Shown here in pieces: positions 1 through 57,403 of a DNA stretch of 57,403 bases. Position 1 is the stretch's first letter; every line of letters begins with the position of its first letter. The translations under genes were made by a program, and so were the position numbers. Location of the stretch: the NCBI GenBank assembly GCA_025359845.1, contig JANYDT010000056.1:1-57403 (forward strand), read 5' to 3'. The stretch comes from Acidimicrobiia bacterium (lineage in GTDB: Bacteria > Actinomycetota > Acidimicrobiia > Acidimicrobiales > JANYDT01). The notes beneath the pieces were generated by a model. It did no database searches. It was not told the origin of the DNA and worked only from the letters and a program-made list of their open reading frames with translations.

Positions 1-140
1 TTGATAGCCAAACTTATCGAGTTCGTCATCGACTATGACGCGACGGCCGGTCCGTTCAAATGGACTTACGCCGCCGACCCTCTGGTAGCATGAAATAGCA
101 TGAACTGCGACGCGCGCGTTACTTACGCGACGGTGCACTA
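1..140 (+). mobile_element. 3' end of an IS630-family insertion sequence (transposase C-terminus, stop at 91-93, terminus ending ...GGTGCAC-TA)
   Basis: Frame 1 reads LIAKLIEFVIDYDATAGPFKWTYAADPLVA*, resembling the IS630 C-terminal PF.WT motif. Bases 20-141 match the reverse complement of 57282-57403 at 120/122 positions. The element ends at the TA of a CTAG, typical of IS630 targets. Confidence 0.8.
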
Positions 141-960
141 GGCGTCTCGGGCACGGTGGTCGTCTCGCATCCGCTCAACGACGAAATCGCGCTCTCCGGG
201 TCGACCACGGTCCACACCACCGTAGGAGGCGATGTGTACCAGTTGTCCAATCCATGAGAGCCGGAGACGGCCTGAGTGATCACCGGCGGGGTCGTGCCGC
301 ACGGTCCGGTCGCCGGGTGAGCAGCCACGTAGGAGGCGACGCTGGCCGGGTCGCCGACGACGAGCGAGAACAGGTCGATCCGGCCGCCGAGGGGCCCGGG
401 TACCCAGAGGTAGAGGTTTCCGCGGACGACGTTCACCACTACTGCAGCGCTCAACGACCACCCCTTTGACGTGCTCGGGGTGATCTGGTTGCGCACCGTC
501 AGAGTGTTTTCGGCCCCAATACCGTCCTGTACCCCCAGATTGAGAGTCGACGCTCCGCTTACACTGCACCCCAACACGGCCCATCGGTACACGTCACCGG
601 CGAGATAGGAGGGCATAGATGTCTGGGCTACCCCGTTCACGTACGCGCCCCCGAGGGCCTGGGAGGTGTTCCTTAGCACGCCGTGCCCGTCTTCGATCGT
701 CGGCGTGTTGACATAGCTGCTGAATTGCGCGGGCGTGAACGTGAACAGTGCCGGGACCTGCGTGGGGCATCCGACGGCGTCGACGTTCTGACCCGCGACC
801 GACCCGGGGCAGGTGTCCTGGGCGTTCAGGATGCCGTCAGCGTCGGAATCCAACCCGAACTCGGCCGAATCGATGAAGATGTCCTGGCCGTTGGGCGAAG
901 CCAAACCGGCCAGGCCGGTCCCGCTCAATTCGATCGGATTTGTGAACGTGCAGGACGTTG
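119..960 (-). pseudogene. Fragment of an extracellular protein (TSP3-like Ca-binding motif and start of an Ig/HYR-like repeat), truncated by the IS
   Basis: DSDADGILNAQDTCPG..VDAVGCP motif; TTPPVITQAVSGSHGLDNWYTS.. repeat broken at ETP|S by the IS end at 140. The frame is open upstream of the called TTG (TSCTFTNPIELSG) and overlaps the TIR gene end. Confidence 0.6.
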
Positions 961-1599
961 CAGCGCGACGGCGGCGAACGCGGCGCCGCTCGCCGCGAGA
1001 ACGAAGGCGCCGATGGCGAACTGGGTGCGCGGTATTCCCAGGATGCGTTGGCCGATGGGGCCGATCTGGTCGATCAGTTCCGCCATGCCCTGATCGAAGT
1101 CTTCGGCCCTGGTGTCGTGCAAGGTTCGGGCGTTGTAATCGAGAAGACCGCGGATTCTCGGGGGCATATCCCCTGCTTCCGGAAAGGATGCCTCGCCCAC
1201 GAGAACCAGGATGATCGTGATCGCGTCGCGTCTCGACAAGCCATGCGCAATCTCACCGGCTACATAGTCGTGCTCGTCCTCGAGCCGTTGCTTACCATCG
1301 GCGCCGGTGACCGTTGCCCATTCAGGGCCGATGACGACCAGTTGAACGTCGCAGCGCTCGAGGTTGCGCAGGATCGAGTCGGCGAACATTTCGCCCGCAT
1401 GGATCGTTTCCGTGTCCTGGAAGACCCTACGCCCGCCGTAATAGTGCTGGAGGCGCTTGCGCATGGCGAGCACGTATCCGGCGCTGTCGGACCGCCGATA
1501 GGTGATGAAGATCCGCGGTAGCCGCCACCACGGCCGGTTCCGACGCGGTGTCGCCGGTGTCTCGTCGGTGGCCGGTGTCTCGTCGGTGACCGTAGCCAT
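925..1599 (-). CDS. TIR-domain protein (TIR_2-like) with C-terminal transmembrane helix; probably frameshifted or fused at the 3' end
   Basis: IFITYRRSDS...VFQD...I.AGE.F...CDV.LVVIGP.W...DYVAGEIAHGL (conserved Glu kept), followed by hydrophobic FAIGAFVLAASGAAFAAVAL. Confidence 0.85.
   Translation of the reverse strand: MATVTDETPATDETPATPRRNRPWWRLPRIFITYRRSDSAGYVLAMRKRLQHYYGGRRVFQDTETIHAGEMFADSILRNLERCDVQLVVIGPEWATVTGADGKQRLEDEHDYVAGEIAHGLSRRDAITIILVLVGEASFPEAGDMPPRIRGLLDYNARTLHDTRAEDFDQGMAELIDQIGPIGQRILGIPRTQFAIGAFVLAASGAAFAAVALQRPARSQIRSN
1553..1588. repeat. 18-bp tandem duplication (TDETPA x2) in the TIR N-terminal tail
   Basis: gccggtgtctcgtcggtg occurs at 1553-1570 and 1571-1588. Confidence 0.9.
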
Positions 1600-1800
1600 G
1601 GAGGGGACCTTAATGAGCCCCCCGCCTTAGGACCCGTCGCCACTACCCGAGTAGCACCTCTTGTATATGGCTGATGAGTCGGGTTGTCTGTGAAGAACCG
1701 GAACCGAGTTCGCCGAATCGAGGAGCCCCCTCGTCCGCTCGGAAGAGGAGCCTCCCATGGACTTGACGATGGCTGGCTCGGTAAGTGAGGGTAAACGAGG

Positions 1801-2412
1801 CTACGACGAAGCCGTATGAACGATGAGTTCGGCGACTTTGCCTGCTGAGATCGCGTCGGTGTTGATGACGATGTCGTAGTGGACCGGTTCTTCGGACCCC
1901 ACGCCGTAGAAACGTTTCAGGTAGTCGGCGCGGCCTGCGTCATTGGCCCCGATCGACTTGGTGGCCTTCTTCTCGTCGAGCCCCTCCGCGGCGGGGAGCC
2001 GACCCACCCGCGTGGCGGGCGACGCCGTGACGAGCACTCGCAGGACATCGTCGCGCCCGGCGAGGGCGTAGGACGCGGCGTGCGAGACGATGACGACGTT
2101 GCCTTCGTCGGCGGTCTCGTTGATCGTCTGGCGGATCAACGCACGGAGTGACCCGGGATCTTGCTGAAGGACGAAGGGAACGAACGCCTCGGCGTCCCCG
2201 ACGGAACCGAGGTCCCGCAGGATACGCTCGAGAAGCGACTTCCGTCGCTCCACGTCAGCGAGATCGTTGGGATCCAAGTTCTCCTTCTCGGCCGCCCGGG
2301 CGACGATCTCTTCGTCGACGAGGCGAAATCCCAAACGGTCGGCCACGAGGCGGCCTACCTCATGCCCTCCGGCGCCTGTGGCATGAGAAACGCAAATCAC
2401 TGTTCGGGTCAT
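1801..2412 (-). CDS. Cytidylate kinase-like family protein (P-loop NMP kinase fold)
   Basis: VICVSHATGAGGHEVGRLVADRLGF..VDEEI; GNVVIV; D..RA.Y...FYG; HYDIVINT. Confidence 0.85.
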   Translation of the reverse strand: MTRTVICVSHATGAGGHEVGRLVADRLGFRLVDEEIVARAAEKENLDPNDLADVERRKSLLERILRDLGSVGDAEAFVPFVLQQDPGSLRALIRQTINETADEGNVVIVSHAASYALAGRDDVLRVLVTASPATRVGRLPAAEGLDEKKATKSIGANDAGRADYLKRFYGVGSEEPVHYDIVINTDAISAGKVAELIVHTASS

Positions 2413-2626
2413 GGCGAGACACTAAGCGTGGAGGATGGCCGGGTCAAAGAAATCGCGAATACAACACGATGGCCTGCAAACCGGCCGAGCGCACGTCCTG
2501 CGCCGTCGTCCTCGTCAGGTAAACCGGAGAGCGAGTTGAGTAGCCGTCCGCTACCCTGGACAAACACGCGGGTCCTATCGGACGAAGCGGGATCAAATGC
2601 GAGACGCAGGGGAGGGGGTCGGCAGC

Positions 2627-4411
2627 ATGCAAGTCCGGCAAACCCCCTCAGACGGTCCGACGACCTCTGCCCCAAACCCTGAGATCGAGGCCCACACGCG
2701 GCCAGAGGATTTCGTGCGGCCCGAGATTTTGCGTCGCATCGAAGAGCGGTACTGGCGGCCCATCCAGGAGGCGACGGCGCTCGAGGCGCTGCTGGCCGAC
2801 GAATCCTTTTTCGCCGATCCGGGTCGCCACGTCGGCCTGTATTCCGATCACGGCATCGTGCACGTCAGTGACGTCGCCGGCCGGGCCGCACAGCTCACGG
2901 GGGTCCTTCACGGTCTCCTCATCGCGCCGCGCTCGCCGCCGCGGCTGCGCTTCGTGCAGGGCTGCGCGGTACTGCTTGCGTACCTGCACGATATTGGGAT
3001 GGCACCGGTCAACTCGGAGGGGCGCAAGGTTCATGCCCAGTTCGCCGCCCAGTGCGCCTTTGCACAGGACTTCGATCCGATCGCCGATGAGCTGTGGTCA
3101 ACCGACGCCGGCGGCCTCCGTTCGCGTATCGAGGAGGTTGGCGCCGTGGCCCCGTTTTCCGTGCTGGGGCCGCTCGTCGCCCGCGAGGTCCTGTCGCTTG
3201 CGCTCGCTCATAGCAAGTCGGCCGTGCCGGGTCACGTCCTCGACGCGCCCGCCCTCCTACGCCAAATGATGCAACGGGCCGTGTTTACGGGACTGCCCGC
3301 GCAGGCGGCCGCGCCCGCGTCCGCTTTGATCGAGTTAGGTCTTGATACGACGGCGCCCAGCCCTGTCGTGGCCCGATATGCCGACCAGGCGTTCGACGCC
3401 GATTCGGACTCGTTCGCGTGGCTGGTCGGAACACACCCCGAGACCCGAGCATTTGTGGAAGACGTGATCGACGCCATCCGGGTGCTGCGAGCCGCGGATG
3501 CGCTCCGCCAGCGAGGGACCACCCATCGCACGAGTGCCGGCTTCGAGGTCTGCACCGATCGCGAGCATGGTTGTGCCGTGTTCGCGATGCGCACCGCCGA
3601 CGATCGGATTTCGGTTCTTGTACGCGACGACAACCCTTTGAGCGGTGCAGAGGCGAATCTGCGGGTTCTCGACCTGACGCCTTCGGGCTCGTTGCGGGTG
3701 GCGTTGCACCGTGCACGGTTCACGCCGGGCGAGACGACGCAACGGGTGGCGCGGCGCCTCGCCGGCGTGATCATCGACATCGAATTGGACGCCCTCGGCT
3801 CGTTCCGGCGACCCCCGGTGTCTTCGTCGGCCGAACTGCTAATCGAACTGGTCCGGCCGCACGATGAACCGTCGTTCGCCGAACTCCTGCGCGACCATCT
3901 GGTGGCGAGGCAACCATCGTTGTCCGGGCGCGTCGTGATCGTTGACGAACCGAGCCGCCCCCCGAGCCCCGAATTCATTGACTGGAGCGTGCGCGGCAAA
4001 CCGCTCGAGCTCGGCGAAGCGGCAGCCGCGCGATTGCTGAAGCAGCTGAACGCGCACGGCTTCAACACCGGGTCGATGGACCGGCGCACAGCTTTCGGCG
4101 GCGTTCGCCTGACCTCGGTCACTGCCGGTGAGCAAGTACTTGCCTCGCACACCGAGGCCTCCGTCGTGCTCATCCCTCTGGGTGTAGGCCTTGTGGTATT
4201 CCCCACCGGAGGCTATCCATCGCGTGTCCACCATCCGTGGCTGCCGATAGGGGTCACCGGCGTCGTCCGGGGCGCGGAACGCAACGCGGCCGTCTTCGCG
4301 GAGCGAGATCTGGAGCTGATCGCAATCCCGGCCGAAGTGTTCCTGTCCGAGTGGTTCCGTCCTTACGAGGTGGGCGAGATGCGGGTCGCCGCGAGCCAAT
4401 GGCGACGCTGA
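2627..4411 (+). CDS. HD-domain metal-dependent phosphohydrolase with C-terminal cyclic-nucleotide-binding-like domain
   Basis: SDHGIVH...LLAYLHDIGM...H...AH...RAADALR HD signature. C-terminus TAGEQVL..VVLIP..PIGVTGVVRGAERNAAVFAERDLELIAIP fits a cNMP beta-barrel. GGAGG precedes ATG 2627. Confidence 0.75.
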   Translation: MQVRQTPSDGPTTSAPNPEIEAHTRPEDFVRPEILRRIEERYWRPIQEATALEALLADESFFADPGRHVGLYSDHGIVHVSDVAGRAAQLTGVLHGLLIAPRSPPRLRFVQGCAVLLAYLHDIGMAPVNSEGRKVHAQFAAQCAFAQDFDPIADELWSTDAGGLRSRIEEVGAVAPFSVLGPLVAREVLSLALAHSKSAVPGHVLDAPALLRQMMQRAVFTGLPAQAAAPASALIELGLDTTAPSPVVARYADQAFDADSDSFAWLVGTHPETRAFVEDVIDAIRVLRAADALRQRGTTHRTSAGFEVCTDREHGCAVFAMRTADDRISVLVRDDNPLSGAEANLRVLDLTPSGSLRVALHRARFTPGETTQRVARRLAGVIIDIELDALGSFRRPPVSSSAELLIELVRPHDEPSFAELLRDHLVARQPSLSGRVVIVDEPSRPPSPEFIDWSVRGKPLELGEAAAARLLKQLNAHGFNTGSMDRRTAFGGVRLTSVTAGEQVLASHTEASVVLIPLGVGLVVFPTGGYPSRVHHPWLPIGVTGVVRGAERNAAVFAERDLELIAIPAEVFLSEWFRPYEVGEMRVAASQWRR

Positions 4412-4870
4412 GCAGTCCACATCGGTTGCTGACCCTGGAGCGCGTGGCCCTGTTTCGCCACCTCGATTTCTTCAGCGGCGCGCCGGGTCACGTGTTAGCG
4501 GCGGTGGCGGTTGAGGCTGACGAAGCGGTGTTCGCGCCCAACGAGATCATCATGCGTCGAGGAGACCGGCGACTCCCTCTTCGTGGTGGTGCAAGGACGC
4601 ATACGCATCGAGATCGGCGGCCATCACGTCGAGGACATGGGCCCGGGGTCGGTCGTCGGCGAGTTGGCCGTGCTCGTGAGCGAGCCCCGCTCGGCCACGA
4701 CTACGGCCATCGATGAATGCCTGTTGCTGCGACTGCGGAAGGCCGTGTTCGACGAGCTCCTCCTCGACTACCCCGAGGTCGCTCGGGGCGTCATCACCGC
4801 CTTGGTCCGCCGGTTCCGGGAACGCGATTTCGGGGTGGGATCGGACTCTTCCGACACAGGTACGTTATGA
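4399..4870 (+). pseudogene. Stand-alone cyclic-nucleotide-binding (Crp-like) protein with a frameshift near 4560
   Basis: The N half (MATLSS..LTLERVALFRHLDFFS..EIIMRRG) and C half (GDSLFVVVQG..GPGSVVGELAVL..EPRSAT) lie in different frames. The break at cga-g-gag-acc is consistent with loss of a GA dinucleotide. Confidence 0.75.
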
Positions 4871-7536
4871 CCACCGGTCGGTTGCGCAGCCCGGTCGTCC
4901 TGCTCGCCGCGCAAGGCGTGGCCCTCGGCCTTTTGTGCGGCTTCGTCATCATCCCCGCGTCGGGCATCTTCCTCGCACGTTACGGCTCCAAGGGGCTGCC
5001 GTGGGTCTATCTGTTGGTGGCGGTCGCGGGCGCGGTCACGTCTCCGGCGCTTGCCTGGGCCCTTCGGCGGTGGTCGCTCGCATCAGTAAGCGTGCCCGTG
5101 CTCGCATCGGCGACCGCGATCGTCGCCGGAACCTGGCTCGGTCTCGAGCTGGCCGATGCGACGTGGCTCTCATTTGTGCTGCAGGTGAGCTTCCCCATGT
5201 TCCTCCAGCTCGGGTTCGTGTTCATCGGCGGCCAGGCCGGCCGCCTGCTCACCGTGCGCCAGATGAAGGAGCAGTTCCCGAGGATCGTTTCGGGATTCGT
5301 CGTCGGGTTCTTCCTTGCCGGTCTCCTCGCCCCGCCCCTATTGGCCATCGTCGGCGCCACCGAGCGCCTGCTGGCGGGTACGTGCGTGTGTGCCCTAGCG
5401 CTGCTCGGGCTCGTCCTACACACCCGACGCCTCTACCCCGTCGAACTCGCGGTGGTTGACGCACCTTCCATGGATACCCCGCACGTTTCGCTGCGCAGCC
5501 TGCTGGCCCGACGCTTGGTGCTATTGCTCCTCGGATACCAGGTGCTGTCGATGCTCGGCACTCAGCTCGTCGACTTCCTTGTCTTCGATTGGGCGGCGGC
5601 CCGCTACAAGTCGAGCGAGGACCTCGCACGGTTCACGTCGGTGTTCACCATCGTCTTGAACGTCGTCGATCTGGTGTTCCTCGCTTTCGTCGCCGGCTTC
5701 CTGCTGCGCCGGTTCGGAATGCGACTCGGTCTCGTGGTGAACCCAGCGGTCGTCACGGCGTTGATGGTGCTCGGCGTCGTGTCAGGGGGCGCTCTCGGCG
5801 TTGGCTCGATCGCGATGTTCCTCGCCGTGAGCGGTGGTCGCATTTCGGACATCGCATTGACCGACGGCGCGACGCGCACTGCAATCAACACCGCCTACCA
5901 TGCGCTGCCACCGGGGGAGCGTCTGGCCGTGCAGGCGACTGTCGAGGGCATCGGCGGGCCGGGCGCGATCGGGGTCACCGGCGTGATCTTGCTCATCGTG
6001 GCGCGCGGCTTCGGCGGCGGCCCGCTGGCGGTCACCGTGATCACCGTTGTCGTCGGGCTGGTTTGGACGCTGGCCGGCGCGGTCGTTTACCGGCAGTACC
6101 AGACGAGCCTCCGGGACAACCTCCGGAGTCGAGTGTTACGTCCCGTCGATCTCGTCACCTATGACCAGGAGACCGAGGCCGTTGTGCAACGCCTACTGCG
6201 AAGTGATCCGATCGATGTGGCCGTAGCGCTCGAGGTCATCGCCGCCCAACCCGACGCCGCGCAACGTCTCGCCGCACTGGCCTCGCCGTCCGGCCCGCCG
6301 GACACGACCCTCGGCCGCGATACGAACTCGGCGGCGCGCATCGGCGCGCTCCAACGCTTGAGTAGCCTCGACCCGATGACGGCGACGCGTCTCGCGCTCG
6401 GGGCGACCCACGATCCCGATCCCGCCATGCGCGCCGCGGCGGCACGGGTCCTGGCTCACACCGACGACCCGACAGCGCGGGCCGCCGTTTCTGCGAACGC
6501 CGATGATGGCGATCCGATCGTACGGCTGGCCGCCATCGTGGCGCACGTTCGCGACAACGTTCAGGCGAGCGATGCAATGCGAGAGGAGGTGCGCAGTCGG
6601 CTGCACGATGACGACATCGATGTGCAAGCGGCCGCCTTCCGCGCCGCCATGGCGATCGGTGACGAGTCGATGATGGCGTTCGTGGTCGGCGCGCTCGGCT
6701 CGGCGCGTACCGCATCCATGGCTTCAACGGCGTTGAAGAGTGCCCCTGACCGATACGGTGCGATCGTCGACTCGCGACTCTCCGATCCTCTCGCTGCCCC
6801 CGCCCATCTCGTGCGTCTGGTGCGGAGCCATCCCAGGGCCACCGACCCCGCTCTTGCCGCTGTGCTGACCCGTCACGCCGATCACCGGTCACGTGAGGTC
6901 GGGTTGGCCGTGCTGGCAGCGCTCGGGAGGGTCGCGTCATCACAGGATGGCGCCCGCCTGGTGGTGGCGGGCGCGGTGACCCGCGCCGATGCGGCCCACG
7001 CGGTTCGCGTGCTGCAGGTGCTCGTGGCCCTCGGCGACGCTCCCGAAGCGCAGGGTTTGTGCGACGCCCTCGCCGACGAGCTGCTGCTCTTGCGTCGCAG
7101 GGCCCTTGCCGCCATTGGCCTGGTCGGCGATCGTGGCGTCGTCGATAAGGCGACACAGTGGCTGGAGGGCCGAGACGATCGCTTGGCCGCTCTCGCGCTG
7201 GAGACTATCGAGGTTACGATACCGGCCGCGTTACGGTCGAGTGCGATACCGCTGCTGTCTGCGGGCCCCGACCATCGCCGCCGCCTGCAACAGCTGGCCA
7301 GAGTGATTCCATCGGCGGTTTTTGCCCCGGCCTTGGACGATGCCTTGACCGACCTGGTGGAGGATACGGGCGACGTGTGGCGGCGGCCCTGGCTGCAGGC
7401 CTGTGCGCTCTACGCCGCGGTCTTGCTCCACCCTCCGGTCGCGGCTCGCCTCGTGTCGTGGGCAGCAGAGAGGGCGCAGGATGGGCCCGTGCGCGAAATC
7501 GGGGCTTGGGCTAGGAAGAATGGCGCGCTTCCGTGA
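4867..7536 (+). CDS. MFS/NTT (Npt1/Npt2, TLC-like) membrane transporter fused to HEAT repeats
   Basis: Multiple hydrophobic helices with motifs IFLARYGSKGLPWVYL, RLLTVRQMKEQFPRI, AYHALPPGER..VQATVEG. The C half has DPDPAMRAAAARVL/DGDPIVRLAAI HEAT-like repeats. ATGA overlap with the upstream stop. Confidence 0.8.
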   Translation: MTTGRLRSPVVLLAAQGVALGLLCGFVIIPASGIFLARYGSKGLPWVYLLVAVAGAVTSPALAWALRRWSLASVSVPVLASATAIVAGTWLGLELADATWLSFVLQVSFPMFLQLGFVFIGGQAGRLLTVRQMKEQFPRIVSGFVVGFFLAGLLAPPLLAIVGATERLLAGTCVCALALLGLVLHTRRLYPVELAVVDAPSMDTPHVSLRSLLARRLVLLLLGYQVLSMLGTQLVDFLVFDWAAARYKSSEDLARFTSVFTIVLNVVDLVFLAFVAGFLLRRFGMRLGLVVNPAVVTALMVLGVVSGGALGVGSIAMFLAVSGGRISDIALTDGATRTAINTAYHALPPGERLAVQATVEGIGGPGAIGVTGVILLIVARGFGGGPLAVTVITVVVGLVWTLAGAVVYRQYQTSLRDNLRSRVLRPVDLVTYDQETEAVVQRLLRSDPIDVAVALEVIAAQPDAAQRLAALASPSGPPDTTLGRDTNSAARIGALQRLSSLDPMTATRLALGATHDPDPAMRAAAARVLAHTDDPTARAAVSANADDGDPIVRLAAIVAHVRDNVQASDAMREEVRSRLHDDDIDVQAAAFRAAMAIGDESMMAFVVGALGSARTASMASTALKSAPDRYGAIVDSRLSDPLAAPAHLVRLVRSHPRATDPALAAVLTRHADHRSREVGLAVLAALGRVASSQDGARLVVAGAVTRADAAHAVRVLQVLVALGDAPEAQGLCDALADELLLLRRRALAAIGLVGDRGVVDKATQWLEGRDDRLAALALETIEVTIPAALRSSAIPLLSAGPDHRRRLQQLARVIPSAVFAPALDDALTDLVEDTGDVWRRPWLQACALYAAVLLHPPVAARLVSWAAERAQDGPVREIGAWARKNGALP

Positions 7537-7580
7537 CACCGTCCGAGGGCAGGCGAAAAGGTTGTCTTCGAGGCATTCGC

Positions 7581-10500
7581 CTATTTGAACTTGAAGTTCG
7601 CGACGTGGGAAGTGCGGTCGATCAACACGACGAGCAGTTGGCGGCAGGTGCCAGCCCAGGCCTTGTCGGTCTTCCACACGTAGCTGTACTGGTCGCTTGC
7701 GGCGTCGTATGACAAAACGCTCGCACCCGCTGTTGACATCTGGTCTATCTCGCTCTCGGGCACACCCGAATCGCAGCTGATCTGGATCGACTGCGGGTAG
7801 CCCGCGGCAAAGATGCTCGATCCGTAGTTGCCGTGCAGGCTGAACTTCGCCGGGAGGGCGCTGCCGCCTTTCGCGGAATTTAGCGTTGGCGGGTTGTCGA
7901 CCGGCTGAAAGAACCCCGACCAGATCACCGTCGGCGCCGCGGACAACACGCTAGAAGAGGGCAGATACGTGGGGTCGGTGAGAAACGCCGGAGCGGCGGG
8001 AGGTGGGAAGGGGACGGTGCCGAGGAACATGGCGGTGAGCGTGTGGGGGCCGGCGCCGATCAGCAACTGCGAGACCACGGCCCGACCCAGGTAGTCGGTG
8101 GTGAGCGGAACGACCCAGGTCGGCTCCGCGCCGGCTATCACGAGATAGATCGTCCGTTGCGGGATTGGCCCGCCGTTGGCGGCCGTGAGCGTCGCTCTCA
8201 CACCAAGGGGCCCGGACGTGCCCGGAGGCGGCGTGAGCTCGAGCGAAAGCGCCGTGGGGCTCTTCTGCACCGACAACGGCGATGACGCCGACGAAGGGAG
8301 TAATCCGGGGTCGCCGGCGAAAAATGCTTGTACGTTCAGCGGGCCCGGCACGACGTTGAGTGGCAGCAACGCAGTGGCGACGCCGCTGGGGCTCGTCGTC
8401 GCGGACCCGCTCGACGAGCCCACCGCGAAGGTGACGAGCTTGTTGGCCACGGGCGTGCCGGCCGACGTCAGCACCGCCGACGCAGTGATGGTGGAGCCAT
8501 AGACCGCCGATGCCGGCGGGCTCTGCAGTACGAGCGCCGTGGCGACCGGGACGGGCGCGGTGGCGGCCGGCTGGGAGACGCCGTAATAGGCGCCGAGTGC
8601 GTCATCCATCGTCACGAGGCCGACACCGTTGGCGGCTTGGACCATGAACCGCAGCGCCGGAGCGAGACCCGCGCCGCCGACGAGGCGGCCAACCCAGCGC
8701 GTCGAGTCCTCGGGTCCGCAGCCGCTCGGCGGTGCCGTCTGCGGTGCCGTGATCACGCACTGGGCGAGATCGAGCGGCGCCCAGCGCGCCGGCCCGTCGC
8801 CGGTGTAGGTGACCCACACCTGCTGGATGCCCGCGGCGGGGTTGCCGGTGACGCTGGCCCGGAAGACGATGTCGCCGCCTTCGACGACCGCTGAGGCGCC
8901 GCTGATCGATGGCGCCGCCGACAGCGCCGGCGCGCTGATGTTCGCGCTGTAGTACAAGCGCATGTCGACATTGCTGAAGAGACGCAGCGTGCTCTGCGTC
9001 GAACCCGCGATCGCATGGTGCTGTGCGGGTGTCACGAGCAGGCGCGTGTCACCACCGGGGTTGCTGAGCGCGTCGAAGTAGTTCACGGTTGCGAGGCGCA
9101 TCGGGAAGAACACCGGTGACGAGAACGGCGTGTGCACGCCACGCAGCTCTGTCGTCGCCGCCCCGGTCAGCGGCGTGACCGTGCTGTCGGTATAGGTACC
9201 GCCCCGGAACCCCACACCGCGCAGCACCTTGCCGGTCACTGTCACGTTCTTGGAGACGAGCGGCACGGCCGGCTCGGCCGGGTTGGTGGCCACGCCGTCA
9301 GGCCCCGAGTAGTAGGTGGCTGTCACCGACGGCGTGTCGATGCCGGTGAGCGCCACGGTGTGGGGCGTCAGCGCGGCGGTCATCGACATGTCGGCCGAAC
9401 TCAGCCCCAGCGTCGAGCCGGGGTTCACCGTGAACGGCGTTGTGGCGCCGATGATCGACGGATCTGTTGGCGTGGGTAAGCGGCCCGGCAGGTTCACCGA
9501 CAGCATCGGTAGGCCAAACAGGGCGGCTTCGATCAGCGCCTTGCGGTGCAGGCCACGCGCGTCGGGCGTCGACTTCAGGTAGGCCTGCTTAGAACGCATG
9601 AGCGCCTGCCCGAACGAGACGGGCCCGGTGCCGTAGCGCAGCTGCAATGCCAGCCCGCTGTAAATCCGCTCGCTGTATTCGACGAAATCGGTGTCGCCGT
9701 ATTGGTAGCCGGTGCCGGCGATGAGCGTCGCCTTCTTGCGAGCGGCGGCCTGCGCCCAGTCGAGCGGCGCCGTAACGCCCGGAATGGCGTCGGCGTCGAC
9801 GATGTTGTACCCCGAGTGGCAGCCGGCGCTGAAGATCACCGTGTTCGTGAAGTCGGTCGCCGAGCCGGCCAGCTCGGTGCTCAGCACGCTCGTCGCGAAA
9901 TCTGCCGCGAGTGCGCTATTGGCGCTGAAGTGACCAGCGAGGAACACGAGATCGTGGCGCGACCCAAAGAGCTTGTCCCGCAACTGTGTCGCGGTCCACG
10001 CCTGCGGATCCTGGGGTGAGATGTTGTTCGGCGCTATCAGCGAGTCGACCGGATTAGCGCCCCCGATGCCACGAGCGAGATCGCCGGCGACGGCGTTCGC
10101 ATCATCGGCAAGGAAGTCGTACCCGGTGACGAGTGCCCTAGTAGGCTGCGCGACGACCCCGCCGGGCAGCGCGGTGTAGGCGTCGAGCATGCCGGACGCC
10201 TCTGACGCGGTCTCCACAAGGCGTCCGACCGCGAGATCAGGCGCCGGCAGCGTGGCGCCGCCTAGCGCGAGCGTGGTTGACGAGCCATACTCATCTTGAC
10301 CGAGCACGTAGTTGAGGCGAAGGCTGGCCTCCGATGATGTGTCCGTGCCGACGGGGGGTGTGTAGTCGGACTCGGGCCCGAGCAGGCCCTCGTCGGGGTA
10401 CCGGAAGAACGGGACGGCGCCGTCGGGGCCGATCAACACGACGTATTTGAGCGCCGGGTTTGCGGTGCGGTACGCCGTCACGATGTCCTTGGTTGCGGCG

Positions 10501-12656
10501 GCGACGAGGTTCTTGGCGTAGGGGCAGCCACGGTGGCCATCGGCTTGCGCGTTGAGCGCCTGGATCCGGGCGTCGCCCGCCAAGTTAACTACCGCGCCCT
10601 GAACCTCGGACCTGGCGGCGAATGCCGCAAGCTTCGTCTGCAGGGCGGATATGTCAGTCGGCGAATTGCCGGGCTGGCCCGCGGGCATCCGCGACGAGTC
10701 GAGGAGGATGATCGTCTGGAAACTGCCGGCCGGCGCGCTCGGCGGAGCGCCGATAGGGTTGACGCCAGCGCAGGCGGAATTGTCGTCTCGGGTGACCAAG
10801 AGCGTGAAAGGCGAGGCCGTCGAGAAGGCACCGTTGCGCCCGCTTACCCGGACGTAGAACGATCCCGTGTTGTTCCAGGTATCGGCGACCACAGACTCGT
10901 CGCCGGTGCCTGGCGTGGACGAGGTGGCGATCAGGCTGCGGGTCTGGGCGCTGGCGAACGTCTCGGGGCTGAACAGCAACGGGCTCACGCCCGCCGGGCT
11001 GAACGCGGACGGCGAGAACGATGAAGGGCTAAACGCGGACGGGGAGAACGCTGAAGGGCTGAACGCCGAGGGCGAGAATGCGGACGGCGAGAACGCGGAC
11101 GGGCTGAACGCGGACGGCGAGAACGCTGAAGGGCTGAACACGGACGGACTGAACGCGGACGGCGAGAATGCGGAGGGCGAGAACGCGGACGGGCTGAACG
11201 CTGAAGGGGAGAACGCTGAAGGGCTGAACGCGGACGGCGAGAACGCGGACGGCGAGAACTCGGCGCTGAGTCGCGTCAGGTCGCTCGTAGAGTTCAGGGT
11301 GTTGAACGTCTGGCTGATGTCCTTGAACAGCGCGAGGTCATAGTCGGCTGGAAGGTTCTTCAGGTCGACGTGCACCTTGCTGCCGGGCTGCACGGCGAAC
11401 TTGTACCAACGGGCCCCTCCCGGGGCGTCGACGTAGCCGGTGGCCGAGCCCGTCAGCGGTCCGCCGCCCGCAAGCGGGATCGAAAGCGCTCTGGGCCACA
11501 CATCGTTGTCAGGACCGACGGCGACGCACGGCGATGATGCCGTGAGTTCGCCCGATGCCGACGACAGAGACACGTTTATGAACGCGAGGGCGCCAGGGAG
11601 CGTGCCGGTGACGTAGGCGGCCCCGGTCGCATCGGTGGTCGCGGCCAGGGTGCCGAGGAGGGTAGGGGTGGCGGTCTTGAACCGGCCGCCAATACACGTC
11701 GCCGCCGTCACCACGTTAACCGTGTAGGCGGTGGAGGCCTGGCCGTTGAGCTTGGCCGACACGATGGTGTTCGCGCCGTTGGGGACGGCCTGTACCACGC
11801 CGGCGGACGCGAACGTCAGCACCAGTTTCGGGCGTAACGCCGGGTTGACGGCCTCCTTCGTGTAGTAGCGGGCCCAATAGGCCGTGCTGCCGCCGGCGAA
11901 GTAGTCGGGGTTGTAGAGCTCCAGGGACAGCAGTGCCCCGAGGGTGCTCCGCGCGCCGGAAATGGCCGCGACGAAGTTGGCCTCGGCGTCGTCACGAGAC
12001 ATTGCCTGATCAGTGGCGCCGAATATGCCGTTGGTGGGTAGTGCCTTCGCCTCGTCGCCCGTGAAGTCGCCGCCGCACGTAGCCCGGAACACGGAAGTGC
12101 TCCCGAGGGCGGCCGCCCCGGCCCGGATGTCCTGCCCGCCCGATGCCGGGTCGCCCGGAGTAGGCGCGCCGTCGATGGGCCGGTTGGCCCAGGTGACACC
12201 TCCCTCCGTCCACGAGGTGTCGGCCAGGCGGATGAGGTGATGGTTCTGGTCACCGTCTTGTGCATACCCCGCCCGCGTGGTCATCTTCAGGCTGGCGCCG
12301 GTTACGACCGCGCCAGCCGGGATCGACGACAGGTCGAACTTCAGCAGCCCGTACGCCTGCCCCGTGAAACCTCCGAGGCGGTCAGGTGTCGATGTGCACG
12401 ACGGATTCGTGCCGCCGAAGACGTCGAGGTAGTCCTGCGCGCCGAAGTTGACTGAGGGGGCCTGAGCGGAGACGAACGCATCGGCGACCGGCGTGAGCGA
12501 GATCGGGGCCGTCGCCGGGGCGGCGACCGCCGACGGTACGCCCACCGTGACCACCAAAGGGAGCGCCGCCATCAGCGCGGCCACGAGTGCGAGGCAGCGG
12601 GCCCGCCGCTGCGGGCGAGCGGGCCCCGTTCGCTTTGCGGGTTGGCGAACCATCAT
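7581..12656 (-). CDS. Large secreted protein: signal peptide, DNRLRE/CBM96-like domain, PPC-like domain with FSPSA repeat insertion, peptidase C25/caspase-fold domain, Ig-like domains, C-terminal PxKF domain
   Basis: GGAGG before ATG 12656; signal peptide ..LPLVVTVGVPSAVAA; LTPVADAFV..LLKFDLSSIPAGAVVTGASL; YVVLIG, PDLAVGRL, LAGHFS, FSAGCHSG; GFFQPVDNPPTLNSAKGGSALPAKFSL. Confidence 0.8.
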   Translation of the reverse strand: MMVRQPAKRTGPARPQRRARCLALVAALMAALPLVVTVGVPSAVAAPATAPISLTPVADAFVSAQAPSVNFGAQDYLDVFGGTNPSCTSTPDRLGGFTGQAYGLLKFDLSSIPAGAVVTGASLKMTTRAGYAQDGDQNHHLIRLADTSWTEGGVTWANRPIDGAPTPGDPASGGQDIRAGAAALGSTSVFRATCGGDFTGDEAKALPTNGIFGATDQAMSRDDAEANFVAAISGARSTLGALLSLELYNPDYFAGGSTAYWARYYTKEAVNPALRPKLVLTFASAGVVQAVPNGANTIVSAKLNGQASTAYTVNVVTAATCIGGRFKTATPTLLGTLAATTDATGAAYVTGTLPGALAFINVSLSSASGELTASSPCVAVGPDNDVWPRALSIPLAGGGPLTGSATGYVDAPGGARWYKFAVQPGSKVHVDLKNLPADYDLALFKDISQTFNTLNSTSDLTRLSAEFSPSAFSPSAFSPSAFSPSAFSPSAFSPSAFSPSAFSPSVFSPSAFSPSAFSPSAFSPSAFSPSAFSPSAFSPSAFSPSSFSPSAFSPAGVSPLLFSPETFASAQTRSLIATSSTPGTGDESVVADTWNNTGSFYVRVSGRNGAFSTASPFTLLVTRDDNSACAGVNPIGAPPSAPAGSFQTIILLDSSRMPAGQPGNSPTDISALQTKLAAFAARSEVQGAVVNLAGDARIQALNAQADGHRGCPYAKNLVAAATKDIVTAYRTANPALKYVVLIGPDGAVPFFRYPDEGLLGPESDYTPPVGTDTSSEASLRLNYVLGQDEYGSSTTLALGGATLPAPDLAVGRLVETASEASGMLDAYTALPGGVVAQPTRALVTGYDFLADDANAVAGDLARGIGGANPVDSLIAPNNISPQDPQAWTATQLRDKLFGSRHDLVFLAGHFSANSALAADFATSVLSTELAGSATDFTNTVIFSAGCHSGYNIVDADAIPGVTAPLDWAQAAARKKATLIAGTGYQYGDTDFVEYSERIYSGLALQLRYGTGPVSFGQALMRSKQAYLKSTPDARGLHRKALIEAALFGLPMLSVNLPGRLPTPTDPSIIGATTPFTVNPGSTLGLSSADMSMTAALTPHTVALTGIDTPSVTATYYSGPDGVATNPAEPAVPLVSKNVTVTGKVLRGVGFRGGTYTDSTVTPLTGAATTELRGVHTPFSSPVFFPMRLATVNYFDALSNPGGDTRLLVTPAQHHAIAGSTQSTLRLFSNVDMRLYYSANISAPALSAAPSISGASAVVEGGDIVFRASVTGNPAAGIQQVWVTYTGDGPARWAPLDLAQCVITAPQTAPPSGCGPEDSTRWVGRLVGGAGLAPALRFMVQAANGVGLVTMDDALGAYYGVSQPAATAPVPVATALVLQSPPASAVYGSTITASAVLTSAGTPVANKLVTFAVGSSSGSATTSPSGVATALLPLNVVPGPLNVQAFFAGDPGLLPSSASSPLSVQKSPTALSLELTPPPGTSGPLGVRATLTAANGGPIPQRTIYLVIAGAEPTWVVPLTTDYLGRAVVSQLLIGAGPHTLTAMFLGTVPFPPPAAPAFLTDPTYLPSSSVLSAAPTVIWSGFFQPVDNPPTLNSAKGGSALPAKFSLHGNYGSSIFAAGYPQSIQISCDSGVPESEIDQMSTAGASVLSYDAASDQYSYVWKTDKAWAGTCRQLLVVLIDRTSHVANFKFK
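11004..11258 (-). repeat. 17 tandem 15-bp units encoding FSPS(A/V/S), followed by 3 degenerate units down to about 10959
   Basis: Read directly from the translation. Units differ at synonymous positions (TTC TCG CCG TCC GCG, TTC AGC CCT TCA GCG, TTC TCC CCT TCA GCG). Confidence 0.95.
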
Positions 12657-12763
12657 GAACGACCTCCGTCTACGGCCGACAGGTGCCGACATTGCATTAT
12701 TGCTACTGGCATGACCGCAGTCAGAGCGCTGAGGAACGGTCCAGATGATACGCGAACGACGCG

Positions 12764-15700
12764 CTAGCGCGCCAGTGCCGGGCCACAGAAACGCAAAACC
12801 GCGGCAACCCCATCCCCGTGTTCCCAGTCGCGCCCTCGGGCTTGGGCTTCCGCCTGCGACGTCACGTCGATTGAGGCCGTAGCTCGGGTCAAAACCGCCG
12901 CGATCTCGGCGTCGAGCGCCGCCGCCCTGGGCGAACCCACCTCCAAGCGACAGCGGTCGGCGACCCCCATCAGCTCCAATGCCATCTCGCCCATGTTGAG
13001 CGTGGCAGCCAGCACGGCGACGTCCTCGAAGAGAAACGCCAACGCCCATTTGTCGCCGTACTGCTGGAACGCGGTCGCGGCGGCGGCGTAGTGGCGTCGT
13101 GCCGCGTCGTGGTCGCCGAGTCCGCGCTGCGCATTGCCGAGGTTGTGGTGGCTGAGGGCGACCATCCAGCTGTCACCAACTTCGAGGTTCAGGCGCATGG
13201 CTTCTTCGAAGGCGTCGCGCGCCTCTGCTGGCCTTCCCTGGAGGACCGCAATCATGCCGAGACCGGTATGCGACACCGCGATCGCCCATTGGTCTCCTGT
13301 TTCGGATCGCAGGGCGAGGGCTCGCTCGTGGAAGTCGCGGGCGGCCTCGAGGTCGCCCTCGTACTCTGAGACCACGCCGAGGTTCGACAGCATCGCGCCC
13401 ATCCCGGCCCTGTCACCCAGCCGTTGTCGCACCTCGAGGCTGGCGAGGTACTTCGCCCGGGCGCCGTCGTTGTCGCCGCGCTGCGCGGCCACGGTTCCGG
13501 CCAGGTGCAGGACCTGGCCGTTTCCGGCGTCGTCGTGCAATTCGCCGAAGAGTTCGGCAGCACGATCGAGCCGTTCCTCCGCTTCGCCGAATTGGCCCTG
13601 TTTCCGGGCGACCTCGGCCAGCGCGGCCTCGCACCACGCCTCCGCGTGCCGATCGCCCGCGCTGCAGGCCAACGTCAGCGCCTCGGCTTCGACCTCGCGC
13701 GCCCGAGCCCACGATCCGACCAGCTCAAGAACCTTCCCGAGCTTCAGCAGTATGTCGGAGCGCCGGGCCGGCTCGACGATCCCGGCGAGTCGCTCGAAAT
13801 AGTCGATGGCGGCATCGTTCGCGTAGCGGGCCTGGGCCGCGACGCCCGCCCGTTCGAGGTACGTGATCTTCTTCTCGCGGTCACCGCTGTTCCACCAGTG
13901 ATGGGCCACAAGGTCAAGCGAAGCCGCCACGGTCTCGGGCCCGTGGCGCTCCAATTCAGCGGCGGCCCGCCCGTGCAGGAGTTCGCGCAACGCAAACGGA
14001 AGGCTCTCATACGCCACCTCCCGGGTGACAACGTGACGAAAGAGCCACGATGAGTCGGCTTCCTGATCGATAGCCACGAGATCGGCGGCGCGACCGGCGG
14101 CGAGGTGGCGTTCGACATCGTCGTTCGAACCGAGGTCGGGGTACACCCGCTGGACCATCGACGAAACGAACGTTCGGCCGAGCACGCTCGCCACCTTGAG
14201 GGTGCGCCGAGGGTCCTCGACCAGGGTGTCGATGCGGCTCAGCACCAGGCTGTGGAGGCTGCCGGGCAGGTCGAGGTCTCGAAGCTGCCTCGGATCGGCC
14301 GGCTCGATGCTACGGCCGTGGATGTAGTTGAGGAGCTCCTCCAGGTAGAACGGGTTGCCTTCGGATCGCTCCACGACCAGAGTGAGCAACTCCGGCGCGG
14401 CGACAACATCGTCACCGAAAAGTTGCCGCAACTTTGTCATGGCCACGGCTTTGGCCGCCCCCGGTCCGAGTTCATCGAGGACGAACTCGGCGAACTGGGG
14501 CAGGCCCTCGAGTCCGAGGCCGCCCCCGGGCTGATCGCCCGGACGGTAGGCCAAGACGAACAGCACGGGAAACGACGATGTCGCCCGCACGAGGACCTCG
14601 AGGAGGTCGCGCGACAGCGGGTCGATCCAATGGCAGTCCTCCAGCACGATCGCCAGCGGCTCCTGGCTCGCGGCCGCCTGTAACGCGTCGACCAGGAGCG
14701 CCTCGAGAGACGTCTTGCGCAGCTTCGCATCGAACTGACGCGTCACATCGCTATCGGGCAGGTCGAGGCCGAGCACGGGGCCGAGGAGCGCCGCGCGCCG
14801 CACCTGGCCCCGTCCGACGGCGGCCAGCGAGCGCCGCACGGCTCGACGTTGATTCGCCTCCGTCGCGTCGTCGTCGACCCCGAGCAGCGTGCGCCACACT
14901 TCGCGCCAGATCGCATAGCTGATACTTCTTCCGATCGTCGGGGCCTCGCCGAAGGCGACAATTATCCCATCAGACCGAAGTGACCGGACGACCTCGGCCA
15001 CGAGGCGCGACTTCCCCCGGCCCGCTTCCGCAGCGATGGCCACGACGCGTCCTTCGCCGCCGCGTACCTCGACCCCGGCTTGCCCGATCGCCTCCATCTC
15101 GGCGTCGCGTCCCACCATTGGCAGCGGATAGCGGATCTCGCGCTCCCGCGACTGGACAGCGACGCCATCGAGCCCCCACACGTCCGCCGGCTCGACCTTA
15201 CCCTTCACCTCGAGCGGGCCGACGTGGTTCCACCGGTAACGATCGCCGGCGGCCCTGCGCATTTCGTTGCTTACGAAGATGGCGCCGAATGGCGCTTTCG
15301 ACATCAGGCGCGCCGAAAGGTTCACCGCGTCGCCGAGACAGGTGAACGTGCGCCGCCGGCTGTGGCCGTACGTCCCGCTCAGCAATCGTCCGCTGGTAAT
15401 TCCGATCTGGAGATCACGGGCGGCCGTGTCGGCCGCCGCGGCCCGCAGTTCCAGCGCCGCGCCGGCCGCCCGTGCGGCGTCGTCGCCGTGTGCGTTCGGC
15501 GAACCGAAGACGGCATAGAGATAGGCGCCCTTGTCGCCAAGCGTGAGTTGGAGCAGGTTGCCGCCGTAGCGCGAGAACACCTCTTGGGCTCGGCGCACGA
15601 ACGTGTCGAGCTTGGCCGGCGCCTCTGGATCATCGTCGTAGTCGATGCCTCCGAAGCGCACGAACATTGGGTACGCGAAGCGGAGCTCCGCGAGAAATTC

Positions 15701-16474
15701 ACCACGGCCGGTCTGCAGGCGCTCGTAGACGGCGGGAAGCACCCACGGACGCACGAGTTCCTCTGCGAGAAGCGGGTCGGGCCGCGTCGGGGTCTCGGCC
15801 ACTTCGACGAGAATGGCGTCCATCACCCCGACGAACGAGCCGTTCGCGATGTCCGAACCGTCGACCGCCTCTCCGCTCGGTAATCGGCGAAGCTCGGCCA
15901 AATGCACGCGTCCTTCCGTGGCCTTGACGGCCGACGCGGTGAGGATGACCTCCCCTTTCTGGGCCATCTGTTCCGCCTCCGCCAGCGCGTCGACGATGCC
16001 GCCGGCGAGCACGTCGATCAGCTGGATGTCTGGGTCGCCCACGACGAAACGACGGGCCGGTCCCACGGCGATCGCCACTTTGATCGCAAGAATTATCTCG
16101 CGGCCCGCGGGTGTCACCACCCGGCCGGCCGATGCCATCGTGTGCTGGATGGCGAGCCCCGCGGCGGCCGCCCGTGTGCCATCGTCGCCTTCGAGCCAGC
16201 ACGTGATCGCGTCGCCGCTGAAGTAGAGGACGTGTCCGCCGTAACGATCCAAGTCGGAGATGACCGCCTGGAAGAGGCGGTTCAAGTTGGCCGTGAGTTC
16301 CTCCGCGCCGCGCTGCGGTCCGAGCTCGCGGGCGAGCGTCTCCGTCAGCGGGGTAAAGCCGGAGATGTCGGCGAAGAGGCCCGCACCCTGGACGCGGTCG
16401 GCCAACACCGATCCCGTGGCGAGCGCCCACCGGCGATCCGCCGGTAGGAACGCGAGGGGACTCTCAGCGACCAT
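12764..16474 (-). CDS. STAND-class adenylate/guanylate cyclase: two class III cyclase domains + AAA ATPase + TPR repeats
   Basis: LFADISGFT..FSGDA; GDKG..FG.P..IGITSG..LGDAVNLSARLM; Walker A AEAGRGKSRL; Walker B LEDCHWID; SEGNPFYLEE; TPR-like NLG/LG repeats. Start taken at MVAESP; the upstream ORF extension is antisense to the esterase. Confidence 0.9.
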   Translation of the reverse strand: MVAESPLAFLPADRRWALATGSVLADRVQGAGLFADISGFTPLTETLARELGPQRGAEELTANLNRLFQAVISDLDRYGGHVLYFSGDAITCWLEGDDGTRAAAAGLAIQHTMASAGRVVTPAGREIILAIKVAIAVGPARRFVVGDPDIQLIDVLAGGIVDALAEAEQMAQKGEVILTASAVKATEGRVHLAELRRLPSGEAVDGSDIANGSFVGVMDAILVEVAETPTRPDPLLAEELVRPWVLPAVYERLQTGRGEFLAELRFAYPMFVRFGGIDYDDDPEAPAKLDTFVRRAQEVFSRYGGNLLQLTLGDKGAYLYAVFGSPNAHGDDAARAAGAALELRAAAADTAARDLQIGITSGRLLSGTYGHSRRRTFTCLGDAVNLSARLMSKAPFGAIFVSNEMRRAAGDRYRWNHVGPLEVKGKVEPADVWGLDGVAVQSREREIRYPLPMVGRDAEMEAIGQAGVEVRGGEGRVVAIAAEAGRGKSRLVAEVVRSLRSDGIIVAFGEAPTIGRSISYAIWREVWRTLLGVDDDATEANQRRAVRRSLAAVGRGQVRRAALLGPVLGLDLPDSDVTRQFDAKLRKTSLEALLVDALQAAASQEPLAIVLEDCHWIDPLSRDLLEVLVRATSSFPVLFVLAYRPGDQPGGGLGLEGLPQFAEFVLDELGPGAAKAVAMTKLRQLFGDDVVAAPELLTLVVERSEGNPFYLEELLNYIHGRSIEPADPRQLRDLDLPGSLHSLVLSRIDTLVEDPRRTLKVASVLGRTFVSSMVQRVYPDLGSNDDVERHLAAGRAADLVAIDQEADSSWLFRHVVTREVAYESLPFALRELLHGRAAAELERHGPETVAASLDLVAHHWWNSGDREKKITYLERAGVAAQARYANDAAIDYFERLAGIVEPARRSDILLKLGKVLELVGSWARAREVEAEALTLACSAGDRHAEAWCEAALAEVARKQGQFGEAEERLDRAAELFGELHDDAGNGQVLHLAGTVAAQRGDNDGARAKYLASLEVRQRLGDRAGMGAMLSNLGVVSEYEGDLEAARDFHERALALRSETGDQWAIAVSHTGLGMIAVLQGRPAEARDAFEEAMRLNLEVGDSWMVALSHHNLGNAQRGLGDHDAARRHYAAAATAFQQYGDKWALAFLFEDVAVLAATLNMGEMALELMGVADRCRLEVGSPRAAALDAEIAAVLTRATASIDVTSQAEAQARGRDWEHGDGVAAVLRFCGPALAR

Positions 16475-16651
16475 CGCCGCGCCGGTACCGAATGTGACCT
16501 TATCGTCGATTGCGCCCTCCTTCTCGTAGGCGTCCCACGGTACCAACGCCACGGCCGCTCTCCTTTCGTGGAGCCGACTTGGGACGTCGACGGGTTGAAC
16601 TTTGGCCCGTGGGAACGCTAGACAAGTGCGTTCACTTCTGGAGGTTTGTGT

Positions 16652-17614
16652 ATGGCAGTTGATTTCGCAACGAAGGCAGTCCTTGATCAAATGGTTAGCG
16701 CCGGGGGCAAGGCGCTCCACGAGAGCACGCCCGAAGAAGCTCGGGCCCTCGGCAAGGCGTTCGCGGCGATGGCCGGTCCTGCCCCAACAATGGCTCGAGC
16801 CGAAGACCACGAGGTCGCCGTCGCCGGTGGCGTGGTACCCGTACGCGTCCTCGTCCCCCTCCAGGGTGCCCGGGGTGTCATCGTCTATCTTCACGGCGGA
16901 GGCTGGGTCATCGGCGCCATCGACGAATTCGACACGATGGCCCGCAAGCTCGCCGAGCGCACCTCCTGCGCGGTTGTCGTCGTCGGCTACCGACTCGCAC
17001 CCGAGCACCGCTACCCAGTAGCCGTCGACGACAGCTACGCCGCCCTCGAGTGGACCGCGGCCCACCTCAAAGAAATTACCGGCCGCGACGATGTCGCGCT
17101 GATCGTGGCCGGTGACAGCGCCGGCGGCAATCTGGCGGCGATCATGGCCCTGCGGGCCCGAGACCGCAACGGTCCCAAGATCGCCCTCCAAGTGCTCATC
17201 TACCCGGTCACCGACGCCAACCTTGATAGGCCGTCGTGCACCGACCCCGAGAACCAGCTCATCCTCACCCGCGACGCCATGGTTTGGTTCTGGGACCACT
17301 ACGCCCCGGACGCTTCCCGGCGCGCGGAGCCCGATGCGTCGCCGCTGCGCGCCGCCAGCCTCGCCGGGCTCCCCCCGGCGGTGGTCCTCACGGCCGAATA
17401 CGACGTCCTTCGCGATGAAGGCGAGGCCTATGCGGAACGCCTCAAGGAGGCGGGCGTGCCCGTCGACTTCAAGCGCCACGCAGGACAGATGCACGGCTTC
17501 TTCACGTTCCTCCTCCTGCCCGGCAGCGAACGCGGCTTTCAACACGTCGTCAAGGCGGTGCGGGCCTGCACGATCCGCCATTCGCAGAGCCAGCCAGCGC
17601 AACGCGCCAACTGA
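16652..17614 (+). CDS. Alpha/beta hydrolase (HSL-family esterase)
   Basis: HGGGW, YRLAPEH.YP, GDSAGG, EYDVLRDEG, HGF motifs; GGAGG upstream. Confidence 0.93.
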   Translation: MAVDFATKAVLDQMVSAGGKALHESTPEEARALGKAFAAMAGPAPTMARAEDHEVAVAGGVVPVRVLVPLQGARGVIVYLHGGGWVIGAIDEFDTMARKLAERTSCAVVVVGYRLAPEHRYPVAVDDSYAALEWTAAHLKEITGRDDVALIVAGDSAGGNLAAIMALRARDRNGPKIALQVLIYPVTDANLDRPSCTDPENQLILTRDAMVWFWDHYAPDASRRAEPDASPLRAASLAGLPPAVVLTAEYDVLRDEGEAYAERLKEAGVPVDFKRHAGQMHGFFTFLLLPGSERGFQHVVKAVRACTIRHSQSQPAQRAN

Positions 17615-17675
17615 TCGTATGTATCAACTCTAAGCTCGACCAAAGAAAAGTTCGTCCAACGAAAAGGACCCGGAT

Positions 17676-19313
17676 ATGGAATCATTCACCGCGACACAGG
17701 ATCTCGACGCCGTCGTAATTGGCTCCGGGTTCGCCGGCCTGTACATGAATTACCGGCTGCGTGAGCAGCTCGGCATGGACACGCAAGTCTACGAAGCAGG
17801 CGATAACGTCGGTGGCACCTGGTACTGGAACCGCTACCCCGGGGCCCGTTGCGACTCCGAGTCCTACATGTACTGCTTTTCGTTCGACAAGCAACTCATG
17901 CAGGATTGGGAGTGGAGCGGCAAATATCCCGAGCAGCCAGAGATTCTCCGCTACCTCAATCATGTGGCCGATCGCTTCGACCTGCGCCGCAACACCCAGT
18001 TCAACACCAGGGTGATCGCAGCGCACTTCAACGAGGCCACTCACCGCTGGGAGATCGAGACCGACAAGGGCGACAAAGTCACGGCGAAGTTCCTGATCAC
18101 CGGCATCGGCTGCCTCTCCTCCGGGCAGATCCCAAACATCGCCGGTCGCGATACCTTCCAGGGCGAGTCGTATCACACTGGCGCCTGGCCTCACGGCGGC
18201 GTGAACTTCGCCGGCAAGCGCGTGGGAGTCATCGGTACCGGGTCGAGCGGTGTGCAGTCGATTCCCGTGATCGCAAAGCAGGCCGACCATCTTTATGTCT
18301 TCCAGCGCACGCCTCAGTTCACCATTCCGGCCCGCCATCACACTGTCGACAAGGCGTTCCTCGACGGGGTCAAGAAGGACTACGACGCAATCTATGAAAA
18401 GGCCCGCTGGTCGAACGGCGGCTTGCCGATCGATCCCATCGAGCGATCCGCCCTCGCCGTCAGTGACGAGGAGCGCCTCGCGGTTTATGAGGCGGCATGG
18501 AAAGAGGGCGGCTTCAAGTTCTTGTTCGGTTCCTTCTTCGATATTGGCCTTGATCGTCGCGCCAACGACACCGCCTCCGAATTCATTCGGTCGAAGATTC
18601 GCGAGATCGTGAAGGACCCCGACGTAGCCGAGAAGCTTGTACCCGTCGACCATCCCTTTACCTCGAAGCGCGCCCTAATCGATACGGACTACTTCGATAC
18701 CTACAACCGCGACAACGTCACGCTCGTCGACATTCGCCATGCACCCATACAGGAGATCACGCCGAAGGGCATCCGCACCGAGGACGGCGAGTACGAACTC
18801 GACATCATCGTCTTTGCCACGGGGTTCGACGCAATGACAGGCACCTTCAACCGGATCGACATCCAGGGGCGCGACGGTGAGAAGTTGAAGGACAAATGGG
18901 CGGCCGGCCCGCTTACTTATCTTGGGGTGACCACCGCCGGTTTCCCAAACTTTTTCATGATCACCGGTCCGGGCTCACCCTCGGTTCTCAGCAATATGCC
19001 GGTCTCGATCGAACAGCACGTCGAGTGGATCTCCGGTGCGATTGCGCATATGAATGAGCAAGGGCTTGTAGTTATAGAGGCCGATGAGAGCGCCGAGAAG
19101 GAGTGGGTGGCTCATGTCAACGAGGTGGCCGAACAAACGATGTTCATGCTCGCCGATTCCTGGTATCTGGGGGCCAATATCCCCAACAAGCCGCGCGTCT
19201 TCATGCCCTACCCTGGCGGTGTCGGTGCCTACCGCCAGAAGTGCAACGAAGTAACCGAAGCGGGCTATACCGGCTTCACCATCAGCAAGGGTGAGCCCGC
19301 CGTCGCCCAGTAA
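17676..19313 (+). CDS. Type I Baeyer-Villiger monooxygenase
   Basis: GSGFAG, GGTWYWNRYPGARCD, fingerprint FQGESYHTGAWP, GTGSSG, ATGFDA. Confidence 0.95.
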   Translation: MESFTATQDLDAVVIGSGFAGLYMNYRLREQLGMDTQVYEAGDNVGGTWYWNRYPGARCDSESYMYCFSFDKQLMQDWEWSGKYPEQPEILRYLNHVADRFDLRRNTQFNTRVIAAHFNEATHRWEIETDKGDKVTAKFLITGIGCLSSGQIPNIAGRDTFQGESYHTGAWPHGGVNFAGKRVGVIGTGSSGVQSIPVIAKQADHLYVFQRTPQFTIPARHHTVDKAFLDGVKKDYDAIYEKARWSNGGLPIDPIERSALAVSDEERLAVYEAAWKEGGFKFLFGSFFDIGLDRRANDTASEFIRSKIREIVKDPDVAEKLVPVDHPFTSKRALIDTDYFDTYNRDNVTLVDIRHAPIQEITPKGIRTEDGEYELDIIVFATGFDAMTGTFNRIDIQGRDGEKLKDKWAAGPLTYLGVTTAGFPNFFMITGPGSPSVLSNMPVSIEQHVEWISGAIAHMNEQGLVVIEADESAEKEWVAHVNEVAEQTMFMLADSWYLGANIPNKPRVFMPYPGGVGAYRQKCNEVTEAGYTGFTISKGEPAVAQ

Positions 19314-19338
19314 GAGCCATGGTCAGCCCGCCGCGCCT

Positions 19339-19434
19339 TAGTGCCTCAACCACAAACCCACGCCTCGTCCGGCAGCTTCGCTGCCAGGCGAAATGTGGCG
19401 TGGGACTAGGCGTAGGATTGTGGTCACGGCACTA
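19339..19434. mobile_element. 96-bp TA-flanked palindromic MITE/REP-like element; may also act as a bidirectional terminator between convergent genes
   Basis: Ends TAGTGCC-tca-ACCACAA and TTGTGGT-cac-GGCACTA; nested stems cccacgcc/ggcgtggg and ggcagc-ttc-gctgcc. Confidence 0.55.
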
Positions 19435-21094
19435 GATGGACGACGCGGCGGTCGACCAGAGCGCCCGCCTTGGCATTTGCGATCCCCAGGTCACCCACGA
19501 AGGCCTCCACATCGGCCATGGAACTCCCCGACGCGAACGTTCGCACCGCCTCGGCCACACCGGTGACCTCAGCGAGAAACCCCTCGTGGGCGCCCATGGC
19601 CGGGTCTTCGACAGTACCTTCCACGAACACGACGACGAATCGGGCTCGCCTCCCATCGTGCTTGCGCCTCAGCACCCTGCCCATTCGCTGCACCATCTGA
19701 CGACGCGACCGACTCGCCGCCAAGATGATGGCCAGGTCGGCGGCCGGCACGTCGACGCCTTCGTCGAGTACTTGCGGGGCAACAACCGCGTGCAGCGTTC
19801 CTGTCGCGAATTTGGCGAGGATGACCTGGCGGTCTTGGGATGACTGCCCAGAGTGCATCGCCTCGGCCGTGATTTCTTGGTCGCGCAAAGCGGACGCAGC
19901 GAGGGAAGCACCCGAGATGGTTTGCGTGAAGACGATGACGCGTTGCGCCCCTTCCAGCGCCGGCGCCAGCCGCGCGAGCGCGTCAAGCTTGGCCGGGGTC
20001 TCGGCCATCAACCGACGCCGGTTCGCCATGGCGGACAGGTACGTGCGGGCCAAAGCCGCATCGATGCCATCGCCGCGTCGGGCGAGCCGCGCCAGGCCTT
20101 CCACGAAGGCCGCGACGGGCGCCGCCGGAACCGCGCCCTTCGCGATCAGCTGCGCCCTGGCGCTCGCCATGAGGTGTGTCAGCTCATCGTAGGCCAACCG
20201 CTCAACAGTGTTGAAGCTCACCCCCACCAGCCCGACGGAGAACCGCGCCACCACCCTGTCGGCGATCGCTACCGCGTAACCCATGCGATAGCAGGTACCC
20301 CCGAAGTACGGATCGAGCCAAGCCAGATGGCCGTCGTCGGCCCGGGCGTACGTCGCGCTGAGACCGAGCCGGCGGGCGAATCCCACCTCCAAAGCCACAC
20401 GGTTGCCCTCCGAACCGTAACGATGGCACTCATCGGCCACCAGCAGTCCGCCGGGCCTTCGGGGGCGGAGATCGGCGTCGCGCGCCGAGTTCACGATGGC
20501 CACGAGAACGTCGTGGCCACCGAGCCCTTCGCGTTGGCCGTCACCCAAGAGGCCCACACTGACGCCCGAAGGGAGACACCGCGCCAGGACGGAGTTCCAC
20601 TGCATCATGAGATCCCTCGTCGGCACGATCACGCACGTCTGGCCGCCGGCCGCAAGTTCGGCCACGGTGGCGGCCACGCCGACCATCGTCTTGCCCGTGC
20701 CCGTTACCGCCTCGACGACGCCGCGCCGGTCTTGGGCCATCCACGCCGCGAGAGCCGCGGTCTGCCAGCGATACAGGACTGGCATCGAGGCCTTCGAGAG
20801 CGCAGGGATCACCGCTCCCGACCCCTTCATGCCGTTCAATGTTGAGCTACGGGTAGGCGGATCCCGCCGCGCCGCCTGCATAGCCACCGGCCACCATCGC
20901 GGCGGGTCATCGTCGTCGTGGCGGAACCGGCGGGGGTAGGCGGCCAACACCCGAGCGACGTCGGCGGCCGTGATCGATACGCGCCCGAGGGTTCGCAGTC
21001 CGTCGCGCACCTCAACCGTCGTGCGCCCCGGAGCCGATTCCAGCACCGCGGCAATTTCCTCCGCCTCGCCGTGTCCATTCATTGGCGCCGTCAC
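19424..21094 (-). CDS. SF2 DEAD/DEAH-box helicase (XPB/Rad25/ResIII-like) with N-terminal winged-helix domain
   Basis: LYRWQ..AL; AVTGTGKT; IVPT..L..QW; ADECH; LGLSAT; VLDEGVDVP; QRMGRVLR. Confidence 0.92.
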   Translation of the reverse strand: MTAPMNGHGEAEEIAAVLESAPGRTTVEVRDGLRTLGRVSITAADVARVLAAYPRRFRHDDDDPPRWWPVAMQAARRDPPTRSSTLNGMKGSGAVIPALSKASMPVLYRWQTAALAAWMAQDRRGVVEAVTGTGKTMVGVAATVAELAAGGQTCVIVPTRDLMMQWNSVLARCLPSGVSVGLLGDGQREGLGGHDVLVAIVNSARDADLRPRRPGGLLVADECHRYGSEGNRVALEVGFARRLGLSATYARADDGHLAWLDPYFGGTCYRMGYAVAIADRVVARFSVGLVGVSFNTVERLAYDELTHLMASARAQLIAKGAVPAAPVAAFVEGLARLARRGDGIDAALARTYLSAMANRRRLMAETPAKLDALARLAPALEGAQRVIVFTQTISGASLAASALRDQEITAEAMHSGQSSQDRQVILAKFATGTLHAVVAPQVLDEGVDVPAADLAIILAASRSRRQMVQRMGRVLRRKHDGRRARFVVVFVEGTVEDPAMGAHEGFLAEVTGVAEAVRTFASGSSMADVEAFVGDLGIANAKAGALVDRRVVHLVP

Positions 21095-21128
21095 TCAGAC
21101 GCCTGCGGGGGAGGAACCGGACAGTGCG

Positions 21129-22421
21129 TCACCCGCCGTCCGAGTCGTCACTTACTCCTTCGAGCGCGACGTCTTCGGTGAAGTCGATTAAAATCTCTGA
21201 CTTCGTGATCTCGGGTTGGTACGACGAGTCGAGGCGGCGCAGGTCCCAGGCGTTGATCCACGCTCTGACGTATTGGCGCATTCGGTTGGACGGGAGCCGC
21301 TCCAGGCCCTCGACATCGGGCGGCTCCCAACCGTAGGCGGCCCCGTGGATGGCCTTCAACTTCGCGTAAGTCCGGTCGAGTTCGTCGCGATCGGGTGGCT
21401 GCAGTCGGAGCTGACCCCGCTCAATGACACGCATGCCGGTTTCTGCCGCTCCGGCCAATAGATCGTGTTCGGCTGTGCCTTTCAAACGCAGCTTCTTCGG
21501 GATCAGTTCAACATCGTTCTTTCCCACCAACACTTGGGCCTCGAAGTCTTCGACCGTAGTGAGCACCGCGCACAATGGGGCCGACGGATCATGGCGGTCG
21601 CCGCGGACCCACCGCGCCACCTCGGCATACGACTTGGCCCGCTGCAACATCGAATACCGACCGATGAGTTCCACCTCGTCGATCAGGATGACCCAGCCCG
21701 CGTAGCCGGCGGCGCCGATGAGTCGCGACACGAACCGGAACCGCTGCACGGCGAGATCGCGCTCCTTCACTGAAGCCAATCGGTACGTGTTAGCGGCACC
21801 GGCCTCTCTCAGCCGTCGCCGGAGATCGGCGACCGGCAGCGGATCACCGGCCCAGAAGCGCACGATCCGATCGGCGAACTCGGCGTCTCCTCGGGCGTAC
21901 TCGTGCAAGAACAGGCTCGCCGCGAAACGGCTGTCGACGGGGACATCGTCGTTGTGCAGCCAACGGTACAGCGCCGCGTATTGGTCTGACTCGGTCCGTA
22001 GCCCGGTGGCGATCTCGTCGATGGCGGAGCCAGGACGCCCCGGGACTCTGGCTTCCTCGATCGCCGCCCGAAAGAGCTTCGCCGGGTCGTGCAGCGGAGT
22101 CTCTTTCGAGATGACCACCTTCGACACCACGAAGCCGGCGTCGAGGGCCAGGTGCGCCAAGTATTGAAGCACATGGCTTTTGCCCGACCCGAAACCGCCG
22201 CCGATCAACATCCCGGGGCCGTCGTTGGCTCCCTCGCCAAGGGCCTGGCCAGCGGACACCGCTCGCACCGAATCGAGCAGTTGGGTGAACCGGTCTTCCA
22301 CCGCCGTTTGGAGAGAGCCGAGTGCGGCCACGGCATCACGGTTGGGCACGCCCGCCCGGAGCGCCTCGAGGGCCCTGCGCCCGGCCAGCTGACCGGTCGA
22401 CGACTCACTCGAAGAACTCAT
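21129..22421 (-). CDS. DUF2791/BrxD-like P-loop ATPase (intact Walker motifs)
   Basis: RRALEALRAGVP, GGGFGSGKSH.L, GFVVSKVVIS.ETPL, GWVILIDEVELI. ATGA overlap with the upstream gene at 22418-22421. Confidence 0.8.
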   Translation of the reverse strand: MSSSSESSTGQLAGRRALEALRAGVPNRDAVAALGSLQTAVEDRFTQLLDSVRAVSAGQALGEGANDGPGMLIGGGFGSGKSHVLQYLAHLALDAGFVVSKVVISKETPLHDPAKLFRAAIEEARVPGRPGSAIDEIATGLRTESDQYAALYRWLHNDDVPVDSRFAASLFLHEYARGDAEFADRIVRFWAGDPLPVADLRRRLREAGAANTYRLASVKERDLAVQRFRFVSRLIGAAGYAGWVILIDEVELIGRYSMLQRAKSYAEVARWVRGDRHDPSAPLCAVLTTVEDFEAQVLVGKNDVELIPKKLRLKGTAEHDLLAGAAETGMRVIERGQLRLQPPDRDELDRTYAKLKAIHGAAYGWEPPDVEGLERLPSNRMRQYVRAWINAWDLRRLDSSYQPEITKSEILIDFTEDVALEGVSDDSDGG

Positions 22422-23374
22422 GCTGCCCCCAATCGGACCAAGGACGAATACGGATTGTCGCGCCTCACGTCGCGCACCTCGTCGAAGATACGCAGCTTCA
22501 GGGCTTGGTAGGCATCGACGCCGCGATTCGGGTCCGTGACGAACTCCGGAGCGGTGATCACGACCACGCAGCAGTGGGTCAATTCGTCGGTGTTGTCGAC
22601 CAACTGGCGGAGCAACTCGTAGGCGTCGAGCAGCGCTGACTTTGTGTAATAGAGGCCGGCGCGCTCCTCGGCCCGGGGCCGCTTCGCGAACCCGAGACGG
22701 CGAATGTCGAGTTCGAGCAACAGTCCCGGTTTGCCATTTACCGAGAGCCAATGGGCGAGTGAGAACAGAAGCTGGCGGGCATTGTTGCGCCCCACCCGGC
22801 GAAAGATCATGGCGGAGTGCAGTAGAGACATTTGGCGCAGATCGCCGCGCAACCAATCCAGTACGGCGCCGTGTTCGGCGTCGGTCACCTGGCCCGTCGC
22901 CAGGTGCGCCTGGCAGAGCCTCAGCATGGCGATGCGGAACTCCTGCACCATCTCGTAGTCGCGGTAAATGCGCTGCTGCAGATATCGGTTCACGTCTCGG
23001 CTCAGCTCGGCCGCGTCGACGCCGTAGCGAGCGGCCACGCCGCCGACCGTGATGTCATCGCTCCCATCGGGGACCGGATGGGCCGCGGCCGCCCACGCGG
23101 CCCGAACCGTGGTCTTGGCCAGAGCGTCCCAGTCGATCTGGGCGGCCACCGCAAAGAACACTTGCTCCATCATGTGTACCCGGGTCAGGGCGGCGTCGAC
23201 TCGGGCCACGACGTAGCCGTCGGCCACCGCGTGTTGGGCGAGCTCGGCGCTGAATGCGGCGGCGTGATCGTCATCGGTCGCCACGGCGAACTTGACGGCC
23301 CCGCCACCGCCGGCCACGAACGTGGACAGGTACTCGCCCTCGAGGAACGCGGAGTAGTCGTGGCCGGTGATCAT
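22418..23374 (-). CDS. DUF2791/BrxD-like protein with degenerate Walker A (probable inactive ATPase)
   Basis: EYLSTFVAGGGGAVKFAV without GK[ST]; GYVVA.VDA; LDWLRG; NARQLL.SL..WL...G..GLLL.LD; DAYELLRQLVD; YQALKLRI. Confidence 0.7.
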   Translation of the reverse strand: MITGHDYSAFLEGEYLSTFVAGGGGAVKFAVATDDDHAAAFSAELAQHAVADGYVVARVDAALTRVHMMEQVFFAVAAQIDWDALAKTTVRAAWAAAAHPVPDGSDDITVGGVAARYGVDAAELSRDVNRYLQQRIYRDYEMVQEFRIAMLRLCQAHLATGQVTDAEHGAVLDWLRGDLRQMSLLHSAMIFRRVGRNNARQLLFSLAHWLSVNGKPGLLLELDIRRLGFAKRPRAEERAGLYYTKSALLDAYELLRQLVDNTDELTHCCVVVITAPEFVTDPNRGVDAYQALKLRIFDEVRDVRRDNPYSSLVRLGAA

Positions 23375-24156
23375 TGCCCGTCCCGACTGAGGCTGATGCC
23401 CGCGTAAATCTTCTCTTGACCCGACCGGCTCACGGTCATCAGCACACCCGTTCCGCGGGTGAGCGCGCTGGCCGGCAGCTCTAGCTTTCGCCCGTCCTTG
23501 GTCGTCACGACCCCGCTCTGGTCGAGCAAGTAGAGGTCGCGGGCGAACTCTTGCTTTGTGTAGTCGCGCCCCGATCCTGGTAGCACGGTCAGCACGGTGT
23601 ACACGTCGACGAGCTTCACGATCGATGCCTCGCGAGCGCCCGCTTTGGCGACGACCAACTCGTAGGCAAGGGCGAGCGACTCCAGGAAAGCCTCCACCTT
23701 GAACTTCGGGGGACGGGCCTGCAACGCTTTCAAAGTGCGTACCAGCACCGACGGTCGGGTTCGGCGATCTTTTCTTTTATCGATCACGACCGCGGTGTCG
23801 CCGGGCGAGATTTGCACGATGGCGGGAAAGCTGAGGATGCGGTCGTCGGACTCAAACGCATGAACTCCCTCCTCGGCCGCGAGCGCCAGTACCTCCTTGG
23901 CGTAACCGCCGCCCGCGAAGTGCGCTTGTTCGTCGAATGACCATCCATCGCGGACGTCACGGACGGTGACGCCGGCCTGGTCGCATAGCCGAATTGCGGA
24001 GTCCATCGCGGCCCGCAATTCACGCATTTGGCCGAGCGAGGCGGCGGCCTTGATCTTCTTCGTCTCCTTGAGTGCGGAGGCGATTGCTCGGACGGCAGCA
24101 TCGGCCTCGCGCTCGAGCGTGGCCAGCGCGCCTTCGAGGCTGTCGTTCGATGCCAT
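23371..24156 (-). CDS. Hypothetical protein (N-terminal helical/coiled region, possible C-terminal winged helix)
   Basis: Plausible coding sequence with ATGA overlap into the next gene; C-terminal VKLVDVYTVLTVLPG..DYTKQEFARDLYLLD. Confidence 0.75.
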   Translation of the reverse strand: MASNDSLEGALATLEREADAAVRAIASALKETKKIKAAASLGQMRELRAAMDSAIRLCDQAGVTVRDVRDGWSFDEQAHFAGGGYAKEVLALAAEEGVHAFESDDRILSFPAIVQISPGDTAVVIDKRKDRRTRPSVLVRTLKALQARPPKFKVEAFLESLALAYELVVAKAGAREASIVKLVDVYTVLTVLPGSGRDYTKQEFARDLYLLDQSGVVTTKDGRKLELPASALTRGTGVLMTVSRSGQEKIYAGISLSRDGQ

Positions 24157-24204
24157 GGGCTTCTCCGGGATCGGTAGGTTGGGTTCGGGGCGGGTTCGGG
24201 GAAA

Positions 24205-25926
24205 TTAGAAGAGCGTGGCTGCATTCATCGGGACCAGCTCGACGGTAGCGCCGTCGATATCGGGACGGAAACTGACCACGAGAGTGTCGCCGGTGAGGGC
24301 ACCTACAGCGAGCGCGATCGGGCGTACCGAACCCCTGGTCGCCAGTAGGCCATCGTAGGACAACGCCACAGGTCCGTACCGCGTCGCGAACGTGCGGCGA
24401 CCCCCTTCGAGCATACCGAGCGACTCGACCAATGCTTGGGGCACAGCCCCGCCCGAACCGGCCAGGGTCAAATGATCCACCTCGATACGCAGTGACCGCA
24501 CTCCGCCGGGCCCCGCAGGGTTGAATGCCTCTTCGTAGGGGACTCCGCCCCACTCCGCCAACTCCCAATTGTCGGGCCCGACCCGAACGAACCGGGCGTC
24601 GCGCCGTAGCGCCGCTTCGTCATCTCTCGGTCTGATGTTGGTCGCCGTTGGGGCCCTGGAAGGAGGCGCGCCGGGCCACTCCCGGAGTTCCTCGGTGGTC
24701 ATCGTGTGCCCCGCGGCCGACAGCGCTCGCGCCGCGACATCGACAGGTGAGCCGGTCATGAGCACCACGAGATCATCGACGACTCGCACCGGCTGTTGGG
24801 CCAACCACGCGTCGACATGATCACCGACCAGGCAGAGCGACTGAAAGTCTTTGCGGACGTGACTGGCGAGGCGCACGCCGTCATCCTCGCTGAGCACCCG
24901 AGCGGTCTCCAAAACTAACTCTGTCGGATGTACGGCGATCCAACCCGGGTGCTCGGTCACGGGCCGGTACGGGCCGGCCCACCAGAGCAGCAGGAGCGAC
25001 CGGGTATCGGTCGTCGACGGCAGTTCCAGGCTCTCGAGCAGCAGGTCCGCGGCCGCTACCGGTGCGGCGACGCCGAGACCCTCCTTCAGGCAATCGACGA
25101 TGGCGCGCAGGAGCCGGTCCTCACCGGACGCGGCCACTGCGGATCGCACCCGTTCGGTTGCCCGGTCTCGGATTTGGCGCACTCGCTGGTTGCCGACATC
25201 CAAAACCCGTGCGACCGAGGCTCCGGTAGGCGCACCCCCCAGTTGGAGGTCGAGACGCTCGAAGACGACTCGATCACGAGAGTCTCCGGTGGCGGCCAGA
25301 GCCCGGTCGAGCACCGATACGACTCGGTCCGCAGGGCTGTCGCCGTTGTCGCCGCGCGATGCGCTCAGGCGCGCCGCCGCCGCTCGGATCGCTGACGGGT
25401 GCTGCCTCTTGGCCAGCTGTGTAAGCGCGTTGCGCAGCGCCGTCGAACCGGACTCGCGCTCGTAAGCGAGCAACGCCGCGAGATCGTTGCTCGGCGTTGT
25501 CGTCCTCTCGTTGGTATCGCGGTCAGACTGAATCACTGCGGCGAGCGCGCACTCCAGCAAGGCGACCAAGGATTTGGGGCCGACGTTCATAATCTCGCTG
25601 ATCTCGACCAGCGTGCGCCCGCCAAGCACCGCCCAGGTACTGGCGCCGTCTCGTTCGAGGGCGGCCACGAGACGGACCGGACAGGGGCCGGCAGCGGGCC
25701 CGCCGGGTGCGTTCACGAGCGCGGGAATCACGTCGCGCAAGCGGGACCCGGCCAGCGCGGTCAGCGTCCCGGGCCCGATCCCGTCGACGATCGCCGCTTG
25801 AAGCACTGCGAGTCCGTCGGTCGCAAGGGGCAGCGGTAGAGCTTCGAAATCGGCTGGTAAAAGCGCGGTCAGTCCGCCGGGCACGGCCAGCAACGTAGCG
25901 ATCTGGAATCGCGTCGCCAGCGGCAA
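24205..25926 (-). CDS. Multi-HTH protein with RNAP alpha-CTD-like, sigma-70 region 4-like and HARE-HTH/delta-like segments
   Basis: ALERDG.STWA.L...T..EI.EI.NVGPKSL (alpha-CTD-like); DRVVFERL..APTGASVARVLDVGNQRVRQIRDRA (sigma4-like); ALSAAGHTMTTEEL..ALRRDARFVRVGPDNWELAEWG (HARE-like). Start codon uncertain. Confidence 0.65.
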   Translation of the reverse strand: MPLATRFQIATLLAVPGGLTALLPADFEALPLPLATDGLAVLQAAIVDGIGPGTLTALAGSRLRDVIPALVNAPGGPAAGPCPVRLVAALERDGASTWAVLGGRTLVEISEIMNVGPKSLVALLECALAAVIQSDRDTNERTTTPSNDLAALLAYERESGSTALRNALTQLAKRQHPSAIRAAAARLSASRGDNGDSPADRVVSVLDRALAATGDSRDRVVFERLDLQLGGAPTGASVARVLDVGNQRVRQIRDRATERVRSAVAASGEDRLLRAIVDCLKEGLGVAAPVAAADLLLESLELPSTTDTRSLLLLWWAGPYRPVTEHPGWIAVHPTELVLETARVLSEDDGVRLASHVRKDFQSLCLVGDHVDAWLAQQPVRVVDDLVVLMTGSPVDVAARALSAAGHTMTTEELREWPGAPPSRAPTATNIRPRDDEAALRRDARFVRVGPDNWELAEWGGVPYEEAFNPAGPGGVRSLRIEVDHLTLAGSGGAVPQALVESLGMLEGGRRTFATRYGPVALSYDGLLATRGSVRPIALAVGALTGDTLVVSFRPDIDGATVELVPMNAATLF

Positions 25927-26105
25927 TGCCGCGCACGGACGGAAGAGATGCCCGAGGGCGGTGGTCTCGATGATGGTTCTTGCTGGCGGGTTTGACGAGA
26001 TGGATGGAGGTTACCCAGACGGCGGGGCGAAGGTGGTGACCGGATCGACGTTGATCGGCCGATCACTCCGAAGGACCCCGCGCGACGGCGCGCGAGAATC
26101 GCCGA

Positions 26106-26486
26106 ATGAGTTTTGGTCAGTCGGGGTCACCAGCCAGTGCGAAACAGGTGCAGTACCTTCTCTCGCTCGTCCAGAAAGCGGGTCACGCGAGCTTTCGTGA
26201 CGCCCGCGGAGCACTGGGGCTCACCCAGCGTCAGGCGTCAGGCAAGTTCGGCCGAGACGAGATATCAGCCCTGATTGATCGGCTGCTCGCCGGAGACGAC
26301 GGCCATGAACAGGGCGAAGGCGCCGGCCTGGCGGGTGCCTTCGCGGGCATGGGGGAGCGCATCTCGGCGGCCGACCGATTACAAAACGAGCGCGCCGAAT
26401 TGCTTCGGGGGATGCCCGCCGAGTTGCTGGCGGCCGAACTGGAGCGACGGGGTTGGCCGGTTGTGGCCCCGCCCGAGACGCCATGA
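26106..26486 (+). CDS. Small hypothetical protein
   Basis: PASAKQVQYLLSL...EISALIDRL small helical motif; divergent from the cassette. Confidence 0.65.
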   Translation: MSFGQSGSPASAKQVQYLLSLVQKAGHASFRDARGALGLTQRQASGKFGRDEISALIDRLLAGDDGHEQGEGAGLAGAFAGMGERISAADRLQNERAELLRGMPAELLAAELERRGWPVVAPPETP

Positions 26487-26543
26487 CAGAGGTATGGATC
26501 GAGCCAGGCGGCTTGGCTCGGGCCGCGGGCGCAGATGTCTGGA

Positions 26544-27299
26544 TCAGCGGAGGTAGTTGTATCCGCCGTCGACCATCAGCGTGGTACCGGTGACGTACGC
26601 GGCGTCCTCGCTGGCAAGGTATACCGCCGCGCGTCCGATATCGGTTTCGGGTTGGCCCATCCGCCCGAGTGGGATGGACGCGAGAATGGCGCGGTCGGAA
26701 TCGGGGGTCTCACCGAGAAAGAAGTCCCAGCCGGGGGTTTCGGCCAAAGGGCAGATGGCGTTGACGCGCACGCCGTGCTTGCCCCACTCCACCGCCGCGG
26801 CGCGGGTCAATACCCGGATGGCTTCTTTGACCATGGCGTATCCACCCATCGCCGGCTGGGGCATGATCGAACTGCCCGAGCCCATGTTGATGACGCACCC
26901 CTTGGTGGCCCGTAAGTGGTCGAAGCTTGATTGCATGAGTCGCAAGCTCCCCATCGGGCCGGATTGCCACATTGATTGCATATCGTCCTCCGTGATCTTG
27001 CGGACCGACTTATAGATAAGGGTCTGGGCGTTATTGACCAAGATGTCGAGTCGTCCAAAAGCCGCGAGGGTCTCGGCCACGGTGGCATCGACGTCGGCGC
27101 GCGATTCAACATCACACAGGAGCGCAATCGCTCGGCCTCCCCTTCCCTCGATCTCAGCCACGACCGCCTCACACTTCGCGAAGGTCCGACCGACGACGGC
27201 GACCTTGGCCCCTTCCCCGGCTAGAGCGAGGGCTACGCCTCGACCCACTCCCTGCCCCGCGCCGGTGACTATCGCAACTTTGCTCTCGAGTCGGTTCAC
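26544..27299 (-). CDS. Short-chain dehydrogenase/reductase
   Basis: TGAGQGVG, LVNNA, YAMVK, GVRVNAICP, TG..L.VDGG. Confidence 0.95.
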   Translation of the reverse strand: MNRLESKVAIVTGAGQGVGRGVALALAGEGAKVAVVGRTFAKCEAVVAEIEGRGGRAIALLCDVESRADVDATVAETLAAFGRLDILVNNAQTLIYKSVRKITEDDMQSMWQSGPMGSLRLMQSSFDHLRATKGCVINMGSGSSIMPQPAMGGYAMVKEAIRVLTRAAAVEWGKHGVRVNAICPLAETPGWDFFLGETPDSDRAILASIPLGRMGQPETDIGRAAVYLASEDAAYVTGTTLMVDGGYNYLR

Positions 27300-27333
27300 G
27301 GGTCAACTCTGGCACGCGCCGCCGTGACGGCCC

Positions 27334-28215
27334 TTACAGGTCGATCGTCTTGGCGATGACTTCGTCACCGAAGCGCCGCAATTCGTCGCGCATGTCAGCA
27401 GTAGTTGACGCCCGAACGGCGATGCCGATGCGGTGAACCCCGACGCCCGCGTACCAGCGGGCCTCTTCGACGGTGCGGGCCCCGCCGGAGGTGAACTCGA
27501 GTTGGTCGGGGTCGCGCCCAGCCGCCGCCGTCTCACTGCGCACGCGCTCGATGAGGTGGGGGAGCACTACCTTGATGTCTTCACCGGGGAGTACAAAAGG
27601 GAAGTATCCGTCCGCGGAGCGCGCGGCGCGGCGGATGGCGGCGTCGGAGGAACCACCGACGTGCAGTGGGATCGCCCGGTTCACCGGCCACGGTCGGCAT
27701 TCCACCTGCTCGAACTTCACGAACTGCCCATCGAAGGTGGCGATGTCGTCGCGCCACAATGTGCGCATGGCATCGATGTATTCGTCCATGCGCTTGCCCC
27801 GGTTGGTGAACTGCATTCCGACCGCTTGGTACTCCTCGGGCAGTTCGCCGACGCCGATGCCCAACATGAGGCGACCCTTGGACAGATGATCGAGGGTGGC
27901 GGCCGTCTTGGCGAGGACTGTGGGTTGGTGCTCGGGCACGATCAGCACGTTCGTACCGAGTTTGATTCGGGTCGTAACGGCGGCGACGTAGGCGAGCCAG
28001 GTGAGCGGATCAGGGATGCCACCGCGTCGAGCCAGCCGGTCCATCTTGCCGTCGGGCATTCCCCTATAGGGCGTCGCGTCGGGCGACTTCGACATGACGA
28101 CGTGCTCAGGGGCCCATAACGACTCGAAACCCACCTCCTCCGCGGTTTGGGCCATAGCAATGGCTGCATCGGGGTCGGGAAAACCAGTGCTGGAAAAGAC
28201 GATGCCCCATTTCAT
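27334..28215 (-). CDS. LLM-class (probably F420-dependent) oxidoreductase
   Basis: AEEVGFESLWAPEH, DPL..LA.VAA.T.RIKLGT, LAK.AATLD.LS.GRL.LG.G.G. Confidence 0.92.
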   Translation of the reverse strand: MKWGIVFSSTGFPDPDAAIAMAQTAEEVGFESLWAPEHVVMSKSPDATPYRGMPDGKMDRLARRGGIPDPLTWLAYVAAVTTRIKLGTNVLIVPEHQPTVLAKTAATLDHLSKGRLMLGIGVGELPEEYQAVGMQFTNRGKRMDEYIDAMRTLWRDDIATFDGQFVKFEQVECRPWPVNRAIPLHVGGSSDAAIRRAARSADGYFPFVLPGEDIKVVLPHLIERVRSETAAAGRDPDQLEFTSGGARTVEEARWYAGVGVHRIGIAVRASTTADMRDELRRFGDEVIAKTIDL

Positions 28216-28243
28216 GGCGCGACCGGGCTGTGGACGGGTTGGC

Positions 28244-30971
28244 TCACGACGTGACCATTTCCAGGTTCGCCAACTCGGTCAGGCTCGGTGTCGCGGTGCG
28301 ATGTGCCCAAATAGCCTCGACCACGGCCGGATTGGCGCAGATCTGGTTCGGCGTCCCATGACCGATGAGCGTACCGAAATTCAGTGCGTACACTCGGTCA
28401 CGGGTGCGCAGCACCATGTCGACATTGTGCTCAATCAGGAGCACCCCGACACCGCGCTCCGCGGTGAGCTGACGGATCATCTCGCCGAGACGACGCGACT
28501 GCGACTCGTCGAGACCCGAGGCCGGTTCGTCGAGCAGTAGCAGCGGCTGTCCTCCAGCTACTGCTCTGGCCACCGCCAACATGCGCCGCTGCGCGTACGG
28601 AAGTTCGTGGACGGTCTTGTCGAGGTCATCCTGCAGCCCGAAGTCGATGACGGCGGCGCTCGCCGCGGGACTGAGTTTGGCCTGCCCCGGAACGACGAAA
28701 TCGGTCACGTAGGCCACCAGGTCACGCGGGTCATCGGCAGCCCGAATGTTCTCGAGCACGGTTAGGTCGTCGAACAGCTCGAGGGTCTGAAAGGATCGGG
28801 TGACGCCGGCGCGAGCCCGGCGCTCCCGTTTCCATCCGTCGATTGGAGATCCGTCGAGAAGGACCTCGCCCGAGGCGGGTGTGACGAACCCGGTGATCGC
28901 GTCAATGGCGGTGCTCTTGCCGGCCCCATTCGGTCCGATGAGTCCCACGACTTCGCCCGTGTGGACGGTGAGCGAAAAGTCGTTGAGGGCTACCGTGCCG
29001 CCGAAACGAACGGTTACGTCGCGGACTTCGAGGGTCGCGGGCGCGACTTTGGCGAGAGGCACGGAGGATTCGTCGGTCAGCACGTGCACCGGCTTGCGGC
29101 GACTCGGAAAGCGGCGCCGCAGTCGTCCCAGCCACCACTCGTTGTGACGCCTCGTCAAGATGGCCAGACCATCGGGCGCATGGGTGAGCATGAACAACAG
29201 ACCGATGCTGGTGGCCATGGCAATATAAAGAGCGACTTTCCCTCCGAGAAACGAAAAGATGGTCGTGCCCAGTGTGCCGGGCTGAAAGCCGCTGGCCACC
29301 AGCGGACCCCCGAGCGTCCCGACACCGCCAAAAACGGCGTTCTGCAGGAGCAGAATGGAACTTCCGCCATTGAACTCCGCGAAGTTCAACAGGGGGAGGC
29401 GAAAGACGAGCAGAACACCGCCGAGGCCGGCGATAATGCCACCTACAACAAAGGCGTAGAGTTTGGCGCCAACGATCGACACACCCAGGGCGGCCGCGGC
29501 CCGTTCGTTGGTGCGCACGGTGATGAGTCGCCGGCCCACGCGGCCGCGACGGATGTTGGCCAACCCCAGACCGACGACTATCAATACAATGAGCGTCAAC
29601 GTTGCGTAGCGCTCGGGAAAGTCGATGCTGTTGACCCGAATACCGAAGAACGTCGGGTCGTTGGCCTTGTAGGCCAGAATTCCCCCATTGAACCTAGAGC
29701 TGGCGAACACCACCGAGTCGACCGAGATAGCGAAACCCAGTGTGACGATGGCGAGGTTTACTCCCCGCGTTCGCATACCGGCTAATCCGATCACCACCCC
29801 AGCGGGAATCGTAGCCGCCACCCGCCGCCATTGCCGCCGGAAATGGCCAGCCGTGGCGTGCGTACAAATAGGCGGCCACGATCGCGGCCACTCCCGCGAA
29901 TCCCATCTGGGCCAGTGAGAGTTGCCCAGCAAACCCGGTGACGATTACGAACGACATGAGGATGACGGCGAACAGCAGCTGGATCACCACCGCGTCGATC
30001 CACTTCACCGAGAAGAACTGCCAGAGGCGAGTTGTACGACAACGACGCCGAACACGATGAGGCCCGGAGCGATACGGCCCGTACCGAGGCGGGGCATTCG
30101 GCCGAATCGCTCGTCTTTGCCGGCGACGCTGCGGCCTCTGAGAATGAGGATGATGGTGACGAAGACGAACGGCACCGCCGTAGGCCAACCGGGGGCCTCA
30201 ACGTACCGCGTGACCTCCGACTGTGCGATGCCGATGGCCAAGCCCGCCAACGTCGTGATTGGGAACGAAGAGAATCCGCCGACCACTGCGGCGGGAGCAC
30301 AGGAATGACAAGGAAGATGAGAAGGCCGGCGCCGAGCCCCGTAATGGGGACCAAAAGAATGAGGGCCAGCGCCGCGAGTGCGCCACCTATGGCCCAGTTC
30401 GCCGCCGCGATCACGTTGGGCGAGACGGCGAGCGCCGCGGCCGCGCGCGGGTTCTCGGCGACTGCGGCGGTCGCGACCCCGAAAGGGGTGAATTTGTAGA
30501 TGGCCCACAGAGCCAATGTGAGAGCCAGCACGAGAATCAAGATCCACACGCGGTCCTCGCCGACCGACGCCCGAAGATGGTCACGCGGTTCGTGGGCAAC
30601 ATCGACGGCACCAGGCGGGTGAGCGGCCCGTAAATGAGCGACGCCGCGGCCGCCAAGACCAATAGGAACGCGAGCGTGGCAATGATCTTCGCGAGGTCGG
30701 ACGCCTCGCGCATGCGGCGCATGATCGTTACGTGAAAGCCGGCGCTCAGTGCCGCGGAGACGGCCACGCCTGCGAACAAGGCCACAGCCGTGGGCAGTCC
30801 ATGACGGACGCGTACCTCGTAGTAGGTGTACGCGCCCACCATTCCCATCGCAGTTTGCGCGAAATTGACCACGCCCGAACCGCGGTACACCAAGACCAGC
30901 CCGATGGCCGCGAGCGCGTACAGTCCACCCGCTCCCAGACCAAGGAGGGCAAAGCGGAAGGCTTCGGCCAT
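28244..30971 (-). pseudogene. Fused branched-chain amino acid ABC permease-permease-ATPase, about 5 frameshifts
   Basis: Segments homologous to the intact 41189-43894 paralog alternate between frames, with breaks near 30570, 30295, 30030, 29822 and 28312. Confidence 0.88.
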
Positions 30972-30985
30972 CGGGGAGTCTTAGG

Positions 30986-32257
30986 TCAGTTTCCGGGCAG
31001 GGCGACGGAGTAGTCGAAGAACTCACCGGAACGACGGGGCAATCCGTCCTTGATGACATACATGAGTGACTTGGCGTTGACGAGACGCTTGTAGGCGGCG
31101 CTCTTCTGACCGCTCAACGACACAGTCATGACGCCGTCGAGGTCGAGGTTTTGCAGCCCGTTGAGCCCGACGAGCAGCGACGCGGCCGTCACCGGTCCCT
31201 TTACGGTCGGCACGGCGTTGGCCACGAGACGCCCGGCGGCCCACGAGATGACCGCCTGCTGAGTGAGCAGCGCGCTGCCATCGAACGGCGCCATATCGGC
31301 CTTGATCTTGCTCAGGATGGGGGATACATCATCGGCGTTGGACTGGGCGGCGAAGACCAGTGCCCCTTCCGACAGCCTTCCAAGGGCCTTGATGATCGGC
31401 GCCGGGAAGATGGCGTCGACTCCCCCGACCTTAACTTTCACTCCGGTCTGGCTGATGGCAATTATGGCCTGAGGTACTTGCGGCGGCGTAACGCTGAGGG
31501 CGATGCAGTTCACTCCGGCACCCGTAAGCTTGGCGATGGCGGGTGAGACGTCAGGTGCGTTAGCCGCAATCGCGGCCTTGCTGACGACGCTTCCTCCGGC
31601 TGCTTTGGCCCCATTGTTGATCGCGTCGACGAGCTGATCGGAGCCGTCAAGGTAGAGCACCCCTAACGAGACGCAGCCCGCTTTGATGAATCAGAAGCCC
31701 ATGCCGGTGTACGCCGCGACTCCGTTGGCCAACGAGAACGACGTCGCGCCAATCATTTCTGTTTGCCCCAGATAGGGGATGGCGGCTTTCGTCAAGATGG
31801 CGGCGTCAGGCGAGCCCAGCGAGAAGGCCTGAACGACCGCCGCGACCTTTTGGGACACTGCGTCGCGGGCACAGCCTTGCCAGGCGTTCGGATCGCCTTT
31901 GGAATCACAGCCAACGACCTTGGCGTTGGCGACATCCTTCAACGAGGCTTTCACGGCCGCTACTGCTTCTTTGACGGTGAAGGCGATCGTGCTCGTGAAG
32001 TCGCCGATGACCATCACGGTAAACGGCTCGTTCGAGGCACCGGTGGCCGCCGGGGCGGTCGTGGCTGGGGTGGTTGCGGATGTCGCTGTGGTCGCCGATG
32101 TCGCTGTGGTGGCCTTGGTAGTGGCGGCCGCCTTGGTGGTCGCAGGCTTCGGTTTCGCTTTCCCCTTGGCCTTGGTGGCACCGCCGGCGGGCATCATCGT
32201 CATCGTGGTGGCGACACCGAGCGCCAGTGCGATGGCGAGCGTTTTTCTGAGTTGCAT
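30986..32257 (-). pseudogene. ABC transporter substrate-binding protein (LivJ/K-like) with in-frame TGA at 31691-31693
   Basis: Signal peptide, Thr/Ala-rich linker, CDSKGDPN..CAR. The frame continues after the stop (GF*FIKAGCVSLGVLYLD). Confidence 0.8.
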
Positions 32258-32434
32258 TGCGTTCCCGCTAGTGATGGTCTGTCACCGATGTTGACGACAG
32301 TGTCAAGACGCTATCGGGCTGCCGATGGCACGAGCAAAACGGCGTTGAAGTGGGTGTGGAACAACTCGCCTTGGACGAGGTCTCGGCTCGACTTCGGGCC
32401 GCGAATCAACCACAATGCAGCGGTGTCAACAACG

Positions 32435-33181
32435 ATGAACTCGATTGACAACGCCAACGGAGAGGCCAGCGCTGCGCCGCGGCCGGCCCCGGCCATCGAG
32501 GCTCGTAAGCTTTCGGTCGGCTATGGCCCGATCCCCGTGCTCCGAGAGATCGATTTCACGGTGTCGCCGGGCGAAGTCGTGGCCTTGCTCGGCGTGAACG
32601 GCGCCGGCAAGACCACCACGGTGCGGGCGCTGGCGGGAGAACTCAAACCGACCTCGGGTGAGGTGTGGCTCAACGGTCGGGTATGCACGGCACCGCTGCA
32701 CCGTCGGGCCAAAGACGGACTGCGACTGATCCCTGAAGAGCGGTCGGTGTTCATGACGCTCAGCACTGCTGACGATCTGCGTCTCGGGGGCCAAAGCCAG
32801 AGCCGTTGCCTGGAACTGTTTCCCGAGTTGGAGAAGTTGCTGCCGCGCAAAGCAGGACTTCTCTCGGGCGGCGAGAAGCAAATGCTTACCTTGGCCCGAG
32901 CCCTCGCCTCCGACCCCGTGGTACTGCTGGTCGACGAACTCTCGCTCGGATTGGCGCCGCTGGTCTTCGAGAGACTGCTGCTCGCGGTGCGCGCCGCCGC
33001 CGATCGGGGCGCGGCGATTTTGTTGGTGGAGCAGCACATCCGCCAGGCCCTCGAGGTGGCCGATCGGGCGTACGTGCTGAGCCGAGGCCAGGTCGCCCTC
33101 GAAGGCCCAGGCCAGGAGATGCTCGGACGGATCGACGAGATCGAGCAGACCTACCTGGCGGTCGCCGAACTGGAAAAATAG
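32435..33181 (+). CDS. Branched-chain amino acid ABC transporter ATP-binding protein (LivF-like)
   Basis: GVNGAGKTT, LFPEL, LSGGEKQML.LARAL, VDELSLGLAP, LLVEQH. Confidence 0.92.
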   Translation: MNSIDNANGEASAAPRPAPAIEARKLSVGYGPIPVLREIDFTVSPGEVVALLGVNGAGKTTTVRALAGELKPTSGEVWLNGRVCTAPLHRRAKDGLRLIPEERSVFMTLSTADDLRLGGQSQSRCLELFPELEKLLPRKAGLLSGGEKQMLTLARALASDPVVLLVDELSLGLAPLVFERLLLAVRAAADRGAAILLVEQHIRQALEVADRAYVLSRGQVALEGPGQEMLGRIDEIEQTYLAVAELEK

Positions 33182-33186
33182 TCACG

Positions 33187-34950
33187 CTATCCGGCGCGGA
33201 CGAGCGCGATGAGGTGGTCGACAGCTTCGGCGAGGGGCACTTCGACGCGGTCGCCGCTGGCGCGGTCCCGGACCTCGATGACTCCGTCGACCACGTTCTT
33301 ACCGACCACCACGATGGTCGGTATGCCTAGGAGTTCGGCATCCTTGAATTTGACTCCGGGTGACACAGCCCAGCGATCGTCTAACAGCACTTCGATGCCC
33401 GCCGCGTCCACTCCATCGGCGATCCGGGTGGCCTCGTTGAGAGCCGTCAGGTCTTTGCCGGTAGCGACGATGTGGACCTGGGCTGGGGCCACGGCCCGAG
33501 GCCAGCAGAGCCCGAGCGAATCGTGGGATTGTTCGGCTATGGCGGCCACGGCCCGCGATACGCCGATGCCGTAGGAACCCATGGTGACGGTCTGCTTCTT
33601 GCCGTTCTGGTCGAGCACCTGCAACCCCAAGGCGTCGGCGTATTTGCGGCCGAGCTGGAAGATGTGGCCCATCTCGAGGCCCTTCTCTATTCGTAGGCCA
33701 CTTCTACATTTCGGACAAACGTCGTCGGTTCGCACCTCGGCCGCCTCGATAGTGCCGTCGGCGGTGAAGTCGCGACCGGCCACGAGATCGATTACGTGGT
33801 AGCCCTGCTTGTCGGCGCCGGTTATCCACCGGGTGCCGTCGACGACGCGCGGGTCGAGCAGATAGCGGACGCCCGCAGCCTTGTCAGACCCGAGCGAACC
33901 GGGCCCGATGTAGCCCTTAACGAGCATTGGGTTCAGGGCGAAGTGCGCCTCTCCAAAGGGCTCGATCAGTGCGGGGGCGAGCTGGGCCTCGAGACGCTTC
34001 ATGTCGACCTCGCGGTCACCGGGCAAACCGATGGCGAGGGGGGCGACAGTACCGTCGGGCGAGCGCACGTTGACTATGACGTTCTTCAGCGTGTCGGCCG
34101 CGTTCCAAAGCCGATCGGCTCGGGGGAAGCGTTCGTTGACAACCGCCACAAGCGTGTCGATGGTGGGAGTTTCGGGTGTGCTTTCGACCCGGGCCGGTGG
34201 CGCATCAACCCAATCGATCGCCGTCGGTACAACCGTTACGACAGCCTCCACGTTGGCCGCGTAGGCGCACGACTGACACTGGATGAACGTGTCCTCGCCG
34301 ACGGCGCACGGGTTGATGAACTCCTCGCTGGCCGAGCCGCCCATCGCCCCTGACGTCGCCGCGACGATCACGATCTCGAGACCGAGGCGGGCGAACGTTT
34401 CGATGTAGACCTCGCGATGCAGCGCGTAGCTGGCGGCCAGTCCGGCGTCGTCGATGTCGAAGGAATAGGAGTCCTTCATGAGGAACTCGCGACCGCGCAG
34501 AATCCCGGCCCGGGGTCGGGGCTCATCTCGATATTTGGTTTGGATCTGGAACAAAACCAGCGGCAAATCTTTGTACGACGAGTAGAGATCTTTCACCATG
34601 AGGGTGAACATTTCCTCATGCGTCGGGCCGAGCAGATAGTCGTTGTCTCGGCGGTCCGTCAGTCGGAACAGATCGTCGCCGTAGTCGGTCCAGCGGCCGC
34701 TGCGCTCATACGGCTCGCGGGGCAGCAACCCGGGGAAGCGGACCTCCTGGAAGCCGGCCTTCTCCATCTGGTCGCGTACGATGTTCTCGACGTTGCGCAA
34801 CACCTTGAGGCCGAGCGGCAGCCACGAGTAGATGCCCGGGGCGGCCCGTCGGACATAGCCGGCGCGCACCAGAAGCTTGTGGCTCGGTACTTCGGCGTCG
34901 GCGGGATCATCGCGCAGGGTCCGAATGAACGCCGTGGAGAGCTTCAGCAT
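33187..34950 (-). CDS. proS: Proline--tRNA ligase (with INS editing domain)
   Basis: [63 protein letters not shown]. Confidence 0.98.
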
Positions 34951-35024
34951 GGCCAGCGAGGTTACCGGTCGTCGGGGTGCCAGTGTGTAAAGTTTGCGCG
35001 GCCGACAACCGAGGGGACGATCGT

Positions 35025-36659
35025 ATGGAGATCGACAAAGACGTGTACGTCGCTATGCGCGATGGCGTGCATTTGGCCGTCGACTTGTACCGCCCGAAAA
35101 TACTCACACATCACGCCGCCGTGCTGTTGGTGACTCCATATTGCAAGGACGCCCGTTTCGCGATGCCGCTGGGGTGGGACGGCCGCCAGGTACCCCTGCC
35201 GATGCCGCCCATGCCGGCCGGGTTCAACCCGATGCTGATGTCGGTGAAGCCCCTCGTCGACGCCGGATTCGTCGTGGTGGTGGCCGACGCTCGTGGCACC
35301 GGCTTCTCGGAAGGCGAGTTCGACTACTACAACCTCGAAGGCGGCCCGTTCGACGGCTACGACATGGTCGAGTGGATCGCCGAGCAAACCTGGTGCGATG
35401 GCAACGTAGCCATCATGGGCGGCTCCGCGGCAGCCATCTCGTGCTATCTCACCGCGCTCACGCAACCCCCGCACCTCAAGGCCATGGCGCCCAACATGCA
35501 TCCGGGTGACTTCTACTTCGATCAGTGGCGAATTGGTGGCGTCTTTCGGCTCGATAACCGAATCGGGTGGGCGAAAGCAATGTACGCCAACATCACCCCC
35601 ATCGACCCCGGCGACCGGGCGGCGCCGAGCTACGAGCGCAAGCGCGCCGTGTACGAAGCCCGCACGGAGCAGTCCTCTCGGCGCCTTAGTGCCGGCCAGA
35701 ACATCGCCAACCTTGACTGGCTCACGGAGATGTACAAGCACGCCGAGTACGACGAATTCTGGAAGAGTCGCAGCGTCATCGCTCGGGCCGACGAGATCAC
35801 GATCCCCCCGCTGCACGGCGGCGTCTGGTTCGACCACTTCATCCGTGGCACCCTCACCAGCCACGGCGCCATCGCCGTCCCCAAGCGGCTCTTCGTGGGG
35901 CCGGGCAGTCTGATCACCCGGTTCGACCTCGGTGATGGCGGACTGACCGCGTTGACAGTGGCCTGGTTCGATCATTTCCTGCGGGGCGCCGACAACGGCG
36001 TCATGGATGGTCCCGCGGCCCGGCTGTACCTGCTCGGCGCCGAGCAATACGTTGACGAGCCGGTATGGCCGGTGCGCACGGAGGCGTGGGAGCTGTTTCT
36101 GGCGCCTGGCGCGAGCGGGTCAGCCGAATCGATCAACGACGGGGTGTTGGCCGTGGAGGTTGCAACCCCCGGCCGGGTGTCGATGCGCCACGACCCCAAC
36201 GCACCCGTGCGCACCTGCGCCGATCCTGGCGACCAACGCCCCTTCGAGCGAGGATGCCTCACGTTCACGACTGCGCCGCTGGAGACCGACGTCGAGGTGA
36301 TCGGAGCGCCCCGCCTGGTGTTGTACGCAACCACCGACGCCAGCGATGTCGACTTTTGCGTGCGGTTGTGTGACGTGTTCGAAGATGGTCGTTCGCGGTT
36401 GCTGAATGTCGGTGCCCTGAAAGGCTCGCACGTGGCCTCGCATGAGCACCCGACACCGCTCGAAACTGGCGCGACCTACTGCTTCGACATCGAAATCTGG
36501 GCGACCGCCAATCGGTTCGCCAAGGGCCACCGGATCCGAGTCGATGTCGCCGCCAGCGATTACCCGTTCTTCGAGGCGAACCCGTGGCCCAGTACCACGG
36601 AGATCATCTTCGACGAGCAGCACCGCTCGCGACTCGTGCTTCCTGTCGTGCGCCGCTGA
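35025..36659 (+). CDS. CocE/NonD family hydrolase
   Basis: [30 protein letters not shown]...G.S; C-terminal [10 protein letters not shown]. Confidence 0.9.
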
Positions 36660-36725
36660 GCCGGGCGGGCCGGGGCCGTGCCGACCGGTGATCAGCGCAC
36701 GACGCCAGGCCGTCCCGACAGCGGC

Positions 36726-37424
36726 TCAGCGCACGACCACACGCGCCCGGGAGAGGTTCTCAATGAGACAGTTCGTGGCCGCGACGTCTCCGGTACGGTG
36801 CGAGGTCACTCGGGCCGTCACGAAGTACGTGCCCGGTGATTCGTAGCTGTGGGAGGTCGACCGCGTAAGTTCGGACTGGGTTCCGTCGACATCGTGACTG
36901 AACGGGTAAGTACCCGAGCCGTCGAAGTCCCATGCGACCGCCACGATCTGGCCGGCGCCGGAAGGGACTTTGGCATGGACCGATAGCTCGACCGGTTGTC
37001 CGGTTGACACCTCGGCGCGGACCACGCGGTTGGCCGTGGCCCGCACGATCGGTTGGATGCCGCCCCGCTCGGCTGCCGTCGCGGGCAGCGTGACCTTTCC
37101 GTCGCGGAACGTATAGCTCGTGCCGGCGGGCACTACTGCGTCTTCAACCCAGGCCACCAGGTCACGCAGGCTCTGCTCGATCATGCCCCGGAAGTTGATG
37201 AGCAAAGTGTTACTGGCCCGGCCCGGCTTCGACGGAACCATCATCGCCGGCCCGTGTTCGGCGTTCTCGGTCCACCGGAGCCGGAACCGTTGGTCCGCAC
37301 CGTCGGCGCCTTGGGCCCCGAGAACGGCGCTCTCGTAAATCACTCCCTGGCGCGGCCACAGCGACGAGTCGTGGGTGTGATGGAGCCAGATGAGCTTGCC
37401 CTCATAGCGACCGGAGTACGCCTG
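36726..37424 (-). pseudogene. 3' remnant of a hydrolase-like protein with C-terminal PKD-like domain
   Basis: The frame is open from the junction near 37425 (AYSGRYEGKLIWLHHTHDSSLWP..RFRLRWTENAEH); WDFDGSG..HSYESPGTYFV PKD-like end; no N-terminus. Confidence 0.7.
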
Positions 37425-38721
37425 ACCGAATGATCATGTCTTTGATCCGTCCCGTGATGGCGGTGAACCCGTCGGCGTCCATGGTCGCGATGTCGCCAGT
37501 GTGCAACCATCCGTCGGAGTCGATGGCCACGGCGGTGGCCTCGGGCAGGTTGTAATAGCCCTTCATGACGCCCCAACCGCGGACGCACAGCTCGCCCGCT
37601 TCGCCGATCGCCATTGGGCTGCCTTGTTCGTCGGCGATCTTCGTTTCCCAGTGCAACAACGGCACGCCGAGCGTCTGCCCCTTCTGTTGCGTTGTCGAGT
37701 CGAGCCGGGTCATGAAGATCACCGAGCTCGACTCGGTCTGGCCCATCACCATGTTGTAAGTGACGTTGAACTCCGACTCGATACGCCGCACCAGGTCAGG
37801 CCGCACCGTGGTCGCCCAGGAGAACAGCCGAAGCGACGAGGTATCGCGTGTCGCAAAGTCGCGATGCTCCAGCAATGCGATGATCATCGTGGGCACACCG
37901 ATGGCATAGGAGGGCCGTTCCTCTTCGATCAAACGCAGCATGAGCGCCGGATCGAATTCGCGCATCACGATCAACGTGCCTGACGACGCCATCGCGCCGA
38001 GTGTGCCCATTACACACCCTCCAGTGTGAAAAAGGGGAAGAGGATTCAACCAAATATAGCCGGCTTGGCGCTCAATGCGCTCGGCAATGAACCGGCCGGC
38101 GTTGACGAGACCGTAGTGATGAAGCACCGCCCCTTTTGGAGCGCCCATCGTGCCTGACGTGTACTGAATCATCCCGGAATCCTGGGCGTTGAGCGCTGGA
38201 AGCGCTTGTCGTTTGCGGATGACGGCGCGAGCGCAGAAGCCAACCCAATCGTCGAGGCGAATGACCTCCCGGACACTCGGAAGCTCATCATGCAATGACT
38301 CGACCATGGTCACGAGGTCCTGCCCTCGATGGCGGTCGGCCGCGATCACGCCGACCGAGTCGGACTGGCCGAGCACATGGCGGACCTCGACCGGTCGCAG
38401 CACCGGGTTCACGGTCACCAGCACCAGGCCGGCTAGTGCCGCGCCGAGCTGGACGAAGGTCCATTCGGGCGAATTCGGACCGAAGATCGCCACATGCTCG
38501 CCGGGCCGAAAGACGCTCAACAGCGCCGCCGCCGCGATCTCGGCCTGCTCGAGAAGCTCCTGGTACGTCCATCGTCCACGGGTCGCAAAGTCGCCGGCGC
38601 CGTCAATGAGGGCGACAACATCTGGCGACTGTTCTGCCGTTCGTCGCAGAAGCTGGCCCACGGTGACGTCGAGCAACTCTTTGGTCGTAACCGCGGCGAT
38701 GTGGGACCTCTCGTAGGTCAT
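37402..38721 (-). pseudogene. AMP-binding acyl-CoA synthetase truncated at the C-terminus
   Basis: IQYTSGTMGAPKG, GQTE, GWLHTGD, GRIKDMIIR, then diverges where GGENI and the C-terminal domain are expected. Confidence 0.85.
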
Positions 38722-39098
38722 GGTTCCGGTTTGTCGCGTCGGGTGCTCACGGTTTGAGCCGCCAGCTGGTCGGCGACCACTCGCTTTGGCACGGCAAGGG
38801 CCCACGCGTCGAACACCAGGTCGGGCAACTCCGAGGCCTTCAACACTGCGGTGTCGGCAACCACCCAGTTGTAGCGAAGATCGCTTGGCTGCGGAAGCTG
38901 AAACTTGATCGGATCGCCGGCGATCAACGAATCGCGCTCCACTTTCGGAAAGGCGAGTCCCATCAAGCGTTCGTCCCGAGAGAACGCCAGCCACACGATC
39001 CGGCCAACGCGAAACTTGATGCGATCACGCACGAGCACTTCATAGGCCCGCGGCAACGCGAGCGCGAGAAGACGGACATCGTCAACAGTGATCATCAA
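38718..39098 (-). CDS. MmcQ/YjbR family protein
   Basis: TVDDVRLLALALPRAYE..KFRVG..L.DAW..AVPKR; ATGA overlap with the next gene. Confidence 0.8.
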   Translation of the reverse strand: MMITVDDVRLLALALPRAYEVLVRDRIKFRVGRIVWLAFSRDERLMGLAFPKVERDSLIAGDPIKFQLPQPSDLRYNWVVADTAVLKASELPDLVFDAWALAVPKRVVADQLAAQTVSTRRDKPEP

Positions 39099-39294
39099 CC
39101 ACCCGGTCCTAAACCAGCCAATCCATCTCGTCCTGCGAATGCCGTTCCGACGAGTGTCGCGTCAAGCGCCGTCACCGCCTCCGCCCGAAACGACAATACC
39201 CGCTGCCTCGAACCCAGCAATGCTCACGGCATAAGTGTCGCAGGCCTCGAGGCGGCGGCTCAAGGCGGCCGCCCAACGCGTCGATAATTACGGG

Positions 39295-41022
39295 GTGCCG
39301 GGTCGCCGTCGCTCTCGTTTCGCGTTGGCCGCCGCCGTGCTCGTCGGCGCACTTGGCGCGTCGTTCGTAAGTGTCGCAGGACCGCCGCTGGTGGCGCGGG
39401 CGGCGTCGGCCGATTCGTCGGTCGATTACGCCACCGAGGCATTCGGCGATCCCTGGGACTACAACAACGCGCAGGACCAGATCCTAAGCACCGAAGGCCC
39501 CATGTTCGGCGCCACCGATGCGTCCATCGACGGTGGACAGCTGCATTTCACGATGGCCGGTCCGGGGTTCTTCGATCCGCTGTACGGCGGCTACCCGGGC
39601 GCGCTCATGCACGATCGCGACGGCGTGGCCCATCCCATCGACGCGTCTCGGTTCGGCCGGATCCTGTTCCGGATGAACGCTTCGGCCGAGGTCCCGGGCG
39701 GTATTCGTTGGCACACATGCTTGGCTCAAAATGATGCCTGCCAAGGCGGGTTCGGCTTCGTAACCGTGCCCGGGTGGCACACGTACGATTTCGCGTTGGT
39801 GGCGAGTGCGGCGCCAAATCTCAAGGCGCCATGGATTGGCGACGTCGTGGCGCTGCGCGTTGCGTTCTCACCGTCGGCGCCCTCCCATTTCGACGTGGAT
39901 TGGCTGCGGGTCGTACCGGTCGACGCCCGTATCGACGGTCCCTATGACGGCCCCGTCCCTGTCATCGATCAGCCCGACCAGACCGGAGGGACTGACTACG
40001 CTACCGTAGCCCGCCACGGCGACGCGTGGGACTTCAGCGAAGCCAGCGACGTCCTACGTAGCGACAACGTCGTCGGAAGCGTCCACGACGGGGTCTATGA
40101 CGGTACCAACTCCGGCCCCGTCGTCAACGATCCGAGCGTCGGGCTTAGGCTCGCCACGACCTTTTCGGGCGACCAGTTTCACCGGGCGACCGTCAGCTTG
40201 ACCTACGACGGACCGTTCAGTCTTGCGGACCGAGAAGGCGGCGGGATGGCGGCGCGACTGCTGTGGCGCATTGCCAACACGTCGCTCACGCACGACGGCT
40301 CCGATCTCCAGCACTCCGAATTCATCGCGTTGTACCCGAACGCGAAATCCTTCACGGTCGACCTGGCCACGAGTCCGTCGGCCGCCATCACCGACGAAGG
40401 CCAGCGCGGGCCTCGGATCGGATGGGCCGGGCAGATGATCGAGATGTTGCGCATCGATCCGAACGAAGACCGCGGCACCCGTCACTGGCGCATCGACGAC
40501 GTGAAGTTGGCCGACGACGACGCCACCGATCGGTCGGGCACTTTCGACATCGTGTGGCACGACGACGCATGGCGGCCCGACACGGTGGCCGACCTCGGGT
40601 TCGACACCGACGCGCGGGGCTTCGACGCAACGCCCATAGCCAGTGGCCTCCACGTCGTGGACGGGCCGAACCATTTCCTCTGGACACCGCCTCCAGGTCT
40701 TTGGGGGCCGGTGTATATCGTCGTTCGTCATTCCCGCGATGGCCAAGTGGCCCGCCGCTACTCGACCGGACCGGTCCGGGTCGACGGCCCCAATGTCGGC
40801 CCCTCTTTCCGATTCGGACCCGCAGTTGGCGGTCCGTCGAGCCAAGCGGGTCATGCTGATGTCAACCAGCCATCAGCTCGCCGTGCCACTTCCAAATCCG
40901 GCGGCGAAGCCGTCAAGACGCCAGGCATGGGAGCGGGCCCCGGGCTCCTCGCGTTGGTTGCGCCAACGCGCACGAAGCGGGCCAACACCGATTCGGGCAA
41001 GCCTCGCAGTAAGACCGGGTAG
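39295..41022 (+). CDS. Secreted hypothetical protein with an internally duplicated beta-rich domain
   Basis: RRR + hydrophobic signal + ARA; repeats DYATEAFGDPWDY and DYATVARHGDAWDF. Confidence 0.7.
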   Translation: MPGRRRSRFALAAAVLVGALGASFVSVAGPPLVARAASADSSVDYATEAFGDPWDYNNAQDQILSTEGPMFGATDASIDGGQLHFTMAGPGFFDPLYGGYPGALMHDRDGVAHPIDASRFGRILFRMNASAEVPGGIRWHTCLAQNDACQGGFGFVTVPGWHTYDFALVASAAPNLKAPWIGDVVALRVAFSPSAPSHFDVDWLRVVPVDARIDGPYDGPVPVIDQPDQTGGTDYATVARHGDAWDFSEASDVLRSDNVVGSVHDGVYDGTNSGPVVNDPSVGLRLATTFSGDQFHRATVSLTYDGPFSLADREGGGMAARLLWRIANTSLTHDGSDLQHSEFIALYPNAKSFTVDLATSPSAAITDEGQRGPRIGWAGQMIEMLRIDPNEDRGTRHWRIDDVKLADDDATDRSGTFDIVWHDDAWRPDTVADLGFDTDARGFDATPIASGLHVVDGPNHFLWTPPPGLWGPVYIVVRHSRDGQVARRYSTGPVRVDGPNVGPSFRFGPAVGGPSSQAGHADVNQPSARRATSKSGGEAVKTPGMGAGPGLLALVAPTRTKRANTDSGKPRSKTG

Positions 41023-41188
41023 CGGCGCGCTCCAGCACGCGCCATCGGGCGCCGGTCAACACCGTTTAGCGTGGGTGACTGGTTTCAGGAAGTGAGCCCC
41101 AAGTCGGGCTTCAACCTCGTTGAACTCATGCCATGATCAACGGTCGTGGTGTTGGGTTACGGACGGGCCCGCCGTCCCATGAGGTCAT

Positions 41189-43894
41189 ATGACTGAAATC
41201 TTCCGGTTCTCGGCGTTGGGGCTGGGCGCGGGCGGACTGTATGCCCTCGCGGCCATTGGACTGGTGCTCGTGTACCGCGGCTCAGGGGTTGTGAACTTCG
41301 CGCAGGCCGCCATGGGCATGGTCGGTGCCTACGCGTTCTACGAGGCTCGGGTGGTGCGAGATATGAGAAGCCCCGTCGCGCTGTTGTTCGGTTTGGTGAT
41401 ATCGGCGGCCACCGGCGCGCTCTTCCATTTGCTGGTGATGCGCCGCATGCGGGAGGCGTCGATGTTGGCGCGAATCGTCGCTACGCTGGCGATGCTCGTG
41501 GTGCTCCAAGGCACATCAGTATTGATGTATGGCGGCCTGCCTCGAGTGGTTCCATCGATGTTGCCGGTCGGTCCGGTTAAGATATTCGGCGCGTCGATCG
41601 GAAAGGACCGGGTGTGGATCTTTGCGATCGTCATGGTGCTGACCACGATCCTTTGGTTCGTCTACCGGTTCACGACCTTCGGCGTGGCCACCTCCGCGGT
41701 GGCCGAGAACCCCCGAGCCGCGGCGGCGCTGGCCATCTCGCCCAATGTCATCGCGACCGCCAATTGGGCGGTGGGCAGTGCTCTCGGCGGATTGGCCGTG
41801 ATCCTGCTCGTGCCCATCACCGGGCTCGGGAGCGAGAACATCACACTGTTGGTGATCCCCGTTCTGGCGGCCGCCATTGTGGGTCGCCTGTCATCGTTCC
41901 CGATCACCATGCTGGCCGGACTGGCCATCGGCGTGGCCCAGTCGTTGGCGACGCGGTATTCCGAAGAACCGGGTTGGCCGACGGCGGTCCCGTTCGTCTT
42001 GGTGGGCGTCGTGCTGTTGGCCCGAGGCCGAACTGTCGTCAGCCAAGACGAACAGTTCGGTCGAATGCCGGTGCTCGGAACAGGACACATTTCGCCCGGA
42101 TTGATCGTTTTCGGGGCAACGATCACGTTGGTGTGCATCTGGCTCGTGTTCCCCGATTTGTGGTTGAACGCGTTTATGGTCCAATTGATTCTGGCGATTG
42201 TGGTGATGTCATTCGTAGTTGTCACGGGATACGCCGGACAGGTTTCGCTGGCCCAAATGACGTTCGCGGTCGTGGGTGCCCTCGGCGCATCATGGCTGAT
42301 GTTCCATCATGGGTGGCCGTTCTCGTTGGCCATCGTCGGCGCCATGGTCGTCACCATCCCGACGGGCGTGCTGATCGGCTTGGCCGGCCTGCGCACCCGC
42401 GGCATGAACCTGGCCATCGTCACCCTCGGTTTCGCCGTCGCCTTCCAGGCGGTGGTGCTCGGCATCCGACGATATTTGCGCCCTTTGTTCGGGTTTCGCG
42501 GTGCGAGTCTCAAGTTTCTGGGCATCGAGGTCGCGGCGCCGGAGCACGTGAAGCGCTACGCCACGCTGGCCCTTGTCCTCTTGGTAATCGTTGGTATGGC
42601 CGTATCCAATCTCCGGCGAGGACGGGCCGGCCGTCGGCTCATCGCCGTGCGCACCAACGAGCGCGCCGCCGCCGCGCTCGGCGTGTCGGTCCTCGGCGCC
42701 AAACTCTATGCTTTCATTCTGGGAGGCGCCATTGCGGGGTTGGGTGGGGTGCTGCTCGCGTTCCGGACACCTTTCCTTTCGATCGGTGGTTTTGGAAGCT
42801 TCCAGTCGATGCTGTCGATCCAATACGCAGTGCTGGGCGGAGTGGGGACCGTGACGGGTCCGGTGATCGGCAGCGGGCTCTACCCCGAGGCCCTTGGCCC
42901 CCGCCTGTTCGCGTTCCTCGGCGGTGACGCAGCAGTGACCCTGACCGTGCTCGGCAATCTCGCCTTGCTGGTCATGCTGACCGTCGCCCCCGACGGCGTT
43001 TCGGATTGGTTGCGAAGGCGCAATCAATGGTGGTTATCGCGCCTACGAAACGCTCTACCCAAGCGACGCCGGGTGGACCTGTTAACGCAACCCGTGCTTG
43101 TAGATCTCGCCGTCGTTGCCCCCATTGTGCTCGACGTCGAGCACTTGACAGTTCGTTTCGGAGGGACTGTCGCCCTCGACGATCTCACCATGGTCGTGAA
43201 CCCTGGTGAAGTGGTCGGCCTCATAGGTCCGAATGGAGCCGGCAAGACCACCGCCATCGAGGCGATCACCGGATTCGTCACGCCTAGCTGCGGCACAGTC
43301 AAGCTGAGCGGAGTATCCATCGAGCGTTGGGGCGCGGAACGGCGAGCGCGAGGGGGATTGTCGCGGTCGTTCCAGTCGCTCGAGTTGTTCGACGATCTCA
43401 CCGTGCTCGAGAACATTCAGGCGGCGTCCGACAGCCGCGACGCAGCCGCCTACGTGACCGATCTGGTCAAGCCCGGTCGCGGCGCGCTCACTGATGTTGC
43501 TCGCATGGTGATCGCCGAGTTCGGCTTCGATGCCGAGATCCACACGAGGGTGCGAGATCTTTCCTACGCGTCCCGGCGCATGTTGGCGGTGGCGCGAGCG
43601 GTGGCCGGTGGCCAGTCGGTGCTGCTGCTCGATGAACCAGCGGCCGGCCTCGACCGGCCTCAGACCGAATATCTCAGTGCCGTCATTCGCCGTCTGGCGA
43701 TCAAACGCGGTATCGCCGTATTGCTGGTGGAGCACAACGTCGAGATGGTGCTGCGCACGTGTGATCGGGTCTACGCGCTCGACTTCGGTCGGCTCATCGG
43801 TCACGGCTCCCCGGCCGAGATCCGGGCCAACCCCGCGGTGGTGACCGCGTACCTCGGATCGCCTATGAGTCGCGCTGCGGCGGCGGCCTCGTAG
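41189..43894 (+). CDS. Fused branched-chain amino acid ABC permease (LivH+LivM)-ATPase (LivG), intact
   Basis: GLVLVYRGSGVVNFAQ, TGYAGQVSLAQ, GPNGAGKTT, LLDEPAAGL, LVEHN. Confidence 0.92.
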   Translation: MTEIFRFSALGLGAGGLYALAAIGLVLVYRGSGVVNFAQAAMGMVGAYAFYEARVVRDMRSPVALLFGLVISAATGALFHLLVMRRMREASMLARIVATLAMLVVLQGTSVLMYGGLPRVVPSMLPVGPVKIFGASIGKDRVWIFAIVMVLTTILWFVYRFTTFGVATSAVAENPRAAAALAISPNVIATANWAVGSALGGLAVILLVPITGLGSENITLLVIPVLAAAIVGRLSSFPITMLAGLAIGVAQSLATRYSEEPGWPTAVPFVLVGVVLLARGRTVVSQDEQFGRMPVLGTGHISPGLIVFGATITLVCIWLVFPDLWLNAFMVQLILAIVVMSFVVVTGYAGQVSLAQMTFAVVGALGASWLMFHHGWPFSLAIVGAMVVTIPTGVLIGLAGLRTRGMNLAIVTLGFAVAFQAVVLGIRRYLRPLFGFRGASLKFLGIEVAAPEHVKRYATLALVLLVIVGMAVSNLRRGRAGRRLIAVRTNERAAAALGVSVLGAKLYAFILGGAIAGLGGVLLAFRTPFLSIGGFGSFQSMLSIQYAVLGGVGTVTGPVIGSGLYPEALGPRLFAFLGGDAAVTLTVLGNLALLVMLTVAPDGVSDWLRRRNQWWLSRLRNALPKRRRVDLLTQPVLVDLAVVAPIVLDVEHLTVRFGGTVALDDLTMVVNPGEVVGLIGPNGAGKTTAIEAITGFVTPSCGTVKLSGVSIERWGAERRARGGLSRSFQSLELFDDLTVLENIQAASDSRDAAAYVTDLVKPGRGALTDVARMVIAEFGFDAEIHTRVRDLSYASRRMLAVARAVAGGQSVLLLDEPAAGLDRPQTEYLSAVIRRLAIKRGIAVLLVEHNVEMVLRTCDRVYALDFGRLIGHGSPAEIRANPAVVTAYLGSPMSRAAAAAS

Positions 43895-43934
43895 CTGTCA
43901 GTCTCATAGGTCAACGGGGATCCCTCGCCGTCGC

Positions 43935-45333
43935 TTATGAAACTGTCGGATGCTCAAAGCGCGGATACGCGGCCTGAAAGGCGTTGGCGACGCGGAGGAT
44001 TTTCGCCTCGCGGCCGGGGAGGCCGACGATCTGCAACCCGATCGGGAGGCCGTCGACGAACCCGCACGGTACCGACAGGGCTGGGAATCCGAGCCAATTA
44101 AACATGTGCGTATGGCTCGTGTACACCGGCGCGAAGGTGCTGTGCGGCGCGAACGTATGGCCCTTGCTTATCCAGGCGGCATCCCATTCCTCGACGGGAC
44201 GGGCGAGCAGTTGCGACGTTGCGCTGAGTAGGACATCGTGGGTGGCGAACAGCTTGCGGAAGCGCAGCCAATTGCGTTGCCTCGTGTCGAGCGCCGCGTT
44301 CCAGACTTCGGGCTCGGGTGGACCCCCGGGCGCACCACCCGTCGGGTACAGGTAGCAACTGGCGAAGAACCCGGGAAAGAAGTCCTCCCACACCTCCTCG
44401 GTCGCCTCGACATTGGCGCCCAGCATCGTGAACCCCAGGGCCGCGTCGCGCACCGCAGCGATCACGCGCGGGCTCTCATCTTGCGCGTACATTTGGGTGA
44501 AGCCGTAGTCGTCACTCCACGCCATCCGCATGCCGTCCACGCCTTCGTCGATGTGCGCGAGATAGTCATCAGGCGCCAATTGCTGGCAGGTGAAGTCGCG
44601 ACCATCCGGTCCGGCCATCGCTTGCAGCGTGATGGCGGCGTCGGTCACATACCGGCAAAGCGGTCCCATGGTCATCATCATCGGTGAGTGCACGGGCACG
44701 TCGTAGTTCACCCACGGGATGAGGTTCGGCGTCGGATGCATGCCGACGACCCCCGAATAGGCCGCGGGGAGCCGGGTCGAACCGCCGCCGTCGGTGCCTA
44801 TGGCAATGGGCACCAGTCGGGCCGCGGTGGCAGAGGCGCCACCCGAACTCGACCAGCCCGGCACCCGCGAGGTATCCCACGGGTTGCGAGCTTCGACGTC
44901 CCAGGTTGAACCCTGCGAACACGCCCGGCGAGGATTGCGACAAGTCGGTCGCGCCGCTCATCATCATCGTGTTCGTGCCAAACAAGATGGCCCCCGCTTG
45001 GCGCAGCCGTTCGACACCGAGCGCGTCCCGCTTGGCCATCGGCGACCCTGTCGCCCCCATCTGCGGCATCTCGGCCACGGCGATGTGTTCCTTCACAGAT
45101 ACGGGGATGCCGTGCAGGGTTCCGAGTTCATCGCCTCGGCGGACGGCTTCGTCGGCCCGTTTGGCCTGTGCACGGGCGCCGATTACGTCGAGATTGCGGA
45201 ACGTCTTGAGCTGTGGATCGAGCTGTTCGATCCGACCCAGAAAGTGCTCGGTCACCTCGACCGAAGAGACATCGGCCTTTCCGATCAGCTCGCGGATCTT
45301 CCACGCCGGCATCCACGTCAACTCTTCTGACAT
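43935..45333 (-). pseudogene. Amidase-signature family enzyme with a one-base frameshift near 44905
   Basis: LHGIPVSVKE in one frame; RNPWD..PGWSSSG, IGTDGGGSTRLPAA, GLPIGLQIVG in the other. Extra C in TTC AAC C TGG GAC. Confidence 0.85.
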
Positions 45334-45508
45334 CAGGTTCCCCTTTGTTCATCGCTGTTGAACGCACACTGTAGCAAACGATTGCCGGGTGCGGGCCGGC
45401 CCCTCACCCGATGAAACGTCCGGGGTTGAACGGCGTTGGAGTGGCGGGCTACTGTCGCGACGATCCGCGGTACAAGATCCGGCTCGAGGCCGGGAAAAGG
45501 AGGGTGTC

Positions 45509-45849
45509 ATGGCAACATGGTTCGAGGAGTATCTCGACGCATGGAAAGCTGAAGACGTCGACAAGGTCATGGCCTGGTTCACCGACGACGTCGTGTTCGA
45601 AGACACGACCGCTGGGCACAAGGCAACGGGGGCGGTGCAAATGACCAAATTCGTCCGCGGTTCGTTCAAGGCGGTGCCCGGCGCGTCCTTCGAGTTCGTG
45701 AAAGGGTGGACATCGGCGACGACTACTACTGCGAGTGGATCATGCAACCGATGGGCGTCCGGGGCGTCTCGGTGGGAACTCGCCGCGACGCCAAGATCTG
45801 TGCCAACCGCGACTACTGGGACGGCAAGAAGTACACGATCGGCCAATGA
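45509..45849 (+). pseudogene. NTF2/SnoaL-like protein with a frameshift near 45705
   Basis: YLDAWKAEDVD..FTDDVVFED; the shifted frame gives DIGDDYYCEWIMQPMGVRGVSV..KICANRDYWD; AGGAGG RBS. Confidence 0.75.
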
Positions 45850-45918
45850 CCCGCGGCCTTGATCCGCCGCACTGCTCACGGGCACCGACCTGTCGGCACT
45901 GACTTGAAGGAGAAGCAC

Positions 45919-47280
45919 GTGGAAGAGCCGATCATTATCGTCTCCGCCGACGACCACACAGGCGGCCCGCCCGAGATCTACCGCGACTACATCGAGTCCA
46001 AGTACCTCGGTGCCCTCGACGCGTTGACGGCCGAGAACGATGAGTGGGTCGGCATCACCACGTCCGCAGGGGGCACAGCCAAGGGTCACCCGTCGGAGGT
46101 ATTGGAGGTCATCGACGAGCGCAACGCCATACGCACCGACGGCGAACTCGGGGCGTGGGACATGGCTCGTCGGCTCAGAGAACTCGACGCCGAGGGTGTG
46201 GCCGGCGAGCTGCTCCTGTCCGGTCACCAGTGCTCGACGCTGCCCTTCTTCGGAACTGTCAACCATCCGCACTCACCGGAGCTGCGAGCGGCCGGTACCC
46301 GGGCTTATCACCGTTGGTTGGCCGACTGCATCACGGCCAGTCACGGTCGGCTGTTCGGTGTCGCGGAGCCCGGCCCGTGCCTCGACATGGACGAGACGGT
46401 GAAGGAACTGCGATGGGTGGCCCACCATGGTTTCGTCGGGGTGCTCGCGCCGGGCATGGTGTTCGACGAGGCTCTCCCGTCCTTCCAGAACCCTTACTAC
46501 GAGCCGTTTTGGACGGCTTGCGCGGAGACTCGTCTGGTGGTCACGATGCATGCCGGGTGGGGCGGGGTGCAGGGCCAGTTTCAGAAGTTCCTCGAGTTCA
46601 GCAAGCAACACATGGGCGCCGAAATCGATCAGGAAGCGGTCCGCAAGTTGCTCGACACCCGAGATGATTCACCGATCAGGCTCACACTGGGCCCACGCCG
46701 TTCCTTGTGGCAACTGATGCTCGGAGGTGTGTTCGACCGCCATCCCGAATTGCGTTTGATGCTGACCGAGGTAAGGGCCGACTGGTTGCCGGCGACTCTC
46801 GCTCATCTCGATCGCCGCTTCGATGAGCTCGGGTCACCAATGCGGCGACGGCCGAGCGAATATTTCGCCTCGAATTGTGGTATCGCACCGTCGTCGCCGC
46901 ATAGGGCGGAGGTCGAGATGCGCCACGAGATCGGCGTCGAGCGGTTTCTGTTCGGTGTCGACTACCCGCACCCCGAGGGCACTTGGCCCAACACTTACGA
47001 CTGGATTCGCGATGCGTTTGCCGGCGTGCCCGAGCACGAGGCGCGTCAGATTCTGGGTGAGAACGCCATCGCCTTCTACGGGCTCGACCGCGCTGCCCTG
47101 GTCGCCGCCGCCCGGCGGATCGGCCCGAAGCCGAGCGAGTTGCTCGGCCGCCACGACGTAGATCCCCGTAAGATCGAGCACTTCCACAAACGGTCGGGGT
47201 ACAGCCGTCCGGCGGAAGAGATCGACACCGACGCGATAGACCGAGCCCTTGAGCAGGATCTCGCTCTTGGTGTGAAATAG
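45919..47280 (+). CDS. Amidohydrolase family protein (Amidohydro_2-like)
   Basis: IVSADDH, RAYHRWLAD, YEPFW..C, MHAG, GVFDRHPEL..TE, FGVDYPHPEGTWP; AAGGAG RBS. Confidence 0.92.
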   Translation: MEEPIIIVSADDHTGGPPEIYRDYIESKYLGALDALTAENDEWVGITTSAGGTAKGHPSEVLEVIDERNAIRTDGELGAWDMARRLRELDAEGVAGELLLSGHQCSTLPFFGTVNHPHSPELRAAGTRAYHRWLADCITASHGRLFGVAEPGPCLDMDETVKELRWVAHHGFVGVLAPGMVFDEALPSFQNPYYEPFWTACAETRLVVTMHAGWGGVQGQFQKFLEFSKQHMGAEIDQEAVRKLLDTRDDSPIRLTLGPRRSLWQLMLGGVFDRHPELRLMLTEVRADWLPATLAHLDRRFDELGSPMRRRPSEYFASNCGIAPSSPHRAEVEMRHEIGVERFLFGVDYPHPEGTWPNTYDWIRDAFAGVPEHEARQILGENAIAFYGLDRAALVAAARRIGPKPSELLGRHDVDPRKIEHFHKRSGYSRPAEEIDTDAIDRALEQDLALGVK

Positions 47281-47330
47281 CCGGTCGGCGGGTCGCCGCC
47301 TCGCTGGGACCGGGGCCGAGCCGTTGAGCG

Positions 47331-48116
47331 TCAGCGGTGGATCAGCAGGTTTTCTTGGGCCAGTACGGCGCCGAGTCGTCCGCTCTCGTTGCGCATCGTG
47401 CCGTCGTAGAGCCCGCGGATGCTGGTGGCCTTCTTGGGCCACATGTGGAGCAGAACCCATTCGTCGGCGCGAATCGGTTCGTGAAACCACATGGCGTGGT
47501 CAAGGCTCGGACCGCCGTTGCCCACTTTTCCCGTCATGCGACCGAAGCCCGATCCAAGATCGGATAGGTAAGTCAGGGCGCATGCATGGGTGAGCGAATC
47601 GGCTGGCAAGGGACTCGCAGCTCGCGTCCAGACGCAATCCGTGAAGAGTTGGCGTCCGTCGACGACCTCGCTGATGGTGACCTCGCGAACTTCCACGAGC
47701 CGATCGATCGCGTACGGAGGGCATTTGTCCGGTGGTGCTACTTCGCTCGGTGGCATGGCGTCGAGCGTCGAAACGGCGTCGGTGCTGTGAAACGACGCCA
47801 ACATCGAGAAGATCACCTCCCCGTCTTGTATCGCGGACACGTGGCGGGCCGAGAACGAGCGGCCGTCGCGGTCGCGGTCGACATGCAAGATGACCGGGCG
47901 GTCGGTCAGCCCTGGCCGAAGAAAGTAGCCGTGCAAGGAGTGCGGGAGCCGCTCGGGTTCGACGGTGAGCCCAGCCGCCATGAGCGCTTGACCGGCGACC
48001 TGACCGCCGTAGAGGGCCTTGCGGTCCGAAGCCGAGGAAGGGATGGTGCCGCGGTACAGGTTGCGGTCGATCTGCTCGAGGGCGAGCACGGCGGCGAGGT
48101 CATCGGAAGCGGTCAC
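47331..48116 (-). CDS. tesB: Acyl-CoA thioesterase II-like protein
   Basis: YGGQVAGQAL, PHSLHGYFLRPG, RDGRSFSAR, YLSD, SLDHAMWFH, QE. Confidence 0.8.
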   Translation of the reverse strand: MTASDDLAAVLALEQIDRNLYRGTIPSSASDRKALYGGQVAGQALMAAGLTVEPERLPHSLHGYFLRPGLTDRPVILHVDRDRDGRSFSARHVSAIQDGEVIFSMLASFHSTDAVSTLDAMPPSEVAPPDKCPPYAIDRLVEVREVTISEVVDGRQLFTDCVWTRAASPLPADSLTHACALTYLSDLGSGFGRMTGKVGNGGPSLDHAMWFHEPIRADEWVLLHMWPKKATSIRGLYDGTMRNESGRLGAVLAQENLLIHR

Positions 48117-49619
48117 GACCCATCCTCTCGCGTCGGTAGCGGCTTCGGCGGCCTTTACGTAGCAGTGGGGCGCGTCCGTGCGCGTCCTTCCTGCTACATG
48201 AACGGCGGCGGTCTGCTCCGCGTCCGGCGGCTACGAGGCCGGCGAGGTCGCGTTCAAAGGCTTGCCCCACCTCGTTGGCATCAACCGGTTCGGCCGCTCG
48301 GTTGAATCCGGCCCGCTTGTCGAAATGCTCGACGAGGCTTGGCGCGACGGTGTGCGTTTGCACCAGCACTTCTGAAGCGGACGGACCGATGCGGTCAGAG
48401 ACCTCGCTCAGATGGGTCCGGTCGAGGCTATAGAAATCGATAGCGTTCTCGCCGAGGATCATGCGCGCATCGGGCTCAGAAACACCTGCAAACGCTACCT
48501 GGATCCATGCTTTGGTGTTCGGCCACGTGCCCTCGTGATGCGGATAGTCCATCCCGAACATCATCTTGTGGACGCCGATCTCGTTGCGCATCGCCACCTC
48601 CGCCAAGTGGATGGACGAAGGCGACACCGCACAGTGCCGCTCGAAGTATTCGCTCGGCGTCATCGACATCGACGACTTCATCTGTGTCGCGAGTTGGTCG
48701 AGAGTCGACAGCATGGTCGGCACCCAGTCAGCTCGGATTTCGGTAGTGCCAGCTTCAAGGTGCGATGGTGGTCGAACGCGCCGCCGAGCATCAACTGCCA
48801 CATGACTTGGCGGGGCCCGATCTCGAGCCGGAAAGGCGACTCCTCCGACGAGTCGAGTTGCTGGCGCAGCATCGTCTGAATCTGTCGTTGATCCATCTCG
48901 CGGATATTGCCCAACGACTTGGCCATGAGATCGAAGAAGGCATAAACCATCCCCTGCGGCTGACCCCAGCCGGCGTGGACCGAGAGGACGAGACCGAGAT
49001 CGGCACAAGCCGCCCAATAGGGCTCGTAATAGGAGTCATACAGCGGGGGCAGCGCGGAGTCGGCGACGATGCCGGGCACGCCGACCGACACGAAGCCGTT
49101 GGCGGCCAGCCACTCCAATTCCTTGACCTAGGCTGCGATGTCGTGACACGGACCGGGCTCGGCCACGCCTACGAGGCGGCCGCCGGACGCAGCCATGAAG
49201 TCGGCGAGCCATCGGTGGTAGGCCCGAACCCCGGCCCAGCGCAACTCGGCTGGGTGTTTGCGGTTGGCTACGCCGTACCAAAGCGGCGGGGCCGCCTGGG
49301 TGCCGGAATGCACGATCTTACTTGCGCAACCCTCGGCGTCCATCTGCCGTAGACGGACTGCGATGTCATATGAACCCGCCTCCCCGCCGTCGGCCATGGC
49401 GCCGCGATCGTCGAAGACGGCGGCGGCTTCGGGCTTCGGGTGGGCCGGTCCGGCGATCCGTTCCTTGTATTCGAGTTCCTCCCCCAGCAGAGCATCGAGG
49501 GCGGCGTGATACTTCGACTCGAGGTAAGGCCGGTAGGTCTCCAGGGGTCCGGCGGCGTGGCCGTCGCCGGACACCACAATTAGTCGATTGCCCAAAGCAG
49601 CACGCTCCGGTTCGATCAT
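48100..49619 (-). pseudogene. Second amidohydrolase paralog with an in-frame TAG (49128-49130) and a frameshift near 48745
   Basis: IVVSGDGH, RAYHRWLAD, GVAEPGPC, YEPYWAAC, TEIRADW, FGMDYPHHEGTWP are spread over three ORFs. Confidence 0.85.
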
Positions 49620-49690
49620 GCGGCTACGGTGCAGTCGCGTCGATGCCAATCGTAGATCAACAGCGTTTAATTCGCAATGAAAGGCTCGTT

Positions 49691-49856
49691 TAGTGGACGC
49701 TCGCGAAAGTTCCAACGCCATCTCGGCGGCCCTCGCCGCCGAATGGCTTCGTCCTCGTCCTAGCGGTTGGGTCCGGCAAGCGCGTCGTCCTGCGTCCTCG
49801 CCCTCGACGCCCAGGACTCGCCAATACGGCACCGTTACTTCCGCGAGCGCCCACTA
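49691..49856. mobile_element. 166-bp TA-flanked MITE-like element with 20-bp terminal inverted repeats resembling the IS630 end
   Basis: Left end TAGTGGACGCTCGCGAAAGT; right end reverse complement TAGTGGGCGCTCGCGGAAGT (18/20). Confidence 0.65.
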
Positions 49857-49946
49857 GTGTCGGCCGGCAAGGAGGCCGCGCTGGCGCCTGCGACCCCAAC
49901 AGCACGAGCTCTCCGGTCGCGGTTCGAAGGATTTCTGGAGGATGCA

Positions 49947-51340
49947 AAGACGATCAAAATCACCGGTCCGATTCACGGCGGGACACATGGCTGGCCCTAC
50001 GCGGCAGCCATCGTCGACCTGGCCGACCAAGGGTATATCGAGGAGGAGTATTTCTTCGAAGGAGCCGCGCCTTCCTATCGACCGGTGGGTGACTTCGGCA
50101 TCGACGGCCGATGGACGGCCGAACGCGCGGGCGAGACGGTGTTCAAAACTCGCGCCGTCGTGCGCCGCCCCCGCGATCCGGCCGCTTCAACGGCACTGTC
50201 ATAGTCGAGTGGAACAACGTGTCGGCCGGCTCCGAGATCTTTGAAGGCGGCGACACGGCGGTGATCTTCGATGAGGGCTTCGCGTACGTTGGAGTCAGCG
50301 CGCAGCGAGTCGGTGTCCACGGGTTCGATGCCTACCCCCAAGGCCTGCGGGCGTGGGACCCCGAACGCTACGAGAGCCTCCACATACAAGACGATTCGTT
50401 GTCGTACGGCATCTTCACCCGGGTCGCGCAGGCGTTTGCGACCGGGCGTCCGAGGGCACCGATCGATCCCCTCGGCGGTCTCGAAGTTCGTACACTCCTG
50501 GCCATCGGCGGCTCGCAGTCAGCCAGTCGCCGTGTCACCTACATCAACGCGGTTCAGCCGGTTGAGCGCGTGTTCGGCGGATTCGTGGCGTTCACGTGGT
50601 TCGGGAGCGGCTCCAGCCTCGACGACCCGTCGCCGATCGACCTCAACGCCGGCGGTCTCGCCGCCCTCGCGAGATACCCGACGCGGATACGAGACGATCT
50701 CGACGTGCCCGTCATCGTGGTCAACTCCGAGTGCGAGACGCTGTCGTGCGCCCCGGTCCGCCAACCCGACACCGACCGATTTCGCTTTTGGGAAGTGGCC
50801 GGGGCTCCGCACGGACCCCGCCTCCACATGGAACGCATTGCGGGGAAGATGAAACGCGACGGCGCAAGTCTGCCTGGCGAGTTCGACTGGGACTCCCTTG
50901 GCCCGGTTCCGTGGGCGCCCGTCCTCGACGCCGCTATCGCCCATCTCCAAGCCTGGAGCAAGGGTGGCCCGCCTCCGCCCAGCCAACCGCTCATCGAACT
51001 CGAAGGCGAGCCTCTGCGAATCGGCCGAGACGCCGACGGCAACGCGCGCGGCGGGGTGCGCGTCCCGGAGCAGCAAGTCACGCTCTCTCGCAACATCGGC
51101 GCGTTTGAGGAGCCGGGCGCGGCCGGCCTTATGGGATCATGGTCGCCTCTTGCGGTCGAGGTTCTAAGGGCTCGGTATCGCGATCAGGCTGAGTTCATCA
51201 CCCAGTTCGAGTCGGCCGCTCGGGCCGCGGTCGCCGGTGGTGTTCTACGGCCGCGCGATGCCGCCGACTCGATCGAACGGGCCAAGGAGAGGGCCCAGGA
51301 CTCGCCAGAAACGCGCAACTTATTACGGGGCAGACCCTAA
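49947..51340 (+). pseudogene. Alpha/beta hydrolase domain protein with a frameshift near 50182 and a probably mutated start codon (ATG to AAG)
   Basis: GYIEEEYFFEG.A..KTR.VVRRP.DP then, in another frame, RFNGTVIVEWNNVS, G.SQSA, RDADGNARGGVR.P. GGAGG lies just upstream of AAG ACG ATC. Confidence 0.75.
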
Positions 51341-51358
51341 CCATCCAGAATTACGCGA

Positions 51359-51384
51359 AACGGGCGCCCTCGCGGGCGCCCGTT
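51359..51384. terminator. Intrinsic terminator hairpin downstream of groEL (between convergent genes)
   Basis: aacgggcgccc-tcgc-gggcgcccgtt perfect 11-bp stem. Confidence 0.8.
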
Positions 51385-51402
51385 GCAAAACTTGTTGGCG
51401 AC

Positions 51403-53049
<1,647 letters not shown>

Positions 53050-53076
53050 TTAGCACTCTTAGTGGACGAGTGCCAA
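53050..53076. promoter_or_regulatory. CIRCE operator 1 (HrcA site)
   Basis: TTAGCACTC-N9-GAGTGCCAA upstream of groEL. Confidence 0.95.
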
Positions 53077-53098
53077 CATACACGCACTTCGGGGGGTG

Positions 53099-53125
53099 TT
53101 GGCAATCTCGACCCGAGAGTGCCAA
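53099..53125. promoter_or_regulatory. CIRCE operator 2
   Basis: TTGGCAATC-N9-GAGTGCCAA. Confidence 0.85.
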
Positions 53126-53137
53126 CTTCGCTCTCTT

Positions 53138-53515
53138 TTAGCCCTTCGCGGCGAGGCGGACCCGGGCGTTGGCTGAGCGTTCGATGAGGTAGTCGGGCAC
53201 ACCGAACGCGTTGGATGAGGTCTTCGCGCCGCCGTCACCGGCCGCCGCCTCTGCCGAACCGGCGCCGGCCCCGGCGGTTTTGGCGCCGCCTGACGCCTTC
53301 TCGAGCAGTTCCTCGGGGGTGGAGAGCTTGCCGCGCCCGATCTGGCCCAGCCGAGGGCCGCTGTCGAAATGCACCCAATACCGGATCCACTGGAGTCCGT
53401 TCACGAACACGACCTTGCCGGTCGAACCGGAGGGCATGGATGTGATGTCTTCGGTTAGCACCACTCGGGTGCCCACCTTCAGCAGATCGGATGCAGGAGC
53501 GGTTTTGGCGGCCAT
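53138..53515 (-). CDS. Small hypothetical protein (SH3/KOW-like beta-rich N domain)
   Basis: LKVGTRVVL.EDI..MP.GS.GKV..VNG..WIRYWVHFDSG. The 5' extension of the called ORF overlaps the tRNA and is spurious. Confidence 0.7.
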   Translation of the reverse strand: MAAKTAPASDLLKVGTRVVLTEDITSMPSGSTGKVVFVNGLQWIRYWVHFDSGPRLGQIGRGKLSTPEELLEKASGGAKTAGAGAGSAEAAAGDGGAKTSSNAFGVPDYLIERSANARVRLAAKG

Positions 53516-53556
53516 CGGAATCGGGAGCGTAGTTGACCGCTTGACGAGGACGGCAA

Positions 53557-53633
53557 TGGTCGGGAAGGCGGGATTTGAACCCGCGGCCTCCACGTCCCGA
53601 ACGTGGCGCGCTGCCAAGCTGCGCTACTTCCCG
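53557..53633 (-). tRNA. tRNA-Pro(CGG)
   Basis: CGGGAAGTAGCGCAGCTTGGCAGCGCG-CCACG-TTCGGGA-CGTGG-AGGCC-GCGGGTTCAAATCCCGC-CTTCCCG-ACCA; 77 nt with encoded CCA. Confidence 0.97.
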
Positions 53634-53663
53634 TAGGAGCTTGCGCCCCAGCATATTCCAACC

Positions 53664-54104
53664 TTAGCGCGCGGTGGAGTCGGGCGTGGCCCGATAATTC
53701 AGATCGGCGTCGCCCGGCTGCTCGCGATCCACGTACTCCCCGCCGCTCAGCAGCGCATCGACGGCCTTACGGACCCTGAGCGGATCGAGGGGTTTGACCA
53801 TGAAACCCTCTGCTTTTGACTGGCGAGCCAGGTAGACATCGGCTTGGCGGTCGAGCAGCAGCAAGACCGGGACGTGGGGCAGCCGGCCCCCGGACTCTTC
53901 GTTGTGCAATTCGAGGCACGTGGCCACTGCGCCCATATTGCCAATCTGGAAGTCGAGCACGACCAGGTCAGGGGTCTGCTCCTGAACCGCGGCGGCTACC
54001 GCCCGGCCGGCCACGAGACTGCGTACCGAAGTCGTGCCCGGGAGAGCCGACCGAATTTCTTCATGCACCCACGGTGCGTCGCTTGCGATCAGTACGTGGG
54101 CCAC
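53664..54104 (-). CDS. Single-domain response regulator (receiver)
   Basis: VLIASD, PDLVVLDFQIGNMG, VPVLLL, FMVKPLDP. Confidence 0.85.
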   Translation of the reverse strand: MAHVLIASDAPWVHEEIRSALPGTTSVRSLVAGRAVAAAVQEQTPDLVVLDFQIGNMGAVATCLELHNEESGGRLPHVPVLLLLDRQADVYLARQSKAEGFMVKPLDPLRVRKAVDALLSGGEYVDREQPGDADLNYRATPDSTAR

Positions 54105-55161
54105 GACCCGCAACGTTAGGCGCGACAGTCAGCTGAGCCGCCATCCACACCAGTGCGTCGAAGTCGTGCAAGTCGGTACCGCGATCAGTCACTGCCGTTA
54201 TTGGGCCGAGCGCGTTGAGGGCGGCCCGCTGAAGTGCCGCCTCGGCGTTGAGCCGCCGAGCGTTCTCAACGAACGGGGCCACGTCGGCTGCGACCATTCC
54301 CCCCGGCAAGGGCTCGAAAGTCGGGGTTATCCGATTGGCAATAACGGCGCTCACCGAGATGCCCGAATCGGCGAGCCGATCAGCGAAGAAACGGGCTTCG
54401 GTGATGGCCTCCTGGCGGGCCGAAGTGACAAGCACCCAGGCGGTTTTGGGGGCGTGGAGAAGTTCCAGGACGTCCTGACTGCGGGCGCGGAACCCGGCCT
54501 CCATCCCTTCGAACGCGTGGAAAAACTCGATGGCATCGGCAATCACATCGCCGCCCACCACCTTGCCGACGCTACGCAGGAGCGTCTGGGTCGCGGCATT
54601 GACCAGGCGGAGTTTGCTTGGGGCCATGAAGAGGCGAAACAGGCGGTTGTCGAGCAGGCGCACGAGCCGGCGCGGCGCGGTGAGCATGTCGAGCGCGTTG
54701 CGGGTTGGAGGCGTGTCGACGATCACCAAGTCGAACCGCGGATCGTTGGTCAGCTCAAACAAACGCTCTGTCGCCATATACTCCTGAGTGCCCCCGAGCC
54801 CGCCGGAAATGTTGCGATAGAACCGGTTGGCCAGGATGCGATCGGCCTGGGCTTCGGAATGGGCATATCGCCGCACACTGTCGTCGAAGGTCTCACGAGC
54901 GTCCAGCATGCACGCCCAGAGTTCACCGCCCTCGGTTCCCACGAGGTTGTCGACCGGCACCGGATGCGGCTCGTTCTGGAGCGTGTCGAGCCCCAGAGCA
55001 TCGGCCAGCCGACGAGCCGGATCGATTGTGACCAAGGCCACCCGACGCCCTTCTCGAGCGCCGATCACGCCCAACGCCGCCGCCACCGTGGTTTTACCGA
55101 CCCCTCCTGTGCCGCAGCAGACCACAACGTCTGACTTCCGGAGTACGGGTACCAAAGTCAT
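54061..55161 (-). CDS. ArsA/Get3-like P-loop ATPase
   Basis: CCGTGGVGKTT, TIDPARRLADALGL, QEYMA.E.L, DLVIVDTPP. Confidence 0.9.
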   Translation of the reverse strand: MTLVPVLRKSDVVVCCGTGGVGKTTVAAALGVIGAREGRRVALVTIDPARRLADALGLDTLQNEPHPVPVDNLVGTEGGELWACMLDARETFDDSVRRYAHSEAQADRILANRFYRNISGGLGGTQEYMATERLFELTNDPRFDLVIVDTPPTRNALDMLTAPRRLVRLLDNRLFRLFMAPSKLRLVNAATQTLLRSVGKVVGGDVIADAIEFFHAFEGMEAGFRARSQDVLELLHAPKTAWVLVTSARQEAITEARFFADRLADSGISVSAVIANRITPTFEPLPGGMVAADVAPFVENARRLNAEAALQRAALNALGPITAVTDRGTDLHDFDALVWMAAQLTVAPNVAGRGPRTDRKRRTVGA

Positions 55162-56024
55162 GACAGACACTCGATCAACCCACCGAGCGTGAATACCGGA
55201 AGCGCCGGCAACCCGACGACCAGGTACTCCGACAACCTCGCGATCTGTAGGCGTTGCGCCCGCACCCGACCGAGCGTGAAGTTGGTGGCGGCCGTCAACG
55301 CCGCCCACTGGTTTCGGTCGAGGTCGGCCTCGGGGAGACTCAGTGCTTCGAGTTCCGCGCCTTGGGCAATCTGGTTCACGAACACCCCGGCCACGCGCAC
55401 ACCGACCTGGTCACGCAGGGCGATTGCGGTTTCGAGGGTCTCATTCACCGGCGTCTCCTCGGGCAGTGAGACCAATGCCACACAACAGAGGACGGGATCG
55501 TGCAGGAGCGTCAGCACGTCCTCGGCTTGGACCCTTACCGGGCCCCCGCGCACGGCATCGAGGAGACCTTGAGGCGATCGCAGCAACGAGACGCCGTGTC
55601 CCGACGCGGGGCTGTCGACAATCACCAGATCACTATCGCCCGCGAGGGCGAGCTGTTTGACTTTGCCCAGGACGAGCAGGTCGCGCAGGCCCGGCGCGCC
55701 GCTGGCAATCACTTCGAGGGCGCCGCTCTCGGCCAATCGTTTCGAGAATCGTTGGAGGCCGTGATCGTTCAGGTACTCGACGAGCGCCCGATCGGCCGCG
55801 ATCGATCGGGCCGTGAGGCCATCGGCCAGGGTGATGGGTTCAAAGCCCAACGGCTCGTCATGACCGAACATGGCGCCCAGCCCCGGGCGTCCCTCGATGT
55901 CGACCAGAGCGACCCTTCGACCTTGGCGTCGGGCCCACTCGGCCAAAACTGCGGCTACCGTAGTCTTGCCGACTCCGCCCTTTCCAGCGACGATGAGCAG
56001 TCGGGTGTCCCCCAAATCGATCAT
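55158..56024 (-). CDS. ArsA-related P-loop ATPase (first of the tandem pair)
   Basis: AGKGGVGKTTVA, APGLRDLLVLGKVKQL, DSPASGH, LPEETPVNET; GGAGG before ATG; ATGA overlap with the next gene. Confidence 0.9.
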   Translation of the reverse strand: MIDLGDTRLLIVAGKGGVGKTTVAAVLAEWARRQGRRVALVDIEGRPGLGAMFGHDEPLGFEPITLADGLTARSIAADRALVEYLNDHGLQRFSKRLAESGALEVIASGAPGLRDLLVLGKVKQLALAGDSDLVIVDSPASGHGVSLLRSPQGLLDAVRGGPVRVQAEDVLTLLHDPVLCCVALVSLPEETPVNETLETAIALRDQVGVRVAGVFVNQIAQGAELEALSLPEADLDRNQWAALTAATNFTLGRVRAQRLQIARLSEYLVVGLPALPVFTLGGLIECLS

Positions 56025-57285
56025 GCGCCCTCGCCTCCGCACATTACTCACCCTTCTCCTCCTAGGCGCCACCATTCTCGGCCTTGGCGCCGGATCACGC
56101 GCCCGCGCCGATCAACGACCGGCGAAGTTCGTCGACGTGATTCAGGTCCGTGGCTACATCGATCCGGTCACCGTTTCGTTCATCCGTCGGTCGATCGAGG
56201 CCTCGGTGCGTGACAAGGCCGAAGCCATCGTGATCCAACTCGACTCGTCGGGGGCGCTGCTCTCGCAAACCGCCCTCGACACTCTCGAATTCCGGCTTAA
56301 ACACGAAACGCGGGTCCCGGTGATCGTCTGGGTCGGCGAAGCCGGGGCTCGGGCTACTCACGGTGCGGTGCGGTTGGTGCGCGCCGCGCAGCTGGTCGGC
56401 GTCGCGCCCGGTACCCACATCGGCCAGTCGACGCCGGCCATCGCCGGCACCGATCCACTCCAGTTCAAGACCATCAACGCGAAACAGGCACTCGCCGACG
56501 GGACCGCGCAGCTCAACTCTCCCATTTTGGGCCTCCTCGTGGCCGAACTCGACGGCCGCACGGTCAACGGAAAGGTGCTCCATACGGCCAAGGCCGTGGT
56601 CACTAACGGCAAGCCGAGCCTTTCTCCCTACGGCGTGCGTTTCGCGAGGCTCACGACTTTCGACCAGCTCCTGCACACTGTCACGAACCCCACGGTCGCC
56701 TACCTCCTTCTGACGATTGCCTTGGCCCTGTTCATCTTCGAATTTTATACGGGGGGAATCGGCGTTGCCGCGGCGGTGGGGTTGGGATCATTCGTCTTCG
56801 CCGCTTACGGACTTGGCCTCCTGCCTACTAGGGGCTGGGCGATCGCGTTGATAGCGCTGGCCGGATTTGGTTTCGCCGTCGATGTGCAAGCCGGAGTACC
56901 TCGATTTTGGACGGCGGTGGCAACTGCTGCATTCGTCGGGGGATCGCTGACGCTCTACCACGGTGATGTGCGCGTCCCTCTGTATTGGATCGCCGCGATG
57001 TCGATCATGTTGGTGCTGTTCATGGTGAACGGCATGCCGTCGATGGTGCGGACCCGCTTCGCCACACCGACAGTCGGCCGAGAGTCGATGATCGGTGCGA
57101 TCGGCACCGCTCGCGACGCGGTTGGCCCTGAAGGCGTCGTGATGGTCGGCGACGCCCCGTGGCGGGCCCGAACGAATCGAGCCACGCCGATCCCCGCCGG
57201 CGACCCGATCAAAGTCGTCGCCATCGATGGACTGCTGCTCGAGGTCGAACCACTAGAGGGCGCGGCCAAAGACGCCGGGCACTAG
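56023..57285 (+). CDS. nfeD: NfeD-family membrane protein (ClpP-like N domain, TM region, C-terminal OB fold)
   Basis: Signal peptide; V.G.IDP..FI.RSI..AIVIQLDS.G; NPTVAYLLL; G.E.MIG..G.A...VGPEG.V.V...W.AR; V.V....GL.LEVEP. Confidence 0.85.
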   Translation: MRPRLRTLLTLLLLGATILGLGAGSRARADQRPAKFVDVIQVRGYIDPVTVSFIRRSIEASVRDKAEAIVIQLDSSGALLSQTALDTLEFRLKHETRVPVIVWVGEAGARATHGAVRLVRAAQLVGVAPGTHIGQSTPAIAGTDPLQFKTINAKQALADGTAQLNSPILGLLVAELDGRTVNGKVLHTAKAVVTNGKPSLSPYGVRFARLTTFDQLLHTVTNPTVAYLLLTIALALFIFEFYTGGIGVAAAVGLGSFVFAAYGLGLLPTRGWAIALIALAGFGFAVDVQAGVPRFWTAVATAAFVGGSLTLYHGDVRVPLYWIAAMSIMLVLFMVNGMPSMVRTRFATPTVGRESMIGAIGTARDAVGPEGVVMVGDAPWRARTNRATPIPAGDPIKVVAIDGLLLEVEPLEGAAKDAGH

Positions 57286-57403
57286 TGCACCGTCGTGTAA
57301 GTAACGCGCGCGTCGCAGGTCATGCTATTTCATGCTACCAGAGGGTCGGCGGCGTAAGTCCATTTGAACGGACCGGCCGTCGCGTCATAGTCGATGACGA
57401 ACT
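57283..57403 (-). mobile_element. 3' end of a second IS630-family copy, inverted relative to the left copy and inserted at the TA of the nfeD stop codon
   Basis: Reverse complement of 20-140 with 2 mismatches; transposase stop at 57330-57332; junction cTAg at 57282-57285. Confidence 0.8.

What the first reader, a model, noticed from the sequence alone, without database searches (positions are those of the whole stretch)
19424..25926. Five-gene BREX-related cassette without methylase or PglZ: candidate undescribed defence system
Seen: five co-oriented genes in the order multi-HTH protein, hypothetical protein, degenerate DUF2791-like protein, intact DUF2791/BrxD-like ATPase, SF2 helicase. Two junctions are ATGA overlaps (23371-23374, 22418-22421) and the other two gaps are under 50 bp. 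Unrelated metabolic genes flank the cassette. Established: BrxD plus a helicase occur in BREX types 2 and 6, and DUF2791 ATPases also sit beside TerB-domain and Lhr-type helicase genes in conflict loci. Here no PglX, PglZ, BrxC, TerB or recognisable nuclease is present and the helicase is XPB-like. Inference: a self-contained ATPase/helicase anti-phage or DNA-surveillance module with an RNAP-like sensor, matching no named system I can recall.
Basis: partly seen in the sequence, partly recalled or inferred. Interest (0 to 1): 0.82.

Follow-up and report, generated by a model that had tools for sequence, protein, structure and literature searches.

The report
Conserved BrxD-like ATPase and helicase operon
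Five tightly packed genes form a conserved operon built round a pair of BrxD-like ATPases, an unknown partner protein, a DNA-binding protein and a helicase; it looks like an unnamed DNA-targeting defence module, but no test of defence exists yet.

Summary
Five co-oriented minus-strand genes lie at 19424-25926, with two ATGA overlaps, gaps of 48 and 34 nt, and metabolic flanks.

The unit needs re-framing. The conserved core is three translationally coupled genes:
- B: a 261-aa protein with no family and no fold match.
- C: a BrxD paralogue without a P-loop.
- D: an intact BrxD-like AAA+ ATPase.

C lies next to B in 100 of 104 related loci; the four misses are contig ends. The DNA-binding protein A and the XPB/PbeA-like helicase E mark one clade. 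Of 38 loci readable on both sides, 25 have both, 2 have E only and 11 have neither. A second clade carries an SNF2 helicase instead, and a third carries none.

The module is rare and patchy: 10 of 401 genomes sampled in the phylum and 3 of 301 Gemmatimonadota. It sits in a different neighbourhood in almost every locus. It matches no PADLOC system, and PglZ was not found in this genome, so it is not a BREX remnant.

Best reading, about 0.5: a DNA-targeting conflict module in which the ATPase pair loads or activates a helicase. Defence is inferred, not shown.

The parts
24205..25926 (-). Gene A: 573-aa multi-domain DNA-binding protein. It has a sigma-70 region-4-type HTH at residues 236-261, a probable HARE-HTH-like winged helix around residues 390-460, and a C-terminal beta-rich domain resembling B3/EcoRII-N pseudobarrels.
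   Evidence: ORF. Sigma70_r4 matches in 17 of 33 homologues, RNA_pol_A_CTD in 3 of 33 and HARE-HTH in 2 of 33. AF2 model has pLDDT 86.2. Foldseek gives B3 domains at E 0.05-0.1 with probability 1.0, plus sigma factors and an RpoE (delta) model. The placement of the B3-like and HARE-like parts along the chain is my inference from secondary structure and the alignment. A evolves fastest: 28-55% identity to the window copy in loci where C and D are 62-82% identical.
23371..24156 (-). Gene B: 261-aa protein of an unnamed family, the specific marker of the module. It has a long helical hairpin (residues 7-71), a small beta sheet (101-130) and a helical/beta C-terminal part.
   Evidence: No Pfam, NCBIfam or PADLOC family. 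1049 relatives in the 90% clusters and 667 clusters at 50% identity with E<=1e-3. AF2 model has pLDDT 95.3. No Foldseek match at E<=0.001 in PDB or BFVD.
22418..23374 (-). Gene C: 318-aa degenerate BrxD-like AAA+ paralogue. It has no Walker A motif and keeps the Walker B Asp223 but not the following Glu.
   Evidence: PF10923 at 45.6 bits, profile positions 142-331. SngB E 1.8e-4. Alignment of 25 copies. hhalign against D is co-linear but weak (E 0.0033, probability 9.8). ATGA overlaps with both B and D.
21129..22421 (-). Gene D: 430-aa intact BrxD-like (ORC/Cdc6-type) AAA+ ATPase.
   Evidence: PF10923 at 72.2 bits. PADLOC BrxD E 5e-16. NCBIfam BrxD at 60.8 bits, far below its equivalog cut-off of 350. 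Walker A and Walker B residues are invariant in 22 copies.
22176..22196 (-). Walker A motif of D (GFGSGKS, residues 76-82).
   Evidence: Translation. G76, F77, G78, G80, K81 and S82 are invariant in 22 sequences.
19424..21094 (-). Gene E: 556-aa XPB/PbeA-like SF2 helicase or translocase. It has a conserved, unassigned N-terminal domain of about 100 aa and no nuclease domain.
   Evidence: PADLOC PbeA E 8.1e-59, aligned to PbeA positions 253-625 of 672, so the N-terminal HKD part is missing. TIGR04095 at 143.8 bits (cut-off 600) and XPB equivalog at 81.2 bits (cut-off 610). PDB XPBII E 2.7e-31. Motifs are invariant in 9 copies. The N-terminal 100 aa match no Pfam family in 9 of 9 copies.
20423..20434 (-). 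DECH (helicase motif II) of E, residues 221-224.
   Evidence: Translation. Invariant in 9 sequences.
19339..19436 (.). Palindromic dispersed repeat of about 100 nt at the 3' boundary of the cassette. It lies between the convergent FMO gene and E and overlaps the last codons and stop of E. It is probably a REP/MITE-like hairpin and a possible bidirectional terminator. It is not part of the system proper.
   Evidence: 28 matches in the own genome. Hairpin of -59.9 kcal/mol, z -7.0. No Rfam family.

Best explanation
The locus is one member of a widespread, unnamed family of modules. The core is three co-translated proteins: B (new family, helical hairpin plus alpha/beta domains), C (an inactive BrxD-like AAA+ paralogue) and D (an active BrxD-like, ORC/Cdc6-type AAA+ ATPase).

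In the clade that holds this window, the core has gained two more genes. Upstream is A, a fast-evolving multi-domain DNA-binding protein. Downstream is E, an XPB/PbeA-type SF2 translocase without a nuclease domain.

Proposed mechanism, all inferred:
1. A recognises a DNA feature.
2. B, C and D form an ATP-driven assembly on that DNA, as ORC/Cdc6-type loaders do.
3. That assembly loads or switches on the SF2 motor.
4. The motor strips, remodels or stalls replication or transcription of invading DNA. This needs no self-marking methylase and no dedicated nuclease, unless B itself is the effector.

Shown: the anatomy, the conservation, the modular swap of helicases, and the patchy distribution. 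Inferred: complex formation, helicase loading, and the anti-phage or anti-mobile-element role.
For: 1. Strict linkage. C lies next to B in 100 of 104 loci, and the 4 misses are contig ends. D was detected in 84 of 104, and the rest are truncated. Stop and start codons overlap by 4 or 1 nt in 76 of 98 B/C junctions and 70 of 84 C/D junctions.

2. Five-gene order. Of 38 loci readable on both sides, 25 have A and E, 0 have A only, 2 have E only and 11 have neither.

3. Clade structure. On a C+D tree of 65 rows, the XPB type (48 rows), the helicase-less type (14 rows) and the SNF2 type (2 rows) are separate branches, each with SH-aLRT 99.

4. Helicase swap. An SNF2 helicase follows D directly in L020, L039 and L130.

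5. Homology only to conflict-system parts. D matches BrxD and SngB, C matches SngB, and E matches PbeA and the dnd restriction helicase. In type-2 BREX, BrxD is an ORC/Cdc6 AAA+ tightly paired with the helicase BrxHI and has been proposed as its loader (PMC12839542, section 24, passages read).

6. Catalytic motifs of D and E are invariant.

7. Patchy spread. Found in 5 of 61 relatives (4 of 27 in the family, 0 of 33 other families of the order). Found in 10 of 401 genomes in the phylum (the count includes G000 and the unpublished G147). Found in 3 of 301 Gemmatimonadota. It also occurs in a Chloroflexi MAG.

8. Varied neighbourhoods. 119 flanking ORFs from 39 loci hit 101 Pfam families, none in more than 3 ORFs.

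9. A carries DNA-binding folds known from restriction enzymes and RNAP accessory subunits, and evolves much faster than C and D.
Against: - No phenotype and no expression data.
- No nuclease, toxin or modification enzyme was recognised, so neither the effector nor self/non-self discrimination is explained.
- Flanks are mostly housekeeping or metabolic. Only a minority of the 119 flanking ORFs hit PADLOC models at E<=1e-5 (for example SoFic 3, PDC-S24 3, PDC-S04 3, MzaA 2, mad3 2). Some of those models also catch ordinary genes, such as Lhr-like helicases under BrxHI/SngC. No background rate was measured.
- Neither B nor D was found in 72,556 plasmids, and B was not found in 50,697 phage records.
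- B, C and D are unusually well conserved for defence genes: 53-82% identity across the XPB clade.
- The helicase-less clade shows the triad can stand without any motor. Helicase loading therefore cannot be the whole story.
- C versus D paralogy rests on Pfam membership plus a weak hhalign score.
- Metagenome loci are not independent samples; several are near-identical.
Confidence: 0.5

Rival explanations
1. A non-immune accessory DNA or transcription maintenance module, for example repair, stalled-RNAP or replication-fork remodelling. The AAA+ pair and B recruit an XPB- or SNF2-type translocase to lesions or stalled complexes, and A tethers the module to DNA or RNAP.
For: - High sequence conservation of B, C and D.
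- Flanks are mostly metabolic or housekeeping.
- Not found on plasmids or phages.
- No nuclease, toxin or methylase.
- A's recognisable pieces are of RNAP-accessory type: sigma r4 in 17 of 33 homologues, alpha-CTD in 3 of 33, HARE-HTH in 2 of 33.
- From recalled general knowledge: XPB and bacterial SNF2 (RapA-type) motors act in transcription and repair.
Against: - The distribution is very sparse and patchy: 10 of 401, 3 of 301, and 4 of 27 within the family. This is unlike a maintenance function under general need.
- The neighbourhood differs in nearly every locus.
- All detectable sequence relatives of C, D and E's motor are parts of conflict systems.
- Swapping of the helicase type is typical of defence modularity.
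Confidence: 0.25
2. The module already has a name in a catalogue or paper that I could not reach, such as newer DefenseFinder or PADLOC releases or supplementary gene-neighbourhood tables. In that case the finding is a new member of a described system, with the same mechanism as in the best explanation.
For: - The family is large (423 relatives among 583 candidate stretches in metagenomes; 667 clusters at 50% identity). It is therefore unlikely to have escaped all large-scale screens.
- PADLOC-DB here dates from 2023.
Supplementary Data S1 of PMC12839542, which lists BrxD neighbourhoods, could not be seen.
Against: - B and A hit no PADLOC model, including the PDC candidate models, and no NCBIfam or Pfam family.
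- Full-text searches found no description of it: PbeA-D, DUF2791 + helicase, BrxD, Shango/SngB/TerB, HARE-HTH + helicase + ATPase + operon, DUF2791, and PF10923/BrxD-like/SngB.
- The 2026 BREX survey (outline and BrxD passages read) centres its new BREX-related systems on DUF499, not BrxD.
- All source names for B are 'hypothetical protein'.
Confidence: 0.2
3. A remnant or satellite of a BREX or BREX-related locus that works with PglZ, PglX, BrxC or DUF499 genes elsewhere in the genome.
For: - D and C belong to the BrxC_BrxD Pfam family.
- The own genome has a DUF499 ORF on another contig (C40) and Eco57I-type methylase matches on three contigs.
Against: - PglZ was not found in the own genome, which is 93% complete.
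- Among 5 other carriers, DUF499 and PglZ were each found in only 1 (G016). The single-contig, 99% complete G190 has neither.
- The same cassette recurs without BREX genes beside it in all loci examined.
- D scores 60.8 bits against the BrxD equivalog model, whose cut-off is 350.
Confidence: 0.04

Closest known systems
BrxD-BrxHI dyad of type-2 BREX (Pgl)
   Same: A stand-alone ORC/Cdc6-type AAA+ ATPase of Pfam PF10923 sits directly beside an SF2 helicase. A loader or activator role for the ATPase has been proposed (PMC12839542, section 24).
   Different: - No BrxC, PglX, PglZ or PglW is present.
- The ATPase comes as an active/inactive pair plus the novel protein B.
- The helicase is XPB/PbeA-like (or SNF2), not the Ski2/Lhr-like BrxHI.
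- D is far below the BrxD equivalog cut-off (60.8 versus 350 bits).
Shango (SngA TerB protein, SngB ATPase, SngC helicase)
   Same: A three-part logic of accessory protein, DUF2791-type ATPase and SF2 helicase, with no nuclease or methylase. D and C both hit the PADLOC SngB model (E 1.2e-7 and 1.8e-4).
   Different: - B has no TerB match.
- SngC is not among the 25 families listed for E, whose best hit is PbeA.
- There are two ATPase paralogues rather than one, plus an extra DNA-binding protein A.
- The composition of Shango is taken from recall plus short passages seen.
PbeA of PbeABCD (CxC ABC-ATPase/DndE systems) and the TIGR04095 dnd restriction helicase
   Same: E's motor domain is closest to this helicase clade (PADLOC PbeA 197.8 bits, TIGR04095 143.8 bits).
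   Different: - E lacks the N-terminal HKD nuclease. PbeA is an HKD endoDNase fused to SF2, per PMC10853773 (passages).
- No CxC ABC ATPase (PbeC), DndE (PbeD) or dnd genes are present.
MANTIS/Gao_RL and other DUF499-centred BREX-related systems
   Same: An AAA+ ATPase plus a small co-regulator loads DNA onto a partner enzyme, and a helicase-containing effector follows (bioRxiv 10.64898/2026.09.23.753747, abstract and outline only).
   Different: - Those systems have a methyltransferase and a helicase-nuclease.
- Their ATPase is DUF499/BrxC-like.
- This cassette has neither a methylase nor a nuclease.
Archaeal and bacterial XPB helicases
   Same: Best solved relatives of E's helicase core: XPBII at 2.7e-31 and AfXPB at 3.3e-25.
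   Different: - E is not an XPB orthologue (81.2 bits versus cut-off 610).
- It has a different N-terminal domain.
- It is embedded in the BrxD-like operon and has a patchy distribution.

Membership tests
BREX (any type) | PglZ alkaline-phosphatase-like protein | tested here: not met
   No PF08665 match in the cassette or in the own genome, which is 93% complete. Found in 1 of 5 other carrier genomes.
BREX (any type) | PglX/BrxX methyltransferase and BrxC (DUF499-type) ATPase in the locus | tested here: not met
   None among the five proteins. The flanking genes are metabolic. A DUF499 ORF and Eco57I-type methylases exist only on other contigs.
BrxD (NCBIfam NF033438 equivalog) | Score over the curated cut-off of 350 bits | tested here: not met
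   D scores 60.8 bits and C has no hit.
Pfam PF10923 BrxC_BrxD (DUF2791) | Score over the gathering cut-off of 22.2 bits | tested here: met
   D scores 72.2 bits. C scores 45.6 bits, covering the C-terminal two thirds of the profile only.
Shango | TerB-domain protein SngA | tested here: not met
   B and A have no TerB match. The only TerB fragment in the genome is on contig C103.
Shango | SngB ATPase and SngC helicase | tested here: inconclusive
   D and C hit SngB weakly (29.2 and 18.7 bits; the library gives no cut-off). SngC is not among the 25 families listed for E.
PbeABCD | HKD nuclease-helicase PbeA plus CxC ABC ATPase PbeC and DndE-like PbeD | tested here: not met
   E matches only PbeA positions 253-625 of 672. 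A-D have no PbeB, PbeC or PbeD hits. Definitions come from PMC10853773.
XPB orthologues (NCBIfam NF045503) | Score over the cut-off of 610 bits | tested here: not met
   81.2 bits. The resemblance is at the level of the helicase core.
ORC/Cdc6-clade AAA+ ATPase (as BrxD is classified) | Walker A, Walker B, arginine finger, helical lid | tested here: inconclusive
   Walker A (G76-S82) and Walker B (D248, E249) are invariant in D.
Defence system in the operational sense (enriched in defence islands) | Significant co-localisation with known defence genes | tested here: inconclusive
   Of 119 flanking ORFs from 39 loci, a few hit PADLOC models (no family in more than 3 ORFs). Pfam shows mostly ordinary genes plus Fic (3) and RES (2). 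No background rate was measured.

The most novel reading that the evidence does not exclude
B-C-D is a previously unrecognised, self-contained family of immune modules found in several phyla. A heteromeric active/inactive ORC/Cdc6-type AAA+ pair works with a protein of new fold (B). B may itself be the effector: it has an acidic cluster at E88/D104/D126 followed by a basic residue. This cluster is invariant in the near family and partly kept across 99 diverse homologues. The core plugs into interchangeable SF2 motors (XPB/PbeA-like, SNF2 or none) and, in this clade, a rapidly diversifying DNA reader (A). The result would be interference with foreign DNA that needs neither methylation nor a classical restriction nuclease.
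Probability: 0.3. Interest if true: 0.8.

Novelty: new variant of a known kind. Interest (0 to 1): 0.6.

Why it matters
BrxD-type ATPases are among the least understood parts of BREX and Shango. Here the same kind of ATPase appears without any methylase, PglZ or nuclease, in a compact three- to five-gene form that is frequent in soil and sediment Actinomycetota. If it protects against phages, it offers a minimal system for asking what a BrxD-like AAA+ does to a helicase and to DNA. It would also add a new protein family (B) and a new architecture to the defence catalogue. If it does not protect, it warns that BrxD-like ATPase plus helicase is not in itself a defence signature.

Tried and rejected
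BREX remnant: rejected (see rival explanations).

Pbe system: rejected. Only the helicase core of PbeA is matched.

Shango: rejected as a membership, because there is no TerB protein.

Transposon or integrative element:
- No transposase or integrase lies inside the cassette.
- No convincing flanking direct or inverted repeats; only short imperfect matches were found.
- No empty site was recovered. The 12.5-kb DNA search in 31 relatives gave scattered matches to the flanks on other contigs, so the insertion boundaries could not be defined.

Fold of B:
- Foldseek against PDB and BFVD gave nothing at E<=0.001.
- The VIA-align libraries were not available.

PD-(D/E)xK reading of B: kept only as a lead. 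E88 is acidic in 99 of 99 homologues and D104 in 87 of 99. D126 is acidic in only 69 of 99, and K128 is K or R in 76 of 99. No nuclease fold match was found.

Fused forms of B: one longer protein (473 aa) without Pfam domains, probably a start-codon artefact.

Complex prediction of C + D(1-420) + B: the verdict was 'no answer' (score 0.23, mark 0.32). It counts neither for nor against binding.

Expression: no RNA holder was listed among the 6 runs found.

Promoter and terminator scan: 0 promoter-like sites, and terminator-like sites at the chance level.

Rfam: nothing in 19000-26600.

N-terminal domain of E: I suspected a HARE-HTH, but 0 of 9 copies match any relevant Pfam family.

ESM Atlas: B's nearest clusters are unnamed hypothetical proteins. 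For A residues 385-573, the nearest named clusters carry HARE-HTH in 24% of members at score 0.75, which is a lead only.

Script labelling error: in the tree, L039 is labelled 'XPB' because of a weak distant hit elsewhere in that locus. Its adjacent helicase is SNF2, and it sits on a long branch.

Rows dropped:
- For the tree, 105 loci were given. 69 had near-full C and D hits, and 4 identical rows were removed, leaving 65.
- L043 was dropped from the tallies as a duplicate of L026.
- L041 was dropped from the D alignment because of an in-frame stop.
- For the flank scans, 119 of the 211 candidate flanking ORFs were used (at most two per side per locus). A few picks were off-centre because the gap heuristic was crude.

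Full report
**Observation.**
- A: 24205-25926
- B: 23371-24156
- C: 22418-23374
- D: 21129-22421
- E: 19424-21094

B/C and C/D overlap as ATGA (one search shows the second). A/B and D/E are separated by 48 and 34 nt. The neighbours are an FMO-type monooxygenase, an SDR, a luciferase-like monooxygenase, ABC-transporter genes and a large cyclase-AAA-TPR protein. GC content does not stand out from the surroundings.

**The proteins.**

D (430 aa) belongs to Pfam PF10923 BrxC_BrxD (72.2 bits) and hits PADLOC BrxD (E 5e-16) and SngB (E 1.2e-7). It scores only 60.8 bits against NCBI's BrxD equivalog, whose cut-off is 350. Its Walker A (G76-S82) and Walker B (D248, E249) residues are invariant in 22 copies.

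C (318 aa) matches only positions 142-331 of the same Pfam profile (45.6 bits). In 25 copies the P-loop is replaced. The Walker B Asp is kept and the catalytic Glu is lost. C is therefore an inactive paralogue.

E (556 aa) is an SF2 motor with invariant TGTGKT, DECH, SAT and QRMGR motifs. Its best profile match is the helicase part of PbeA (E 8.1e-59, PbeA positions 253-625 of 672), so it lacks PbeA's N-terminal part. That part is an HKD endoDNase according to PMC10853773 (passages). The nearest solved structures are XPBII and A. fulgidus XPB, but E is not an XPB orthologue (81.2 bits against a cut-off of 610). Its conserved N-terminal 100 residues match no Pfam family.

B (261 aa) has no family in Pfam, NCBIfam or PADLOC, either for the window copy or for 99 diverse homologues. 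A confident model (pLDDT 95.3) shows a long helical hairpin, a small sheet and a mixed C-terminal part. Foldseek found nothing at E<=0.001 in PDB or in viral models.

A (573 aa) is a multi-domain DNA binder:
- Sigma70_r4 is matched by 17 of 33 homologues, RNA_pol_A_CTD by 3 and HARE-HTH by 2.
- The model (pLDDT 86.2) gives weak but consistent Foldseek hits to plant B3 DNA-binding pseudobarrels (E 0.05-0.1, probability 1.0), to sigma factors and to an RpoE (delta) model.
- From recall, the B3 fold is the fold of the EcoRII N-terminal domain.
- Which stretch of A carries which fold is my inference from the secondary structure.

**Conservation.** A scan of 185,579 species genomes with B returned 19 loci. 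All 19 had B, C and D in that order. A metagenome scan returned 423 relatives among 583 candidate stretches, and the best 80 were kept. Six further genomic loci were cut out by handle.

Over 104 non-duplicate loci, C is next to B in 100. The four misses end at a contig edge. D is seen in 84, and the rest are truncated. Stop and start codons overlap in 76 of 98 B/C junctions and 70 of 84 C/D junctions.

Among 38 loci with enough sequence on both sides:
- 25 have both A and E.
- None has A alone.
- 2 near-identical loci (L077, L116) have E plus only a 29-residue remnant of A.
- 11 have neither.

A C+D tree separates an XPB-type clade (48 rows), a helicase-less clade (14 rows) and an SNF2-type pair, each with SH-aLRT 99. 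One row, L039, was mislabelled by my script. In L020, L039 and L130 an SNF2 helicase follows D. In L020 and L130 it is preceded by a small conserved protein. A still more distant triad-like locus exists in G610. The unit of inheritance is therefore B-C-D, and A plus E is a clade-specific extension. In the same loci, A is 28-55% identical to the window copy, whereas C and D are 62-82% identical.

**Distribution and context.** B was found in:
- 5 of 61 related genomes (4 of 27 in the family, 0 of 33 other families of the order)
- 10 of 401 genomes sampled across the phylum (this includes G000 and the unpublished G147)
- 3 of 301 Gemmatimonadota, one of them weak

Record titles place other copies in Acidimicrobiia, Actinomycetes, Geodermatophilaceae, Gemmatimonas and a Chloroflexi MAG. 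The B family comprises 667 clusters at 50% identity.

Neither B nor D was found in the plasmid collection, and B was not found in the phage collection.

Flanking genes differ from locus to locus. The 119 flanking ORFs from 39 loci hit 101 Pfam families, none more than three times. Most are ordinary metabolism, plus a few Fic, RES and PRiA4 genes. A minority hit PADLOC models. I measured no background rate, so this neither shows nor excludes defence-island enrichment.

**How it most likely works.** Shown:
- a strictly linked, co-translated trio containing one active and one dead ORC/Cdc6-type AAA+
- interchangeable SF2 motors directly downstream
- in this clade, a fast-evolving DNA-binding protein upstream

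Established elsewhere: BrxD is an ORC/Cdc6-type AAA+ that forms a tight gene dyad with the helicase BrxHI, and it has been proposed to load or activate that helicase (PMC12839542, section 24, passages read).

Inferred: B, C and D form one ATP-driven assembly on DNA picked out by A, and load or switch on E. E then displaces or stalls replication or transcription on foreign DNA. Because a whole clade lacks any helicase, the triad must also have an activity of its own. B is the only candidate for it. B's acidic cluster (E88, D104, D126) is invariant in the 19 closer copies but only partly kept in 99 diverse ones, so a nuclease role is a lead only.

**Comparison with known systems.** The locus works like the BrxD-BrxHI dyad and like Shango's ATPase-helicase pair. 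It fails the membership tests for BREX, Shango, Pbe and XPB orthologues:
- BREX: no PglZ, PglX or BrxC in the locus. PglZ was not found in this 93%-complete genome. PglZ and DUF499 were each found in 1 of 5 other carriers.
- Shango: no TerB protein.
- Pbe: no HKD domain, no CxC ABC ATPase and no DndE.
- XPB: below the orthologue cut-off.

Seven full-text searches found no description of the cassette or the triad. Supplementary tables, which might list such neighbourhoods, were closed, and the PADLOC copy dates from 2023.

**Verdict.** Defence is plausible, at about 0.5, but untested. A maintenance role is the main rival.

Noticed in passing
window 19339-19436: A palindromic repeat of about 100 nt with 28 matches across the contigs of the own genome. 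It folds into a long hairpin (-59.9 kcal/mol, z -7.0) and matches no Rfam family. It sits between the convergent FMO gene and helicase E and overlaps E's last codons and stop. It is probably a REP/MITE-like element and a possible bidirectional terminator.
   Followed up: partly
window 12764-17602 (-) and 7581-13049 (-): Two very large ORFs lie upstream of the cassette. One is a 1612-aa adenylate/guanylate cyclase-AAA_16-TPR (MalT-like) protein. The other is an 1822-aa protein with CBM96 and Ig-like domains. Their ORFs overlap as listed, so at least one start is probably wrong.
   Followed up: no
G000 contig C40:46771-47742 (locus L151): A DUF499 (BrxC-like) match inside an open frame of 1132 aa on another contig. 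Eco57I-type methylase matches lie on contigs C72, C155 and C148. The genome may carry a separate DUF499-centred BREX-related system.
   Followed up: no
L077 and L116, upstream of B (about 7886-7972): These two near-identical metagenome loci keep B-C-D-E but only a 29-residue remnant of gene A. This suggests recent loss of A.
   Followed up: partly
L041 (G310:C10) D gene about 11423-12850; B region: An in-frame stop lies in the D reading frame, and one TGA is reported inside the B match. This copy may be decaying, or the contig may contain errors.
   Followed up: no
L013 14617-17052 and about 17550-18668: Directly downstream of this cassette copy lie a Helicase_C_3 (PF13625) protein and a second, distant XPB-like helicase (25% identity to E). 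I take this to be the ordinary actinobacterial XPB-type pair and an accidental neighbour.
   Followed up: no
L131 (G610:C7, about 80631-83350 in the contig): A much more distant triad-like locus. It has a weak B-profile match (E 2.2e-6) followed by C-like and D-like frames at about 27% identity. The B-C-D family therefore reaches further than the loci analysed.
   Followed up: partly
L039 (G190) 4474-5670 (-) and L024 9288-9923 (+): A Fic-domain gene follows the SNF2-type module in G190, and a PIN-domain gene directly precedes the triad in L024. Both are toxin-type neighbours, and their link to the module is not known.
   Followed up: no
window 26106-26486 (+): A divergently oriented 126-aa ORF upstream of gene A has no Pfam match. 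I did not check whether it is real or conserved.
   Followed up: no
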